A stretch of 64,000 bases of DNA from Candidatus Omnitrophota bacterium (GCA_041649175.1 JBAZNR010000001.1:783497-847496); one strand, 5' to 3'; counted from the stretch's first letter, positions 1 to 64,000 are shown. The notes: generated from the sequence alone by a model not told the origin. Translations and numbers: made by a program.

Positions 1-2549
1 GTAACCAAGGGTTGCAAAAACAAGACAGAGTTGCTTTACTCGCGGATAATGGGCCCGAATGGGGTATTATTTATTTCGGGATCCTTTTAGCCGGAGGCGT
101 CAGTGTTCCTCTTGACCCGCAAGCAAACCACGATGATACGGTTATCTTTATTCGCGATGCGCATGCCACTTTTATTTTCTCAGAAAATAAATTAACGCAT
201 CTTTTAAAAGAGCGTGTTGACTCGTCTATCCGGTTTGTTTCTTTACGCCGCGAAAGAAATAACCCGGTATCTTCCTTCGAGGAAATCGCTAATCTTGCCA
301 TCGCGCCTGACGCGCCCTCATTGCCGGATGTTGCCGAGGACGACACAGCTTCTATTTTGTATACGTCGGGTACGACGTCAAATCCTAAGGGCGTTGAGTT
401 AACGCATAAGAATTTCTTATCGAATTTCAACGGGCTGAATCAATTAAAGATTTGCTCGGGTGACGATTGTTTTATTTCGGTCTTGCCTTTATTCCACGCG
501 TATGCGTTTATGGCGACATTGATCTTTCCGCTTTTTTTAGGCGCTAAAATTATTTATCCGCGCACCATGAAAAGCGTTGAGCTGATGCAGATCATGAAGG
601 AATCCAAGGTGAGTATTTTTGTGGGTGTTCCGGAATTATTCGCCCATATTTACAAGGGGATTGACGAAAATGTAAAAAATCTCCCGGTTTTTCTTAAAGC
701 CCTCCTGAATCTTCTCACTAATGCCGGATGGAATTTAAAACAAAAAAAGAATATCGATATTCTAAAGTTGATCTATTTCTCCGTGCACGACCGTTTTGGC
801 GGTAATCTGCGGTATCTGGTCAGCGGCGGGGCGCGCCTTGATCCCCAAATTGCTTTAGGGTTGAAACGATTTGGTTTTGATGTTTTGGAAGGCTATGGCC
901 TGACCGAAACAGCACCGGTCGTCTCCCTAACTCCTGCTTTGAACCCTATTATCGGTTCTGTCGGAAAACCGTTGGATGGCGTTGAGGTCAAGATCGTTCA
1001 CCCCGATGCCGAAGGCGCCGGGGAGATCATTATCCGCGGCCCCAATTTAATGAAAGGGTATTATCAAAAAAAGGATGAAACGGATAAGGTCATTCGGGAT
1101 GGTTGGTTTTATTCCGGAGACTTAGGAAAAATCGATGCCCAGGGATGTCTTTATATTTGCGGCCGCCTTAAAGAAGTGATCGTTCTATCTTCTGGGAAAA
1201 ATGTTTTTCCGGAAGAGGTCGAAAAATATTATGGGCAGTCTGTGTATGTTAAAGAGTTGGCGGTTTTATTAACGCGGGAAAATGGCGTTGAAAGCCTTAA
1301 AGCTATTATTGTTCCGGACTTTGAATTCTTTAGAAAAAACGGCATGATCAATATCTTAGAGAAGATCAAGTGGGATATGGACAATGCTTCTAAAAAAATC
1401 TCTGCTTATAAGCGTATTATGGGTTTTGCGATCTCCAAAGAAGAACTTCCTAAAACTCGCTTAGGAAAAATAAAAAGATATCAATTGCCGGATATTTACC
1501 ATCAGCTAGAAAAGGCGGCGACTGCGCAAACATCAGCTCATCGTCCGGGAAGCATGACCATGATCTTGCAAAGCCCCGTCGGTAAGAAAGTAGCGCTTTA
1601 TTTGGCGAAAGAATTATCGGTCGATCGCGACATTAAGATGGAAGATCATCTGGAGCTTGATCTTGGCGTGGATTCTTTAAAACGTATTGAACTGATGGCC
1701 GGCTTGGAAAAAATGTTCCATATTCAACTTCCCACTGAGGCTGTTTTTCAGCTGGCGACAGTGGCGGATGTCATTGCCAAGATCAATACAACCATATTTT
1801 CCGATGATTCAGCGCGCTATCTGGATGAAGATTTTCAATTTTCTTGGCGGGAGATTTTATCCCGTCCGGTCGCGGAAGACGAATTTCCACAAATCGATCT
1901 CGAACCTGATATTATCAATCGTTCTTTAAGTTATGCGGTTAAAGGATTGGCCCTTGGTTTGCTTAAAACATTTTTTCGCTTAGAGATCGTCGGCAAGGAA
2001 AATCTTCCCGAACACGGGCCGTATCTTATTTGCTGCAATCATGCGAGTTATTTAGATGCCTTTGTGGTGATGGCAGGTATCCCTAATAAAATCGTTACAC
2101 AGTCTTATTTTATCGGACTAAAGGATATTTTTGAACATCCTTTGATCAGTTGGGCGATCCGGATGGCGCGCCTTATTCCCATTGACCCTTCCGCCGAGCT
2201 TATCAAAGCGATGCGGGCGGCGACGTTTACCTTGAATCAGGGAAAGATCGTTTGCATTTTTCCGGAAGGGCAACGTTCGATTGACGGGGACGTCAAAACG
2301 TTTAAAAAGGGTATCGGGATTTTGACAAAAGAATTAAATACTCGTGTTATTCCGGTGGCGATCAGTGGAACGTTTGAGGCTTGGCCCCGGACAGAAAAGT
2401 TCCCTAAAAAACATCCTATCAAAATTGTTTTTGGACCGTCGATGAATTTCCCGGAATCCTCATCTTATATTCAAATCGCGGATCGTGTCCGTGAGGAAGT
2501 TGTTAAATTACGAACGCAAGCTTACAAGAATTTTCCCGCCGGAGCTTAA
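1..2549 (+). CDS. 5'-partial tri-domain protein: AMP-dependent fatty-acyl ligase / phosphopantetheine carrier domain / PlsC-type lysophospholipid acyltransferase
   Basis: The reading frame is open from the window edge, in frame with nt 3. It carries AMP-binding motifs (YTSGTTSNPKGV, GYGLTE), a carrier motif LGVDSL, an acyltransferase HX4D motif (CNHASYLD) and an FPEGQRS motif. Confidence 0.75.
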   Translation, partial: NQGLQKQDRVALLADNGPEWGIIYFGILLAGGVSVPLDPQANHDDTVIFIRDAHATFIFSENKLTHLLKERVDSSIRFVSLRRERNNPVSSFEEIANLAIAPDAPSLPDVAEDDTASILYTSGTTSNPKGVELTHKNFLSNFNGLNQLKICSGDDCFISVLPLFHAYAFMATLIFPLFLGAKIIYPRTMKSVELMQIMKESKVSIFVGVPELFAHIYKGIDENVKNLPVFLKALLNLLTNAGWNLKQKKNIDILKLIYFSVHDRFGGNLRYLVSGGARLDPQIALGLKRFGFDVLEGYGLTETAPVVSLTPALNPIIGSVGKPLDGVEVKIVHPDAEGAGEIIIRGPNLMKGYYQKKDETDKVIRDGWFYSGDLGKIDAQGCLYICGRLKEVIVLSSGKNVFPEEVEKYYGQSVYVKELAVLLTRENGVESLKAIIVPDFEFFRKNGMINILEKIKWDMDNASKKISAYKRIMGFAISKEELPKTRLGKIKRYQLPDIYHQLEKAATAQTSAHRPGSMTMILQSPVGKKVALYLAKELSVDRDIKMEDHLELDLGVDSLKRIELMAGLEKMFHIQLPTEAVFQLATVADVIAKINTTIFSDDSARYLDEDFQFSWREILSRPVAEDEFPQIDLEPDIINRSLSYAVKGLALGLLKTFFRLEIVGKENLPEHGPYLICCNHASYLDAFVVMAGIPNKIVTQSYFIGLKDIFEHPLISWAIRMARLIPIDPSAELIKAMRAATFTLNQGKIVCIFPEGQRSIDGDVKTFKKGIGILTKELNTRVIPVAISGTFEAWPRTEKFPKKHPIKIVFGPSMNFPESSSYIQIADRVREEVVKLRTQAYKNFPAGA

Positions 2550-3082
2550 CCGTGAGAATAGCTTAAAAGATACGGGTTACAGCGCAAATAGTCCCTGAAT
2601 TGTTCGCTCAAAGAAAGAACGATCTCATAGTCTTGGCTTGGCCGTCTTTCCTTAGCCGAAGAAACGCGTACGATACGGCTTTTAAATTGAAAGCGTGATT
2701 TGTGCATCAAGGAATCTCTGTTCTGCAGATTAATGCTGACTTCCACGGGCGCATCGTGAGGGACAAAGATAGGGATCAGGCACGAAAGCCCGATCAGATT
2801 GATATCTTTCGCGCAGCACGTCAAATGTGTTTCGGCGACCTTTAACTCGATAGGCACTTGATAGGCGAAGCGTCGATAACGTCTTTTTTCGACGAACAGA
2901 TCGCTTTCAGCCGGGGGGTTGAGGCGGAATTTCTTCCAATCATTGCCGTATCTTCCAACCCAGTCACAAGCGGCAGTGGCAAAGCCTATCTCAAAACCCT
3001 GTTTTTCGCTTTCTATCCATTTATGCTTGCGTATTTCGATCAAGGCAAGCTCATCGCTCAGAAAAGAATATTTCTTATTCAT
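2546..3082 (-). CDS. PilZ-like c-di-GMP-binding domain protein with an unrecognised N-terminal domain
   Basis: A 178-aa ORF. Its C-terminal half has an RxxxR motif (KRRYRRF) followed by an N/DxSxxG-like motif (DINLIGLS). The N-terminal ~60 aa are unassigned. Confidence 0.45.
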   Translation of the reverse strand: MNKKYSFLSDELALIEIRKHKWIESEKQGFEIGFATAACDWVGRYGNDWKKFRLNPPAESDLFVEKRRYRRFAYQVPIELKVAETHLTCCAKDINLIGLSCLIPIFVPHDAPVEVSINLQNRDSLMHKSRFQFKSRIVRVSSAKERRPSQDYEIVLSLSEQFRDYLRCNPYLLSYSHG

Positions 3083-3351
3083 ATGATTCTCCTTTTGTTT
3101 TTAAAGTACAGTGATTATAACAAAGCGTTTTTGCAAATCAAGGATTAAAGGGAATAAATTAGTGATTATTTTGTTTTCTTGTCGACGAGAATATGAAAAT
3201 CGATCCTTTGATGCCTAAAAAAGACTTAATTCAATGAAAGTGTTGCTCTTTTTGTCTTTTTTGGTGTTAACAATGGTGCTATTTACACGGGAGAATGAAA
3301 AAGATATAATAAACAAAGTTAAAAACGGATCAATCATACAAGGAGGGGAAG

Positions 3352-3519
3352 ATGATGTGTCCTTTAACATCAAAGATGGCGTGCCCAATGGGAGGCGATT
3401 TTGAAATGATGGTTTGTATCGGAGTAAAGATATTCTTATTGGTTTGGGTTATCTTTGTCCCGATCGTGATGACCAATCGTTTGGAAAGAATTATTAAATT
3501 GTTACAAGATAAGAAATAA
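3352..3519 (+). CDS. 55-aa small membrane protein (MMCPLTSKMACPMGG...TM helix...RLERIIKLLQDKK)
   Basis: Strong RBS AGGAGG at 3341-3346, 5 nt before the ATG. It has one hydrophobic helix and two CP motifs. A perfect rho-independent terminator follows. It is below the 60-aa cutoff of the ORF track. Confidence 0.45.
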   Translation: MMCPLTSKMACPMGGDFEMMVCIGVKIFLLVWVIFVPIVMTNRLERIIKLLQDKK

Positions 3520-3554
3520 GTGGTTTGATGATCGGCAAGATAGATGAATGAAAA

Positions 3555-3607
3555 GGCGCCCTTGGCGTTCTGCTTCACAGAACGCCAAGGGCGCCTCTAT
3601 TTTTTAA
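3555..3607 (+). terminator. rho-independent terminator
   Basis: Perfect 18-bp GC-rich inverted repeat ggcgcccttggcgttctg / cagaacgccaagggcgcc with a 5-nt loop, followed by tctatttttt. Confidence 0.8.
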
Positions 3608-3614
3608 AAACATC

Positions 3615-4778
3615 ATGAAACCTAAGATTATTCTTCATATCGATATGGATGCCTTCTTTGCTTCTATCGAGCAAAGAGACAATCCTAAATTACGCGGCCG
3701 GCCGGTCATTGTCGGCGCCGATCCTCGTCAGGGGCAAGGGCGAGGTGTTGTCTCCACGTGTTCTTATGAAGCCAGAGTATTTGGTGTTCATTCCGCTATG
3801 CCGATCTCTATGGCTTATCGTAAATGCCCTGGGGGAGTTTATCTTGCTGTTGATATGAAAAAGTATCAGCGTGTTTCCAAAGAGATCTTTGATATTCTCT
3901 ATGATTTTACGCCGGATATTGAACCCATTAGCGTGGATGAAGCTTTTTTGGATATTTCCGGAAGTTATCATTTTTATAAAACTCCCTACGCAACAGCGCT
4001 GGCCATTAAAGAGCGCATCAAAAAAGAGATGAACTTAATTGCCTCGATCGGCATAGCGCCGATCAAGATGGCGGCAAAGATCGCCTCGGATCTTTCTAAG
4101 CCGGGTGGATTATTAGAAGTATCTCAGGAAAAATTATTCGATTTCCTTTGGCCGCTGGCGGTGGAAAAACTTTGGGGCGTAGGCGAGAAAAGTAAGCAAG
4201 CGCTTCATGCGATGAATATCAAAACCATCGGCGATCTAGCGCATACCCCTATGGATGCTTTATACAATCGCTTTGGCGAAAATGGCCGTCATCTTTTTGA
4301 GTTGGCCAATGGCATTGATGAGCGGGAAGTTTCTGTCGGCGAAGACGTCAAATCCGTAAGCCACGAGCACACTTTTGAGGAAGATACGCGCGACGTAGAA
4401 GGCCTTCACAAAACCCTTCTTTACTTAAGCGAAAAGGTTTCTCACCGTCTGCGCCGCTATCATCTCAAGGGAAAGACGCTGACGGTTAAAATTCGCGCCA
4501 AAGGATTTCAAACCTACACGCGTTCCTTTACATTTGCGCAGCGCACCAACTTTGTTGATACGATCTACAAAAAATCCAGAGAACTTTTTGATGATTTTGA
4601 TATGACGGGGACAAAGATCCGTTTATTGGGCGTAAAAATATCCAACTTTTATGATGAGTATGTGCAAGAAAGCCTTTTTCAAGATCGATCATCCGAGCAA
4701 AAAGAAAAGATCCATAAAGCGGTAGATAAAATTAAGGGGAAATTCGGCGAACAGGCTATTACGCGGGGAAGTTTGTAA
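3615..4778 (+). CDS. dinB: DNA polymerase IV (Y-family translesion polymerase)
   Basis: Its N-terminus HIDMDAFFASIEQRDNP with SVDEAFLD and the overall length are typical of DinB/UmuC family polymerases. Confidence 0.9.
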   Translation: MKPKIILHIDMDAFFASIEQRDNPKLRGRPVIVGADPRQGQGRGVVSTCSYEARVFGVHSAMPISMAYRKCPGGVYLAVDMKKYQRVSKEIFDILYDFTPDIEPISVDEAFLDISGSYHFYKTPYATALAIKERIKKEMNLIASIGIAPIKMAAKIASDLSKPGGLLEVSQEKLFDFLWPLAVEKLWGVGEKSKQALHAMNIKTIGDLAHTPMDALYNRFGENGRHLFELANGIDEREVSVGEDVKSVSHEHTFEEDTRDVEGLHKTLLYLSEKVSHRLRRYHLKGKTLTVKIRAKGFQTYTRSFTFAQRTNFVDTIYKKSRELFDDFDMTGTKIRLLGVKISNFYDEYVQESLFQDRSSEQKEKIHKAVDKIKGKFGEQAITRGSL

Positions 4779-4796
4779 GTACCAAAGAGCAGATCG

Positions 4797-4901
4797 TTAT
4801 TTTAACTCTTTTTTGACAAGGGTTTTCTTAAAGCAGAATGAAGCCATTCCTAAGATCAAGACCCACGAAAAAATAATCAGCAGCCATCCCGATAGTGTCA
4901 T
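4797..4901 (-). CDS. 34-aa single-TM micro-protein, translationally coupled to the NSS transporter (MetS-like small subunit?)
   Basis: Its ATG overlaps the transporter's TGA stop (ATGA). It encodes MTLSGWLLIIFSWVLILGMASFCFKKTLVKKELK, one hydrophobic helix plus a basic tail. Confidence 0.4.
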   Translation of the reverse strand: MTLSGWLLIIFSWVLILGMASFCFKKTLVKKELK

Positions 4902-6499
4902 AGCGGTTTATTTCCTTCCTTTTTCTTCCAGGCGATCTTAACTAAAACGATCAAAACAGCTATGAGTGCTAAAAGCCCGATGCGCGTTGCCAAAACATAT
5001 ATTTTGTCGGCGGGAGCGACATTTTTCATGAAGATGACCGGAAGCCACTCTTGCCAAAACCACATTCCTAAAATAAAGAACAGAAATAACGGTGTAACGT
5101 ATTTGATGATGAACTTGTAAACACGCGGAATGCGCATATCGGCGCCTCTATGGATCTCATCCCAGGCATTTTCCATGCCGAAAACCCAGGCAAATAAAAT
5201 GACCTCGATCGTCGCGAACAATACTAAAAAGAACGTTCCTCCCCAGAAGTCCAGTTCATCGACGACACCATTCCTTAAGAAAAAGATCGCCGGCTGACAA
5301 AGAATAAAAGACACAACGCCAAAAATAGTTACGGCTTTTTTGCGGTTGATATTGAATTCATCTTCCAGAAAAGCAACGGCTGGCTGTGCCAGCGATACAG
5401 AAGAAGTGATTCCCGCCAAAAACAACAAGAAAAACCAGGCGAACCCGAATAGAAACGCGAAAGGTAATTGATTTAAAATAAGCGGCATGGTGACAAATCC
5501 TAAATTAAAAACACCGGATGTGGCGATAGATTGGATTTCTGTCGGCCCGAAAAAGATGAACGCCGCCGGGATAATAATGCTGGCGCCCAAAACGACTTCG
5601 GCAGTTTCATTGACGCTGGCCGCGGTAAGCCCTGAAAGAACAACATCGTCACCTTTTGACAGGTAACTTGCGTAGGTTAGGATAACGCCGATCCCAACAC
5701 TTAAAGTAAAAAATATTTGCCCGGCGGCTTCCAGCCAAACTTTAGCTGACTTAAGCGCCGAGAAATCCGGATTCCACAAAAACCCAAAACCATTCATCAA
5801 ATTCCAATCAGGCTTAGCAGGATCTGGCGTTCCCAGCGTTAGCACTCTGATCATTAAAATAAGCGCGCAGACAAATAAAAGCGGCATCGCCCATTTACAA
5901 AGCTTCTCAATGCCACCTTTGATCCCATGATAAATAACGACGGTGTTAAGGATGAAGGTGATAACAAAAAAAGAATAAGCCCATCCTAAGCCGTTAAAAA
6001 ATTGATTATGCTCGATTCCTTGGTAACCGCGCAAAAAACTCTGCATGGCGGCTTGATCATGCAAGGGGCCGTATTTTCCGGTAAGAGCAAAAAAGCTGTA
6101 AGCTAAGCTCCATGATTCAATATAGGTATAATAGATGAAGATGACCAGCGGGCCAAAAATACCAATAACCCCGAAATATTTAATAAATCGGTTTTTTCTC
6201 CAAACATTGTGGAAAATTCCCGGCGCTGTTCCGTGTTCAAATCCGCCGCCGTAACGCCCTAAAGTCCATTCGATCCACATCAAGGGAATGCCAAGCAAGA
6301 AAAGCGAAACAAGATAGGGGATCATGAATGCGCCGCCGCCGTTAGCGGCAACTTTGGCAGGAAATCTTAAGAAATTACCTAAGCCGATGGCTGAGCCGGC
6401 AACCGCCATGATAATTCCTAGACGGGAACCCCAGCTGTCTCGTTTTGGTTTCTGGTTCATAATCGAGGTTATTGTAGCAAACGCTTCTTTCCGACGCAA
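4898..6499 (-). CDS. sodium-dependent transporter, neurotransmitter:sodium symporter (NSS/SNF) family
   Basis: The N-terminal WGSRLGIIMAVAGSAIGLGNFLRFP signature and a 12-TM hydrophobic profile. The true start may be the downstream Met (MNQKPK). Confidence 0.85.
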   Translation of the reverse strand: MRRKEAFATITSIMNQKPKRDSWGSRLGIIMAVAGSAIGLGNFLRFPAKVAANGGGAFMIPYLVSLFLLGIPLMWIEWTLGRYGGGFEHGTAPGIFHNVWRKNRFIKYFGVIGIFGPLVIFIYYTYIESWSLAYSFFALTGKYGPLHDQAAMQSFLRGYQGIEHNQFFNGLGWAYSFFVITFILNTVVIYHGIKGGIEKLCKWAMPLLFVCALILMIRVLTLGTPDPAKPDWNLMNGFGFLWNPDFSALKSAKVWLEAAGQIFFTLSVGIGVILTYASYLSKGDDVVLSGLTAASVNETAEVVLGASIIIPAAFIFFGPTEIQSIATSGVFNLGFVTMPLILNQLPFAFLFGFAWFFLLFLAGITSSVSLAQPAVAFLEDEFNINRKKAVTIFGVVSFILCQPAIFFLRNGVVDELDFWGGTFFLVLFATIEVILFAWVFGMENAWDEIHRGADMRIPRVYKFIIKYVTPLFLFFILGMWFWQEWLPVIFMKNVAPADKIYVLATRIGLLALIAVLIVLVKIAWKKKEGNKPL

Positions 6500-6630
6500 T
6501 ATTATGGGAAAAAATTTTATAACGTGACATCTTTACATTAGGGAAGCCAACTGACAGGTAAATATATTGATTAAAGAATCGATTTTAGGTAATATGATGA
6601 GGCAAAATAGACAACTTAAAGGCCATCGCG

Positions 6631-7011
6631 ATGAAAAGTATTGCCATTACAATGGGTTCGTTGACGGTTTATGCCAAGTTAAATGGTTCAGCTACGGCCG
6701 GAAAAATTTGGGATGCCTTGCCGTTTAAGTCTTTTACCAGCCTTTGGGGTGATGAAATTTATTTTCAAATTCCCGTCAAGACAAAGCTGGAAGACGGTTT
6801 TTCGAAGGGCACAGTTGAGATCGGAGACATTGCTTTTTGGCCGGAAGAAAGTTGTTTTTGCATATTTTTTGGGATGACACCGGTCAGCAAACCCGGGCAA
6901 ATTAAACCGGCCAGCAAGGTCAATGTGATCGGAAAAATCGAAGGCGATTGGACGAAACTTAAAGATGTTAAGCAAGATGAAACGGTTATTGTCGAAGAGA
7001 GAAAAGATTAA
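6631..7011 (+). CDS. cyclophilin-like fold protein (DUF3830-like)
   Basis: 126 aa. The N-terminal pattern ITMGSLTVYAKLNGSATAGKIWDALPF...WGDEIYF was recognised from memory only. Confidence 0.4.
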   Translation: MKSIAITMGSLTVYAKLNGSATAGKIWDALPFKSFTSLWGDEIYFQIPVKTKLEDGFSKGTVEIGDIAFWPEESCFCIFFGMTPVSKPGQIKPASKVNVIGKIEGDWTKLKDVKQDETVIVEERKD

Positions 7012-7029
7012 TAAAAAGGTAACTAACCT

Positions 7030-8196
7030 ATGACTTTACCTAGTTGGATGATTTTGGCGGGAATGACGATCGTGTTGTCCGGGCTTTTTATTTTCTTTAA
7101 AAAGCAAATCGAAAGCCAGATGCAAATTAAGTTTTCTCAGTTATCGCAAGAGGCGCTTAAATCCAGCACCGAGCAATTTCTGGTCTTGGCCAAAGAAAAA
7201 TTAGACTCAGAACGCAGTCAAGCCCAGTCTGACTTAGATATGCGTAAGCAAGCTGTTGAAACCTCCGTTAAAGGATTAAGAGACGAATTGGAGAAATATA
7301 AAGTTCTTATCCGTGAGCTGGAGCAAGACCGCGCGCAAAAATACGGAAGCCTCAAAAACGAGCTTGAAAAAACATCTTTAGCAACGACAAAGCTTCAGGA
7401 AACAACCAATCGTCTCAGTAATGTTTTAGGCAATGTTAAATTGCGCGGCCAATGGGGCGAGCGGATGGCCGAAGACATTATCAAAAGCTGCGGATTGATG
7501 GAGGGCATCAACTATAAAAAACAAACCAAATTAGATTCTGCAGCAACCAAACCTGATTATATCTTTCTTCTCCCCGACAAGCATACGATCAATATGGATG
7601 TTAAGTTTCCGCTAGATAATTATTTAGGGATGGTCAATACGGAAGACGTTAATCAAAAAGAAGTTCATAAAAAAGAATTCTTAAAAAACGTCACCATGCG
7701 CATTAAAGAAATCCAAGACCGTTCCTATATTAATCCGTCGGAAGGGACACTGGATTTTGTCTTACTTTTTATTCCTAATGAACAGGTCTTTGGGTTTATT
7801 CAGGAAAATATGCCGGGTCTTATCGATCAGGCCTTAAAACAAAAGGTTGTTTTATGTTCACCTTTTACGTTATATGCCATGTTAAGCGTTATTCGTCAGG
7901 CGTATGAGAATTTTCATTATGAAAAAGCGACGAAAGAAATCGTCAAGATGATAGACCTTTTCTCAAAAACGTACGATATTTTTAAGAAGCGGTTTGAGGA
8001 AATCGGAAAATCGATTGGAAAACTAGAAGATCAATACCGCGATGTCGCGCAGACAAGCTTTAACAGCCTGGATGTTAAAATAAAAAGGATCAATGATTAT
8101 AAAAAGGGGAACATTTCTTCATCCCCGGATAAAAATAACATTATCGAATTATCTCCACAGGATATTGAAGACGACGAGATGACCGGTAATCCATAG
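7030..8196 (+). CDS. rmuC: DNA recombination protein RmuC
   Basis: An N-terminal TM helix, a long coiled-coil and the conserved C-terminal RmuC region (LLFIPNE, VVLCSP). Confidence 0.75.
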   Translation: MTLPSWMILAGMTIVLSGLFIFFKKQIESQMQIKFSQLSQEALKSSTEQFLVLAKEKLDSERSQAQSDLDMRKQAVETSVKGLRDELEKYKVLIRELEQDRAQKYGSLKNELEKTSLATTKLQETTNRLSNVLGNVKLRGQWGERMAEDIIKSCGLMEGINYKKQTKLDSAATKPDYIFLLPDKHTINMDVKFPLDNYLGMVNTEDVNQKEVHKKEFLKNVTMRIKEIQDRSYINPSEGTLDFVLLFIPNEQVFGFIQENMPGLIDQALKQKVVLCSPFTLYAMLSVIRQAYENFHYEKATKEIVKMIDLFSKTYDIFKKRFEEIGKSIGKLEDQYRDVAQTSFNSLDVKIKRINDYKKGNISSSPDKNNIIELSPQDIEDDEMTGNP

Positions 8197-8213
8197 AGCT
8201 TTGCTGATCAATC

Positions 8214-8957
8214 ATGCCATCCGTTAGAAAATCCAATAATTTCTTTAATCACGCGCTTAATTATAAGAGTTTTTTTCCCAACCAGGTGATCGCTTTTACT
8301 AGCGACGATTCCGTCGATTTTAAGCGTAAGCGTGGGCGATTTACTTTAAGCGTGCATCAAAAGAGTTTTCTTTTAAGTCATTCGGGCCATGACATCAAAG
8401 AACTGCCTAATACGCGTCAAATTCATGGCGAACGGGTTACTATTATCAGTAAGAAAGATTTTGGTAAAGCCAACCAACTTAAATTAACCGACGGGCTAGC
8501 GACCAAAGAGCCTTTCATTCCTTTGGCGGTGCGCACGGCTGATTGTTTGGCTATTTTTATCTTTGATCCGAAAAGCAAAGTAATCGCCTTGGTTCATGCC
8601 GGCTGGCGGGGAACAAAAAAGAAAATCGCACAAAAAGCTGTAGAACTTTTAAAGAAGAAATGGAAAGCTGATCCGAAGAATTTAAGAATTGCTTTTAGCC
8701 CGTCGATCCGCAGTTGTTGCTATAAAGTTGGCGACAAACTTCAAGGATATTTTCCGAAGGAGACCGAATATACGGCCGACGGATTTTATCTGGACTTGCC
8801 GCTTGTTAACAAGCATCAGTTACTCGCGGTGGGCGTGAACGAAAAAAATATCTTTGACTGCCAAATTTGCACGTCCTGCGATAAGCGGTTTTTTTCTTAT
8901 CGGCGCCAGGGCGATGAATCCGGACGCATGGTTTCAGTTATGATGCTTAAAAAATAA
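8214..8957 (+). CDS. pgeF: peptidoglycan editing factor PgeF / YfiH (laccase-domain, purine nucleoside phosphorylase family)
   Basis: The HAGWRGT motif plus the conserved C and H residues of the DUF152 family. Confidence 0.75.
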   Translation: MPSVRKSNNFFNHALNYKSFFPNQVIAFTSDDSVDFKRKRGRFTLSVHQKSFLLSHSGHDIKELPNTRQIHGERVTIISKKDFGKANQLKLTDGLATKEPFIPLAVRTADCLAIFIFDPKSKVIALVHAGWRGTKKKIAQKAVELLKKKWKADPKNLRIAFSPSIRSCCYKVGDKLQGYFPKETEYTADGFYLDLPLVNKHQLLAVGVNEKNIFDCQICTSCDKRFFSYRRQGDESGRMVSVMMLKK

Positions 8958-9015
8958 ATTTTTGGAAAAAAGAAAAATTTCTATATAATAAAAACCCTTA
9001 ACCTGACTTAATCCT

Positions 9016-9327
9016 ATGCTAATCGTTATTTTGATCACAGCCAAAGATATTAAGGAAGCTAAAAAGATTTCTGCCGCGCTTTTAAATAAGAAATTAGTCG
9101 CCTGCGTTAATATCGTCAAAGGGATCCAATCGTTATTTTGGTGGGATAAAAGAATTGATTCGGCAAAAGAGGTTCTGCTGGTCGTTAAGACAAAGCGCAG
9201 TTGTTTTAAGAAAATTGTGGAAACAGTTAAGGCTGTTCACAGTTATAGTTGTCCGGAAATTATTGCCTTGCCGATCGTAGATGGCAGCAAAGATTATTTA
9301 AGGTGGCTGAATGAATCTGTCCGGTAG
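9016..9327 (+). CDS. cutA: divalent-cation tolerance protein CutA
   Basis: 103 aa with LVACVNIV...IIALPIVDG...YLRWL, typical of CutA1. Confidence 0.85.
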   Translation: MLIVILITAKDIKEAKKISAALLNKKLVACVNIVKGIQSLFWWDKRIDSAKEVLLVVKTKRSCFKKIVETVKAVHSYSCPEIIALPIVDGSKDYLRWLNESVR

Positions 9328-9985
9328 TCCGTTCGACTATGTTATTGCGTTTTTCGCCGGGGTTGTGGTGAGTTTTTCGCCTTGCGTCTATCCGGTGATC
9401 CCGTTAACGGCGAGTTTTATCGGCGCGGCCAATACCAAAGGTACCAAACTTCAGGGTTTTTTGATTTCTCTAGTGTATGTCTTAGGCTTGGCGGTGACCT
9501 ATTGCACGCTGGGAGCGTTTGCGGCATTAACAGGAAAAGTATTTGGGCAGTTTCAAAATAGTCCGATCGTTGCCGGTATTATCGCGACCATTCTTTTATT
9601 ATTCGCCTTGATATTGCTGGATATTATCCCTTTGCCTTTATTGGGCGGCGGACTTCAGGGAAAGATCAAGGCCAAGAATTTATGGACGGTGTTCTTGCTT
9701 GGATTGGTCTCGGGATTTATCATCGGGCCTTGCACGGCGCCTATTTTGGGGGCAATTTTACTTTTTGTAGCCGGCAGGGAAAATATTTTTTATGGGATAA
9801 GCCTCTTATTTGTATTTTCCTATGGCGTTGGAACACTTTTGATTTTGATCGGAACTTTTAGCGGGCTGTTAAGCAGTTTACCGAAATCCGGAACGTGGCT
9901 TTTAATTGTGAAACGCGTTTGCGCAGCCATTTTATTAATCGCAGCAGGATATTTTATGATAAAAGCGGGGAGGCTAATTTCATGA
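9311..9985 (+). CDS. ccdA: cytochrome c-type biogenesis / thiol-disulfide transmembrane electron transfer protein CcdA (DsbD family)
   Basis: The CVYPVIPL and GPCTAPILG motifs in a 6-TM protein. Confidence 0.8.
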   Translation: MNLSGSPFDYVIAFFAGVVVSFSPCVYPVIPLTASFIGAANTKGTKLQGFLISLVYVLGLAVTYCTLGAFAALTGKVFGQFQNSPIVAGIIATILLLFALILLDIIPLPLLGGGLQGKIKAKNLWTVFLLGLVSGFIIGPCTAPILGAILLFVAGRENIFYGISLLFVFSYGVGTLLILIGTFSGLLSSLPKSGTWLLIVKRVCAAILLIAAGYFMIKAGRLIS

Positions 9986-10503
9986 AGGTTTTTGTACGTT
10001 TATTCATACTTGTGTCTTTTTTTATGTTGTTGACCTTTGCTCCATCGCAAGCCATGGGGCAGATTCCTATGTCATTTTTAAAATTCTTGCAAAATAAAAT
10101 TGTCGATAAGCCTGCTGTGGATTTCACTTTAGAAACTCTTTCCAGCGGGAAAGTGAATATGACGGCATTTCGTGAAGGAAAAAATTCCATTATCTTTTTC
10201 TGGGCGACATGGTGTCCGCATTGCCGCGAAGCGTTAGCGGAGCTAAGCGCACAAAAAGCAGAAATCGAACAAAAAGGTATTAAAGTTATTTTAGTGGATA
10301 TGGGTGAAGAAAAAGAAGTCGTGCAGGAGTATGCCGCTCGAAATAAAGTTAATTATGAGATCTTTCTTGATGTTGACTCTTCTCTTTCCGATTCTTATAG
10401 TATTGTCGGTGTTCCTACCTTTATTTTTGTCAACCAGGCCGGTATTGTCCGCGCTATTGAACACGGGCTTTCCGAAGGTTACGAAAATCTTTTTACGCAG
10501 TAA
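9982..10503 (+). CDS. periplasmic thioredoxin-like thiol:disulfide oxidoreductase (TlpA/ResA family)
   Basis: A signal peptide plus the WATWCPHCR active site. The start at 9982 overlaps the ccdA stop (ATGA). The track's 9895 start lacks a signal peptide. Confidence 0.8.
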   Translation: MKVFVRLFILVSFFMLLTFAPSQAMGQIPMSFLKFLQNKIVDKPAVDFTLETLSSGKVNMTAFREGKNSIIFFWATWCPHCREALAELSAQKAEIEQKGIKVILVDMGEEKEVVQEYAARNKVNYEIFLDVDSSLSDSYSIVGVPTFIFVNQAGIVRAIEHGLSEGYENLFTQ

Positions 10504-10515
10504 TTTTTGTGGATT

Positions 10516-10560
10516 AAAAAGGCGGCTATTTTGCTCTCGCGCAAAATAGCCGCCTTTTTT
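10516..10560. terminator. bidirectional rho-independent terminator between convergent genes
   Basis: Perfect hairpin aaaaggcggctattttgc / gcaaaatagccgcctttttt, flanked by A-run and T-run. Confidence 0.8.
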
Positions 10561-10600
10561 GAATATCCTTGCCACAATCTTTCCACCTAAGAAATACCGC

Positions 10601-12094
10601 TTAGAGCTGCTGCTCTCCCATTTCTTTTAAAGCCTTGATATTGTCCTGAAGATTCGCTTTGATGCGCAGCCGTTCGATGAATTCATCGACGGCAGAGTTC
10701 TTTTTTTGAGCCAGGACCGCTTTAGAAAAGTCTTCTTTTTCCTTTTTGAATTTTTCTTCATCAATGGGAACAAAGTTATCGACGGATATTATGCAGAATC
10801 CTTTGGAAATTTCAACTACAGGGCTGACCCTGTTTGTGCCGATCAAGGCGAAGGCCGCATCCTGGAATTCTTGCACAACGCCCAAGTTGTCTAAATATTG
10901 CCCCCGGGTAAACGGTTTTGTCTGACTGACCGAAAGATTAAGTGTCTTTGCGATCGCAGAGAATTTTTGTTCCGGATTTTGCTCGATCGTTTGATTGATA
11001 TTCTTCAAAGCTTCTTCGGCCTTGCTTCGTGAGATATCGCGCGCTTTTTCTAATCCTAAAGCTTCTTTAACCTTCTCTTCAACTTCCGCATATTCAGGAA
11101 TGTAAGAATCTTTTTTCTCCTTAAGGCGCACGAAGTAATATCCTTTTGCTGTTTCGACAGGGCCGCTAACCTCGTTATCTTCAAGGCTGAAGATCTTCTG
11201 CAATAGTTCAAACGGCCAGCCAAGCTTTAAAGGTGGTTGCTCGTGGCTAAAAAATCCGCTTTCTCCGGTTTCGACTTTATGTTTCTCGGCAATGGAAGGT
11301 AAATTAGGATCTCTTGTAAGATCTTCGGTTATAGCGGTAACTTTTGCCGCAATGTCATTTTTATCTTTTTCGGGTAATTCCGGTGCGACAGGTAAATAAA
11401 GATATTCAACATTAACGCTGGGCGGCATAAAGAAATCTTGCTTATTATCTTGGTAATATTTCAAAGCCTCTTCGGGGGTCAGGACGATTTGCTTCGCGTC
11501 GTCTTTCGGCGCAAAAAGAACGTAGCTTACCTGAATTTGTTCATTTTTGTTTTTATATTCTTTTAAAAGGTCTTCCTCGGAAACAGAGATGCCGGTGGTC
11601 ACGCTTTCGGAGAGTTTTTGCAATATTAACGATTGGCGGATGCCTTCTTCAAAATCTCTGGGTTTAGTACGGAAGTAATAGTTGACGATCTTTTCATAAA
11701 TGGCTGGATCAAAAGACCCATTGTTTTTAAAAAGGTTTAAATTCTGAACTGCCGCGACAACTTCCGTGTCAGAAACTTTAATGTTCTTTCGTCGAGCTTC
11801 TTCCAACATGATCAATCGATCCCAGGCCACAGATTCTAGGTCCAGAAGCTGGCTAACCTTATTAAAATTATCGCCGTAGGCCATGATGGCTTGGATGCGC
11901 GCTTGAAATAAGCTCTTTTGAAATTGATCGAAAGAAATTTTTCGTCCGAACATTTCGCCGGCGTAGGTGATATTGCCGTTACCGCGGTCGTAGTAATTTG
12001 CCGTTCCAAAGAAACCGAACGAAAGAATGATAATAACGGCAACGACCCATAAGATCTTTTTAGCAACGCCTTTTTTGCGTAATACTTTAAGCAT
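10601..12094 (-). CDS. periplasmic chaperone / peptidyl-prolyl isomerase PpiD-SurA family, N-terminally membrane anchored
   Basis: An N-terminal TM helix followed by SurA_N-like and parvulin-like regions, 497 aa. Confidence 0.6.
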   Translation of the reverse strand: MLKVLRKKGVAKKILWVVAVIIILSFGFFGTANYYDRGNGNITYAGEMFGRKISFDQFQKSLFQARIQAIMAYGDNFNKVSQLLDLESVAWDRLIMLEEARRKNIKVSDTEVVAAVQNLNLFKNNGSFDPAIYEKIVNYYFRTKPRDFEEGIRQSLILQKLSESVTTGISVSEEDLLKEYKNKNEQIQVSYVLFAPKDDAKQIVLTPEEALKYYQDNKQDFFMPPSVNVEYLYLPVAPELPEKDKNDIAAKVTAITEDLTRDPNLPSIAEKHKVETGESGFFSHEQPPLKLGWPFELLQKIFSLEDNEVSGPVETAKGYYFVRLKEKKDSYIPEYAEVEEKVKEALGLEKARDISRSKAEEALKNINQTIEQNPEQKFSAIAKTLNLSVSQTKPFTRGQYLDNLGVVQEFQDAAFALIGTNRVSPVVEISKGFCIISVDNFVPIDEEKFKKEKEDFSKAVLAQKKNSAVDEFIERLRIKANLQDNIKALKEMGEQQL

Positions 12095-12168
12095 ACTATC
12101 TCCTTAAAAATGACCCGGTTATAAATGAGGGAAACGAAACTTTTTGATTATAACCGTGAAGTTGCCCT

Positions 12169-12197
12169 TTGACAAGAAAATTTGCCCGTGTTAGACT
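12169..12197 (+). promoter_or_regulatory. sigma70-type promoter (TTGACA-17-TAGACT)
   Basis: A TTGACA hexamer, a 17-nt spacer and TAGACT, upstream of the deacetylase gene. Confidence 0.5.
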
Positions 12198-12249
12198 AAC
12201 CGCAATTTATAGAAAGAAAACGCATCATAAATCAAAAGGAACGCAAGTC

Positions 12250-13068
12250 GTGGTTAATGCTTTAGGAATTGAAATTACCGAATGGTACCATTTGAACGGT
12301 TTGGATCTTTCCGGTGAAATCAGCCGCGAATATGAAAGCCGGGTTGTTGCCAATACCTTAAACGTTCTTGAGCTATTAAGCGTTATGGAAACAAAGGCGA
12401 CATTTTTTGTTTTGGGCATTATTGCCGAGAAATTTCCTGACTTGGTGGTCCGCATCGAAGACGCCGGCCACGAGATCGCTAGCCATGGTTATCTTTTTAA
12501 AGAACTGCGCGCGCATACGATCGACTCTTTCCGGGAAGATCTAAAAAAATCGATCGCCATTTTGCAAGGCATCTCCAAGAAGCCGGTTGTTGGTTACCGC
12601 GCTCCCGGTTTTTCAATGAACAGCGATTGTCTTTGGGCGATGGACATCTTAAAACAAGAAGGTATTTCTTATGACAGCAGCATTGCTCCGGTTCGTCATC
12701 GGCTTTATGGAATTCCTTCCGCGCCGCGAATTCCATATCACATTCGGGAAGACCTAGTGGAATTTCCTCCTTCCACGGTCCGTATTTTATTCGATCATGT
12801 TCTTTTCTCCGGAGGCGCCGCTTTAAGGGACTTTCCGTATTCCTTAATAAAGCGAACAGTAGAAAACCTGAACGACCAAGGCATTGTTGTTAATTTCTTT
12901 TTAAGGGCTTGGGAGCTGAATCCCTTTTTCTCGAAAGCAAAGATCCCTCTTTCATTTCGTTCGGAATACCTAAACGGATTAGAAAAAACCAAAAAGCGCT
13001 TCGAACAAATTCTAACCGATTTTCAATGCGCGCCTCTTTCAAAGATCATTCAGGATAAGAAGCTTTGA
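12250..13068 (+). CDS. polysaccharide deacetylase family protein (CE4-like)
   Basis: The ALGIEITEWYH N-terminus resembles the xxDVEDWYH pattern of EPS-locus deacetylases. A GTG start at 12250 follows AAAGGA. The track's TTG at 12169 coincides with the -35 box. Confidence 0.55.
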   Translation: MVNALGIEITEWYHLNGLDLSGEISREYESRVVANTLNVLELLSVMETKATFFVLGIIAEKFPDLVVRIEDAGHEIASHGYLFKELRAHTIDSFREDLKKSIAILQGISKKPVVGYRAPGFSMNSDCLWAMDILKQEGISYDSSIAPVRHRLYGIPSAPRIPYHIREDLVEFPPSTVRILFDHVLFSGGAALRDFPYSLIKRTVENLNDQGIVVNFFLRAWELNPFFSKAKIPLSFRSEYLNGLEKTKKRFEQILTDFQCAPLSKIIQDKKL

Positions 13069-13106
13069 GGAAGATATTTTCTCTAAAGCCCTCTTTAGGA
13101 AATTTC

Positions 13107-13136
13107 TTTACAATATTTGCGCCTAAGGGGTATAAT
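13107..13136 (+). promoter_or_regulatory. sigma70-type promoter (TTTACA-18-TATAAT) for hisG
   Basis: The hexamers sit about 95 nt upstream of the hisG ATG. Confidence 0.45.
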
Positions 13137-13234
13137 GCACACCTGTGAAAAGAAGTTGATTTCCGGTGGTTTCTAGTGTATTTTTAATTGCTTTTGTAGT
13201 CCAACACTAACCGATAACAGAAGATAGGGAAGAA

Positions 13235-14110
13235 ATGAAAAAACTCAAGCTTGGTTTACCAAAGGGAAGTTTACAAGCCGCGACCATCAAGGTTTTTGAA
13301 CGGGCGGGCTTTAAGATCTATGTTTCCGAACGTTCCTATTTCCCGCACATTGATGATACCGAGATCGATCCGGTTTTATTGCGCGCGCAAGAAATGTCGC
13401 GTTATGTCGAAGACGGTGTCTTAGATTGCGGCATTACCGGCGAAGATTGGATCTTAGAAAACGGCTCCAAGGTAACTCGTTTAGCCGATCTCATTTATGC
13501 CAAGCAAAGTTCGGTCAAGGTGCGCTGGGTTTTGGCCGTTCCGGAAGATTCCTCCATCAAATCCGTTAAGGACCTGCAAGGTAAGAAAATAGCGACGGAA
13601 CTCGTCAATGTCACAAAGAATTATCTGACAAAAAACAAGGTTAGCGCTGATGTGGAATTTAGCTGGGGTGCGACAGAAGCGAAAGTCGCCTCCGGTTTAG
13701 TTGATGCCGTCGTGGAATTGACCGAAACAGGAAGCAGTTTACGTGCCAATAAGCTGCGCATTGTCACAACTTTGTGCGAATCCACAACGCAGTTTATTGC
13801 TAATTCAAAAGCCATTCAAGACCCCTGGAAGAAAAAGAAGATGGATCAGCTGATCCTGCTTTTAACAGGGGCGATCGCTGCCGATCATATGGTGGGCTTA
13901 AAGATGAATATTGAAGAAAAAAATCTTAAAAAGGTTTTAGCCCTATTGACATCGCTAAAAAATCCTACCATTTCTCATTTGAGCCAGAAAAATTGGCTGG
14001 CGGTTGAAACCGTTATTGATGAAGGAATAGTGCGCGGCCTTATTCTAAAGTTAAAGGAAGCCGGCGCTCAAGGGATCATCGAGTATCCTCTTAATAAGCT
14101 GATCTATTAA
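13235..14110 (+). CDS. hisG: ATP phosphoribosyltransferase, long form
   Basis: LGLPKGSLQ with the GEDW motif region, and the length indicates a C-terminal regulatory domain. Confidence 0.9.
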
Positions 14111-14130
14111 CAAAAAAGGAGTTAAACCTC

Positions 14131-14229
14131 ATGCCTTGCGGAAGAAAAAGAAAGCTTCGTAAAATTCGTACGCATAAACGTAAGAAGCTTCGTAAAGCTC
14201 TTCGCCATTTGAAGAAGCGGGATCATTAA
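14131..14229 (+). CDS. 32-aa lysine/arginine-rich peptide, putative small ribosomal protein (bS22-like)
   Basis: An AAGGAG RBS 9 nt upstream. MPCGRKRKLRKIRTHKRKKLRKALRHLKKRDH resembles bS22-type peptides. Below the track cutoff. Confidence 0.4.
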   Translation: MPCGRKRKLRKIRTHKRKKLRKALRHLKKRDH

Positions 14230-14245
14230 TAAATAAGTAAAATTT

Positions 14246-15247
14246 ATGATGAAACCTTTTCGTCATCAATTGCTTATGGCGTTTGCCGTAAGCATGGTTG
14301 TCTTACTATTGCCTTTAGCTGTTGCTTTGGCACAAGCCAATGCGGATGTCCAATCTCGGGCTTTAAGTATCTCTCATTATATAAAAGGCCTGATGGAAGA
14401 TTGGGTGGGAACGGCGCAAGACGCGGTCGACCATTACAAGAAATCGGCCGAGTTTGACGGAGATAATTATTCCGTCCATTTAAGGCTCGGCGCTGATTAT
14501 GTCCGCCTGGAAAAATTCGACGATGCGATCAAAGAATTTCAGCTTGCCCTTAAGATCAAGCCGGATGATTTTCAATCCCGTTATTTTCTGGCATTTGTTT
14601 ATTCCGCGCGCCAAGAATTTGACAAGGCCGCGACCGAATATGAATTGATCTTAAAAAATCTCGCCAAGGCTGATCCTCAAAATGCGGAAGTCTTAACTTA
14701 TCTTGGGCAACTCTACTATTCCCAGAAGAAATATGACGAAGCGATCGCTCAATACGAAATGATCCTTGCCATGGAGCCTAAAGACGTGGAAACGATCTTT
14801 ATCTTAGGTTCTTTGAACATGGATAGAGGAAAGCGCGTGGAGGCGAAAGAACTTTTCTTAAAAGCCTTAACCATTGACCCCGAACACGCCAACACCTTAA
14901 ATTCTCTCGGCTATTTATATGCGGAAGAAGGGACCAATTTAGATGAGGCGTTGGGATTGATCAAAAAGGCCCTGGAGGCTGATTCGGATAATGGTGCCTA
15001 TTTGGATAGCTTGGGATGGGTTTATTTTAAGAAAGGGATGTATACGGAAGCTTTGGATTTCTTGAATAAAGCCGTTGTCCGCATCAAAGACCCGGTGGTT
15101 TACGAGCATTTAGGCGATGTTTATTTCCAGCTGAACGATAAGACAAAAGCCGAAGAGAATTGGAAACAGGCTTTGGCGCTTTCGCCGGAGCAGGTGAGCA
15201 TTACAAAAAAACTGAACGAGATCAAAGGCGAAACTACCAGTCAGTAA
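14246..15247 (+). CDS. tetratricopeptide (TPR) repeat protein with signal peptide
   Basis: Multiple 34-aa TPR repeats (LG..Y.....A). Confidence 0.7.
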   Translation: MMKPFRHQLLMAFAVSMVVLLLPLAVALAQANADVQSRALSISHYIKGLMEDWVGTAQDAVDHYKKSAEFDGDNYSVHLRLGADYVRLEKFDDAIKEFQLALKIKPDDFQSRYFLAFVYSARQEFDKAATEYELILKNLAKADPQNAEVLTYLGQLYYSQKKYDEAIAQYEMILAMEPKDVETIFILGSLNMDRGKRVEAKELFLKALTIDPEHANTLNSLGYLYAEEGTNLDEALGLIKKALEADSDNGAYLDSLGWVYFKKGMYTEALDFLNKAVVRIKDPVVYEHLGDVYFQLNDKTKAEENWKQALALSPEQVSITKKLNEIKGETTSQ

Positions 15248-15315
15248 TTTTAATAAGATTGTCGCGCGCAGGCTGTTTTTATGTTAATTTTAATTCTACT
15301 CATTTCCCGCCTTCC

Positions 15316-16185
15316 ATGAAAAAAATTTCCTTGAAATCTCCCGCCAAGTTAAATCTTTTGCTAAAGGTCGTCAATAAAAGACTCGACGGATATCACGATC
15401 TTTTAACGGTTTTTGAGCGCATTGATCTATGCGATGAGATTGTTTTTGCCGAAAATAAAAGCGGAGCTATCCGTTTGTTTTGCTCTCATCCTGATATTCC
15501 CAAAGATGAGAAGAATTTGATCATCCAAGTCGCGCAAATCCTTAAAAAAGACTTTTCTGTTCCAAGCGGAGTTAATATTACGCTGAAGAAGAAAATTCCG
15601 GTGGCTGCCGGCTTGGGCGGAGGTTCAAGTAATGCCGCGACAGCCTTGCTGGGGCTTAATAAGCTATGGAAGCTTTCCTTAAAGCCGAAAAAACTTTTAG
15701 AATACGCGAAGAAAGTTGGAAGTGATGTTGCCTTTTTCTTAGCGGAGCAAACTTGGGCTTTGGGAACCGAGCGCGGAGATAAGATAAAACCGCTGAAATT
15801 AAGGGCAAAATTGTGGCATATTTTGATTGTTCCAGAGCTTAAAGTGTATTCAGGGGAAGTATTTAAAGCGCTTCAGCCGCCTAAGATGAATATATTGACA
15901 AAGAAAGATGATGATGTTAATATTCTAACTCGCGCTTTACGGGATAATGACTTGCCTAGAATAGAAGGCCTACTCTCGAATGATTTGGAGACAGCGATCG
16001 TGCAACTCCATCCTAATTTAGTTCCAATGCGGGAAAAAATAAGAGAGTTAACGAAGTCGCGCATCATTTTTTCGGGAAGCGGTCCGGCCCTTTTTGGGTT
16101 GGCTCGTTCTCGTCGGGATGCGGAAAACTTTAAATTTATTCTAAGTAAGTATTTTAAGCGGGTTTTTGCCGTGCGTTCATTCTGA
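15316..16185 (+). CDS. ispE: 4-diphosphocytidyl-2-C-methyl-D-erythritol kinase
   Basis: KLNLLLKV and the GHMP-kinase motif PVAAGLGGGSSNAA. Start at the MKKISLK Met. Confidence 0.85.
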   Translation: MKKISLKSPAKLNLLLKVVNKRLDGYHDLLTVFERIDLCDEIVFAENKSGAIRLFCSHPDIPKDEKNLIIQVAQILKKDFSVPSGVNITLKKKIPVAAGLGGGSSNAATALLGLNKLWKLSLKPKKLLEYAKKVGSDVAFFLAEQTWALGTERGDKIKPLKLRAKLWHILIVPELKVYSGEVFKALQPPKMNILTKKDDDVNILTRALRDNDLPRIEGLLSNDLETAIVQLHPNLVPMREKIRELTKSRIIFSGSGPALFGLARSRRDAENFKFILSKYFKRVFAVRSF

Positions 16186-16203
16186 AAAAGAGGGGGCGGG
16201 CTT

Positions 16204-16629
16204 ATGGAGATCACGGAGATCAGGGTATTCTTAAAAGAAGGCCAGGATAAGAAACTCAAAGCCTACGCGACGGTCACCTTCGACAGTGTTTTTGTTGTGC
16301 GCAACATCAAGGTTATTCAGGGAGCCGCGAACCTTTTTATCGCGATGCCGTCGAGGAAAACGAAAAATCCGTGTCCCAAATGCGGTTTTAAAAATGAAGC
16401 CGGAAGCAGGTTTTGCAGTCATTGTGCGGCCTCATTACCTGCGCATGAAAAACCTCCGGTAAGCGCCGTTGATATCGATTCAAAATCTGAACATCGGGAT
16501 ATTGCTCATCCCGTGACGCAGCAATTTCGCGAATATTTGCAAAACAAGATATTAGAAGCTTATAAGAAAGAAATCGGCAAATCTGTCAGCAAGCCGGCAA
16601 CTTCGTCATCCGATATCGAAGACGAGTAA
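16204..16629 (+). CDS. spoVG: SpoVG family protein with a ~40-aa Cys4 zinc-ribbon insertion
   Basis: Canonical MEITEIRVF...ANLFIAMPSRKT and RDIAHP blocks. They are interrupted by CPKCGFKNEAGSRFCSHC. Confidence 0.8.
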   Translation: MEITEIRVFLKEGQDKKLKAYATVTFDSVFVVRNIKVIQGAANLFIAMPSRKTKNPCPKCGFKNEAGSRFCSHCAASLPAHEKPPVSAVDIDSKSEHRDIAHPVTQQFREYLQNKILEAYKKEIGKSVSKPATSSSDIEDE

Positions 16630-16637
16630 AGCACTGC

Positions 16638-16708
16638 TGCCCGGTGGTGTAATGGTAACACACGAGAATTTGGATCTCGTTTTCCAGGTTCGAGTCCTGG
16701 CTGGGCAA
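16638..16708 (+). tRNA. tRNA-Gln (anticodon UUG)
   Basis: Cloverleaf folded by hand. Acceptor TGCCCGG/CTGGGCA with the U1:A72 pair typical of bacterial tRNA-Gln, anticodon loop ATTTGGA, T-arm CCAGG-TTCGAGT-CCTGG, and no encoded CCA. Confidence 0.75.
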
Positions 16709-16725
16709 CTTTAGCGCTAAAATTT

Positions 16726-17985
16726 ATGAACGACTTGAAAGTTATAATCCTGGCCGCCGGAAAAGGTGTGCGGATGAATTCCGACACTCCCAAGGTCCTT
16801 CATAAAGTTTGCGGCAAAACGATCATTGAGCATGTTTTAGATTTAGCAGTTTCGGTAGGTTCTTTGAAAACGTATGTTGTGGTTGGTCATCAGGCAAGCC
16901 AAGTGAAGGATTTTTTAGGGAAAAACATCGCTGTTGTGGTCCAGAAAAAGCTTTTAGGAACGGCCGATGCCGTTAAGGCAGCGTCAAAAGGGTTAAAGAA
17001 TTTTAACGGCGATTGTTTGATCGTTTGCGGTGACACGCCGCTTCTTCGCAAAGAAACCGTGCTCAAACTCATTAAGCGCCATAAAGTTTCAAAGGCGGCC
17101 TGCACGGTTTTAACAGCGATCGTTAAGGACCCCAAAGGTTACGGCAGGATCGTTCGTGACGGGAATAATAATATCGTCGGGATACGCGAAGAAAAGGATG
17201 CCACGGTTTCCGAACAAAATATCAAAGAGATCAATGTCGGCACGTATTGTTTTAAGTCATCGGAATTGCTGAGTGGTTTATCGGCCATTAAGATGAACAC
17301 GAAGAAAAAAGAATTTTATTTAACGGACATCGTTGCTTTGTTAAGTCAAAAAAGTAAGCGAGTTGATTTTGTGACGACAGATGACGCGTCAGAGGGTTTT
17401 GGCATTAATGATCGTGAAGATCTAGCGGCAGCGCAGGATTGTTTGCGCCAAAGGATTTTAAAGGAATTCATGCGGCAAGGCGTTACCATCGTTGACCCCG
17501 CGACGACATTTATCGATCAGGATGTTAAGATCGGCCGCGATACAACGATCAAACCTTTTACCGTCATTGAAAGCCATGTGCGCATTGGCAAGAATTGCAT
17601 CATTGGGCCGTTTTGCCATCTTCGGCCGGATACAACGATCGCTGATCATACGGAAGTGGGGAATTTCACAGAAGTGTCCCGTTCTCGTATCGGAAAAGAT
17701 TGCTTTATGAAACATTTTAGCTTTTTAGGTGATGCGATGGTGGGAAATCGGGTGAATATTGGCGCCGGTGTTGTGACGGCCAATTTTGACGGAAAGAATA
17801 AAAATGCGACACATATTCACGACGACGCTTTTATCGGTTCAGATTCTATTTTAGTCGCTCCGGTTGTTATCGGAAAGAAAAGTGCTACGGGAGCGGGCTG
17901 TGTTTTAACCAAGGGAAAGAAAGTTCCCGCTGGCTATGTTGCCGCCGGAGTTCCGGCGAGAATAACATCGAAAAGAAAATTTTAA
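16726..17985 (+). CDS. glmU: bifunctional UDP-N-acetylglucosamine pyrophosphorylase / glucosamine-1-phosphate N-acetyltransferase
   Basis: The LAAGKGVRM nucleotidyltransferase motif plus C-terminal hexapeptide repeats. Confidence 0.85.
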   Translation: MNDLKVIILAAGKGVRMNSDTPKVLHKVCGKTIIEHVLDLAVSVGSLKTYVVVGHQASQVKDFLGKNIAVVVQKKLLGTADAVKAASKGLKNFNGDCLIVCGDTPLLRKETVLKLIKRHKVSKAACTVLTAIVKDPKGYGRIVRDGNNNIVGIREEKDATVSEQNIKEINVGTYCFKSSELLSGLSAIKMNTKKKEFYLTDIVALLSQKSKRVDFVTTDDASEGFGINDREDLAAAQDCLRQRILKEFMRQGVTIVDPATTFIDQDVKIGRDTTIKPFTVIESHVRIGKNCIIGPFCHLRPDTTIADHTEVGNFTEVSRSRIGKDCFMKHFSFLGDAMVGNRVNIGAGVVTANFDGKNKNATHIHDDAFIGSDSILVAPVVIGKKSATGAGCVLTKGKKVPAGYVAAGVPARITSKRKF

Positions 17986-17997
17986 CGGAGAGTCCTC

Positions 17998-18948
17998 ATG
18001 AACAATTTGGCTGTTTTTTCAGGAAATTCTAATCCGCAGTTAGCGCAAGAGATCTGTCATGAGCTTAGCATTCCCTTGACGGAGGTCTTTGTCTCGCGCT
18101 TTAGTGAAGGCGAAATTAGAGTCCAGATCAAAGAGAACATTCGCGGTAAAGACGTTTTCATCGTGCAGCCGACTTGTCCGCCAGTCAATGAAAGCTTGAT
18201 GGAGCTTTTGATCTTGATCGACGCTGCTAAACGCGCTTCGGCCCAAAGAATTACCGCTGTTTTGCCTTATTATGGTTATGCCCGGCAAGACAGAAAAGAT
18301 CAACCGCGCGTTCCGATCACGGCAAAACTCGTTGCCAATTTAATTGTTGCCGCCGGCGTTGACAGAGTTCTAACGATGGACTTGCACGCCAGCCAGATCC
18401 AAGGATTTTTTGATATTCCCGTCGATCATTTATATGCTATTAATACTTTGTGCGATTATTTTGCCAAAAAGAAATTGGATAATTTGATTGTTGTCTCTCC
18501 TGATGTCGGCGGAATTAAAATGGCGCGCGCCTATGCCAAATGGTTAGGTTGCGGGCTTGCCATCGTTGATAAACGCCGCGACAGCCCGGAAAAAGTGGAA
18601 GCCATGCACATTTTGGGAAAAGTAAAAGGCAAACGTGTTATTATCGTTGATGATATTATCGCAACCGCAAATTCTATGATCGAGGCCATTGAAACCTTGG
18701 ATAAAAAAGGCGTTATAGAAGTGTACGCGGCCGTAAGCCATGGTATTCTTTCCGGAAGCGCGCTTCCGCGTATTCATCAGTGCAAACCTTTAAAAGAAGT
18801 TGTGATCACTAATAGTATTCCGTTCAAGGAAGTAAAGAAGTATCCGAAGATCAAGGCGCTTTCGGTCGCACCGCTTTTGGCCGAAGCTATTAAACGTATT
18901 CACAGCGAGGAATCCGTTAGTTCATTATTCGACTCAATCAGAAAGTAG
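17998..18948 (+). CDS. prs: ribose-phosphate pyrophosphokinase
   Basis: A PRPP synthetase N-terminal domain and the PRTase motif VIIVDDIIAT. Confidence 0.9.
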   Translation: MNNLAVFSGNSNPQLAQEICHELSIPLTEVFVSRFSEGEIRVQIKENIRGKDVFIVQPTCPPVNESLMELLILIDAAKRASAQRITAVLPYYGYARQDRKDQPRVPITAKLVANLIVAAGVDRVLTMDLHASQIQGFFDIPVDHLYAINTLCDYFAKKKLDNLIVVSPDVGGIKMARAYAKWLGCGLAIVDKRRDSPEKVEAMHILGKVKGKRVIIVDDIIATANSMIEAIETLDKKGVIEVYAAVSHGILSGSALPRIHQCKPLKEVVITNSIPFKEVKKYPKIKALSVAPLLAEAIKRIHSEESVSSLFDSIRK

Positions 18949-18957
18949 GAAGGGGCT

Positions 18958-19692
18958 ATGCAAGAAATCACACTAGAGGCACATGTACGAACTGCGATCG
19001 GGACAAGAAAAACAAAACAACTTCGTCGGGAAGATTTTATTCCGGCGGTTGTGTATGGTGAACGGAAGAAAACCGTTGCCATTCAGCTAGACCGAAAAAC
19101 CTTTGAACGCATCGAGCGGCTTCATCATGGGGAAAACATCATCTTGAGCTTAAACGTTATTGATGATGATAAAAAGGTCAAAGATTATTCGGCGATCGTT
19201 AAAGATACCCAGCGCGATCCTGTTTCGGGGCGCATTTTACATCTCGATCTGCATCACATTTCCTTGACCAAAGAAATTGAGGTTAAGGTCCCTATCGTTG
19301 CCAAGGGCGAGCCGGTCGGTGTCAAACAAGACGGCGGTTCTTTGGACCATCTTTTGTGGGAATTAGGCGTTATCTGTTTACCCACCAAGATCCCTCATCA
19401 CATCGAAGTCGATGTCAGTAGTTTAAAGATTAAAGATGTTATTCATGTTAAAGATATTGCGTTACCGGAAGGGGTCAAAACAAAACAAGATCCCGATACG
19501 ATCGTGTTTGCGGTTGTTCCTCCGATGAAAGAAGTGACACCTGAAGAAGCTGCTGCGGCCGCGACACAAGCTGAGCCGGAAGTTCTTAAAGAGAAGAAAG
19601 AAGATCCAGCCGCTGCGAAAACAGCTGCCGGTGATAAAGAGAAAAAGCCCGCGGAAGAAAAGCCTAAGGCCGAAAAATCAGAAGGTAAATAA
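18958..19692 (+). CDS. rplY: ribosomal protein L25 / general stress protein Ctc with a lysine/glutamate-rich C-terminal tail
   Basis: An L25 fold N-terminus (RKTKQLRREDFIPAVVYG) and an acidic/basic tail. Confidence 0.8.
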   Translation: MQEITLEAHVRTAIGTRKTKQLRREDFIPAVVYGERKKTVAIQLDRKTFERIERLHHGENIILSLNVIDDDKKVKDYSAIVKDTQRDPVSGRILHLDLHHISLTKEIEVKVPIVAKGEPVGVKQDGGSLDHLLWELGVICLPTKIPHHIEVDVSSLKIKDVIHVKDIALPEGVKTKQDPDTIVFAVVPPMKEVTPEEAAAAATQAEPEVLKEKKEDPAAAKTAAGDKEKKPAEEKPKAEKSEGK

Positions 19693-19697
19693 AATTA

Positions 19698-20279
19698 GTG
19701 TCCGCTCGTCTTGTTATTGGTTTAGGCAATCCCGGCAAAGAATATGAAGATACGCGGCATAATTTAGGTTTTCGCGTTGTTACAAAATTAGCCGAGAAAT
19801 ACGAAGCACGGTTCGCGAAAAGCGTTCTTTTAAAAGGTTCTCTGGCTAAAGGTGAAACACAGCAAGGCAAAGCTTATTTTTTTATGCCGTTGACGTATAT
19901 GAACAATTCAGGTATTGCTGTTACCAAAGCTGTTCATTGGCGCAATGTTGCTCTTGAAGATATTTTGGTTGTTTGCGATGATCTTAATCTTGATTTTGGA
20001 AAAATTCGCCTACGCCTTCAAGGCAGTGACGGCGGACACAATGGCCTGCGTTCTATCAAGGAGCATCTTAAGACGAATGAATTTGCTCGTCTGCGTTTAG
20101 GGATCGGCGGGCCGTCAAACAAGGGCGAGACAGCCGAATTTGTTCTTTCCAAATTTACCAGCGAAGAAAAAAAAGGGTTGAAAGATTTTGTCGACCAAGC
20201 CGTCGACTGTTGTAGTTTGTGGCTAGAAGGACATGTTAATCAAGCGATGAATCAATTTAACAAAAAGGGAGAGCGATGA
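19698..20279 (+). CDS. pth: peptidyl-tRNA hydrolase
   Basis: The LVIGLGNPG...TRHN signature, with a GTG start. Confidence 0.85.
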   Translation: MSARLVIGLGNPGKEYEDTRHNLGFRVVTKLAEKYEARFAKSVLLKGSLAKGETQQGKAYFFMPLTYMNNSGIAVTKAVHWRNVALEDILVVCDDLNLDFGKIRLRLQGSDGGHNGLRSIKEHLKTNEFARLRLGIGGPSNKGETAEFVLSKFTSEEKKGLKDFVDQAVDCCSLWLEGHVNQAMNQFNKKGER

Positions 20280-20560
20280 ATAAGTACGAATTGGTAGTGA
20301 TTGTTAAAGCGCAAATGCCGCAAGAGGCCAAAGAGGCAATAGCGAAATATGCCTGCGATGCTATTTCTAAAAACGGCGGTAAGGTGATCAATAGCCAGGT
20401 TTGGCTGGAAAAACACAAGCTGGCGTTTAGCATCAAGAAATGTTTAGAAGCTACATTTTATCTTATTAAGTTTGACGCACCTACAGCGGCCATCATAAAA
20501 GCAAAACAACTTCTGCGCATGAACGAAGAAATTTTGCGGTTTATGTTCACCAAAATATAA
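20276..20560 (+). CDS. rpsF: 30S ribosomal protein S6
   Basis: MNKYELVVIV and its position in the conserved rpsF-ssb-rpsR cluster. Confidence 0.8.
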   Translation: MNKYELVVIVKAQMPQEAKEAIAKYACDAISKNGGKVINSQVWLEKHKLAFSIKKCLEATFYLIKFDAPTAAIIKAKQLLRMNEEILRFMFTKI

Positions 20561-20581
20561 TTTTGTTACGGAGGGATCCCC

Positions 20582-21025
20582 ATGGCTAGTTTAAATAAAG
20601 TTCTTCTCATCGGTAATCTGACCCGCGACCCGGAATTGCGCTATACGCCGTCGGGTGTTGCGGTCGTTAATTTGCGTTTAGCGATCAATCGGAAATATAA
20701 GGATAAAACGGGAGAAATGAAAGAAGAAGTTTGTTTTATCACCGCGACCGCCTGGGACAGACAGGCTGAAGTCTGTAACCAATATTTGCAAAAGGGCCGT
20801 CCTGTTTTCATTGAAGGAAGGTTGCAATCGCGTTCATGGGAAGGAACGGATGGACAAAAAAAATCCGTTATTGAGGTTCGTGCCGAACGAATTCAGTTTT
20901 TGGGTGGTAAAGATACCGGCGCTCCTGCGGCCGGCGCAGATGAAGAAGCTCCAGCCGATCATTCTTCTCCGGCGGACAGCAAAACAGAGAGCGCTTCGTG
21001 GAATGAAGAAGAAGGCGCTGGATAA
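20582..21025 (+). CDS. ssb: single-stranded DNA-binding protein
   Basis: The LNKVLLIGNLTRDPELRYTPSG OB-fold N-terminus and an acidic C-terminal tail. Confidence 0.9.
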   Translation: MASLNKVLLIGNLTRDPELRYTPSGVAVVNLRLAINRKYKDKTGEMKEEVCFITATAWDRQAEVCNQYLQKGRPVFIEGRLQSRSWEGTDGQKKSVIEVRAERIQFLGGKDTGAPAAGADEEAPADHSSPADSKTESASWNEEEGAG

Positions 21026-21092
21026 AGTTTTTTACTTGAAAGCACCATAACGCATTATCATCGAAAAGATATTTAAGAAAGGTTGGAGGAAC

Positions 21093-21407
21093 GTGGAAAG
21101 AAAAAAGGTTGAAAAGTCAGAAAAGGCAGAACGCGCAGAACGCGCAGAACGCACAGAAAGAAATCAACAAGACAGAGAGCGGCGCCAGGTGAAATTCCAG
21201 ATCGCTAAAGGCACCAGCATTGATTATAAACAATTTAATGTTATCCAAAAATATGTTTCCGGACGTGGAAAAATATTTTCTCGGCGTGTTACGGGTGTTT
21301 CCGCTAAACAACAAAGAGAAATTGTCCGCGCGATCAAAAAGGCAAGATTTTTAGGAGTGTTGTCCGGAAGCGCATATGCACCGCATACGCAAGGGAGCAG
21401 AGCATGA
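21093..21407 (+). CDS. rpsR: 30S ribosomal protein S18 with a repeat-containing N-terminal extension
   Basis: The S18 core (KFQIAKGTSIDYKQ...ISGRG...RAIKKARFLGVL) is preceded by KAERAERAERTER. The start codon is uncertain; GTG at 21093. Confidence 0.75.
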   Translation: MERKKVEKSEKAERAERAERTERNQQDRERRQVKFQIAKGTSIDYKQFNVIQKYVSGRGKIFSRRVTGVSAKQQREIVRAIKKARFLGVLSGSAYAPHTQGSRA

Positions 21408-21847
21408 ACGTTATTTTATCTCAAGATGTCCCCAAATTAGGGAAAGCCGGTGATGTTGTTAAGGTTAAAGATGGTTTTGCCCGCAACTTTCTTATTCCGG
21501 GAAAGCTTGGCATGATCGCTACCGCTGGGAATTTGAAAAGAGTTGAGCAGGATAAAAGCCGAAGGATTTTGTTGGAATCCAAACAAGAGCAAGAAGCTCA
21601 GGAATTAGCTAAAAAATTAGCTAATGTGTCCTGCACGATCATGGTGGAAGTTAATGACCTTGATAGGCTTTATGGTTCCGTTACCGAGGTTGATATTGCA
21701 AAAACTTTGGAAGCTGAAGGTTATACGGTTGATAAAAAAGCGATCGTGATCGAAAAGCCCATTGAAGAATTAGGGATTTACGAGATCGGCGTTACGCTTC
21801 ATCCCAAAGTGACCGGCAAAATAAGGCTTTGGGTTACAAAAAAATAA
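21404..21847 (+). CDS. rplI: 50S ribosomal protein L9
   Basis: MNVILSQDVPKLGKAGDVVKVKDGFARNFLIP. Confidence 0.9.
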   Translation: MNVILSQDVPKLGKAGDVVKVKDGFARNFLIPGKLGMIATAGNLKRVEQDKSRRILLESKQEQEAQELAKKLANVSCTIMVEVNDLDRLYGSVTEVDIAKTLEAEGYTVDKKAIVIEKPIEELGIYEIGVTLHPKVTGKIRLWVTKK

Positions 21848-21869
21848 GTATCAGTAAGCTTGTTGCTCT

Positions 21870-23204
21870 ATGATCACAAATCAGGATATTAAAGTCCCTC
21901 CGCAAAATCTCGAGGCTGAAAAGTCTGTGTTAGGCGCTATGCTCATTGACGCTGAGGCCATCGGCGTTTCCGTCGAGATCATCGATCAATCCTGCTTTTA
22001 TGAAGAAGCCCACCGCCAGATCTTTGAGGTTATGATCAAGCTTTATAATGAACATAAGAATGTTGATCTGATCACTTTAACCGATGAATTAAAAAGCGAA
22101 GGCGCTTTAGATTCCGTCGGGGGCGCCAGCTATATTGCCCAATTGATCGATTTTGTCCCTACCTCAGCGAACATTGAATATTACGCACACATTGTTAAAG
22201 AAAAAAGCGTACAGCGTATGCTTATTAAAAACGCGACCCAGATCGTTACGGAAGGTTATGAAGTAACCAGCGATATCGATGAGTTGGTAGACCGTGCCGA
22301 AAAACTTATTTTTGAGATCGCCGATCTTAAACAGCGCCAGAAAGCCATTCACATCAAGGATCTTATCAAGGAAAGCATTGAAACTATTGATCGGCTTTAT
22401 CAGCGCAAAGAACACGTGACCGGAATTTCAACGGGATTTAGGGAATTTGATGATAAAACATCCGGGCTTCAAAGATCGGACTTGATCATTATTGCGGGCC
22501 GGCCTTCTATGGGAAAAAGCGCCTTAGCTGTTTCGATGGCTGAATATGCCGCGCTTGAGAAAAATGTTCCGGTGGCGTTTTTCAGCTTGGAAATGTCTAA
22601 AGAACAGCTGGTCCAAAGACTTTTATGTTCGCACGCGCGAGTAGATGCCCACAAAGTGCGTTCAGGATTTTTGTCTCCGTCCGACTGGCCGAAATTAACG
22701 GCTGCCGCCGGAAAATTATCGGCCGCGCCGATCTTTATTGATGATACGCCGGCCATATCCGCTTTGGAATTGCGCGCCAAGGCCCGGAGACTTAAGATGA
22801 ATTATGATATCAAGATGATCGTTTTGGATTATCTTCAGTTGATGCGCAGTTCGCAAAGGGTAGAAAGCCGCCAGCAGGAAATTTCTGAAATTTCCCGCTC
22901 TATTAAGGCCTTGGCGCGCGAGTTAGATATCCCTATTATTGCTATCAGTCAGTTATCGCGCGCGGTGGAAAGCCGCCAAGACCATCGGCCGCAGCTTTCC
23001 GATTTACGCGAGTCCGGCGCCATTGAGCAAGATGCTGATTTGGTCGTTCTTCTCATGCGCGAAGAATACTATAATCCTACCGATGAGAACAAAGGTGTTG
23101 CCGATTGTATCATCGCCAAGCAAAGAAACGGCCCCGTAGGAACCGTTAAGCTATCGTTCATTAAAGAGTATATGCGTTTTGAAAATTTAGCTCGAAGTGA
23201 ATAA
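21870..23204 (+). CDS. dnaB: replicative DNA helicase
   Basis: The PQNLEAEKSVLGAML N-terminus and the Walker A motif GRPSMGKSA. Confidence 0.9.
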   Translation: MITNQDIKVPPQNLEAEKSVLGAMLIDAEAIGVSVEIIDQSCFYEEAHRQIFEVMIKLYNEHKNVDLITLTDELKSEGALDSVGGASYIAQLIDFVPTSANIEYYAHIVKEKSVQRMLIKNATQIVTEGYEVTSDIDELVDRAEKLIFEIADLKQRQKAIHIKDLIKESIETIDRLYQRKEHVTGISTGFREFDDKTSGLQRSDLIIIAGRPSMGKSALAVSMAEYAALEKNVPVAFFSLEMSKEQLVQRLLCSHARVDAHKVRSGFLSPSDWPKLTAAAGKLSAAPIFIDDTPAISALELRAKARRLKMNYDIKMIVLDYLQLMRSSQRVESRQQEISEISRSIKALARELDIPIIAISQLSRAVESRQDHRPQLSDLRESGAIEQDADLVVLLMREEYYNPTDENKGVADCIIAKQRNGPVGTVKLSFIKEYMRFENLARSE

Positions 23205-23231
23205 AATCAGAAAATTTCGTTTAAGAACGTG

Positions 23232-23260
23232 TTGACAGCCGCTGGTCTTACATTTATAAT
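23232..23260 (+). promoter_or_regulatory. consensus sigma70 promoter (TTGACA-17-TATAAT). Its -10 box ends 6 nt before the bamA ATG, so the transcript may be leaderless.
   Basis: Exact consensus hexamers with a 17-nt spacer. The bamA ATG at 23267 is where transcription would start. Confidence 0.55.
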
Positions 23261-23266
23261 CAAACA

Positions 23267-25702
23267 ATGCTAAATAAAATATTTTCCTTATTATGTGTGT
23301 TTTTGGCAGGTGTTTTAGTCCTCCCGATTTCCGCACAACCAGTTGAAGATGAAGCGCAAGTTCAAGAAGAGCAAGCCATTGCGCCGCTTTCCGATGGCTT
23401 AAAGCAAGAAGTTTCCCTGAACACAAAGCTTTCGCTGTCTCCTGAAGAGGCGCCGGCCGCGCAAGAACCCGTCGTCCCGGCAGAAAATAAGATCGTTAAA
23501 GTCATTGAGATCAAGGGCAATAAGACTATCAGTCTCTCTATTATCCTTTCCAAGGTTAAAACGCGCGTTGGGCAAGAATACCTTCAGAATGTAGTGAGCG
23601 ATGATCTAAAGAGGCTTTATAATTCCGGGTATTTTTCTGATGTTAGCGTTGACCATCAGGATTATGAAGACGGTTTTAGGGTCGTTTTTTATGTTACTGA
23701 AAAGCCGATCATCGAGAAGATCACGTTTTCTAAAACCCGCCAATTTAATTCAAAAGCATTCCTCCCGAAGATCAAAACTAAGGAAGGGAAATTCCTTGAT
23801 AATAAGATCTTAAAAGACGATATCGATACCATCAAAGATCTCTATATTAAAAAAGGCCTTACCAATGTTTCTGTTGAAGCTGAGACTTCTGTTGACGAAA
23901 CGACGCATAAAGCCAAGTTGCATTTCATCATTCAAGAAGGTGACCGTGTTAAGATCGCCAAGATCAATGTAATCGGCAATAGCGCGTTTACTTCAAAGCG
24001 GATCATTAAGCTTATCAAAACCCGGTCCGCATGGTTGTTTAATTCCGGCTACTTAAAAGATGAGATCCTTGATGAAGATATGGACCGCATTAAAAGTTTT
24101 TATGAACGGGAAGGTTTTATCGATATCAAAGCAGATTACGCCCTCGATTATCAAGAAAAAGGGCGCCTGATCGTCAATATTAACGTTGAAGAGGGCAATC
24201 GTTATTATACGGGTAAAATCCTTGTTAAGGGCGCGACGATTCTATCCCAAGAAGAGATCTTGGCTAAAATGAAAGAGATCAAGGTGGGGCATATTTTTAG
24301 CCGTGAAAAACTTGATCTTGATGTTGATGAAATTCGTTCCGCCTATTTCGATAAAGGGTATATTTTTGCCAATATCGAGAAAACAACTTCGCTTAATCCC
24401 GAAACCGGCAAGGTAGAAATTGCTTTAGATGTCCATGAAGGCGAACTGGCGTACGTGAACAGAGTAAAAGTTCAAGGCAATACGCGCACGCGCGATATCG
24501 TTGTTCGCCGAGAATTAAGAATGAATCCGGGCGACAGATTTGACGGAGAGAAATTGCGCCGCAGTAAAGAGCGCCTGCGCAATCTAGGGTATTTTGAGGA
24601 TATTAATTACGACATTGAAGACACCGATGTCGCGAACAAAAAAGACTTGGTGGTTCAAGTCCAGGAAGCCAAGACGGGAAATTTAAGTTTTGGCGGCGGA
24701 TATAGCACCATTGACCAATTGGTCGGTTTTGTTGAGATCGAACAGAAGAATTTTGATTTTACCAATTGGCCTACCTTTACCGGCGGTGGACAGAATTTGG
24801 TCATTCATGCCGAAACGGGTTCCGTGCGCAATAATCAACGCTTAAGTTTTACCGAACCGTGGCTTTTCGATTATCCTATTTCCGGCGGTTTTGATCTTTA
24901 CCGTATGCAACACTCGCGAGAACGTGATGTTGGCTATGCCTATGATGAGCGTACCGTCGGAGGCGATATTCGTTTTGGCAAGCAATTATCGGAATATTTA
25001 AGCGCTTCCACAAGCTATAAATTGGAAAATATCAAGATCAGCAATCTTGAAGAAGGCGTGAGTTCTGAGCTGGCGCGTGAAGTCGGAGAAAATACGATCA
25101 GTACGATGAGTTTTGGATTGGCGCATGACGGACGTGATAATGTTTTTAATCCGAGCAAGGGCCTGTACACCAGCGGTACGGTTGATGTCGCCGGTGGGTT
25201 ATTTGCCGGAGATAAAGATTTCGTCCGGTTTCAAACGAAGACAAGCTATGATATTCCGATGATGTACGGCTCGGTTCTGGAGTTTCGATTAAGGACCGGA
25301 TTTGCGGACGCGTACGGAGATTCAGATTTCGTTCCGATCTATGAGCGATTTTTCGCCGGCGGCGCTTATTCGATCCGCGGATACAATGAACGCAAAGTCG
25401 GCCCCTTGGATTCCGCAACGAATGACCCTATCGGCGGTGAGAGCATGTTCATCGGTAACATCGAATATACGATTCCTCTGGTTGATTTTATCCGGGTCGC
25501 TGGATTTTTTGACACCGGTAATGTATGGTCCAAGATCGATGATTTTGCGTCGGGCGACCTTAAATCTGGCGCTGGGTTAGGCTTGAGAGTTAAAACGCCC
25601 ATTGGCCCCATCAATCTTGATTATGGTTATCCTTTAAGTGATGAACCGGGAGAAGAAAGCCGTTCCGGGAAATTTTATTTTAGCGTGAGCCGCGGGTTTT
25701 AG
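23267..25702 (+). CDS. bamA: outer membrane protein assembly factor BamA (Omp85)
   Basis: A signal peptide, repeated POTRA-like segments and a C-terminal Omp85 beta-barrel ending in GKFYFSVSRGF. Confidence 0.85.
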   Translation: MLNKIFSLLCVFLAGVLVLPISAQPVEDEAQVQEEQAIAPLSDGLKQEVSLNTKLSLSPEEAPAAQEPVVPAENKIVKVIEIKGNKTISLSIILSKVKTRVGQEYLQNVVSDDLKRLYNSGYFSDVSVDHQDYEDGFRVVFYVTEKPIIEKITFSKTRQFNSKAFLPKIKTKEGKFLDNKILKDDIDTIKDLYIKKGLTNVSVEAETSVDETTHKAKLHFIIQEGDRVKIAKINVIGNSAFTSKRIIKLIKTRSAWLFNSGYLKDEILDEDMDRIKSFYEREGFIDIKADYALDYQEKGRLIVNINVEEGNRYYTGKILVKGATILSQEEILAKMKEIKVGHIFSREKLDLDVDEIRSAYFDKGYIFANIEKTTSLNPETGKVEIALDVHEGELAYVNRVKVQGNTRTRDIVVRRELRMNPGDRFDGEKLRRSKERLRNLGYFEDINYDIEDTDVANKKDLVVQVQEAKTGNLSFGGGYSTIDQLVGFVEIEQKNFDFTNWPTFTGGGQNLVIHAETGSVRNNQRLSFTEPWLFDYPISGGFDLYRMQHSRERDVGYAYDERTVGGDIRFGKQLSEYLSASTSYKLENIKISNLEEGVSSELAREVGENTISTMSFGLAHDGRDNVFNPSKGLYTSGTVDVAGGLFAGDKDFVRFQTKTSYDIPMMYGSVLEFRLRTGFADAYGDSDFVPIYERFFAGGAYSIRGYNERKVGPLDSATNDPIGGESMFIGNIEYTIPLVDFIRVAGFFDTGNVWSKIDDFASGDLKSGAGLGLRVKTPIGPINLDYGYPLSDEPGEESRSGKFYFSVSRGF

Positions 25703-25732
25703 CGGCTAAAAGAACAAGAAAGGGAGAATTTT

Positions 25733-26254
25733 ATGAAACGGTTAATGAGTGTTGTGGTCATGGGATGTTTGATATTGTCTTTTGCGTCGGGTGTTTATGC
25801 CCAAGAAGCCGCTCAGGTTAAAATGGGCTATGTGGACCTAGGGCGGATCTTTGATGAATACGGCAAAACTAAAGAATATGATGAGAGCTTAGCGAAAAAG
25901 CAGACCGAATTCCAAAACGAGTATAATAAAAGAGCGCAAAAAGTTACCGAGGAAACGGGAAAGCTCAATGTTTTGAAAGAGGATGAAAAAAATAAACTGC
26001 AAACTCAAATTGATAAGGAAACAGCGGACTTAAGAGAATATGGACGTCTTAATTCCACGGATCTTAAAAAAGAACGTGATGAAAGAATAAAAGAGATTCT
26101 TATGGATATCGAAAAAGTTGTTAAGGGTTACGCCGAAAAAGAAGGCTATACTGTCATTCTTAATGACCGGGTTCTTATTTACGGTAACCAGAGCTTAGAT
26201 GTGACGGATCAAGTCATCAAGCTTCTCAACGAAAAATATCCAGCCAAGAAATAA
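25733..26254 (+). CDS. skp: periplasmic chaperone Skp/OmpH
   Basis: A signal peptide, coiled-coil rich, about 170 aa, directly downstream of bamA. Confidence 0.7.
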   Translation: MKRLMSVVVMGCLILSFASGVYAQEAAQVKMGYVDLGRIFDEYGKTKEYDESLAKKQTEFQNEYNKRAQKVTEETGKLNVLKEDEKNKLQTQIDKETADLREYGRLNSTDLKKERDERIKEILMDIEKVVKGYAEKEGYTVILNDRVLIYGNQSLDVTDQVIKLLNEKYPAKK

Positions 26255-26273
26255 TCGATCTTAAGGTATTTTC

Positions 26274-27317
26274 ATGCGTAAAACCCTGGGAGAGATAGCT
26301 AAGCTCGTTAAGGGTGAGGTTGTCGGCGATAAGAATATTGTTGTGACCGGGCTTTGCGGAATTAAAGAAGCCCAAGAGGGAGACCTCACATTTATTGCTA
26401 ATCCAAAGTATTTTTCTCTGATTGGCACGACAAAAGCATCGGCAATTCTTGCGCCCCGCTCGACAGAAAAAACTTCCAAACCGCTTATCCTGGTTGATAA
26501 TCCGTCCTTAGCGTTTACAAAAATTCTTTCTGCATGTGTTGATCTGCCCAAAAGTCAAAAAGCAGGGATCCATAAAACGGCCATTATCGATAAAACGGCA
26601 AAGATTGGTAAAGGGGTTTTTATCGGGCCGCATGTGATCGTGGAAGCAAAAGCAAAGATCGGTGATCATGCCGCTATCCACGCGGGATGTTTTATCGGTT
26701 ATGATGCGGCTGTTGGAAAAGATTGCCTTATTTATCCGCGTGTAACGATCAGGGAGCGAGTGACTATCGGTAACCGTGTCATTATTCATAGCGGAACGGT
26801 TGTAGGCTCTGATGGATTTGGATTTATTGATGTTGAAGGTATCCATGAAAAAATTCCTCAAATCGGAACAGTGATTATTGAGGATGACGTGGAAATTGGC
26901 GCTAATGCTGCTATCGACCGCGCCCGTTTTGACAAGACATTGATCGGCCGCGGGACCAAGGTTGATAACCTTGTCCACATTGCCCACAATGTGATCATTG
27001 GAGAACATTGTCTTATCTTGGCACAAGTTGGGATATCGGGTAGTGTTACCGTCGAGAAAAAAGCTATTTTAGCCGGTCAAGCCGGGTTGGCCGGGCACCT
27101 AACGATCGGTGAGGGTGCTATTGTTGCCGCGCAAGCGGGTGTCACAAAATCGGTGGCGGCCCATACCATGGTATCGGGTTATCCGGCTAAACCGCATGAT
27201 GAGGCAAAAAAAGTCAACGCCCATCTCCAAAGATTGCCCCATTATGTGGAAACGATCAATGAATTGAAGAAACACATTCAAGCTTTAGAAGCAAAGATCG
27301 ATCAATCCGGAAAATAA
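26274..27317 (+). CDS. lpxD: UDP-3-O-(3-hydroxyacyl)glucosamine N-acyltransferase
   Basis: Left-handed beta-helix hexapeptide repeats. The N-terminus [15 protein letters not shown] is typical of LpxD. Confidence 0.85.
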
Positions 27318-27335
27318 TTTTTTTATAAATAATCT

Positions 27336-28673
27336 ATGGACGAAAAACAAAAAACGATTCAAAGCGAAGTTACCTTAGAAGGCGTGGGCCTTCATACGGG
27401 GCACAAAACAAAGGTCTGCCTTAAGCCCGCTGAAGTTGGTGCCGGTATTTGTTTTATTCGCACTGATCTACCCGGCTCTCCTAAGGTGAAGGCTGATTTT
27501 TCCAGTGTTGACCTAGCCGCGAAAGTTTCGCGATGCACGTCGATCGGCGCCGGAGAAGAAACCATCTATACGATAGAACATTTGATGTCGGTTCTATGCG
27601 GGCTCGGTATTGATAATTTAACGATAGAGATCAACGGCAATGAAGTTCCGGGAATGGACGGCAGCGCGACTTTCTTTTTGAACGCGGTTAAGAAATCCGG
27701 TGTTGTCGAGCAAGCTGTTTCTCGAAAATATTGCGAAATAAAGGAACCGCTTTGGGTCGAGCGTAACGGCTGTTCTCTTTTGGCTATTCCGGCCTCAGAT
27801 TTTAAAATATCGTACACGTTAGATTACAGTGATTTTAGAGTGCCGCCTCAATTTTTTAGCCTTGACGTTAATCAACAAACCTTTGAGCAAGAGATCGCGC
27901 CTTGCCGTACGTTTTGCATGGAAAAAGAAGTGGAACAGCTTAAAGCGCTGGGCTTAGGCAAGGGCGCTAATTACGAAAATACGCTTGTCGTCGGAGAAAA
28001 AGGAGTTGTGAATAATAAACTTCGTTTTGAAAATGAATTTGCCCGCCACAAAGTCCTTGATCTGATCGGAGACCTGTATTTATTAGGCCAGCCGATCAAA
28101 GGGCATATCTTTGCCGTAAAAAGCGGGCACACGCTGAACCTGCAGCTTTTAAAAAAGATATTTGATCAAAGTAAAAAAACGCAAGAGTCAGCACCGGATC
28201 ACCATTTTCCGAGCGAATTGGTTAATGCCACGCAGTTTAATATTGATGGCATCATGAAAATCCTTCCGCATCGTTATCCGTTTCTTTTGGTGGATAGGGT
28301 TTTGCAAGTTGAACCGGGAAAACGCGCGGTGGCGGTTAAAAATGTTACGTTCAATGAAAATTTCTTTCAGGGACATTTTCCGGCAAGGCCTATTATGCCG
28401 GGAGTTTTAATGGTGGAAGCCATGGCTCAAGTTGGTGGCATTGCAGTTTTAACCGATAAACAAAATCACGGAAAATTAGCGTTCTTTTTGTCAGCCGACA
28501 AAGTTAAATTCCGTAAAATCGTCAGTCCCGGCGATCAGCTGGTCATGGAAGTTGATGTGATCCGCAATAAGGCTAAATTTGCCCAGGTGCGCGGCGTTGG
28601 CAAGGTTAACGGAGAAATTGTGGTGGAGGCAGATCTTGTTTTTTCTTTTACCGACGGGACATATTTAGGTTAA
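27336..28673 (+). CDS. lpxC: bifunctional UDP-3-O-acyl-GlcNAc deacetylase LpxC / 3-hydroxyacyl-ACP dehydratase FabZ fusion
   Basis: An LpxC N-terminal ~280 aa ([15 protein letters not shown]) followed by a FabZ hot-dog domain (FQGHFP...PGVL). Confidence 0.85.
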
Positions 28674-28678
28674 ATAGA

Positions 28679-29452
28679 ATGAATATCCATCCAACAGCCA
28701 TTGTTCACTCTAAAGCCCAATTAGGAAAGAATGTTATCGTTGGCCCGTATTCTATCATTGAGGAAAATGTTGTTTTGGGCGATGATTGCATTGTTGGGAA
28801 CAATTGCCTTATTCGCGGTTACACAACTATCGGGAAGGGTTGCCAATTTTTTAGCGGAGCGGTTGTGGGGAGTATCCCTCAAGACAAAAAATTTAAAATA
28901 GATCAGAAAGTTTTCTTAGAGATCGGGCAAAATAACGTTTTTCGTGAATATATTACCGTTAATCCCGGAACAGGCGAAAACGGAAAAACGATCATTGGCA
29001 GTGATAATTTATTTATGGCCTATTGCCATATCGCGCATGATTGCTGTGTAGGAAATAATTGCGTTTTAGCCAATAATGCTACGTTAGCCGGCCATGTGAC
29101 CATTGAAGACGCGGCGGTTGTCGGAGGATTGGCGGCTATTCATCAGTTCGTTCGCGTCGGAAAACTCGCTATTATCGGCGGTTGCTCGAAAGTCGTTCAA
29201 GATATTCCTCCGTTTTCGATGTGCGACGGCCATCCGGCTAAGGTTTATGGCTTAAATAGCATTGGTTTAAAGCGCGCAAAGATCTCTTCCGAAACTCTTA
29301 GGGCATTGCACAAGGCGTTTAAGATCTTATTTCATTCCGGATTGATCAAGGTCCATGCCTTAGAAAAGATAGCGCAAGACATTAGATCTTGTCCGGAGAT
29401 AGATTATCTAGTCGATTTTACCAAGGCCTCTGCCCGGGGCTTGTGCAGTTAA
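28679..29452 (+). CDS. lpxA: acyl-ACP:UDP-N-acetylglucosamine O-acyltransferase
   Basis: MNIHPTAIV, hexapeptide repeats and the C-terminal helical domain. Confidence 0.85.
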   Translation: MNIHPTAIVHSKAQLGKNVIVGPYSIIEENVVLGDDCIVGNNCLIRGYTTIGKGCQFFSGAVVGSIPQDKKFKIDQKVFLEIGQNNVFREYITVNPGTGENGKTIIGSDNLFMAYCHIAHDCCVGNNCVLANNATLAGHVTIEDAAVVGGLAAIHQFVRVGKLAIIGGCSKVVQDIPPFSMCDGHPAKVYGLNSIGLKRAKISSETLRALHKAFKILFHSGLIKVHALEKIAQDIRSCPEIDYLVDFTKASARGLCS

Positions 29453-29482
29453 CGGTGGTTCATTCTTAACAGAAATATCCTT

Positions 29483-30295
29483 ATGGAACAACCGCAAATC
29501 TTAGGTTTGATCGCCGGAAACGGCAAATTTCCTCTCCTTTTTGTCCACGAAGCGAAAAAAAGAAAAATAAAGGTCATCGCGGTCGGCATTAAAGGGGACA
29601 CTTCCTTTTTTTTGCGTTTCTTTGTCGACCAATTCCTTTTAGTCAGCGCCGGGGAACTTAAAAAGCTCTTTGATTTTCTTAAAGATCAAAATGTCAAGCA
29701 AGTGATCATGGCTGGCCAAGTTAATCCGGAAAATTTATTTGATGAAACGGTTGCCCTAGATCATGAATTTCAGAAATTGTTTTCCGCGCTTAAAGACCGC
29801 AAAGCCGACACGATCTTTTCGGCAGTTGCCGCGAAGTTAAAAGAAAATGGCATGGAACTTTTAGACTCAACATTTTTACTGGCCGAATATTTGGCGCCCA
29901 AAGGAACGCTGACTAAGCGCGCGCCGACATTGCAAGAACTAGAGGATATCAGTTTTGGAAAAGATATTGCTAAAAATATGGGGCTTTTGGATGTGGGGCA
30001 AACCGTGGCTGTGAAGGATAAAGCCATTGTTGCTATCGAGGCCATGGAGGGAACTGATCAAACGATCTTGCGCGCCGGACGTATTTCTCGACGGGGAGCG
30101 GTGATCGTTAAAATGGCTAAACCTCAACAAGATAATCGTTTTGATATTCCGGTGATCGGCCCTCGCACCATTGAATCTATGATCAAAGTAAAAGCCGGTT
30201 GTTTGGCTATCGAAGCCGGAAAGACACTCATTATTGACCGGGAAAAAACCGTTCGCTTAGCGAATGCTCACCAGATCTGCCTCGTGTCCGGATAA
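29483..30295 (+). CDS. lpxI: UDP-2,3-diacylglucosamine pyrophosphatase LpxI (DUF1009)
   Basis: The LGLIAGNGKFPL N-terminus, about 270 aa, in an lpx cluster. Confidence 0.6.
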   Translation: MEQPQILGLIAGNGKFPLLFVHEAKKRKIKVIAVGIKGDTSFFLRFFVDQFLLVSAGELKKLFDFLKDQNVKQVIMAGQVNPENLFDETVALDHEFQKLFSALKDRKADTIFSAVAAKLKENGMELLDSTFLLAEYLAPKGTLTKRAPTLQELEDISFGKDIAKNMGLLDVGQTVAVKDKAIVAIEAMEGTDQTILRAGRISRRGAVIVKMAKPQQDNRFDIPVIGPRTIESMIKVKAGCLAIEAGKTLIIDREKTVRLANAHQICLVSG

Positions 30296-30301
30296 TCCTT
30301 T

Positions 30302-30715
30302 ATGAAACAGTATATTTACAAAACAGCTATTCAGTGGTCGGCCGAAAAAAAAGGAATTGCCTCGGTTCCCGGCAAGCCAGATCTAGAAATAGCCGCGCCG
30401 CCGGAATTTAAAGGGCATCCCGGCATTTGGTCACCGGAAGATCTTTTGGTGGCGGCGGTCAATAGCTGTTTTATGTTGACATTCCTTCATTTTGCGCCGC
30501 GCGAAGGTTTTAAAATTACCAGTTATGAGGCGCAAGCCGAAGGCGTTTTAGAAATCAAAGATGGCATTATGATGGTTTCTTCGGTTAAGATCATGCCCAA
30601 AATATCGCTGCAACCTGCCGCGAGCAGTGAGCAAATTCACAAGCTTTGCGCACTTTCAAAAGAAAACTGCTTTATCTCGAATTCCGTAAGATCAAAAATA
30701 GAAGTTATCTTATAA
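30302..30715 (+). CDS. OsmC/Ohr family peroxiredoxin-like protein
   Basis: 137 aa with an OsmC fold pattern, including the conserved Cys in AAVNSCFMLTF. Confidence 0.65.
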   Translation: MKQYIYKTAIQWSAEKKGIASVPGKPDLEIAAPPEFKGHPGIWSPEDLLVAAVNSCFMLTFLHFAPREGFKITSYEAQAEGVLEIKDGIMMVSSVKIMPKISLQPAASSEQIHKLCALSKENCFISNSVRSKIEVIL

Positions 30716-30763
30716 CTTTAATGAGAGCAATAAGTTACGGATAATTTCCTTCCTAGTCTTTAA

Positions 30764-30792
30764 TTGACACTCCCATAGTTTTTCTATATAAT
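30764..30792 (+). promoter_or_regulatory. consensus sigma70 promoter (TTGACA-17-TATAAT) for lysS
   Basis: Exact hexamers, with the -10 box ending 70 nt upstream of the lysS TTG start (30862). Confidence 0.6.
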
Positions 30793-30861
30793 ACCACTAA
30801 TATTTATATTAGTTTATGGCGCAAAATAGCGAGTTTTTGTGCCCATTTCAAGGAGAATATT

Positions 30862-32310
30862 TTGGAACCGCATGAAACTAAAAGTGTTCGATTAGGAAAA
30901 CTAAGTGACCTCAAAGCCAAAGGTATTACAAATCCTTATGGCGGTAAATTTGATCATACCGATTCTATCGCCGTGATCTTAAGTCAATTTCTCGACGGGA
31001 AAGTCGTTTCTGTCGCCGGCCGTATCGTGGCTAACCGTAAACACGGTAAGGTTTTCTTTGTCGACCTTCAAGATCAATCCGGGAAAATCCAGCTTTATAT
31101 AAAAGCTGATCACGCGGGTGAAAAGACACTGGATATTGTCCATGACCTTGACATCGGCGACATTATCGGCGTTAAGGGCGAACTTTTTAAAACACATATG
31201 GGCCAAGAAAGTATCCGCGTTAAAGAATTGACCGTTCTTTCAAAATCTTTGATGACTTTACCGGAAAAATGGCACGGCTTAAAAGACGTGGAGATCCGCT
31301 ACCGTCAACGCTATGTCGACCTGATCGCTAATCCGGAAGTGCGCCAGCTTTTTATCAAGCGCACAAAAATTGTTTCGGCGATCCGTGCTTTCTTAGATGC
31401 AAAAGGTTTTTTAGAAGTGGAAACACCGATGCTGCAACCCATTGCCGGCGGCGCGCGCGGTAAACCGTTTAAAAGTGTTCACAATGCTTACGATATGGAA
31501 GTTTTTTTACGTATTGCGCCTGAGCTTTATTTAAAACGCCTTTTGGTCGGCGGTTTGGAAAAAGTGTATGAAATGAACCGCAACTTTCGCAATGAAGGCA
31601 TTTCTACTCGTCATAACCCTGAGTTTACCATGATGGAAGTCTATCAGGCTTACGCCGATTATGAAGATATGATGAAACTCACTGAAGAATTGATCTGTGA
31701 GTTGGTGAACAAGCTTAACGGTTCTTACAAAATGAATTATCAAGGCAAAGAAATTGACTTTACGCCGCCGTGGCAGCGACGGTCATTCGCCAAAACCATC
31801 AAAGAAAAGTTTGACATTGATTCTACCGATGACGCGGCAACGATGCTCAAGAAAGTTAAAGCGAAGAAAAATGTCGCCCTTACGGATAAATTAACGCGTT
31901 CGGCGGTGATGAAAATTGTCGAGGAACTCTTAGAAGAAGATGCGACGGTTAATCCGATCTTTTTTGTCGATTACTTTACGTTCCTTTCGCCTTTGGCAAA
32001 AACAAAAAAAGATGACCCGTCTATTGCCGAGCGTTTTGAGCTTTTTATCGGCGGAATGGAAGTCGGCAATGCCTATTCCGAGCTTAATGATCCCGAAGAG
32101 CAAAGAAAACGCCTTTTGGATGACTTGGCTGATGATGTGGAAACGGGCAACCGCGCCATTGACGAAGATTTTGTCCACGCGCTCGAATATGGGATGCCGC
32201 CCGCCGGAGGATTAGGGATCGGCATTGACCGATTGGTGATGCTGTTAACAGACGCTGCGTCTATCCGTGATGTTATCTTATTTCCTTTATTGAAACCGGC
32301 ACAAAAATAA
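30862..32310 (+). CDS. lysS: lysyl-tRNA synthetase (class II)
   Basis: An anticodon-binding OB N-terminus and class II motifs (FRNEG, GGLGIGIDRLVMLL). TTG start after AAGGAGA. Confidence 0.9.
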   Translation: MEPHETKSVRLGKLSDLKAKGITNPYGGKFDHTDSIAVILSQFLDGKVVSVAGRIVANRKHGKVFFVDLQDQSGKIQLYIKADHAGEKTLDIVHDLDIGDIIGVKGELFKTHMGQESIRVKELTVLSKSLMTLPEKWHGLKDVEIRYRQRYVDLIANPEVRQLFIKRTKIVSAIRAFLDAKGFLEVETPMLQPIAGGARGKPFKSVHNAYDMEVFLRIAPELYLKRLLVGGLEKVYEMNRNFRNEGISTRHNPEFTMMEVYQAYADYEDMMKLTEELICELVNKLNGSYKMNYQGKEIDFTPPWQRRSFAKTIKEKFDIDSTDDAATMLKKVKAKKNVALTDKLTRSAVMKIVEELLEEDATVNPIFFVDYFTFLSPLAKTKKDDPSIAERFELFIGGMEVGNAYSELNDPEEQRKRLLDDLADDVETGNRAIDEDFVHALEYGMPPAGGLGIGIDRLVMLLTDAASIRDVILFPLLKPAQK

Positions 32311-32317
32311 CTCCTCT

Positions 32318-33517
32318 ATGCAGTACGAAAATTGGATCAGCTTTCGGTATTTGTCGGCGAAAAAGGCCGGATTTTTGTCGGCCATTAATCTTATTTCCAT
32401 TATCGGAATTGCCATTGGCGTGATGGCTCTTATTGTGGTGATCGGCGTTATGACCGGTTTTGATACTGATCTGCGTAATAAGATCATCGGTACCAACGCG
32501 CACATTGTGATCGAAAAAGAAAGTGGAATTCGCAGTTTTGAAGCGGTTCGTGAAAAAATAAAAGATGTTCCCGGAATTACCGCAACCACCGCCTATATCC
32601 ACGGCAGTATTTTTCTGGAATCCGATGGCCGAGCGATGGGCTTAGGGATTCGCGGGGTTAATCCGGCCAGCGAGAAAAATGTCACCAAGATCAGTCAATA
32701 TTTGGTAAAGGGAAAAATTGAAGATTTAACTGGCGATGGCGTTATCGTCGGAAGCGAATTAGCGGATTATTTTGGATTTACGTTAGGCGATACGATCACG
32801 CTCATTGCGCCGGCATCGGGCATTTCCGGCCAATCATGGCGTTATAAACTTAGCATCGTGGGCATTTTTACGTCGGGGATGTATGACTACGATATGAACT
32901 TGATTTTAGTGAATTTGAAAAAAGCCCAAGAGATCTTCAATTTACCCGCGGATACGGCGACCGGAATTGCTGTTAATGTCAGCAATGTTTACCGCGTCGG
33001 TGAGGCAAAAGAATCCATTCATGAGATCCTCGGATATGGATTTTTAGTGCGAACTTGGGTTGAAGCGAACCGAAATTTCTTTGCCGCGCTTCGTTTAGAA
33101 AAATTAGCGATGTTCATTATCCTGGCGCTCATTGTTTTGGTAGCTTCCTTTAATATTTTCAGCACGCTGATGGTGACGGTTAAAAGCAAGGTGAAAGACA
33201 TCGGTATTTTAAAATCGATCGGTGTCCCGAAAAATGCCATTAGAAGGATCTTTACTTTAACCGGGATTTCTATCGGTATCATCGGAACTTTTTGGGGGAC
33301 TGTATGCGGGGTCACGGCGTGCATCGTTTTAAAGAAATATCAATTCATTAAATTGCCTCAAGAGATTTATTATATTGACCGGTTACCGGTTATTTTACAG
33401 CTTAGCGACATTTTGATCATTATAACATCGGCAATTCTTATCAGTTATTTGGCAACGGTTTATCCGGCTCATCAGGCGGCGAATTTAGAGCCGGTTGAGG
33501 CCTTGAGGTACGAATAA
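32318..33517 (+). CDS. lipoprotein-releasing system permease LolC/LolE family
   Basis: FtsX-like 4-TM permease with a MacB-like periplasmic domain, adjacent to lolD. Confidence 0.75.
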   Translation: MQYENWISFRYLSAKKAGFLSAINLISIIGIAIGVMALIVVIGVMTGFDTDLRNKIIGTNAHIVIEKESGIRSFEAVREKIKDVPGITATTAYIHGSIFLESDGRAMGLGIRGVNPASEKNVTKISQYLVKGKIEDLTGDGVIVGSELADYFGFTLGDTITLIAPASGISGQSWRYKLSIVGIFTSGMYDYDMNLILVNLKKAQEIFNLPADTATGIAVNVSNVYRVGEAKESIHEILGYGFLVRTWVEANRNFFAALRLEKLAMFIILALIVLVASFNIFSTLMVTVKSKVKDIGILKSIGVPKNAIRRIFTLTGISIGIIGTFWGTVCGVTACIVLKKYQFIKLPQEIYYIDRLPVILQLSDILIIITSAILISYLATVYPAHQAANLEPVEALRYE

Positions 33518-34188
33518 TGTTGGAAGCCACAGGCCTTCATAAAACCTATGATCATTTAAGCGCTCCGTTACATGTTTTAAAAGGAGTTGATTTCAAAATT
33601 AATCGCGGTGAAACCGTTGCGGTGGTCGGGCCTTCAGGGGCGGGCAAATCAACACTGCTTCATATTTTAGGAGGACTAGACCGTCCGAGTGAAGGAAAAG
33701 TTCTTTTTGAAGGCCGGGAAATTTATAGCTTAAGCGATCGGCAGCGCGCGGATATTAGAAACAACCAAGCCGGATTTGTTTTTCAATTCTATCATCTATT
33801 GCCGGAATTTACGGCGTTAGAAAATGTGATTTTACCGGCTCTGATCAAAAACGATATGCGCCAAAAAAAAGAGGCGCAACAAAAAGGATTAGAGCTTTTG
33901 GAAAAAGTTGGGCTAGGCAAAAGAGTTTCACACCGGCCTAATGAGCTTTCCGGCGGAGAGCAGCAAAGGGTCGCCATTGCGCGGGCTTTAATGAATGACC
34001 CAAAAATTATTTTTTGCGATGAACCGACCGGAAACCTGGATTCACAAAGCGGGCAGGAAGTCGTCGATCTTTTGTTGAAGCTCAATAAAGAAAACCAGCA
34101 GGCCTTGATCATCGTAACGCATGACGAAGCGATCGCGAAACGTACACAGAAAATTTTACATATTCGGGACGGAAAGATTTTAAGTTAA
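33517..34188 (+). CDS. lolD: lipoprotein-releasing system ATP-binding protein LolD
   Basis: Walker A GPSGAGKST, the ABC signature LSGGEQQRVAIARAL, and Walker B. Confidence 0.8.
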   Translation: MLEATGLHKTYDHLSAPLHVLKGVDFKINRGETVAVVGPSGAGKSTLLHILGGLDRPSEGKVLFEGREIYSLSDRQRADIRNNQAGFVFQFYHLLPEFTALENVILPALIKNDMRQKKEAQQKGLELLEKVGLGKRVSHRPNELSGGEQQRVAIARALMNDPKIIFCDEPTGNLDSQSGQEVVDLLLKLNKENQQALIIVTHDEAIAKRTQKILHIRDGKILS

Positions 34189-34216
34189 ATGGTAAGCTCA
34201 TCAAAGGAGAAGTAAT

Positions 34217-35080
34217 ATGAAAATATATCTTAATGGAAAATTTGTGGAAAAAAGTGAAGCCAAGATCTCCGTGTTCGACCACGGATTTCTGTATGGCGAC
34301 GGAGCCTTTGAGGGAATTCGTTCTTACGGCGGATTAGTGTTTCGCTTAAAAGACCACATTACTCGTCTTTATGAAACAGCGCATACCATGATGCTAAAGA
34401 TCCCCTTGACCAAAGAACAGATGATCAAGGCGATCACTGGAACACTTAAGGCCAACGGCCTTAAAGATGCGTATATCCGCGTGGTGGTGAGCCGAGGCGA
34501 AGGCGATCTTGGCCTGGATCCAAGAAAATGCAAGGGACTGCCTAATATCGTGATCATCGCTGATAAGATCACTCTTTATCCTCAGGAGCTTTATCAAAGA
34601 GGAATGGAGATCATTACAGTTCCGACGGTGCGCAATCTTCCGGAAGCGCTTAACCCGCAGCTAAAATCGCTCAATTATCTTAATAACATCATGGCAAAAA
34701 TTGAGGCGACCAATTGCGGATACAATGAAGCCATTATGTTGGACGCGCAAGGATTTGTGGCGGAATGCACGGGTGATAATATTTTTATCGTCAAAGAAGG
34801 ACGGCTTTTAACACCGTGGCAGGGACGTTTAAAAGGGATCACCCGCCAAGTGGTGTTGGATCTGGCCGCCAAAAATAATGTCAAAACAAAAGAATGCGCG
34901 ATCACTCGCCACGAAGTGTTTACGGCGGATGAGTGTTTCTTGACCGGAACAGCCGCCGAGATCATTCCGGTGGTCAAAGTGGACGGACGGACCATTGGCA
35001 GCGGCAAACCGGGTGCGGTGACATTAAAATTGATCAAACTTTTTCATGCGTTAACTAAAACAGATGGTGTGAAGTATTAA
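34217..35080 (+). CDS. class IV PLP aminotransferase (branched-chain amino acid / D-amino acid aminotransferase)
   Basis: A fold-type IV pattern (EGIRSY..., catalytic Lys region), 287 aa. Confidence 0.75.
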   Translation: MKIYLNGKFVEKSEAKISVFDHGFLYGDGAFEGIRSYGGLVFRLKDHITRLYETAHTMMLKIPLTKEQMIKAITGTLKANGLKDAYIRVVVSRGEGDLGLDPRKCKGLPNIVIIADKITLYPQELYQRGMEIITVPTVRNLPEALNPQLKSLNYLNNIMAKIEATNCGYNEAIMLDAQGFVAECTGDNIFIVKEGRLLTPWQGRLKGITRQVVLDLAAKNNVKTKECAITRHEVFTADECFLTGTAAEIIPVVKVDGRTIGSGKPGAVTLKLIKLFHALTKTDGVKY

Positions 35081-35169
35081 TAAATTGTGACTTGTGATTT
35101 GGAACATGTTGCCCGGGTTGCACGTTACAAGTTACATGCCGCAAAACTTTCTGAAAATGAGGAATAATT

Positions 35170-35685
35170 ATGCAATGTGATATTTGCGCAAAGAAAAAAG
35201 CCACTGTTCATTTAACGGAAATTGTTGATGAACAAATGTCGGAGTTGCATCTGTGTGAAGACTGCGCGCGTGAAAAAAGTGTTCAGATGGAACAACAGTT
35301 TGGGCTCGCTGACCTTTTAGCCGGCCTGTCGGATTTTAGCGGCAATCAACCGACAAAAGATTCTGCCGAGAAAGTAAAAGTCAAATGCGCTAACTGCGGT
35401 TTAAGCTATGATGATTTTCGAAAAATGGGGCGTTTAGGTTGCAGCGATTGTTATGTGTCATTTCGTGAATATTTAGGCGCGCTTTTAAAAAAGATCCACG
35501 GAGCCGCGCAGCATCGGGGAAAAATCCCGGCCAGGGCGCTGTCGGGCGTTAAAACAAAAACGCTTAACTTGAAAGAATTAAAAGATCAACTGCAGCTGGC
35601 TATTCAAAATGAGAATTTTGAAGAGGCGGCCTATTTGCGCGATAAGATCCGTGAGTTTGAGAAAAAAGGAAATCAAGACAAATGA
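35170..35685 (+). CDS. mcsA: McsA-like protein arginine kinase activator (Cys4 zinc fingers + UvrB/UvrC motif)
   Basis: CDICAKK...CEDCA and CANCG...CSDC pairs, and a C-terminal UVR motif (EEAAYLRDKIREFE). Confidence 0.65.
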   Translation: MQCDICAKKKATVHLTEIVDEQMSELHLCEDCAREKSVQMEQQFGLADLLAGLSDFSGNQPTKDSAEKVKVKCANCGLSYDDFRKMGRLGCSDCYVSFREYLGALLKKIHGAAQHRGKIPARALSGVKTKTLNLKELKDQLQLAIQNENFEEAAYLRDKIREFEKKGNQDK

Positions 35686-36734
35686 AACTAGATAATCTCA
35701 TCCATCATACCGGCGAGTGGCTTAAAGGCACGGGTCCGCACGCCAACATTGTGATGTCTTCGCGTATTCGTTTGGCGCGTAATTTAAGTAAGCTTTCCTT
35801 TCCCAACAAGGCGAGCAAAAAAACATTGACCGATGTTGTTGATTCGGTCCAAGGGGCTATCGGAGAAATCGACCTGTTCAAAGCCTCCAGTGTTTTTAAG
35901 ATCAACGAATTGGATAATGTGGATAAACAATTTTTGATCGAACGGCATTTGATGAGCCATGAACACGCGGCTCAAGGTGAAGGCAAAGCGCTTATTATTT
36001 CTAAAGAAGAAGTTTTGTCGGTCATGGTCAATGAAGAAGATCATCTGCGTATTCAGGTTTTACAATCCGGATTTAATCTTTTTGAAACGTGGAAGATCAT
36101 TGACGCCATTGATAGCGCTTTATCGGCAAAATTAGAATTTGCCTTTTTACCGGATTGGGGATATTTAACAGCGTGTCCGACAAATACCGGAACCGGGATG
36201 AGGGGTTCTGTCATGCTCCATTTGCCGGCGTTAGTGATGACAAAGCAAATTAATAAAGTCTTGGCGGCTATTTCAAAGTTGAGTTTTACGTCGCGCGGAT
36301 TTTACGGAGAAGGGACGCAGGCCAGCGGAAATTTCTTTCAGATCTCAAATCAGGTGTCGCTGGGCCATAGCGAAGATGAAATTATCCAAAATATTAACGG
36401 ACTTATTCGGCAGGTCATTGAGCAAGAAGAGCAGGCACGTCAGGCGCTTTTAGTCCAAAACCGGCCGATGCTGGAAGATAAAATTTGCCGTTCGTTCGGG
36501 ATTTTACGAAACGCGCATATTATTTCCAGTCAAGAAACGGCAGAGCTATTATCGATGGTCAGGTTAGGGATCGACGTCGGGATCATTAAAGATGTGGATC
36601 GGGTTTCTATCAATGAATTATTCTTGATGATCCAGCCGGCGCATTTACAAAAGATCGAAGGGAAAAAATTAACCACACCCGAACGGGATGTGAAAAGAGC
36701 TCATCTTATTCGAAGTAAATTAGGAGGGAAATAG
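35682..36734 (+). CDS. mcsB: protein arginine kinase McsB (ATP:guanido phosphotransferase family)
   Basis: The phosphagen-kinase motif [10 protein letters not shown], overlapping mcsA. Confidence 0.85.
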
Positions 36735-36736
36735 AA

Positions 36737-39154
36737 ATGTTCAATCGTTTTACGGAAAGAGCACGCAAGGTTATTGTTTTCGCCAAAGAAGAAGCTAGGC
36801 GTTTTAATCACGATTATATCGGCACCGAACATATTTTGTTAGGCCTTATTCGCGAAGGCGAAGGGGTGGCAGCCGCTGTTTTACAAAAATTGGGGCTTGA
36901 CCTTGAAACCATTCGCATTGAAGTTGAAAAATTAGTTCAACCCGGTCCGCAAACGCAGGTGTTGGGCGATATTCCGTTTACGCCGCGTTCTAAAAAAGCT
37001 TTGGAGCTTTCGGCGGAAGAAGCGCGCGCTTTAGGCCATAACTACATCGGCACCGAACATCTTTTGTTAGGCTTGATCAAAGAAGGCGAAGGTATGGCCT
37101 ATCGGGTTTTGCTTAATTTGGGATTAGACCTAGGAAAAGTGCGCAATGAAGTTATGTCGCTATTGGGTTCTGGAATTCCGGGTTTTAACGCGCAAGAACC
37201 CGTGCGCGGTGGCAAAACACCGGCTATTGACGCTTATGGGCGTAATTTAAATAAATTAGCCAAAGACGGCAAACTTGATCCTGTGATCGGACGGCAAAAT
37301 GAGATCGAGCGCATTGTTCAGATCTTAAGCCGGCGCACAAAAAATAATCCGGTTTTACTCGGTGAAGCAGGTGTTGGAAAAACAGCTATTGTAGAAGGTC
37401 TGGCGCAGTTGATCGTACATGGCGATGTTCCGGAGCTTTTGCGCGATAAGAATATCATTGTCCTAGACCTGGCTTTAATGATCGCCGGAACAAAATACCG
37501 CGGCCAATTTGAAGAACGCATCAAAGCCATTATGGATGAAATTAAACGGTCAGGAAAGATCATTCTTTTTGTCGATGAGCTGCATACGCTCGTTGGCGCC
37601 GGCGCGGCCGAGGGTGCTATTGACGCGGCTAATATTTTAAAGCCGGCTTTAGCGCGCGGAGAGATCCAGTGCATTGGCGCTACAACGTTAGATGAATATC
37701 GTAAACACATCGAAAAAGACGCGGCTTTAGAGCGCCGTTTTCAAACCATTGTTGTTGAGCCTCCGTCGGTAGATGAAACGATCCAGATCTTAAAAGGACT
37801 TCGCGACAGATATGAGGCACATCATCGAGTTAAATTTTCCGATGAAGCCTTAGAGGCGGCGGCTAAATTATCAGATCGTTATATATCGGGGAGGTTTTTA
37901 CCGGATAAAGCGGTGGATATTTTAGACGAGGCCGGATCAAGGTCGCGTTTACAGGCGATGGTTGTTCCGCAGGATGTTAAAGATTTAGAAGGCAAGATCG
38001 AACAGCTCAAAGAAGAGAAAGAATCCTACATTAAATCTCAGGATTTTGAACGGGCGGCTAAGATGCGCGATCAGGAACGGGAAGCTCGGGAACAATTAGA
38101 GCGGGTGCGCAATGAATGGAACCAAAAACGTGATGTGATCATTCCAACGCTTGGCGAAGAAGATATCGCGAAAGTTGTTTCGCAATGGACGAAAATTCCG
38201 CTCTTTCGCTTGGAGCAAAAAGACAGCGAAAAACTTCTGAAAATGGAAGAGCGCATACGCAATGCGGTTATCGGCCAGGAAGAGGCTATCAGCGCTATCG
38301 CCCGATCTGTCCGTCGGTCACGGGCGGGAATAAAAAATCCCCGACGGCCTATCGGCTCTTTTATTTTCTTAGGGCCCACTGGTGTCGGTAAAACTCTGTT
38401 AGCGAGAGTTCTGTCGGAATTTATGTTTGGCGATGAAAATGCACTTATTCAGATCGATATGTCGGAGTATATGGATAAATTCAATGTCTCTCGTTTGATC
38501 GGAGCTCCCCCGGGATATGTTGGTTATGAAGAAGGCGGACAATTAACCGAGCGTGTGCGCCGAAGGCCGTATTCGGTCATTTTGTTGGATGAAATTGAAA
38601 AAGCCCACCCGGATGTTTTTAATCTTCTTTTGCAGGTTTTAGAAGAAGGACGTCTGACGGACAGTTTTGGACGCAAGATCGATTTTCGTAATACCATTAT
38701 TATTATGACATCGAACGTTGGCGCGGATATTTTACGCAAGCGCGGTTCTCTAGGATTTATTTCGCAAACAGAAGAGGTCAATTATCAGGAAATGAAAGAC
38801 CGTCTTTTGGAAGAAGTTAAAAAAACCTTTAAGCCGGAATTCTTGAATCGTATTGATGATACGATCGTCTTTCAGTCTCTGACAAGAGAGAATTTGATCA
38901 AGATCGTCGATCTGGAAGTCAAAGAAGTTGCCCAGCGGTTAAAGGAACAACAAATGACTTTTGATCTTTCTAAAGAGGCTTTGGAGCTTTTGATCGAGAA
39001 AGGCTTTGACCCTATTTTTGGCGCGCGGCCGCTTAAGCGCACGATCCAGCGCTTCTTAGAAGACCCGTTGGCAGAAGAAATTATCTCGGGCCGTTTTAAA
39101 GAAGGCAGCCACGTTAAAATTACGCGTCATAATGACACGTTGGCTTTTGAATAA
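36737..39154 (+). CDS. clpC: ATP-dependent Clp protease ATP-binding subunit ClpC
   Basis: Double Clp_N repeats, two AAA+ modules ([17 protein letters not shown]) and a UVR motif between them. Confidence 0.9.
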
Positions 39155-39170
39155 CGGTTAAATTTAAGGT

Positions 39171-40142
39171 ATGGCTAAAAAAGGCCTCGTATTTTTCTTG
39201 TGGTTGATTTTTTTTCCGGTGTCTTTGGCCCACGGGGAGAATGTATTTAATTTTAACGGCGTTGTGGATTTTTCCGCGCGGAAAATCAATATGACGTTAA
39301 GTTTTGAGAACGGAAGTTCCATTGCGTTTGAGGGAAAATTTCTTGCGCAAGAAAACTTTGAGTTCCAAACCAAGATCAATCATTTCAAAACGCCGCTGTT
39401 CGACATTTCCACGGAATTGGGAAGTTCTTTTGAAGTTGTACGCGAGGCTTCCGGGTCTTTTATCCGCGGTGCGCTGGCTAGCCAGTATTCTCTTTTTGAT
39501 TACAAGCCCGTCGATGAGCTCTCGGGCCACTTCATCATTAAAAAAGGCCGGCTTTATTTATATTCATTATCCTGGGGCGGGATCATCTGTGATGGGTACA
39601 TTGGCTTGTTCGCTCCGTATGAGATAAGCCTGTCTTTACGTTTTTCTGACGCTCAGCTTGCGGAATTATTGATGTGGCTCGGATGTCCTGTTGAAGACCG
39701 TATTTTCGGGCAAGCGTCGGGATTTATTGAGGTTTCCGGGATGACGGATAAGCCTATTCTCAAAGGAAAGATCCTGGCCTATGACGGGTCGATCCAGGGA
39801 TTAGAGTTCGATCAACTGCAAATCAACTTTTTTGGCTCTTATCCTGTTGTGCAGTTGGACAATTCATTAATTGCACAAAGCGATGGATTAAGTTTTAACA
39901 TCAGTGGTGATTTTGATCTGTCGCGGCAATGTGATTTCGCGGGAGCGATGGCTGCTGTTAAGATCTCACCGTTAGTTGCGGAAAGCGATATTCACCGGGA
40001 GTGGACCATCAAAAAGAAGACAGAAGGAAGCTCCTCTAGTTCGACGGAATTTAAATATCGTTTACGTAAACAAAGCGAGGGGCTGGATTCTTTTGATCGG
40101 GAGGCCGATCTTCTAGGTGTGGAACGAAGTATCAAATTCTGA
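39171..40142 (+). CDS. secreted hypothetical protein (signal peptide), function unknown
   Basis: The N-terminus MAKKGLVFFLWLIFFPVSLAHG. No motif recognised. Confidence 0.5.
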   Translation: MAKKGLVFFLWLIFFPVSLAHGENVFNFNGVVDFSARKINMTLSFENGSSIAFEGKFLAQENFEFQTKINHFKTPLFDISTELGSSFEVVREASGSFIRGALASQYSLFDYKPVDELSGHFIIKKGRLYLYSLSWGGIICDGYIGLFAPYEISLSLRFSDAQLAELLMWLGCPVEDRIFGQASGFIEVSGMTDKPILKGKILAYDGSIQGLEFDQLQINFFGSYPVVQLDNSLIAQSDGLSFNISGDFDLSRQCDFAGAMAAVKISPLVAESDIHREWTIKKKTEGSSSSSTEFKYRLRKQSEGLDSFDREADLLGVERSIKF

Positions 40143-40173
40143 AGTTTCTTTAGTGAAGGATCGTTTGCTAGAA

Positions 40174-41535
40174 ATGAAAATAAAGACACTTTTTATTTGT
40201 CAAAATTGCGGCGCCCAATTTCCGGCATGGATGGGCAAGTGTTCTAGCTGCGAAAGTTGGAACACAATTGTTGAAGAAAATGCCGAGGAATTACCGCAAG
40301 GAATTCATGTCCCGCTTTCCGTCCGAGATGAACCGGTTTTACTCGGCGATGTTTTGACGAAAGATGAAGACCGGATCAAAACCGGCATTGACGAGTTTGA
40401 CCAGGTTTTAGGCGGCGGTATTGTGGCGGGATCGGTAACGCTCATTGGCGGTGATCCGGGCATTGGAAAATCGACATTGTCATTACAGGTGGGCTGTGTT
40501 TTAAGCGAAAAAAAGCATACGGTTCTTTATGTGAGCGGGGAGGAATCGGTTAAACAATCCAAGATGCGTGCTGACCGTTTAGACAGCCACGGAAAAAGCC
40601 ATATTTATATCGTTAATCAGATCGATCTTAATATTATCATCGAACATATTCAAAAGCTGAAACCGGAAGTTGTTATCATTGATTCGATCCAGGTTATTTT
40701 TCACCCCTCAATTTCATCAAGCCCGGGAAGTGTGAGTCAAGTTCGCGAATGTTCGGCGGTGTTAACACAGCTGGCCAAAACCCAAGGAATAGCACTTTTC
40801 ATTATTGGCCATGTGACAAAAGAAGGAATGTTGGCCGGCCCTCGGGTGTTAGAGCATGTGGTCGATACGGTTTTATATTTTGAAGGGGAGCGTTATTCGT
40901 CTTATCGGGTTTTGCGGGCAACTAAAAACCGTTTTGGCTCGACCAATGAAATTGGTGTTTTTGAGATGTCGGCCAACGGATTAATGGAAGTGAGCAATCC
41001 GTCCGAGATCTTTTTATCAGAAAGGCCCAAGGGGTCTTCGGGGTCGGTGGTTGTTCCTATCTTAGAGGGAACACGTCCATTCTTAGTAGAGATCCAAGGC
41101 CTGGTCAGCCGGGCAAGTTTTGGCATGGTTCGCCAAAAGGCGCAAGGGTTTGATCAAAATAGGCTTGCATTATTAGCGGCAGTTTTAGAAAAAAAGATCG
41201 GCCTTAATTTACAGGATAAAGATATTTTTCTTAATGTCGTCGGAGGAGTAAAAGTCAATGACCCGGCGGCAGATCTGGGTGTTGTGGTCGCTATTGCCAC
41301 AGCCCTTTTAGATAAGGCTGTTTCTGCGGACATGGTTGTTCTAGGGGAAGTGGGCTTAGCGTCAGAAATACGCAGCGTGAGCCAGATCAGCTCGCGCATT
41401 AATGAAGCCCAAAAGCTTGGTTTTAAGAGGTGTATTATCCCTAAAAATAATCTTAAAGGAAAAAACGATTTGAAGAATATTAAGATTGATATTATTTCCG
41501 CGGAAACAGTAAAAGAAGTGCTGGACCATTTATAA
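40174..41535 (+). CDS. radA: DNA repair protein RadA (Sms)
   Basis: A Cys4 zinc ribbon at the N-terminus (CQNCGAQ...CSSC), a RecA-like Walker A GDPGIGKST and a Lon-like C-terminal domain. Start at MKIKTLF. Confidence 0.85.
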   Translation: MKIKTLFICQNCGAQFPAWMGKCSSCESWNTIVEENAEELPQGIHVPLSVRDEPVLLGDVLTKDEDRIKTGIDEFDQVLGGGIVAGSVTLIGGDPGIGKSTLSLQVGCVLSEKKHTVLYVSGEESVKQSKMRADRLDSHGKSHIYIVNQIDLNIIIEHIQKLKPEVVIIDSIQVIFHPSISSSPGSVSQVRECSAVLTQLAKTQGIALFIIGHVTKEGMLAGPRVLEHVVDTVLYFEGERYSSYRVLRATKNRFGSTNEIGVFEMSANGLMEVSNPSEIFLSERPKGSSGSVVVPILEGTRPFLVEIQGLVSRASFGMVRQKAQGFDQNRLALLAAVLEKKIGLNLQDKDIFLNVVGGVKVNDPAADLGVVVAIATALLDKAVSADMVVLGEVGLASEIRSVSQISSRINEAQKLGFKRCIIPKNNLKGKNDLKNIKIDIISAETVKEVLDHL

Positions 41536-41604
41536 ATTTTATAAGGCTTTAAGGTCAGAATATTATTCCCTCTGGCCTTAGAGCAAAGAAAGGAAGTGTG
41601 GGTT

Positions 41605-42582
41605 ATGACCCTTTTATTCGTAAGGTTTTTCTTCTTGCTGATCAGCGGGATCGTTGGGTATCAAATTGGAATGATGAGCGACAAGCCGTTGATCGGAATT
41701 ATCTTGGGAGCCGTTTGCGGTATTGTCTTGATCGTTTTGGAAGCCAATATGCGCCGGGTTTCTGTCCGGGGACTGTCCAGCATGGTTTTCGGTTTGGTCC
41801 TGGGGATCATTATGGCTAAATTGATCACGGATATTCTATCACTTCTTCCCCTAGGCGAATTTATTAATTCTATTTTAAAGGTCATTTTAACGCTGGTTTT
41901 TTCTTATTTGGGAGCTGTTATGGCACTGCGCGGTAAAGATGAATTCAATATCATTATTCCGTATGTGCGTTTCAGCCGCCAGGATGTTAAGCAGGATGTT
42001 TTGGTCTTAGACACCAGTTCCATTATAGATGGAAGAATAGCCGATATTTATAAAACAAAGTTTTTAGAAGCACGCCTGGTTATTCCGCGATTTGTTCTGC
42101 AAGAATTACAGCATATCGCGGATTCCGAGGATAATTTAAAACGGCAACGCGGACGGCGCGGGATGGAAATGTTGCGTACCATGCAAAAGGATTCTAGCAT
42201 TGATGTCCATATCCACGAAGATGATGTTACCGGCGGAACGGATGTCGACGGTAAGCTCATCCGTCTTGCAAAGATACTGGATGCGAAAATATGCACGACA
42301 GATTTTAATCTTAACCGTGTTGCCGCGATCCAGGGAGTTTCAACGCTTAACGTCAATGAATTAGCCAACGCGGTTAAAACCGTGGTGTTTCCCGGAGAAG
42401 CGATTGAAGTGCGGCTTATTAAAGAAGGTAAAGAGGCAACCCAAGCTGTTGGGTATATGGATGACGGTACGATGATCGTGGTGACCGATGCTAGAAAGTT
42501 TATCGGCCAGAAGATAAAGGCTGAAGTAACATCCGTGCTGCAAACACAAGCCGGCCGAATGGTTTTTGCCAAGGTGAAATGA
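41605..42582 (+). CDS. membrane-anchored PIN + TRAM domain protein (YacL-like)
   Basis: N-terminal TM helices, a PIN domain (VLDTSSIIDGR) and a C-terminal TRAM beta-barrel. It sits after radA, as in Firmicutes. Confidence 0.65.
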   Translation: MTLLFVRFFFLLISGIVGYQIGMMSDKPLIGIILGAVCGIVLIVLEANMRRVSVRGLSSMVFGLVLGIIMAKLITDILSLLPLGEFINSILKVILTLVFSYLGAVMALRGKDEFNIIIPYVRFSRQDVKQDVLVLDTSSIIDGRIADIYKTKFLEARLVIPRFVLQELQHIADSEDNLKRQRGRRGMEMLRTMQKDSSIDVHIHEDDVTGGTDVDGKLIRLAKILDAKICTTDFNLNRVAAIQGVSTLNVNELANAVKTVVFPGEAIEVRLIKEGKEATQAVGYMDDGTMIVVTDARKFIGQKIKAEVTSVLQTQAGRMVFAKVK

Positions 42583-42583
42583 A

Positions 42584-43273
42584 TTGATGAAAACAGAAGC
42601 CATCATTGTGGCAGCCGGACGGGGAGCGCGTTTAAAAAGTTCCGTTCTTAAGCCGTTTATTCGCCTTGATCAAAAGCCGCTTTATGCTTATTGTTTGAAA
42701 GTTTTTGAGGCGTGTCCGCTCATTGATAAAATTATCATCGTTGTTCATCGAGAAAGCTTCAAGGATTTTGCGCGCATTATTGAGAAATTCCGTTGGAAAA
42801 AAGTAAAAGCGGTTGTCATCGGCGGTGCGACACGCAGAGATTCGGTAAGGCACGGGTTAAACGTACTTGATAAGGATACCCAATTAGTCGCTATTCATGA
42901 TGTGGCGCGTCCGTTCATTAATTCGGAAATTATTTCTTCTGCTGTGCGGACAGCAAAAACAAAAGGAGCATGTGTTGTTGGAGTTCCGGTGAAATCAACG
43001 ATAAAGCTAGTTGACCCCAAGAAAGGCATCGTGCAAAGAACAATTCCTCGGGATCTATTATGGGAAATCCAAACACCGCAAGTTTTTAAAAAAGATATTA
43101 TTCTTAAAGCGCATAAAAGAAATTTAACATTAAAAGCAACGGACGACGCGATGCTGGTTGAGCGCTTGGGAATTAAAGTGAGTGTTGTCAAAGGCGATTA
43201 TCGCAATATCAAGATCACAACACAGGAAGATCTAAGTTTAGCTAAGATGCTGTTGGTATCTAAGGAAAAATAA
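42584..43273 (+). CDS. ispD: 2-C-methyl-D-erythritol 4-phosphate cytidylyltransferase
   Basis: The AIIVAAGRGARL motif. Confidence 0.85.
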   Translation: MMKTEAIIVAAGRGARLKSSVLKPFIRLDQKPLYAYCLKVFEACPLIDKIIIVVHRESFKDFARIIEKFRWKKVKAVVIGGATRRDSVRHGLNVLDKDTQLVAIHDVARPFINSEIISSAVRTAKTKGACVVGVPVKSTIKLVDPKKGIVQRTIPRDLLWEIQTPQVFKKDIILKAHKRNLTLKATDDAMLVERLGIKVSVVKGDYRNIKITTQEDLSLAKMLLVSKEK

Positions 43274-43274
43274 A

Positions 43275-43748
43275 ATGCAACACGTCGGTATTGGTTATGA
43301 CATTCATCGCTTGGTTAAAGGACGCAAGCTTATATTAGGCGGCGTGCATATTCCTTATGCGAAAGGATTGTTGGGCCATTCTGACGCGGATGTTTTGCTT
43401 CATGCGATCTGTGACGCGCTTTTGGGCGCAATGGGCTTAGGCGATATCGGTGAACATTTTCCTAACACCGATAAACGTTATAAAGGAATATCCAGTGTAG
43501 TTCTTTTATCTCAGGTTAAGAAACTCGTTCAAAAAAAAGGTTTTAAGATCCATAATGTTGACTCTGTGGTGATCGCTGAAAAGCCGAATTTGAAAACATT
43601 TAAACCGAAAATGTGTTCCAAAATCGCCCAAACGCTTTCTTTAGCGGAAAGTAAGATTAATATTAAAGCGACAACGCAGGAAGGCTTAGGATTTGGCGGC
43701 GTTAAAGAAGCCATGGCCGCTTATGCGGTCGTTATTGTTTCAAGATAA
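43275..43748 (+). CDS. ispF: 2-C-methyl-D-erythritol 2,4-cyclodiphosphate synthase
   Basis: IGIGYDIHRL...GHSDADVLLHAI. Confidence 0.9.
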   Translation: MQHVGIGYDIHRLVKGRKLILGGVHIPYAKGLLGHSDADVLLHAICDALLGAMGLGDIGEHFPNTDKRYKGISSVVLLSQVKKLVQKKGFKIHNVDSVVIAEKPNLKTFKPKMCSKIAQTLSLAESKINIKATTQEGLGFGGVKEAMAAYAVVIVSR

Positions 43749-43776
43749 TGTGAATTTATGAATTAAGGAGAATCTC

Positions 43777-44463
43777 ATGACAGACATTTTTTATACTATT
43801 CTTTTTGTGATCGCCGGGTTATATGTTTTTGCTTTTCTGATCTCCGTTATTTTCTCCGGTGAGGTCAGGTCGGCCAAAGAAAAAGACCCCGCGGCTAAAG
43901 GGACTTTGCAGATCGTTTTGCTTTATCCGGGCTTGCACGCTATTATTTTTTACCGCATTGCGCATTTCTTATGGAAAATGCACATTCCTTTTTTTCCTCG
44001 GGCGATCTCACAGTTGGCGCGTTTTTTGACCGGTGTTGAAATTCATCCCGGCGCGCAAGTTGGTAAAGGGTTTTTTATTGATCACGGTATGGGAGTTGTG
44101 ATCGGGGAAACAGCTATTGTGGGCGATGAAGTAACACTTTTTCAGGGCGTGACCTTAGGCGGGACGGGAAAAGAAAAAGGAAAACGCCATCCTACTCTGG
44201 GGAGCAATATTGTCGTCGGAACCGGAGCCAAAGTCTTAGGTAATATTACGATTGGCGATAATTCCTATATCGGGGCCAATGCGGTGGTGTTAAGAGATGT
44301 CCCATCTAATTCCACCGTGGTGGGCGTTCCCGGACGGGTTACCAAACAAGACGGAAAGAAAATAGATACGGCTATGGACCATATTCACGTTTTAGACCCC
44401 GTGATGCAACAAATCGAAGAACTCAGCAAAAAGATCAATTCTCTCGAAGATAAAATGAAATAA
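43777..44463 (+). CDS. cysE: serine O-acetyltransferase
   Basis: A hexapeptide-repeat acetyltransferase with an N-terminal TM-like segment, upstream of cysS. Confidence 0.7.
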
Positions 44464-44483
44464 CAGAAAGTGCTTTTTATTTT

Positions 44484-45890
44484 ATGGCCGTCCATATTTA
44501 TAATTCACTGACCAAGCGAAAAGAAGAATTCATCCCCTTGAAGGGAAGAACCGTCAACATGTATACGTGCGGGGTGACGGTTTATGATGTTTGTCATATT
44601 GGTCACGCGCGCAGTCTGTATGTGTTTGATATGATACGCCGTTATTTAAAATACCGCGGATTTAAGGTTAATTTTGTCCGCAATATTACGGATGTCGACG
44701 ATAAAATTATCAATAAGGCCAATGAATTAAATAAGAAAAGCGAAGAAGTCTCGCAGGCTAACATTGAAGCGTATTATCAGGATTTAAAGGCTCTTCATAT
44801 TGATACCGCGGACCAAGAACCTCAAGCGACAAGAAATATTCCCGAGATGATCGAACATATCCAGGGGCTTATCGATAAAGGTTACGCGTATGCGGCCGGC
44901 GGAGATGTTTATTTTAGCGTTCGTAAATTTCCCGAATACGGAAAATTATCCGGCCAGTCAATTGAAAAAATGATCGATGCGGTCAGGATCGAAAAAGATT
45001 TAAGCAAAAAAGACCCGCTTGATTTTGCCCTTTGGAAAAAATCTAAAGACAATGAACCTTTTTGGGATAGTCCCTGGGGACGTGGGCGTCCGGGTTGGCA
45101 TATTGAATGTTCGGTGATGAGCCTTAAACACTTACATTGTGAAACCTTGGATATTCACGCCGGGGGCAGGGATCTCATTTTTCCTCATCACGAAAATGAG
45201 ATCGCTCAAAGTGAGGCGCTCTCGCAAAAACCGTTCGCCAAATATTGGATCCATCACGGGCTTTTGACCATTAACGGGCAAAAGATGGCAAAGTCCTTGG
45301 GAAATTTTATTACGGTGAGCGATATTTTGAAGAAATATACGCCGGATGAGCTAAAATTATTCTTTTTGTCTTCGCATTATGCCAGCCCCGTTGATTTTAC
45401 AGAGCAAAAAATGGAAGAATCCCGAAAAGCCTTACAGAAATTCGATATTTTATTCTGGAAAACAGCAGAAGTTCTCAAGGATCAGAACATCAAGAGCTCT
45501 TCCGTCGTTAATTTTGTGGAAGAAGCAAAAAATAATTTTCTTGCCGCGATGGACGATGATTTTAATACGCCGCAAGGATTAGCCGCTCTTTTTGACCTCA
45601 TTAATGAAACGAATAAACTTTTGAGCAAAGATAAAAAAACTGCTTCTGATATCGCTGCTATTGATCAGGCTGTCAGCCTCGTAGAAGAATTGGCAAAGAA
45701 TATTTTCGGGCTTTTTACCGCAGAAACCGAGAAGATATTATCCGAAGAATTAGAGGATATTTTAAATGACCGTAAAAAATCACGGCAAAACAAGGATTTC
45801 AAACGTTCCGATGAATTGCGAGACGTCTTAAAGAAAAAAGGCGTGATCGTCGAAGATACTAAAGAAGGGCAGGTTTGGAGATGGGCGTAA
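44484..45890 (+). CDS. cysS: cysteinyl-tRNA synthetase
   Basis: Class I motifs HIGHARS and KMAKS, and zinc-binding Cys residues. Confidence 0.9.
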
Positions 45891-46507
45891 GAAAGGGAAT
45901 ATTCATTACTTTTGAAGGCTTTGAGGGTTCTGGAAAAAGCACACAGGCAAAACTATTGTGCCGTTATCTGCGCCGGAAGAAAATGGATGTTTTGCACGTT
46001 CGTGAACCCGGTGGAGTTAATATTAGCGAAAAAGTGCGCCAAATCCTTCTTGATGTCAAAAATAAAAAAATGACCAAGGTCTGCGAAACACTTCTTTATA
46101 TGGCGGCGCGCGCCCAGCTCGTCGAAGAAGTGATCTTGCCGGCGCTGCGTAAAGGAAAAGTGGTTGTCTGCGACCGATTTCTAGATTCCACGCTTGCCTA
46201 TCAAGGCTACGGTTGCGGAGTGAATATTGAATTGATCAAAATGATCGGGCGTTTCGCGACACAGGATGTTAGCCCTCATTTAACGCTTCTTTTTGATATT
46301 GATGTCAAAAAAGGATTAGCCAGAGCAGGGCGGGTGAAAGATAGGATCGAAAGCCGTTCTTTGGATTACCATAACCGTGTGCGGCAGGGGTATTTAAAAA
46401 TTGCCAAACAAAATCCAAAACGTATACGCGTTATTGATTCTTTAGCGAGCAAAGAAGAGATACAAAAAAGTGTGTGTGCCATTATCAATAGATTTTTAAA
46501 AATATGA
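45875..46507 (+). CDS. tmk: thymidylate kinase
   Basis: The P-loop FEGFEGSGKSTQ and DRF/LID motifs. Confidence 0.85.
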   Translation: MEMGVRKGIFITFEGFEGSGKSTQAKLLCRYLRRKKMDVLHVREPGGVNISEKVRQILLDVKNKKMTKVCETLLYMAARAQLVEEVILPALRKGKVVVCDRFLDSTLAYQGYGCGVNIELIKMIGRFATQDVSPHLTLLFDIDVKKGLARAGRVKDRIESRSLDYHNRVRQGYLKIAKQNPKRIRVIDSLASKEEIQKSVCAIINRFLKI

Positions 46508-47475
46508 TCACCGAAACAAATATTGCGTATAGTCCGGTCGTAAAACGTTTTGCTGAATTTATAAAAAATAAACGTTTAGCGCACGCCTATCTTTTTATCG
46601 GGCCGGCATCATCCGGGAAAACCATTACAGCTTTTACGATCGCGAAATTAGTCAATTGCGAGAACCCTAAAGCAGGCGCGCCATGCGAGGCGTGCGCGTC
46701 GTGCGTTAAGATCGCAAACGGCAATCATCCCGATGTGCATTTTGTCAGCTCCGAAGATAATACATCGATAAAAATAGAACAAATTCGCGATATGATCAAT
46801 AAGATCCAGCTTAGGCCCTTTGAAGCTGAGAAGAAAGTATTTATTATTAAGAATGCCGAACAATTAACGCTGGAAGCGGCCAACGCGCTTTTAAAAACTT
46901 TAGAGGAACCGTCAGCAAATAGCCTTATTATTTTGACGACCGCGTCTTCGGAAAAGAATTTAGACACCATTAAATCCCGATGCCAGATCATCCATTTTTC
47001 GCTCTCTACGCCTAAGGACCTAGAAGAGCATTTGTGCAAACGCGCCGGCTTAGATAAACAAAGCGCGCACTTTTTAGCGTATTTCACGGAAGGGTCTTTG
47101 GGGAAGGCAAATCGTATGGACAGCCAAATGATCTTAAAACAAAAAAATGCCATTATTGATTTCTTCTTAGATCCGGAAAGCTCGCCTAATGATTTGCGCC
47201 TTATCCTAAGCGATAAAGAAAAGACCAAAGAAGCATTAAAAGTTGTTTTAACCTGGTTTCGTGATATCCTTTTCATCAAAATGGGGATCGCTCAGATCCG
47301 TCTCATTAACACAGATCGCCTTGATGACCTTAAGCGCTTAGTCTCTGTCTATTCCGTCGAAGAACTTAACATCATCTTGCAGGAATTCTCAAAAATGATC
47401 GAGCTTTCGGAAGATAATTTCAATATTAAAATCGCTTTAGCCATTACAAAGGAGCGGCTATGTCCAAGATCATAG
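46504..47475 (+). CDS. holB: DNA polymerase III delta-prime subunit
   Basis: An AAA+ clamp-loader fold (GPASSGK, a C-x2-C-x2-C zinc motif CEACASC), downstream of tmk. Confidence 0.75.
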   Translation: MITETNIAYSPVVKRFAEFIKNKRLAHAYLFIGPASSGKTITAFTIAKLVNCENPKAGAPCEACASCVKIANGNHPDVHFVSSEDNTSIKIEQIRDMINKIQLRPFEAEKKVFIIKNAEQLTLEAANALLKTLEEPSANSLIILTTASSEKNLDTIKSRCQIIHFSLSTPKDLEEHLCKRAGLDKQSAHFLAYFTEGSLGKANRMDSQMILKQKNAIIDFFLDPESSPNDLRLILSDKEKTKEALKVVLTWFRDILFIKMGIAQIRLINTDRLDDLKRLVSVYSVEELNIILQEFSKMIELSEDNFNIKIALAITKERLCPRS

Positions 47476-48257
47476 AGGTTAAGATCGGTGAATTTCGTCC
47501 CGTTGTTTTCTTTGAGTGCGGGGAGGTATCTGTTCGTTATGGGGATTATGTAATCGTGGAAGTTGACCGCGGTATGGAATATGGGCAGATGGTCAGCGAA
47601 GATCTCATCAAGGCAGAAATTAAGCCGGAAAATATCGAAGGAAAGATTTTGCGCATTGCCACCGTGCAAGACTTGTTGCAGGTCGAGGATAATCGCAAAA
47701 AAGCCAAAGAGGCGCTTAAAACCTGTACGGCTAAGATCGAAGAAAGCAAAGTGGAGATGCAAATAACCCAATGCGAATATTCTTTTGACGGCAGTAAGAT
47801 CATTTTCTTTTTTACGGCCGAAGGCAGAGTGGATTTTCGCGAACTAGTCAAAGATCTCGCTAAGATATTTCGCGTACGTATCGAATTAAAACAAATTGGT
47901 GTGCGCGATAAAGCAAGGATCGTCGGAGGATACGGGATTTGCGGGCGGGAATTCTGCTGTTCATCGTATATGAAAGATTTTCACCCCCTAACGATCAAGA
48001 TGTCAAAAGATCAAAATCTTCCTTTAAATCCATCCAGAATTTCGGGCGTTTGCGGGCGTATCAAATGCTGTATGGCGTATGAATTTTCCGTTTACCGCGA
48101 ATATGCTAAAGACCTGCCTCGAGTGGGAGAAAAAATAACCACACCGCAAGGCAAGGGGAGAGTCATTGATATTAATATTTTAAAACGATACGCTTTGGTG
48201 GATGTGGGCGAAGGCCAAGTCTCTAAGATATTTTTCAATAAACATAATGACAACTAA
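47460..48257 (+). CDS. PSP1 C-terminal domain protein (YaaT/RicT-like)
   Basis: The PSP1 region (VRIELKQIG...CGRE-C) and a Firmicutes-like position after holB. Confidence 0.7.
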   Translation: MSKIIEVKIGEFRPVVFFECGEVSVRYGDYVIVEVDRGMEYGQMVSEDLIKAEIKPENIEGKILRIATVQDLLQVEDNRKKAKEALKTCTAKIEESKVEMQITQCEYSFDGSKIIFFFTAEGRVDFRELVKDLAKIFRVRIELKQIGVRDKARIVGGYGICGREFCCSSYMKDFHPLTIKMSKDQNLPLNPSRISGVCGRIKCCMAYEFSVYREYAKDLPRVGEKITTPQGKGRVIDINILKRYALVDVGEGQVSKIFFNKHNDN

Positions 48258-49770
48258 AAAGTTCTACGTTTCAACACCGATCTACTATGTCAATGATCAG
48301 CCGCATATCGGCCATGCCTATACGACGATTCTCGCGGATTGTCTGTCGCGCTATCATAAGGCGGCGGGCGATGAGGTTTTTTTCTTAACGGGGCTTGATG
48401 AGCACGGCCAAAAAGTGCAATCGGCCGCCGAGAAAAAAGGATTATTGCCGCAAGCCCACGTCGATGAAATGGCGCCGCGCTTTCTCGAATTATGGGAAAG
48501 GCTCGGCATACAATATTCTGATTTTATCCGCACCACCCAAAGCCGCCACAAGCAAGTTGTCCAGGACTGCTTAAAACAAATTTATGACAAAGGCGATATT
48601 TATACGGACGAATACGAAGGATGGTATTCGGTCGCCGAAGAACGTTTTATAACGGAAGAAGAAAATAGGTCAGGCAAGTTTCGGGAAGTCAAAAAGCTTA
48701 AAGAAAAGAATTATTTCTTTAAGATGAGTAAATATCAAAAACAGCTTCAGGAACATATCGAAAAAAATCCCGGATTTATAGCACCCGATCATCGGCGTAA
48801 TGAAATTTTAGGTTTTTTGCGCCAGCCTTTAGGGGATTTGTGTATTTCGCGTCCCAAATCACGCCTTAACTGGGGCATTGAAATTCCCTTCGATCAAGAT
48901 TATGTCACTTACGTTTGGTTTGACGCTTTGGTCAATTATATCTCGGCAATTGGTTTTGGCAGTGATGATAAAAAGTTTCAAAAATGGTGGCCGGTGGATG
49001 TGCATTTAATAGGTAAGGATATTCTTACCACCCATTCGGTGTATTGGTCGACGATGTTATTGTCGCTGGGCGTTGCTCTTCCCAAAAAGATATTCGCTCA
49101 TGGTTGGTGGATGACGGGGGAAGCGAAGATGAGCAAATCCTTAGGTAATGTGGTCAGCCCCTTAGATTTGATCGAACAGCATGGCGTTGACGCGGTGCGT
49201 TATTATTTAATGAAAGAAATGATTTTAGGAAATGACGCTAATTTTACGCCGGAAAGTTTTATCAAATGTTACAATTCGGACCTTGCGAATGATTTTGGCA
49301 ATCTGTTGAACCGAGTGAGTGGGCTTATTAATAAACTTTTTGAAGGGAAAATTCCGGATCAGGGAAAAATAGGGGCGGCCGACGAAGAAATAAAGAAAGC
49401 CGCCCAATCATTATTTCCTGAAACTCAAAAACTTATTGATGAATTAAAAGTGCAGGAAGCCATTGAAGCAACATTGCAGTTGGTGCGAATGGTCAATAAA
49501 TACGTGGAGTCTCAAGCCCCTTGGAAAGTTGCTAAAACTGACCTTACGCGCGCCGGAACCATTCTTTATACGGCAACCGAAGCTTTAAGAATTAGCGCGG
49601 TTTTGCTTACGCCCGTCATGCCTTCAAAGTGCAAAATCGTTTTAGAAGTGTTGGGCGCCCCCGACGAATCAACTCAATGGGGCGCCCTCGTTCCCGGTAC
49701 AAAATTAAAACTTCATGAAGCACTGTTTCCGAGACTGGAAACAAAGAATAATGAAAATCCTAAATCCTAA
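48247..49770 (+). CDS. metG: methionyl-tRNA synthetase (short form, no C-terminal tRNA-binding domain)
   Basis: TPIYYVNDQPHIGH and KMSKSLGN class I motifs. The start at MTTKKFY overlaps the previous gene's end; an alternative in-frame upstream start is at 48202. Confidence 0.85.
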   Translation: MTTKKFYVSTPIYYVNDQPHIGHAYTTILADCLSRYHKAAGDEVFFLTGLDEHGQKVQSAAEKKGLLPQAHVDEMAPRFLELWERLGIQYSDFIRTTQSRHKQVVQDCLKQIYDKGDIYTDEYEGWYSVAEERFITEEENRSGKFREVKKLKEKNYFFKMSKYQKQLQEHIEKNPGFIAPDHRRNEILGFLRQPLGDLCISRPKSRLNWGIEIPFDQDYVTYVWFDALVNYISAIGFGSDDKKFQKWWPVDVHLIGKDILTTHSVYWSTMLLSLGVALPKKIFAHGWWMTGEAKMSKSLGNVVSPLDLIEQHGVDAVRYYLMKEMILGNDANFTPESFIKCYNSDLANDFGNLLNRVSGLINKLFEGKIPDQGKIGAADEEIKKAAQSLFPETQKLIDELKVQEAIEATLQLVRMVNKYVESQAPWKVAKTDLTRAGTILYTATEALRISAVLLTPVMPSKCKIVLEVLGAPDESTQWGALVPGTKLKLHEALFPRLETKNNENPKS

Positions 49771-49892
49771 TATCGAAACCTTAAACAAATTCAAAATCAG
49801 AAATCCGAATGTTCAAAACACTAGTTTTGGATTTATGTCATTTGAATTTTGATATTGTTTAGAATTTAGAGTTTAGTGTTTAGGATTTTTTC
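49754..49892. repeat. AT-rich nested imperfect palindrome / AATCCTAA-TTAGGATT repeat element, between metG and the next gene
   Basis: Outer arms gaaaatcctaaa (49754-65) / tttaggatttttt (49879-91). Inner arms aaattcaaaatcagaaatccgaa (49787-809) / ttttggatttatgtcatttgaatttt (49825-50). Confidence 0.5.
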
Positions 49893-49925
49893 GAACTTAA
49901 CATTTAATCTAACATAAGGAACAAT

Positions 49926-50489
49926 ATGAAGAAAACCGTTAAGCGTAAAGTTGCTGTTCGTAAAGCCCCTGAAACTGCCGCGCCAAAAGCCGCTCCCAAG
50001 GTCGCGCCGGATGTCGCGGATCTGATGTATAAGATAGAACAGCATTTGACCTTTTTAGAAAAAAAGATCGATACTCTCATCAATCAATCTTCGCAAAGGC
50101 CGGCTGAAGTAAAGAGTTTTCCAAAGCCCTTCTTGCCTTTTAACCGTCCTTCTCATAGCGAGTCTTTTAGCCGCCCTTCTCATGGGGAGCATTTTGACCG
50201 CCCTCGCCATGGAGGAGGCAGAGAAGAGAATAGCTTTAGAGAAAGAAGTATGACCCGGGCGATTTGCGCGGATTGCAAACAAGAATGCGAAGTGCCTTTT
50301 AAGCCCACCGGTGAGCGCCCTGTTTACTGCAAGGAATGTTTTTCAAAGCGTAAAGACGCCGGAACGTTTTCAGGCCGCCGCGATCATGAGCATAAAGGGC
50401 ATCGACGAGAAGATTTTTCTCACACAACGCATTCCCATAAACACGAAGGTGGCCCCGTCCGTAAACACGGAAAAAGAGGGAAGTATTAA
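49926..50489 (+). CDS. lysine/alanine-rich protein with RPxH tandem repeats and a CxxC-x17-CxxC zinc ribbon; function unknown (possibly nucleic-acid binding)
   Basis: An AAGGAA RBS. It contains KRKVAVRKAPETAAPKAAPKVAP, a run of FNRPSHSESFSRPSHGEHFDRPRHGG, and CADCKQEC...CKEC. Confidence 0.6.
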   Translation: MKKTVKRKVAVRKAPETAAPKAAPKVAPDVADLMYKIEQHLTFLEKKIDTLINQSSQRPAEVKSFPKPFLPFNRPSHSESFSRPSHGEHFDRPRHGGGREENSFRERSMTRAICADCKQECEVPFKPTGERPVYCKECFSKRKDAGTFSGRRDHEHKGHRREDFSHTTHSHKHEGGPVRKHGKRGKY

Positions 50490-50502
50490 AAAGGTACGTG
50501 TC
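50487..50502 (+). repeat. direct repeat copy 1 (taaaaaggtacgtgtc), with an adjacent GTGTCTTTGG box
   Basis: Identical 16-mer to 50868-50883. Confidence 0.7.
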
Positions 50503-50525
50503 TTTGGAAGCTGAAAGGAGAACGA

Positions 50526-50855
50526 ATGAGATTATTCGTAATTTTACCGGTATTGATATTATCTGGCTGTGCTACGGCAAACGTCGCAAATATCCCCGGC
50601 AATACCCAAGCAAACAATCGCCTTAAAGCTGATATTGTTAATATGATTAACATGGTTGAACGTGCTCAAGCTCCCCATTGCCGCTATCAGATTATAGATA
50701 CAAAAGTTACAGGCGTTGTTGGCGACACAGTGACCGAAGAGTGGACTGTTGAAAGTTGTGGGAAAAATATTATTTATCCGGTTGAATTAACTCCTGATCC
50801 AAAGGGCGGAACATTTTTCGGCATTCAAACTCCGGATAAAAAGGACAGGGAGTAA
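50526..50855 (+). CDS. small lipoprotein (lipobox LILSGC), function unknown
   Basis: A signal peptide plus the lipobox Cys, 109 aa. An AAAGGAG RBS. Confidence 0.6.
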   Translation: MRLFVILPVLILSGCATANVANIPGNTQANNRLKADIVNMINMVERAQAPHCRYQIIDTKVTGVVGDTVTEEWTVESCGKNIIYPVELTPDPKGGTFFGIQTPDKKDRE

Positions 50856-50867
50856 GGAAAAGTTTAG

Positions 50868-50914
50868 TAAAAAGGTACGTGTCCCCGGGAGCTCTGCGGG
50901 GCGGGTGTCCCCGG
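50868..50914 (+). repeat. direct repeat copy 2 (taaaaaggtacgtgtc) plus two GTGTCCCCGG boxes 16 bp apart
   Basis: 16-mer at 50868-83. 10-mers at 50879-88 and 50905-14. Confidence 0.7.
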
Positions 50915-50963
50915 AATTCTGGGATTACACCGGAAAGATTAATTTTACAAAAAGGCGTGCTTA

Positions 50964-51779
50964 ATGTTTGATATAACAAAAATTATTCCAGAAGTAATTT
51001 TGGGTACAATAATTGGTTCACTAATTACATTATTGGGTGTTTGGCTCAATAATAGCGGTGCTCTTAAGCGGCTTAAGGTCCAGCTAGATAATGAAACTGT
51101 GCAAAGGATACGAGAGCGTGAGTACAATATTAAAAAGGAGATATATTTAAGAGCTGTTGAAGAATTGGCTATGGTAAAAAATTTTATTCTAAAACTACCT
51201 AACTTAGATCTAAATGTTTTTAATGACCAAAATTTTCAAAATATTTCTTCTGGTATTTCTAAAATCCCCGTTGTTGCAAACATAGATACAATCAAAGTTA
51301 TTACTAACCTAAATATGTATATTTCAAAATCAATTTTTAGCCTATTTCCTGACAAATTACCTATTGAAGATTTAAGAATAAGAATCAATATTTTGTCAAC
51401 ACAAATGGATAATTGTTCAAAAAAAAGAGACATTTTTATTAATGAAATGACTATTGCAAATTTGAAGGGAAATTATGACCAGGCATACTGGGAGAAATTG
51501 AAAAGTAACAATGATTTTTATACCCAAGAATTCGATAAATTATTCTTAGAGCGAACAAAAAATTACCATGAATTAAATTCTCTTATTAAGCGTTTCTCAA
51601 GCAAATGTTTTGCTGCAATAGTCGGCATGGTGGATTTAGAAACAGAGGCCATTTCTTGTATAAGAAGCGAACTAAGCATGGATTGTGATATTGATGACTA
51701 TAAGAGTTCCATCAAGCGATCTATGCAGGAAGCTGAAGCAGAATTAAATAAGTTTCTTATAAGCATGCCAACGGAATAG
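50964..51779 (+). CDS. hypothetical 271-aa N-terminally membrane-anchored protein, AT-rich gene with no recognisable family
   Basis: A TM helix (IIPEVILGTIIGSLITLLGVWL), then a long N/K/I-rich helical region. GC is clearly lower than in the flanking genes. Confidence 0.55.
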   Translation: MFDITKIIPEVILGTIIGSLITLLGVWLNNSGALKRLKVQLDNETVQRIREREYNIKKEIYLRAVEELAMVKNFILKLPNLDLNVFNDQNFQNISSGISKIPVVANIDTIKVITNLNMYISKSIFSLFPDKLPIEDLRIRINILSTQMDNCSKKRDIFINEMTIANLKGNYDQAYWEKLKSNNDFYTQEFDKLFLERTKNYHELNSLIKRFSSKCFAAIVGMVDLETEAISCIRSELSMDCDIDDYKSSIKRSMQEAEAELNKFLISMPTE

Positions 51780-51851
51780 GGAGCTCCAAGGGCCAAAAAT
51801 TTAATTAGACGAATTAAGCAATGTATTGCCGGAATTTAATAAGGAGGCGAC

Positions 51852-52055
51852 ATGATTAAACGAGTGTGGGCAGTCTTAGTTCGAATTTCTGCAATGCAAT
51901 GGTTTAAGAATTTTATTAATTATGGTTTGCCAATTTTGCTGTGTTTAATTGGATTTGTTGAGTATACACATATACGACCGATAAATATTGTTTCTGAAGA
52001 TCTTGGAGTAATTGGGATTTATAGTACTGATTTTGGCTTAAGGATAGCAAATTAA
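51852..52055 (+). CDS. hypothetical 67-aa single-TM protein
   Basis: An AGGAGG RBS 5 nt before the ATG. A hydrophobic helix GLPILLCLIGFV. AT-rich. Confidence 0.45.
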   Translation: MIKRVWAVLVRISAMQWFKNFINYGLPILLCLIGFVEYTHIRPINIVSEDLGVIGIYSTDFGLRIAN

Positions 52056-52088
52056 GAAAAGAATAATTTAGACCGCTTCTAAATAATT

Positions 52089-53123
52089 ATGCCTATCCAA
52101 ACAATCAAATGGAAAAATAATTCCATTCGAATTATCGACCAACGAAAGCTTCCGCTTGAATATAAAGTGATGACGTGCCGCAACATAAAAGATGTTTGTC
52201 GGGCGATTAAAACCTTAAGCGTGCGCGGCGCACCGGCTATTGGCGTTGCGGCGGCTTTCGGCGTTTTTTTAGGCGTTAAAGATCTTAACGCCAAAAGCCG
52301 CCGGGAGTTTGAAAAGAAATTCTCTAAAGTTTGTGATTATATCGGCAGTTCGCGCCCCACCGCGGTAAATTTATTTAATGCTTTAGAAAGAATGAAAAAA
52401 GTTTTGGCTCTGCATCCGCAAGTCGATACAGAGCAACTAAAGAAACTTTTGCTTAAAGAAGCGTTCGCTATTTTTAACGAAGATAAGATTTCCTGCCGGA
52501 AAATGGGTGATTTTGGCGCGCGGCTTATTAAAAATAATAGCCGCCTTCTAACCATCTGTAACGCCGGCGCTTTGGCAACGGTTGATTATGGAACAGCTTT
52601 GGGTGTTATGTACAGCGCGAAAAAAGCGGGAAAAAAATTTAGCGTTTATGCCTGCGAAACCAGACCGCTATTGCAAGGAGCGCGATTAACCGCCTGGGAA
52701 TTAACCAAAGCGAAGATCCCGACGACTCTTATCTGTGACAATATGGCGGCAACAGTTATCAAGCAAAAAAGAATTGATGCGATATTTACCGGAGCCGATC
52801 GCATTGCCGCTAACGGAGATACGGCCAACAAGATCGGAACATATAATTTAGCTATTTTAGCAAAATATCATAAAGTTCCTTTTTATGTGGTGGCGCCTTT
52901 CTCGACATTCGATCTTTCTATTGCAAGCGGCCGGCAAATCCCAATCGAAGAGCGCCACGAAGATGAAGTCACGCATATTGCCGGGCGGCGTGTGGCTGCT
53001 TTCGGCGTTAAAGTTTTTAATCCCGCTTTTGATGTGACCGATCATAATCTTATCACGGCCATTATTACTGAGCGTGGCATTATCCGTCCTTCGTTTAAGA
53101 AAAATATAAAAAAACTCTCATAA
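52089..53123 (+). CDS. mtnA: methylthioribose-1-phosphate isomerase (eIF-2B alpha/beta/delta-like family)
   Basis: An e2B2-family pattern (IKTLSVRGAPAIGVAAAFG, CETRPLLQGARLT, GADRIAANGDTANKIGTY). Confidence 0.75.
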   Translation: MPIQTIKWKNNSIRIIDQRKLPLEYKVMTCRNIKDVCRAIKTLSVRGAPAIGVAAAFGVFLGVKDLNAKSRREFEKKFSKVCDYIGSSRPTAVNLFNALERMKKVLALHPQVDTEQLKKLLLKEAFAIFNEDKISCRKMGDFGARLIKNNSRLLTICNAGALATVDYGTALGVMYSAKKAGKKFSVYACETRPLLQGARLTAWELTKAKIPTTLICDNMAATVIKQKRIDAIFTGADRIAANGDTANKIGTYNLAILAKYHKVPFYVVAPFSTFDLSIASGRQIPIEERHEDEVTHIAGRRVAAFGVKVFNPAFDVTDHNLITAIITERGIIRPSFKKNIKKLS

Positions 53124-53124
53124 A

Positions 53125-54048
53125 ATGATCCGCCTTAAGAAAACAAGATTAAAAGATGTCGGCGAATTTGGATTTATTGAATTGGCCGCCAAAATACTTT
53201 CCTCTCCGGTCAAAAATGTCATTAAAGGAATAGGTGATGACGCGGCCGTTTTGGATATTGGACGCAAAGAACTTCTTTTGCTAACGACTGATATGTTGGT
53301 GGAAGGAGTTCACTTTACTCGCTCGATGAACGCGCGATCGATCGGACATAAATCTTTGGCGTGCAATATCAGCGATATCGCGGCGATGGGAGGAATTCCA
53401 AGCTGCGCGGTTATTTCTCTTGGTGTGCCGCCGAATTTAAATTTGCGGTTTGTCCAAGAACTTTATCAAGGTATCAATCGCTTGGCGAAAAAATTTTCCG
53501 TTTCCATTGTCGGCGGCGATACGGTGAAAAGCGCAAAAATAGTCATCAACATTGCACTTTTAGGAAATGTTTTTAAAGAAAACCTTTTGTTGCGCTGTGG
53601 CGCCAAAAAGGGGAACCGAATTTTTGTCAGTGGGCCTTTAGGAAAATCATTCGTAACAAAAAAACATTTACGTTTTACGCCTAAAGTTGACGCGGCGCAG
53701 TATCTGGCTCGTGAGTTTAAACCGACATCTATGATCGATATTTCCGACGGGCTTTGCGGAGACTTGGGCCATATTTTAAAGGAAAGTAGTGTTGGGGCGG
53801 TCATTTATGAAAAACTTATTCCGAAAACAAAAGGTGCTACTTTAAATAATGCTTTATACGATGGGGAAGATTTCGAGCTCCTTTTTACTTTATCATCCCA
53901 AGAGGCCAATCAGCTTATTCGAATGAAGAAAAACAGATTTCCTTTTTGGTATATTGGGGATATTGTTGACGAAAAAGAAAAGTTAACGATTGTGAGCGGA
54001 TCCGGGAAGCGAATCGCATTAAAGCCAAAAAGTTTCTCTCACTTCTAA
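53125..54048 (+). CDS. thiL: thiamine-monophosphate kinase
   Basis: An AIR-synthase-like fold (GDDAAVLD...LLLTTDMLVEGVHF). Confidence 0.7.
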   Translation: MIRLKKTRLKDVGEFGFIELAAKILSSPVKNVIKGIGDDAAVLDIGRKELLLLTTDMLVEGVHFTRSMNARSIGHKSLACNISDIAAMGGIPSCAVISLGVPPNLNLRFVQELYQGINRLAKKFSVSIVGGDTVKSAKIVINIALLGNVFKENLLLRCGAKKGNRIFVSGPLGKSFVTKKHLRFTPKVDAAQYLAREFKPTSMIDISDGLCGDLGHILKESSVGAVIYEKLIPKTKGATLNNALYDGEDFELLFTLSSQEANQLIRMKKNRFPFWYIGDIVDEKEKLTIVSGSGKRIALKPKSFSHF

Positions 54049-54049
54049 T

Positions 54050-54514
54050 ATGAGAACTACCAAAATCATTTCAGAAAACGCGAAGCAAACAGTTGAGCTG
54101 GGCAAGCGCTTAGCCAGATGCCTTAAGAAAGGCGATATTATTTGTCTTTTTGGAGACTTGGGAAGCGGAAAAACAACTTTCACTAAAGGGATTGCGCAGG
54201 GCCTTTGCGTTTCTAAAAATTCTGTGAACAGCCCGACATTTGTTCTGCTAAATATTCATAAAGGCCGATTGCCTTTATTCCATTTTGATCTTTATCGCTT
54301 GGATAATATTGATGAGATTTTGATGATCGGTTACGAAGAATTCTTTTACGGCGAAGGAGTTTCTATCGTCGAATGGGCCGAAAAGTTAAAGAAATTGCTA
54401 CCGGAAAATCATTTAAGCGTTAAAATCTCTTTAAAAAAGAACAATCAAAGGCTTATTCAAATATCCGCGCGGGGAAGCCGTTACCAAGAATTGTTGAAAG
54501 AATTTATCAAATGA
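54050..54514 (+). CDS. tsaE: tRNA threonylcarbamoyladenosine biosynthesis protein TsaE
   Basis: The P-loop GDLGSGKTTFTKG. Confidence 0.8.
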   Translation: MRTTKIISENAKQTVELGKRLARCLKKGDIICLFGDLGSGKTTFTKGIAQGLCVSKNSVNSPTFVLLNIHKGRLPLFHFDLYRLDNIDEILMIGYEEFFYGEGVSIVEWAEKLKKLLPENHLSVKISLKKNNQRLIQISARGSRYQELLKEFIK

Positions 54515-55191
54515 ATATCTTAAGCCTCGAAACATCAACCAAGAATTTCAGTATAGCGGTTTTAAAAGATCAGAAAATCATTTTTGAGCGAAACATGAAG
54601 CTTAAAGATGTTTTATCTTCATCTATTCTGCCGGCAATTATCCAGGTTTTGACAAAATCGAAAATGAGTTTAGCGCGCCTTGATGGTTTTGCCGTGGGCT
54701 TAGGCCCGGGGTCGTTCACCAGTTTACGGGTTGGCCTATCGACTGTTAAAGGCTTAGCATTCGCGACCAAAAAGCCGATCGCGGGCATTTCCAGCTTAGA
54801 TATTTTGGCGATGAATGTTCCGGAAAAATATACACAGCAGATCTGTACGTTATGCGATGCGAAGCGTAATTTATTCTATTGTTGTTTTTATGAAAAGCAA
54901 AACGGCCTTTTGAAGCGAAAAACCGATTATCTTCTGCTTGACCGGGAAAGTATTCAGCAAAAAATTAACAAAAGGACCGTTCTTTTAGGAGATGGTGTTA
55001 AAATATGGCAAGAAGAACCCGAAGCAGGCGACAGGGACAATTTTCAGTATTTAGACGAGAAATATTGGCATCCCAAGGCAAGCCATTTGGCTTATTTAGC
55101 CGCTGAACGATTTAAAAAGAAAAAGTATGATTTGGCTTCAAAAATAGTTCCCATTTATCTTTATGCGGATGATTGCCAGGTACAAAAATGA
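54511..55191 (+). CDS. tsaB: tRNA threonylcarbamoyladenosine biosynthesis protein TsaB (inactive Kae1/YeaZ homolog)
   Basis: An ASKHA fold N-terminus (ILSLETSTKNFSIAV, GLGPGSFTSLRVG). Confidence 0.75.
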   Translation: MNILSLETSTKNFSIAVLKDQKIIFERNMKLKDVLSSSILPAIIQVLTKSKMSLARLDGFAVGLGPGSFTSLRVGLSTVKGLAFATKKPIAGISSLDILAMNVPEKYTQQICTLCDAKRNLFYCCFYEKQNGLLKRKTDYLLLDRESIQQKINKRTVLLGDGVKIWQEEPEAGDRDNFQYLDEKYWHPKASHLAYLAAERFKKKKYDLASKIVPIYLYADDCQVQK

Positions 55192-56333
55192 TGGATAGTT
55201 TTAAAAAAGAACAGATCAAAAAGCTTAATCACCCCGTGTGGGCCGAAGTTGATCTTGGCGCGGTCGGCCATAATTTTCGCGCGGTCCAAAAATGCCTTAA
55301 ACCGGCAACAAAAGTACTTTGCGTTGTTAAGGCGCAAGCCTATGGACATGGCATGATCGAGGCAGCTAAGCTTCTTGATAAAAAGGGAACGCATCTTTTT
55401 GGGGTCGCGGATATTGACGAAGGAATTCTTTTAAGGAAAGCGGGAACAAAGAAGCCAATTTTGGTTTTTGAAAACATCTTGCCGCAAGCCGCCGCAACGC
55501 TTATTAAAGCGAATTTAACCGCGACCATTTGCAATATCGAGACAGCGCAAGCTCTCAATAGTGCTGCGCGAAACTTAAGAAAGAAAATATCCGTTCATAT
55601 TAAAATTGATACCGGTATGGGGCGTTTAGGCGTTTGGCATGAAAAGGCCGTGGATTTTATTTTAAAGGTTCGGAAATTGGAATCATTAAACTTGGAAGGA
55701 ATTTATACCCATTTTCCATCGGCAGATACTGATAAAGCATTTACACAAAAACAGATCAAAATATTTTCAGCTCTGGTTGAAAAAATGAGTAGCTTAGGCA
55801 TTCGTTTTCAATATGTTCACGCGGCCAATAGCGCCGGGATTATCGGTTATCCGGCTGGGCATTTTAATTTAGTCCGTGCGGGGCTGATGCTTTACGGAAT
55901 GTACCCCGATAAGCAATTCTACAGAAAAGTTTCCTTAAGGCCGGCTTTAGCCGTAAAATCAAAGGTCATTTTTGTAAAAGAAATAAAGCAGGGCATGAGT
56001 ATTAGCTACGGCCGTAGTTTTATCGCCAAGACAAAAATGAAAACAGCAACGCTTCCTATCGGTTATAGCGACGGGTATTTTCGCCTTTTTTCCAACGCGG
56101 CTTTTGTTCTTATCAATGGAAAACGTTGTCCGGTTTTAGGGCGAGTGACGATGGACCAGATCGTGGTTGATGTTACCAGACTTAAAAGTGTTAAAGTCGG
56201 CGATGAGGTTGTTTTGCTGGGCCGACAAGGAAAATATGAGATTACCGCGGACAATTTAGCTTCGTTTGCCCAAACAATTAACTACGAGATCACCTGTAGT
56301 TTAGGTTCCCGCCTCAGACGCTTCTATAAATAA
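55188..56333 (+). CDS. alr: alanine racemase
   Basis: The PLP-Lys motif VVKAQAYGHG, and the start overlaps the tsaB stop (ATGA). Confidence 0.85.
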   Translation: MMDSFKKEQIKKLNHPVWAEVDLGAVGHNFRAVQKCLKPATKVLCVVKAQAYGHGMIEAAKLLDKKGTHLFGVADIDEGILLRKAGTKKPILVFENILPQAAATLIKANLTATICNIETAQALNSAARNLRKKISVHIKIDTGMGRLGVWHEKAVDFILKVRKLESLNLEGIYTHFPSADTDKAFTQKQIKIFSALVEKMSSLGIRFQYVHAANSAGIIGYPAGHFNLVRAGLMLYGMYPDKQFYRKVSLRPALAVKSKVIFVKEIKQGMSISYGRSFIAKTKMKTATLPIGYSDGYFRLFSNAAFVLINGKRCPVLGRVTMDQIVVDVTRLKSVKVGDEVVLLGRQGKYEITADNLASFAQTINYEITCSLGSRLRRFYK

Positions 56334-56338
56334 TCAGC

Positions 56339-57445
56339 TTAGAATTTTGTGCGGATAAGATAAGCGGCAATGATCAAGAAAATGATAGGCGACAACCACG
56401 CCGAAAGCACAGGGAAAAGAACTCCACCTTTTCCTAAGGCAAGGCCCACAGCGTTGACCACATAAAATATAAATCCAATCCCGATCCCGATCCCCAAAGA
56501 AGTAAATGTCAGAGCTTTTCTTCTGCCGGTTGTCAGCGACAAGGGCAAGCCCACCAACAGAATAACGATATTATAAAAAGGAAAAGCGATCTTTTGATGC
56601 ATATCGACGCGCAAATTATGCAACGCCTTGGAGGCGCCGCTGTGAGAAAAACGTTTGATGTATTCATCAAGTTGGCGGATGTTCATCGATGAAACATCCA
56701 GCCTTTGCCGGACAAAATCCTGAGGAGTTTCTTTAATATCCATCAATTTATCTTCAAAGTATTTTGTTTCTTCCACGATATTCATCCCCGAAGCGTCAAA
56801 AGTTGTTAATTGGCATTTATAAAACTTCCACGCGATACCTGTCCACTTGCCTTTTAAGGCAACGACTTTTTCGCGCATTCTCTGGTCATTGTCATGGCCG
56901 ATAATGGTAATGCCTTCTAAAGTCCAATCATTCGGATCAAAGGTGTCGATAAAATAGAGGCGATTCTTTAATCCATAAAAGGTCAAATTCTTTATTTTGG
57001 CTTTTTTTCTTTGTTCGCTATCAACTTTTAAAATGATATTTTCGTTGCGGATGGCCTCTGAGCTGGCGGTCGCGGTAGGGACAAATCGCTCATTCAAGAC
57101 AAAAATACCGGCAGAAACAATGAGAGCAAAATAAATAGCCGGCTTGGTGATCTGCCAGAAACTTAAGCCTCCGGTCCGTAAAACGATGATCTCATTATTG
57201 TTATTTAAGTGGCTAAAGGTGAGAATGCTGGCGATCAAACAGGCGATGGGAGATGTTTGAACTAAGATGATCGGTAAAAAAGAAAGATAATATTGAAGTA
57301 AGATCTCAAAAGGGACTTTTCGGTCGATGATTTCATTTAAGTTACTGGCGACGTCGATCAGGATATAGAGAAAACAGAAAATGAAAATGGTGGCAAAAAA
57401 GATCCTGATGACAGAATGAATGATATAGCGGTCTAAGATACGCAT
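56339..57445 (-). CDS. lptG: LPS export ABC permease LptG (YjgP/YjgQ family)
   Basis: A 6-TM YjgP/YjgQ architecture with a periplasmic beta-jellyroll, paired with lptF. Confidence 0.7.
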   Translation of the reverse strand: MRILDRYIIHSVIRIFFATIFIFCFLYILIDVASNLNEIIDRKVPFEILLQYYLSFLPIILVQTSPIACLIASILTFSHLNNNNEIIVLRTGGLSFWQITKPAIYFALIVSAGIFVLNERFVPTATASSEAIRNENIILKVDSEQRKKAKIKNLTFYGLKNRLYFIDTFDPNDWTLEGITIIGHDNDQRMREKVVALKGKWTGIAWKFYKCQLTTFDASGMNIVEETKYFEDKLMDIKETPQDFVRQRLDVSSMNIRQLDEYIKRFSHSGASKALHNLRVDMHQKIAFPFYNIVILLVGLPLSLTTGRRKALTFTSLGIGIGIGFIFYVVNAVGLALGKGGVLFPVLSAWLSPIIFLIIAAYLIRTKF

Positions 57446-58524
57446 AGTTTGTAATTAAGATAAGAGGCCGCCAGGAATCCAAGGATATTGGGCGCCCACA
57501 TGGTGATGGCCGGAGGCGTAATGTTTTGTACGCTTAAAGCCTCACAGCCTAACGATAATAAATAGTAAACTGCCGCGCACAAAACGGCTAAAACGAGATT
57601 TGCTGTTTTCTCCCGACGGTGCGTGATGACGGCGATAGGAAAACCCAAGAGGATGAAGATCAGCGCCGAAAATGACCAAGTGATCTTACGATGATATTCT
57701 GTGACCAAGGGGGAGATGTCAACAGAGGCCGCTTTAAGTTCCTTGATCTTCTCGCCCAGTTCTTTAAGCGACATGCTTTTGGGTTTCTTTTCTACATTTT
57801 TGCTCTCGCCGCTCGACAGATCGAGGGTCATAAAATAATTCTTAAAGTTAAGTTTATAAAAACTATTTGGGCTATCCAAATTTGGTTCGTCGGAGGTTCC
57901 GTTCATCAGCTTTAATTTGATCTTGGTCTCTCCGGGAACGGGCGTAAATTCTCCCTCATTGGCGATGATGGTGCGGGTAGGCCGGTCGGGTTGAGGCTGG
58001 TAAATGCGGACATTGTAAAGTTTATTATCCTCTATCCGATAAATAAAAAGGATCTGATCTTTAAAGGCGTGGATAAATGTTCCGGCTTCCAGAAATGCGG
58101 CCGGATTTTTTGCTCCGACATCTTTTAAGATCTTACGTTGTTCATGGTGCGCGTAAGGAATAATGCGCTCGTTTAGAATAACGGAAAAAAGGCTTAACAT
58201 AATTCCGATAACAAACAAAGGAAAGAGAAGTTTGTGTAAGCGAATACCGCTGGCGCGCATGGCTAGGATCTCATTATCGGCGGAAAACCTTCCAAACGTC
58301 AAAATAATGGCTGTCAGACACGCGATGGGAAGCGTGTAGCCTAATAAAAGAGGGACGTATAATACGAAAACCTTGGCAACGGCGGTAACGCTAACACCTT
58401 TATTAATGACCAGATTGGCGAGTTGGATGAGGTTCCCTAAAAGGAAAACACATGTCAAAACCCCCAGGGCGATAAAAAAGGGGAGGATACATTCAAGCAA
58501 AATATAATTTCGTAGGATCCGCAT
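57433..58524 (-). CDS. lptF: LPS export ABC permease LptF (YjgP/YjgQ family)
   Basis: The same family, in tandem overlapping arrangement. Confidence 0.7.
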   Translation of the reverse strand: MRILRNYILLECILPFFIALGVLTCVFLLGNLIQLANLVINKGVSVTAVAKVFVLYVPLLLGYTLPIACLTAIILTFGRFSADNEILAMRASGIRLHKLLFPLFVIGIMLSLFSVILNERIIPYAHHEQRKILKDVGAKNPAAFLEAGTFIHAFKDQILFIYRIEDNKLYNVRIYQPQPDRPTRTIIANEGEFTPVPGETKIKLKLMNGTSDEPNLDSPNSFYKLNFKNYFMTLDLSSGESKNVEKKPKSMSLKELGEKIKELKAASVDISPLVTEYHRKITWSFSALIFILLGFPIAVITHRREKTANLVLAVLCAAVYYLLSLGCEALSVQNITPPAITMWAPNILGFLAASYLNYKLCVS

Positions 58525-58537
58525 AAGTTCTTAAATG

Positions 58538-59308
58538 TTATTCGGTGATGGCTAGGGTTAAGGCTTCAACGTGTTTCGCGCCGGATTCCTTTAAGACGCG
58601 CGCGGCTTCCGAAACCGTTGCTCCCGTCGTAAAGAGGTCGTCAATGATCAATATTGATCTTTGATGGAACTCTTCAGGATTTTCTATTTTAAAGGCGCCG
58701 GAAATATTTGTCCAGCGCTGTTGCTTCTTTAGCAAGGCCTGATTTTGCGTGTGCCGAACGCGCGTAAGATTTCCCAGCGATTGAGGGCGGCAGAATTTTT
58801 GCGCTAGGCCTTCGCTTAACAACTGCGTTTGATTGTATCCTCGTTCTCTCAGCCGGGCACGAGACAGCGGGATAGGGACAATCATATCAAAACGAGACAT
58901 ATCTAGCGAATAATTTTCAATAAATGAACACAAGAACTCCAAGAGGTGTTTTTTAAGAGAAGTTTTATTTTTGTACTTGAACAAATGAATAAGCTCTTTA
59001 GCGGCATCGTTATACGATATGGCGGCCCAAGCGCGGTCAAAATCATATTTGAATTGGCGGCAATTTGGGCAGAAAAACTCATCATGTTGCTGTACCAAAG
59101 GGTGCGGGCACTGAGGGCAAAATGGCGGCCGGTTGACCTTAAGGGCCGCAAGACATTTGGAACAAAGGTTTTGCGTTTGATGATCTGCTCCCAGGAAAGT
59201 TTTGCAGACAAGGCAGTTGCTAGGATATAAAAGCCCCCAAAGCCCTTCTAAAAATTGTTTTAACACAGCGGTTATTTTAACATGAGGGTTAGGACGTGTC
59301 AAACACAA
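58538..59308 (-). CDS. ComF family protein (zinc-finger + phosphoribosyltransferase domain)
   Basis: A double CxxC N-terminus and the PRTase motif ILIIDDLFTTGAT. Confidence 0.7.
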   Translation of the reverse strand: MCLTRPNPHVKITAVLKQFLEGLWGLLYPSNCLVCKTFLGADHQTQNLCSKCLAALKVNRPPFCPQCPHPLVQQHDEFFCPNCRQFKYDFDRAWAAISYNDAAKELIHLFKYKNKTSLKKHLLEFLCSFIENYSLDMSRFDMIVPIPLSRARLRERGYNQTQLLSEGLAQKFCRPQSLGNLTRVRHTQNQALLKKQQRWTNISGAFKIENPEEFHQRSILIIDDLFTTGATVSEAARVLKESGAKHVEALTLAITE

Positions 59309-59456
59309 GGAGCTTTTGGGGGTGTATTTTTGTGCGCTACTTTAATAAAAGAGCAATTTATCCCATTGATATTATCGGTGTGCCGATATAAAATAAAGAA
59401 CACTTGAGCGATCTTCCGTAGGGCCAATAAGGGCTCTTGCAAAAAAGGAGTGTTGG

Positions 59457-59750
59457 ATGAAAAAGACGATTTTCTTGCTTTTTGTATTCTTTTTAGCCGT
59501 GTCTTATGCCGCCGCTTATCAGCTAGAGGTGAAGGTTTTAAATGAGGAAGCTATTACGGCATTGTCCGATAAGGAATTGACCAACGCCTATATTGATACC
59601 GTTGTTGAATTAGAAGCATCCAAGGCATTTTATACGACATCCGGATTTATGCCGGAAGAATACAAAGATTATAAAGGTGTTGTGCGCTATCGTATTTTAC
59701 TTTTAAACGAACTAACCAGGCGTAAGCTGGAAGTTCCCAAAACGGAATAA
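59457..59750 (+). CDS. small secreted hypothetical protein
   Basis: An AAAGGAG RBS and the signal peptide MKKTIFLLFVFFLAVSYAAA. Confidence 0.5.
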   Translation: MKKTIFLLFVFFLAVSYAAAYQLEVKVLNEEAITALSDKELTNAYIDTVVELEASKAFYTTSGFMPEEYKDYKGVVRYRILLLNELTRRKLEVPKTE

Positions 59751-59766
59751 CAAAGGATATCAACCG

Positions 59767-60321
59767 ATGACAACCGCCAGCAATGACCGTAAGGCCTTAT
59801 TTGAGTTAATTAAAAGTGAAGCATTCTTTAAAGAGAAGATCATTCTTTCTTCCGGAAAAGAAAGCAATTACTATATCGACGCCCGCCGGGTAACACTTAA
59901 AGCCCAGGGCGCGTATTTGTGCGCTAAGATCATTTTGGATATTATCCGTGATGAAAAAATTGACGCGATCGGAGGCCCAACGCTGGGAGCCGATCCCTTG
60001 GTGGGCGCTATCGGAGTTTTGAGCTTCGAAGCCAACCGGCCGGTTAACACTTTTATTATCCGCAAAGCTCCCAAGCCACACGGGAAACAGCAGCAAATAG
60101 AAGGCCCTATTTTATCCAAGAATGCTAAGATCATTCTGATCGATGATGTTGCCACGACGGGAAAGGCCTTTATGGAGTCATTAGATGTCTTAGCTAAAGA
60201 AGGTCTGACGGCCCATAAGGCCATCTGCATTGTGGACAGAAATGAAGGCGCGCGGGAGGCCTTAGCCAAAAGAAATTGCGAACTCGTCTCTATTTTTACC
60301 GCTGCGGATTTTCTTTCGTAA
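59767..60321 (+). CDS. pyrE: orotate phosphoribosyltransferase
   Basis: The PRTase motif IILIDDVATTG. Confidence 0.85.
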   Translation: MTTASNDRKALFELIKSEAFFKEKIILSSGKESNYYIDARRVTLKAQGAYLCAKIILDIIRDEKIDAIGGPTLGADPLVGAIGVLSFEANRPVNTFIIRKAPKPHGKQQQIEGPILSKNAKIILIDDVATTGKAFMESLDVLAKEGLTAHKAICIVDRNEGAREALAKRNCELVSIFTAADFLS

Positions 60322-60352
60322 ATGATCGGCCGGGCTTTAAAAAATATCAAAT

Positions 60353-61690
60353 ATGGTTAATCGTAAGCGTATCGTCTTAGCTTCCAATTCTGCTCAAAGA
60401 AAAAGGCTGCTCAAACTGCTTGGCCTAAAATTCATTGTCTCTCCAAGTGCCATCAAGGAATCAAATCGCATCAAAACAACCTGCGCGTCTTTAGTGAAAG
60501 ATAATGCGCTACGAAAGGCCAGGGATGTTGCCCGGAAATTTCCTGAGTCTATCGTGATCGGCGCGGATACGCTTGTTTATTCGGGAGATAAAAAGATATT
60601 AGGAAAGCCTAAAGACCTTATTCATGCAAAAAGAATGCTCAAAACCCTTTCGCGTAAACCGCAATGGGTTTATACAGGACTGGCGGTTATGGACACAACG
60701 ACAAAAAAGATCATTTTAGGATGCGAAAAAACGAAGGTTTTTATGAACTCATTATCGGATAAGCAGATCGATTCATACCATCGCTTTATTTCTCCTCTGG
60801 ATAAAGCGGGAGGGTTTGACATTGAGCATAAGGGTGGGTTATTTATCCGCAGGATCGAAGGCTGTTATTTTAATGTGGTGGGCCTTCCGGTCGCCAGGCT
60901 TTGCGCGATGCTAAGGAAAGTTGGTGTTCATGTTTTCTCTCTGGCTGTTATTTTTATGTTCAGCGGATGTGCCACCGAATATAATTTAGCCACGCAACAA
61001 CAAGAAACGCTTTTATACGGAACGGACAAAGAGGTCAGTATCGGAGAATCGATCGCCCGGGAATTTGATAAACAGTTCAAGATCAATACCGATATCGACC
61101 TTAACGAGCGAGTTTCGAATATTGCCCGAAAGATCGTTGAGGTTTGCGACCGCCAGGAATTGGTTTATACGGTGAAGATCATTGACGACGACAAAGTTAA
61201 CGCGGTGAGCCTTCCCGGAGGATTCATTTATATTTTTCGCGGCATTCTTGACAAGGCTGAAAGCGATGATGAGCTTGCTTGCGTTATTGCCCATGAGGTG
61301 GGGCATATCACGGCCAAACACGCCATGAAAAAGATCGAAGCCATGTATGGGTACACATTTTTGAAGCTTCTCGCGGTCCAATCCGGCAGTGCTAATTTAG
61401 CCCAAGGAGTTGACGCGGCGTTCGCGACCATGTTCACCGCGTATTCACAAGAAGATGAGTTTATGTCAGACAGGCTTGGCATTAAATACGCCCAGAAGGC
61501 AGGGTACGATCCAAATGGAATGGCTAATTTCTTAAAACGGCTAAAAAAGTTAGAAGAAAAAGATACCTCCAGAGAATTAAATTATTGGCGGACGCATCCC
61601 TATACCAGCAAGAGAATATCGGCGGCCAATCAGGAGATTTCCGGTGGATTGGAATTTAGAGATTATTTGAATTTAACGGGAGAGAAATAA
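60353..61690 (+). CDS. maf: in-frame fusion: Maf nucleotide pyrophosphatase (aa 1-185) + signal/lipobox segment + M48 zinc metallopeptidase (HEVGH)
   Basis: Maf motifs (ILASNSAQRKRLL, GADTLV) then MLRKVGVHVFSLAVIFMFSGC then HEVGH...E. There is no stop codon between the domains. Confidence 0.65.
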   Translation: MVNRKRIVLASNSAQRKRLLKLLGLKFIVSPSAIKESNRIKTTCASLVKDNALRKARDVARKFPESIVIGADTLVYSGDKKILGKPKDLIHAKRMLKTLSRKPQWVYTGLAVMDTTTKKIILGCEKTKVFMNSLSDKQIDSYHRFISPLDKAGGFDIEHKGGLFIRRIEGCYFNVVGLPVARLCAMLRKVGVHVFSLAVIFMFSGCATEYNLATQQQETLLYGTDKEVSIGESIAREFDKQFKINTDIDLNERVSNIARKIVEVCDRQELVYTVKIIDDDKVNAVSLPGGFIYIFRGILDKAESDDELACVIAHEVGHITAKHAMKKIEAMYGYTFLKLLAVQSGSANLAQGVDAAFATMFTAYSQEDEFMSDRLGIKYAQKAGYDPNGMANFLKRLKKLEEKDTSRELNYWRTHPYTSKRISAANQEISGGLEFRDYLNLTGEK

Positions 61691-61691
61691 T

Positions 61692-62156
61692 TTGGCGGCT
61701 TTTTTTTTAAGAATAATTCGAAAGTGTTTTTTGTTCAGTTTCTTATTTTTAACCGCATGCGCATCCGATCGTGATCTTGCCGCCGGGCAAAACCAAGTTT
61801 GCTTTCAAGAACAATGCCTCAATGTTGAGTTAGCGCAAACCAAAGGTGAGTTAACAAAGGGGCTGCAGTTCAGGGAGAATATGGATCGCAATGCGGGGAT
61901 GCTTTTTATTTTTCCGCAAAATGATACGTATGATTTTTGGATGAAAGATACTTTAATGCCCTTGGATATTATTTGGATCAGCGAGGATAAAAAAGTTATT
62001 TATATTTCAGAAAATACGCCGCCTTGCCGGCAGGAACAATGCCCCGTCTATGGCCCGGGCCAAGAATTATCTCGTTATGTCCTTGAAGTCAATGCGGGTG
62101 CCGCAAACCGTTTGGGTATAAAAATAGGTGATGAAGCTCATTTTATTTTGGAATAA
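61692..62156 (+). CDS. DUF192 family protein with a lipoprotein-like signal peptide
   Basis: LFLTACAS, then the MPLDIIWI motif typical of DUF192/COG1430. Confidence 0.6.
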   Translation: MAAFFLRIIRKCFLFSFLFLTACASDRDLAAGQNQVCFQEQCLNVELAQTKGELTKGLQFRENMDRNAGMLFIFPQNDTYDFWMKDTLMPLDIIWISEDKKVIYISENTPPCRQEQCPVYGPGQELSRYVLEVNAGAANRLGIKIGDEAHFILE

Positions 62157-62211
62157 AGTTTCGCCGATACTTTCATAGGAGCATTTTCATTTTAGTGCTA
62201 AAATACTACCG

Positions 62212-63705
62212 ATGATAGATATTGCTAATATTATTACGGCCCACCACTATGACTTCAATCCTTATTCTGTTCCTCCGATCATTGTTGCCAGCCTTGTTTT
62301 TTTATTGGGATTTTTCGCTTTTAGCCTAGAGAGAGAAACGCAATTCAATCGTTCTCTTTTGTATATGTGCGCCAGTTCGACGATCTGGCTTTTTGGCTAT
62401 AGTTTTGTGCTTAATGCCCAAATAGAACAGGTAGCATTTTTCTGGACGCGCATTATGTATTCGGGGCTGGTTGTTTTTCCGGCGACACTTCTGCATATTT
62501 CTTTAGCGTATACTAATCGTTACGAATCAGAACAGCGCTTTATTAAGGGAGCGTATATTGTTTCGGTATTATTCATAGGACTGGTGTGGGCCGGAGGTTT
62601 TTTAAGCGGTGTTAGAAATTATCCGTGGGGTTTTCACCCTGAGGCGGGGACATGGCAGCCGCTTTTTCTTATTTTTATTTTATTTTGCCCCATCCTAGGG
62701 CTGCTTAATCTCATAAAATATTATTTTAGCCTCACCGAGAAACTTGATAAGAAAAGAACGGAATATCTCATCATTGCTTTTATTTTTGTTTCCTTGAGCG
62801 CGTTCGATATTTTAGCGAGCTACGGCATTAAAACATATCCCTTCGGGTATATCGCGACGCTCATCTTTGTTGTGGTCATGACGTTTTCGATCATCAAGTA
62901 CCGGAATTTGATGGTCGAAAGTTATGCCAGGGAATTGGAGCGTAAGGTTGCTGAGAAAACACAAGAGATGTCAAAAATAGTAGAGGAATTACGTAAAACC
63001 CAGGTAAAGCTTATTGAAACCGGAAAAATTTCTGCCTTGGCTAGTTTAAGCGCGGGAATTCTGCATCAAGTCAGCCAGCCCGTTACAGCCATTCACGGTT
63101 TCGCCCGGTTTGTCAAAAAAGAAATGAAAGAAGACAATGCTTTTTATAAGCCGATCAAGATCATTGAAGAGCAAGCGGTGTATCTTAAAGATATGTTAGA
63201 AGATCTTATGGAGCTTATCCGCCATCGGGAGATCAAAAAAGAGAATATTAATGTGAACGCCAGCATCAAAAGAGCGACGGACCTTTTAACCGATGAATTG
63301 CGCATTAAGCGTGTTAACTGGAGCCTGAATTTTGCGGAAAATCTTCCCTTGGTCTATGCCGATGCGGTCCATATCCAACAGATATCCATGAATATTTTGG
63401 TCAATGCGATGCAGGCATTGTCGGTAGCGGCAAAAGGGGAAGACCGGATCATTAAAATTACGACAAGATTCGACGCGGTTATGAACAAGGTCGTTATTAC
63501 GTTCCAGGATAACGGCCCCGGTATTCCCGAGGAAGACCAGCATCAGATCTTTGAACCATTTTTCTCAACGAAGACAAAAGGTTCCGGGATCGGTTTAGCG
63601 CTTTGCAAGGACCTGGTGGCGGAGCACGGCGGAGAAATTAAATTTGAAAGCCATCCGGGCCAAGGAACAGCTTTTATCATTATGCTTCCGCCGGTTTCAA
63701 AGTAG
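62212..63705 (+). CDS. sensor histidine kinase with an N-terminal 7-TM sensor domain
   Basis: Seven hydrophobic segments, a coiled-coil, an H-box region, then HATPase N/G-boxes (NAMQA, DNGPGIP, GSGIGLAL). Confidence 0.75.
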   Translation: MIDIANIITAHHYDFNPYSVPPIIVASLVFLLGFFAFSLERETQFNRSLLYMCASSTIWLFGYSFVLNAQIEQVAFFWTRIMYSGLVVFPATLLHISLAYTNRYESEQRFIKGAYIVSVLFIGLVWAGGFLSGVRNYPWGFHPEAGTWQPLFLIFILFCPILGLLNLIKYYFSLTEKLDKKRTEYLIIAFIFVSLSAFDILASYGIKTYPFGYIATLIFVVVMTFSIIKYRNLMVESYARELERKVAEKTQEMSKIVEELRKTQVKLIETGKISALASLSAGILHQVSQPVTAIHGFARFVKKEMKEDNAFYKPIKIIEEQAVYLKDMLEDLMELIRHREIKKENINVNASIKRATDLLTDELRIKRVNWSLNFAENLPLVYADAVHIQQISMNILVNAMQALSVAAKGEDRIIKITTRFDAVMNKVVITFQDNGPGIPEEDQHQIFEPFFSTKTKGSGIGLALCKDLVAEHGGEIKFESHPGQGTAFIIMLPPVSK

Positions 63706-63778
63706 CGGATCAGAAGGATTTTGCTACTTAACTTTTTTATTTCGTAGTATAATGCGGCTGATTTTAAAAGGAAAAATA

Positions 63779-64000
63779 ATGAATGAGAAATTGAAAATAC
63801 TTGTCGTAGACGACAAAAAAGTTATTGGTGACCTTTTTGATTTTACCTTAGGTTATAGCGGGCACAAGATCTGTGTTATGGATTCAGCCAATGCGGCTTT
63901 AGAGATCTTGCGAAGCGAGAGTTTTGATGTTGTCTTTTTGGATATTGTGATGCCGGAGCAAGACGGCATCGACACGCTAAAAAACATTAAGGCGATCGCG
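63779..64000 (+). CDS. 3'-partial response regulator receiver domain
   Basis: KILVVDD...D at the phospho-acceptor position (FLDIVMP), running to the window edge. Confidence 0.7.
   Translation, partial: MNEKLKILVVDDKKVIGDLFDFTLGYSGHKICVMDSANAALEILRSESFDVVFLDIVMPEQDGIDTLKNIKAIA

Follow-up and report, generated by a model that had tools for sequence, protein, structure and literature searches.

Downstream of metG in a Candidatus Omnitrophota genome, a lipoprotein gene is bracketed by two short direct repeats, each accompanied by a GTGTCYYYGG box. A preliminary description had offered two specific readings for them, attachment-site-like duplications marking an insertion boundary or an operator/promoter motif shared by the lipoprotein gene and the AT-rich genes that follow. 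We asked whether either reading holds or whether the repeats belong to a known class of dispersed elements. The window analysed is the whole stretch of 64 kb, and positions are counted from its first nucleotide.

Repeat copies and boxes downstream of metG

The exact 16-mer TAAAAAGGTACGTGTC was found at 50487-50502 and 50868-50883, both times in full and in a short intergenic spacer. The 64-kb window contained no further exact copy, the next best site having three mismatches. The first copy opens with the TAA stop codon of the zinc-ribbon ORF and the second starts 12 nt 3' of the lipoprotein stop codon (50853-50855). The duplication, its position at the zinc-ribbon stop codon and the bracketing of the 109-aa lipoprotein gene were thus borne out as first described. 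Alignment of the two sites, designated w1 and w2, covered 29 nt with 24 identical positions, the differences including three adjacent C-to-T changes (CCC vs TTT). Start to start the two units are 381 nt apart with exactly one gene between them, and the 3' end of w1 lies about 4-8 nt 5' of the lipoprotein ribosome-binding site. The three GTGTCYYYGG boxes already described were recovered at 50498, 50879 and 50905, the second and third being separated by 16 nt. Another match, at 39219, is intragenic, and the four matches in the window compare with 0.43 expected. The coordinates of all features are given in Table 1.

Table 1. Genes and repeat units of the metG-mtnA interval (window coordinates)
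Feature	Position	Strand	Sequence and remarks
Zinc-ribbon protein gene	49926..50489	+	CxxC-x17-CxxC, PF23477; stop codon inside w1
Repeat unit w1	50484..50512	+	TATTAAAAAGGTACGTGTCTTTGGAAGCT; overlaps zinc-ribbon TAA stop
109-aa lipoprotein gene	50526..50855	+	bracketed by w1 and w2; no Pfam family
Repeat unit w2	50865..50893	+	TAGTAAAAAGGTACGTGTCCCCGGGAGCT; 24/29 identical to w1
Imperfect palindrome	50904..50931	+	GGTGTCCCCGGAATTCTGGGATTACACC; box 3 paired with degenerate inverted partner
Box 3 and AATT	50905..50918	+	GTGTCCCCGGAATT; exact copy of commonest right half of 25-nt TIR unit
AT-rich segment	50964..52055	+	orf271 50964-51779, orf67 51852-52055
Degenerate full TIR unit	51812..51836	+	AATTAAGCAATGTATTGCCGGAATT; spacer orf271/orf67; 20/25 vs canonical 25-mer

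The spacer 50856-50963 holds a cluster of units, and all units of the window are extragenic. Exact-repeat, mismatch and 25-mer searches of the 64 kb all confined the units to this one locus. The sequence GGGAGCTC, found 3' of box 2 (50887-50894), recurs directly after the orf271 stop codon (51780-51787) and may be part of a local repeat unit or due to chance.

Taken by itself, the exact 16-mer repeat carries little weight. The window contains five independent exact direct-repeat pairs of at least 16 nt, this pair included, and shuffled sequences average 2.7 repeated 16-mers, so that a 16-mer and a few short boxes might simply have coincided in low-complexity spacers. Such a coincidence is nevertheless very unlikely, since a local pair within 500 nt occurred in only 2.7% of second-order shuffles, the similarity of w1 and w2 extends to 24/29, independent matches to an external repeat family fall within the same 1.4 kb and the subtype of the window is also present in another genome, L003.

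Gene content of the metG-mtnA interval

The genes of the locus all lie on the plus strand in the order holB, PSP1, metG, zinc-ribbon, lipoprotein, orf271, orf67, mtnA, thiL, tsaE, tsaB and alr. The G+C content of orf271, which encodes a predicted membrane protein, and of orf67 is 26-31% vs 43% for the genome, while that of the lipoprotein gene is the genome's own; by its appearance the orf271/orf67 segment looks like a recently acquired one. Pfam and PADLOC searches with the lipoprotein, orf271 and orf67 gave no match for any of the three.

The exact proteins of the window (zinc-ribbon and lipoprotein locus) were found in the source genome only, and the best database homologues were 52% (zinc-ribbon), 66% (lipoprotein) and 76% (MetG) identical. 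In the closest MetG relatives the upstream synteny is kept (radA ... cysS, tmk, holB, PSP1, metG). Downstream of metG, L098 carries a single 220-aa ORF followed by mtnA (8515-9533), vs four ORFs between metG and mtnA in the window (49771-52088); L094 carries an AbiEii/HTH/MazG/LexA/Dcm-Vsr-EcoRII defence-type island (9964-19758) and L096 a zinc ribbon and a DEAD helicase (11503 onward). Because the downstream content differs in this way among the closest relatives, the metG-mtnA interval was considered a hotspot of gene turnover. The same divergence leaves no alignable empty site, and in the junction comparison no relative was close enough to provide one (best identities 52% for the zinc-ribbon protein and 76% for MetG). 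No synteny was shared among 80 zinc-ribbon loci from GTDB.

A long imperfect hairpin (49753-49890; -40.4 kcal/mol, z -5.3, 0/200 shuffles) covers the metG stop codon together with the spacer 5' of the zinc-ribbon gene. Its 3' arm is made of TTTAGRR heptad repeats, and heptads very similar to TTTAGRR are located directly 5' of the lipoprotein homologue in L007 (1770-1790).

A 25-nt repeat unit in metagenomes

A metagenome scan for AATTARGTAWTGTGTCCCC gave at least 169 copies in at least 120 loci (656 kb; L099-L218). The repeated unit is 25 nt long and has the form AATTAAGTATTGTGTCCCC-NNAAYT, the 19-mer AATTAAGTATTGTGTCCCC being nearly invariant in these at least 169 copies (e.g. L107 3131-3177, L167 5117-5160 and the whole contig L099). 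Among the matches listed, contig GC ranged from 34 to 70%, the extended consensus was ...CCCC-NNAAYT with an abrupt stop of conservation on the left, and the right extension read GGAATT in at least 34 copies and AGAATT and TTAATT in at least 15 copies each.

Among the matches listed, the copies lie between genes, where they form inverted or direct pairs or are partly reiterated. At least 23 inverted pairs have their GGGG ends outward, with spacers of -4 to 781 nt; there are at least 22 direct pairs, those flanking one or a few genes being common, and at least 4 facing pairs, and at least 28 copies are followed by reiterated right halves, e.g. GTGTCCCCGGAATTT. Copies of the same genome have 15-80 nt of element-specific sequence in common on the AATT side, and L099 contains a mini-element of 78 nt whose inverted ends are perfect over 20 nt. 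Many copies lie 4-30 nt past the stop codon of a converging housekeeping gene and some provide the stop codon themselves (…FRGHNT*). The left halves of the family are variable, and GTACT-GTGTCCCC is present in some of them (L184, L018). Tandem reiterations of the right half only, consisting of GTGTCCCC and a lineage-specific tail, were observed in L159 (1499-1570), L143, L160, L176 (2513-2660) and L184 (6200-6330).

A search of the searchable literature for the 19-mer AATTAAGTATTGTGTCCCC gave no match, and no literature text on this family in Omnitrophota or on the 25-nt consensus was found. An Rfam scan of ten canonical loci returned nothing relevant, and no Rfam family covers the 19-mer.

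Association of the unit with Y1 transposases

Inverted units bracket a 222-aa ORF in L171 (819 bp) and a 225-aa ORF in L124 (747 bp). Both ORFs match Pfam Y1_Tnp PF01797 (6e-12 and 1e-10, respectively) and the PDB entry 4ER8, the E. coli TnpA-REP structure (4e-7). Their best NCBIfam model is the REP-associated tyrosine transposase, with 55 and 76 bits, both below its equivalog cut-off of 80 bits. Homologues directly adjoin the motif in at least 12 loci. In the 64-kb window, a tblastn search detected no TIRYT (Y1_Tnp) gene. An 807-bp element of L100 (4796-5602) has canonical inverted TIRs and a PilZ-domain passenger gene and carries no transposase.

Passages in Di Nocera et al. (2013; PMC3733652) and Quentin et al. 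(2018; PMC6006769) describe RAYT-like TIRYT genes that encode REP-related Y1/HUH tyrosine transposases and are flanked by TIRs with the common signature GGGGWSAS ('TIRtrons'). According to the same passages, TIR families are moderately abundant and form dimers or clusters, and most REP repeats are located 3' of genes. Among the closest known systems are the TIRs of TIRYT elements, which correspond to subclass 2.1 TnpA-REP in Quentin et al. (2018; PMC6006769).

The GGGGWSAS signature is present in the window (GGGGACAC on the minus strand), the units of the window and of the family are extragenic, near stop codons and arranged as solos, dimers and clusters, and the canonical relatives flank Y1_Tnp genes of about 220 aa, all of which resembles the TIRs of TIRYT genes. 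Unlike these, the window has no TIRYT gene, its units are solo, direct and partly decayed, and the local left half is A-rich GGTAC instead of AATTAAGTATT.

With the REP/REPIN repeats of RAYT genes (TnpA-REP, 4ER8) the family shares short extragenic repeats tied to a Y1/HUH transposase, inverted doublets that form hairpins and a bias to the 3' side of genes. In passages of Di Nocera et al. (PMC3733652) a REP is defined as a palindromic unit of 20-40 nt with a GTAG or CGTC tag; the single units of the window are neither palindromic nor tagged in this way and by that definition are not REPs. Classic REPs are moreover species-specific and very abundant, whereas the 19-mer hardly varies between contigs whose GC ranges from 34 to 70% and the units of the 64-kb window are found at one locus only.

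The likeness to IS200/IS605 elements consists of the Y1 HUH transposase (PF01797), small non-autonomous derivatives and the lack of a target-site duplication. However, the ends of IS200/IS605 are subterminal hairpins and not terminal inverted repeats, and the TIR-flanked ORFs scored far lower with the NCBIfam IS200 model than with the REP-transposase model.

Relation of the window repeats to the family

Read on the opposite strand, the core GTGTCCCC at 50879 and 50905 gives GGGGACAC, in agreement with GGGGWSAS. The signature is absent from w1 (AAAGACAC) and from the 51812-51836 unit (GGCAATAC); w1 (GTGTCTTT) lacks it because CTTT takes the place of the CCCC in the family core. On their sequences, both units may be read as decayed copies.

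The canonical 25-mer was aligned to both strands of all 64 kb, with 20 shuffles as control. The best site of the window was 51812-51836 (20/25), with a score of 15 vs a shuffle maximum of 13, and 50905-50918 was the sole exact match to the canonical right half (14/14), a reiterated half-unit of the kind present at canonical loci. Taken alone, w2 reached 17/25 with one gap, a score of 8 that is not significant; its assignment to the family was based on the GTGTCCCCGG core, its neighbours and the intermediates found in L003. Both w1 and w2 have this core in common with box 3, located 16 nt downstream, a layout typical of canonical loci. They were placed in the family because of the core, their length of 29 nt, which is approximately that of one family unit (25 nt), the variability of the left halves and the L003 subtype.

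Among relatives, units of the AATTAAGTATTGTGTCCCC type occur in spacers of L003, L006 and L026; the last, an Omnitrophota MAG, has AATTAAGTATTGTGTCCCC between two Fic genes and was the only positive in a regular-expression and HMM scan of the 80 zinc-ribbon loci. L003 also carries the subtype of the window, A-rich plus CGTGTCCCC, at two separate and unrelated intergenic spacers, which include an exact GTACGTGTCCCC 12-mer 1 nt 3' of a stop codon. In this genome AAAAATAAAGTACGTGTCCCC starts 1 nt past a TGA stop codon in the spacer that separates a transporter gene from a pseudouridine-synthase gene, and ATAAAAAGCGCGTGTCCCCAGAATT is located after the lipoprotein gene pair. In the L003 segment 4893-4977, the called GTG start (4905) of the pseudouridine-synthase gene lies inside a TIR-type unit; since the conserved S4 domain begins at a later GTG (4978), the call is probably 24 codons too long.

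In our view the 16-mer repeats and the GTGTCYYYGG boxes probably descend from a short TIRYT-derived extragenic repeat, of which they represent full, partial and decayed copies. They are most likely worn end copies of TIRYT/RAYT-type elements and as such a fairly ordinary feature. TIRYT elements are mobile elements of small size, and RAYT/TnpA-REP is a relative of their Y1/HUH tyrosine transposase. We infer the spread of the unit by a Y1 transposase from the analogy to IS200/IS605 and REP/RAYT; the enzyme would recognise the TIR and bring solo units and mini-elements bounded by TIRs to spacers between genes, often directly 3' of stop codons. In the variable metG-mtnA interval, each of three successive spacers contains a unit in the same orientation, and w1 and w2 would represent a local subtype (A-rich, GGTAC and GTGTCCCC), which would account for their 16-nt identity. 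Since the units of the window are all solo or half units and w1 has no GGGG, they are probably relics that no longer move and affect transcripts incidentally at most.

For the source genome this would mean decayed mobile-element ends in a variable region and not a regulatory or attachment signal, and there would be little reason to devote EMSA or pull-down effort to the repeats of the window. The assignment also places TIRYT-type repeats in Omnitrophota and extends the published 8-nt GGGGWSAS to a 25-nt unit that hardly varies among contigs of widely differing G+C. This unit may serve as an annotation marker and aid the study of DNA recognition by a little-studied transposase class.

Attachment sites and gene insertion

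The preliminary description was right to connect the locus with mobile DNA, in that the metG-mtnA interval is variable and a region of gene insertion. Neither of its specific readings was upheld. As in islands bounded by attL and attR, direct repeats bracket a segment in a variable region. Unlike in such islands, there is no integrase or transposase nearby, the bracketed gene is not compositionally foreign, and a unit of the same kind is present at unrelated intergenic sites in L003. The 29-nt repeat is about as long as the 25-nt unit, and direct pairs are common in the TIR family. The preliminary description had itself named frequent occurrence at unrelated intergenic sites as evidence against its proposal; the unrelated L003 sites and the many metagenome copies (at least 169) are therefore such evidence.

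An insertion of attachment-site-like or cassette-like character was also considered, in which recombination at a TIR-type unit already present downstream of the zinc-ribbon gene brought in the lipoprotein gene with its ribosome-binding site and duplicated the unit of about 29 nt, the two copies being the junctions of one insertion. The bracketing of exactly one gene, with 381 nt start to start, and the turnover of genes in the metG-mtnA interval are consistent with it, as is the L100 element, in which TIRs bound a passenger gene. Homologues of the lipoprotein gene are found in unrelated gene contexts in other genomes; of seven, three have TIR units at a distance of about 600 nt or less. The spacers adjoining the homologues in L006 and L003 contain AATTAAGTAATGTGTCCCCCGGAATT, AATTAGGTATTGTGTCCCCGGG and AATTAAGTATTGTGTTCCCGGAAC, in both orientations. 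This proximity to the lipoprotein homologue exceeds a random spread over the sparse background, which amounts to no TIR-type unit in about 60 kb of the metG loci of the closest relatives and a single one among roughly 40 zinc-ribbon loci of Omnitrophota, and it counts against the assignment to scattered TIRYT-derived repeats.

We nonetheless regard such an insertion as rather unlikely. The motif is absent from 4 of the 7 homologue loci, the composition of the lipoprotein gene is the genome's own G+C, and the passenger elements of the family have inverted and not direct ends. No recombinase was found among the ORFs of 47000-55000, nor in a Pfam scan of the five ORFs of 49926-53120. Single-strand transposition of the IS200/IS605 type is known to leave no target duplication. 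The position of the third unit within the AT-rich part suggests that a unit is simply present in every spacer. The lipoprotein gene as an obligate TIR passenger was rejected, the same 4 of 7 homologue loci being without the motif.

In a more general form, TIR units could act as portable recombination junctions at which promoterless genes (lipoprotein, orf271 and orf67) were captured stepwise downstream of metG. This would explain the units near the lipoprotein family in 3 of 7 genomes, the bracketing of a single gene and passenger elements of the L100 type; if true, it would amount to a cassette-like gene capture driven by a Y1 tyrosine transposase and not by an integron integrase. We give it a slim chance. 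The small ORFs in the same orientation, the short spacers with related imperfect repeats and the variable region resemble integron cassettes, but there are no RYYYAAC/GTTRRRY core sites and no IntI integrase, and none of the spacers forms a single attC-type palindrome.

Compared with their generally known forms, the integron attC, the CRISPR repeat and the Tn3-type inverted repeat were rejected on sequence and spacing, as were the NrdR box and the promoter of single-subunit RNA polymerases.

Regulatory role of the repeats

The shared motif could also be a regulatory site for the lipoprotein gene and the AT-rich genes, perhaps recruited from a TIR; the forms considered were an operator of a DNA-binding protein, a promoter element, a terminator and an RNA-stability hairpin. 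The arrangement agrees with such a role, as the three units of the window are all 5' of a start codon and in the same orientation, w1 lies about 4-8 nt and the 51812-51836 unit 7-8 nt 5' of a ribosome-binding site, and there is a weak terminator-like site at 50917-50935. Effects of REP-type repeats on termination and mRNA stability are described in passages of Di Nocera et al. (PMC3733652). On the other hand, no sigma-70-like or other promoter-like match was found over the motif, and the counts of promoters and terminators in the region did not exceed those of shuffles. The fold of the spacer was not significant (z -1.2), no Rfam family matched, and members of the family stand in both orientations next to unrelated genes. 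An Rfam scan of the window locus gave no relevant match and a tRNA scan no gene near the locus. There is thus no positive support for a regulatory role, to which we assign a low probability, and the operator/promoter shared by the lipoprotein gene and the AT-rich genes, as originally put forward, was abandoned in favour of decayed TIRYT-derived repeats.

Related sequences in plasmids and viruses

In scans of viral sequences the window-type pattern gave chance coding matches only. BLAST of the canonical hairpin against plasmids and phages found only a variant unit in a Thiodictyon plasmid. This plasmid, pTs485 of Ca. Thiodictyon syntrophicum (L223), carries variant units ATTAAGTATACTGTCCCCGGAATT at 202488-202511 and about 201891, in unannotated spacers; as it is gammaproteobacterial, the family extends beyond Omnitrophota. 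The canonical pattern gave one real palindrome in the viral scan, at 7530-7590 of L090, an IMG/VR contig classed as viral, where the perfect palindrome GGGGACACAATACTTAATT-N5-AATTAAGTATTGTGTCCC has an LRR protein gene on one side and a 1384-aa gene on the other.
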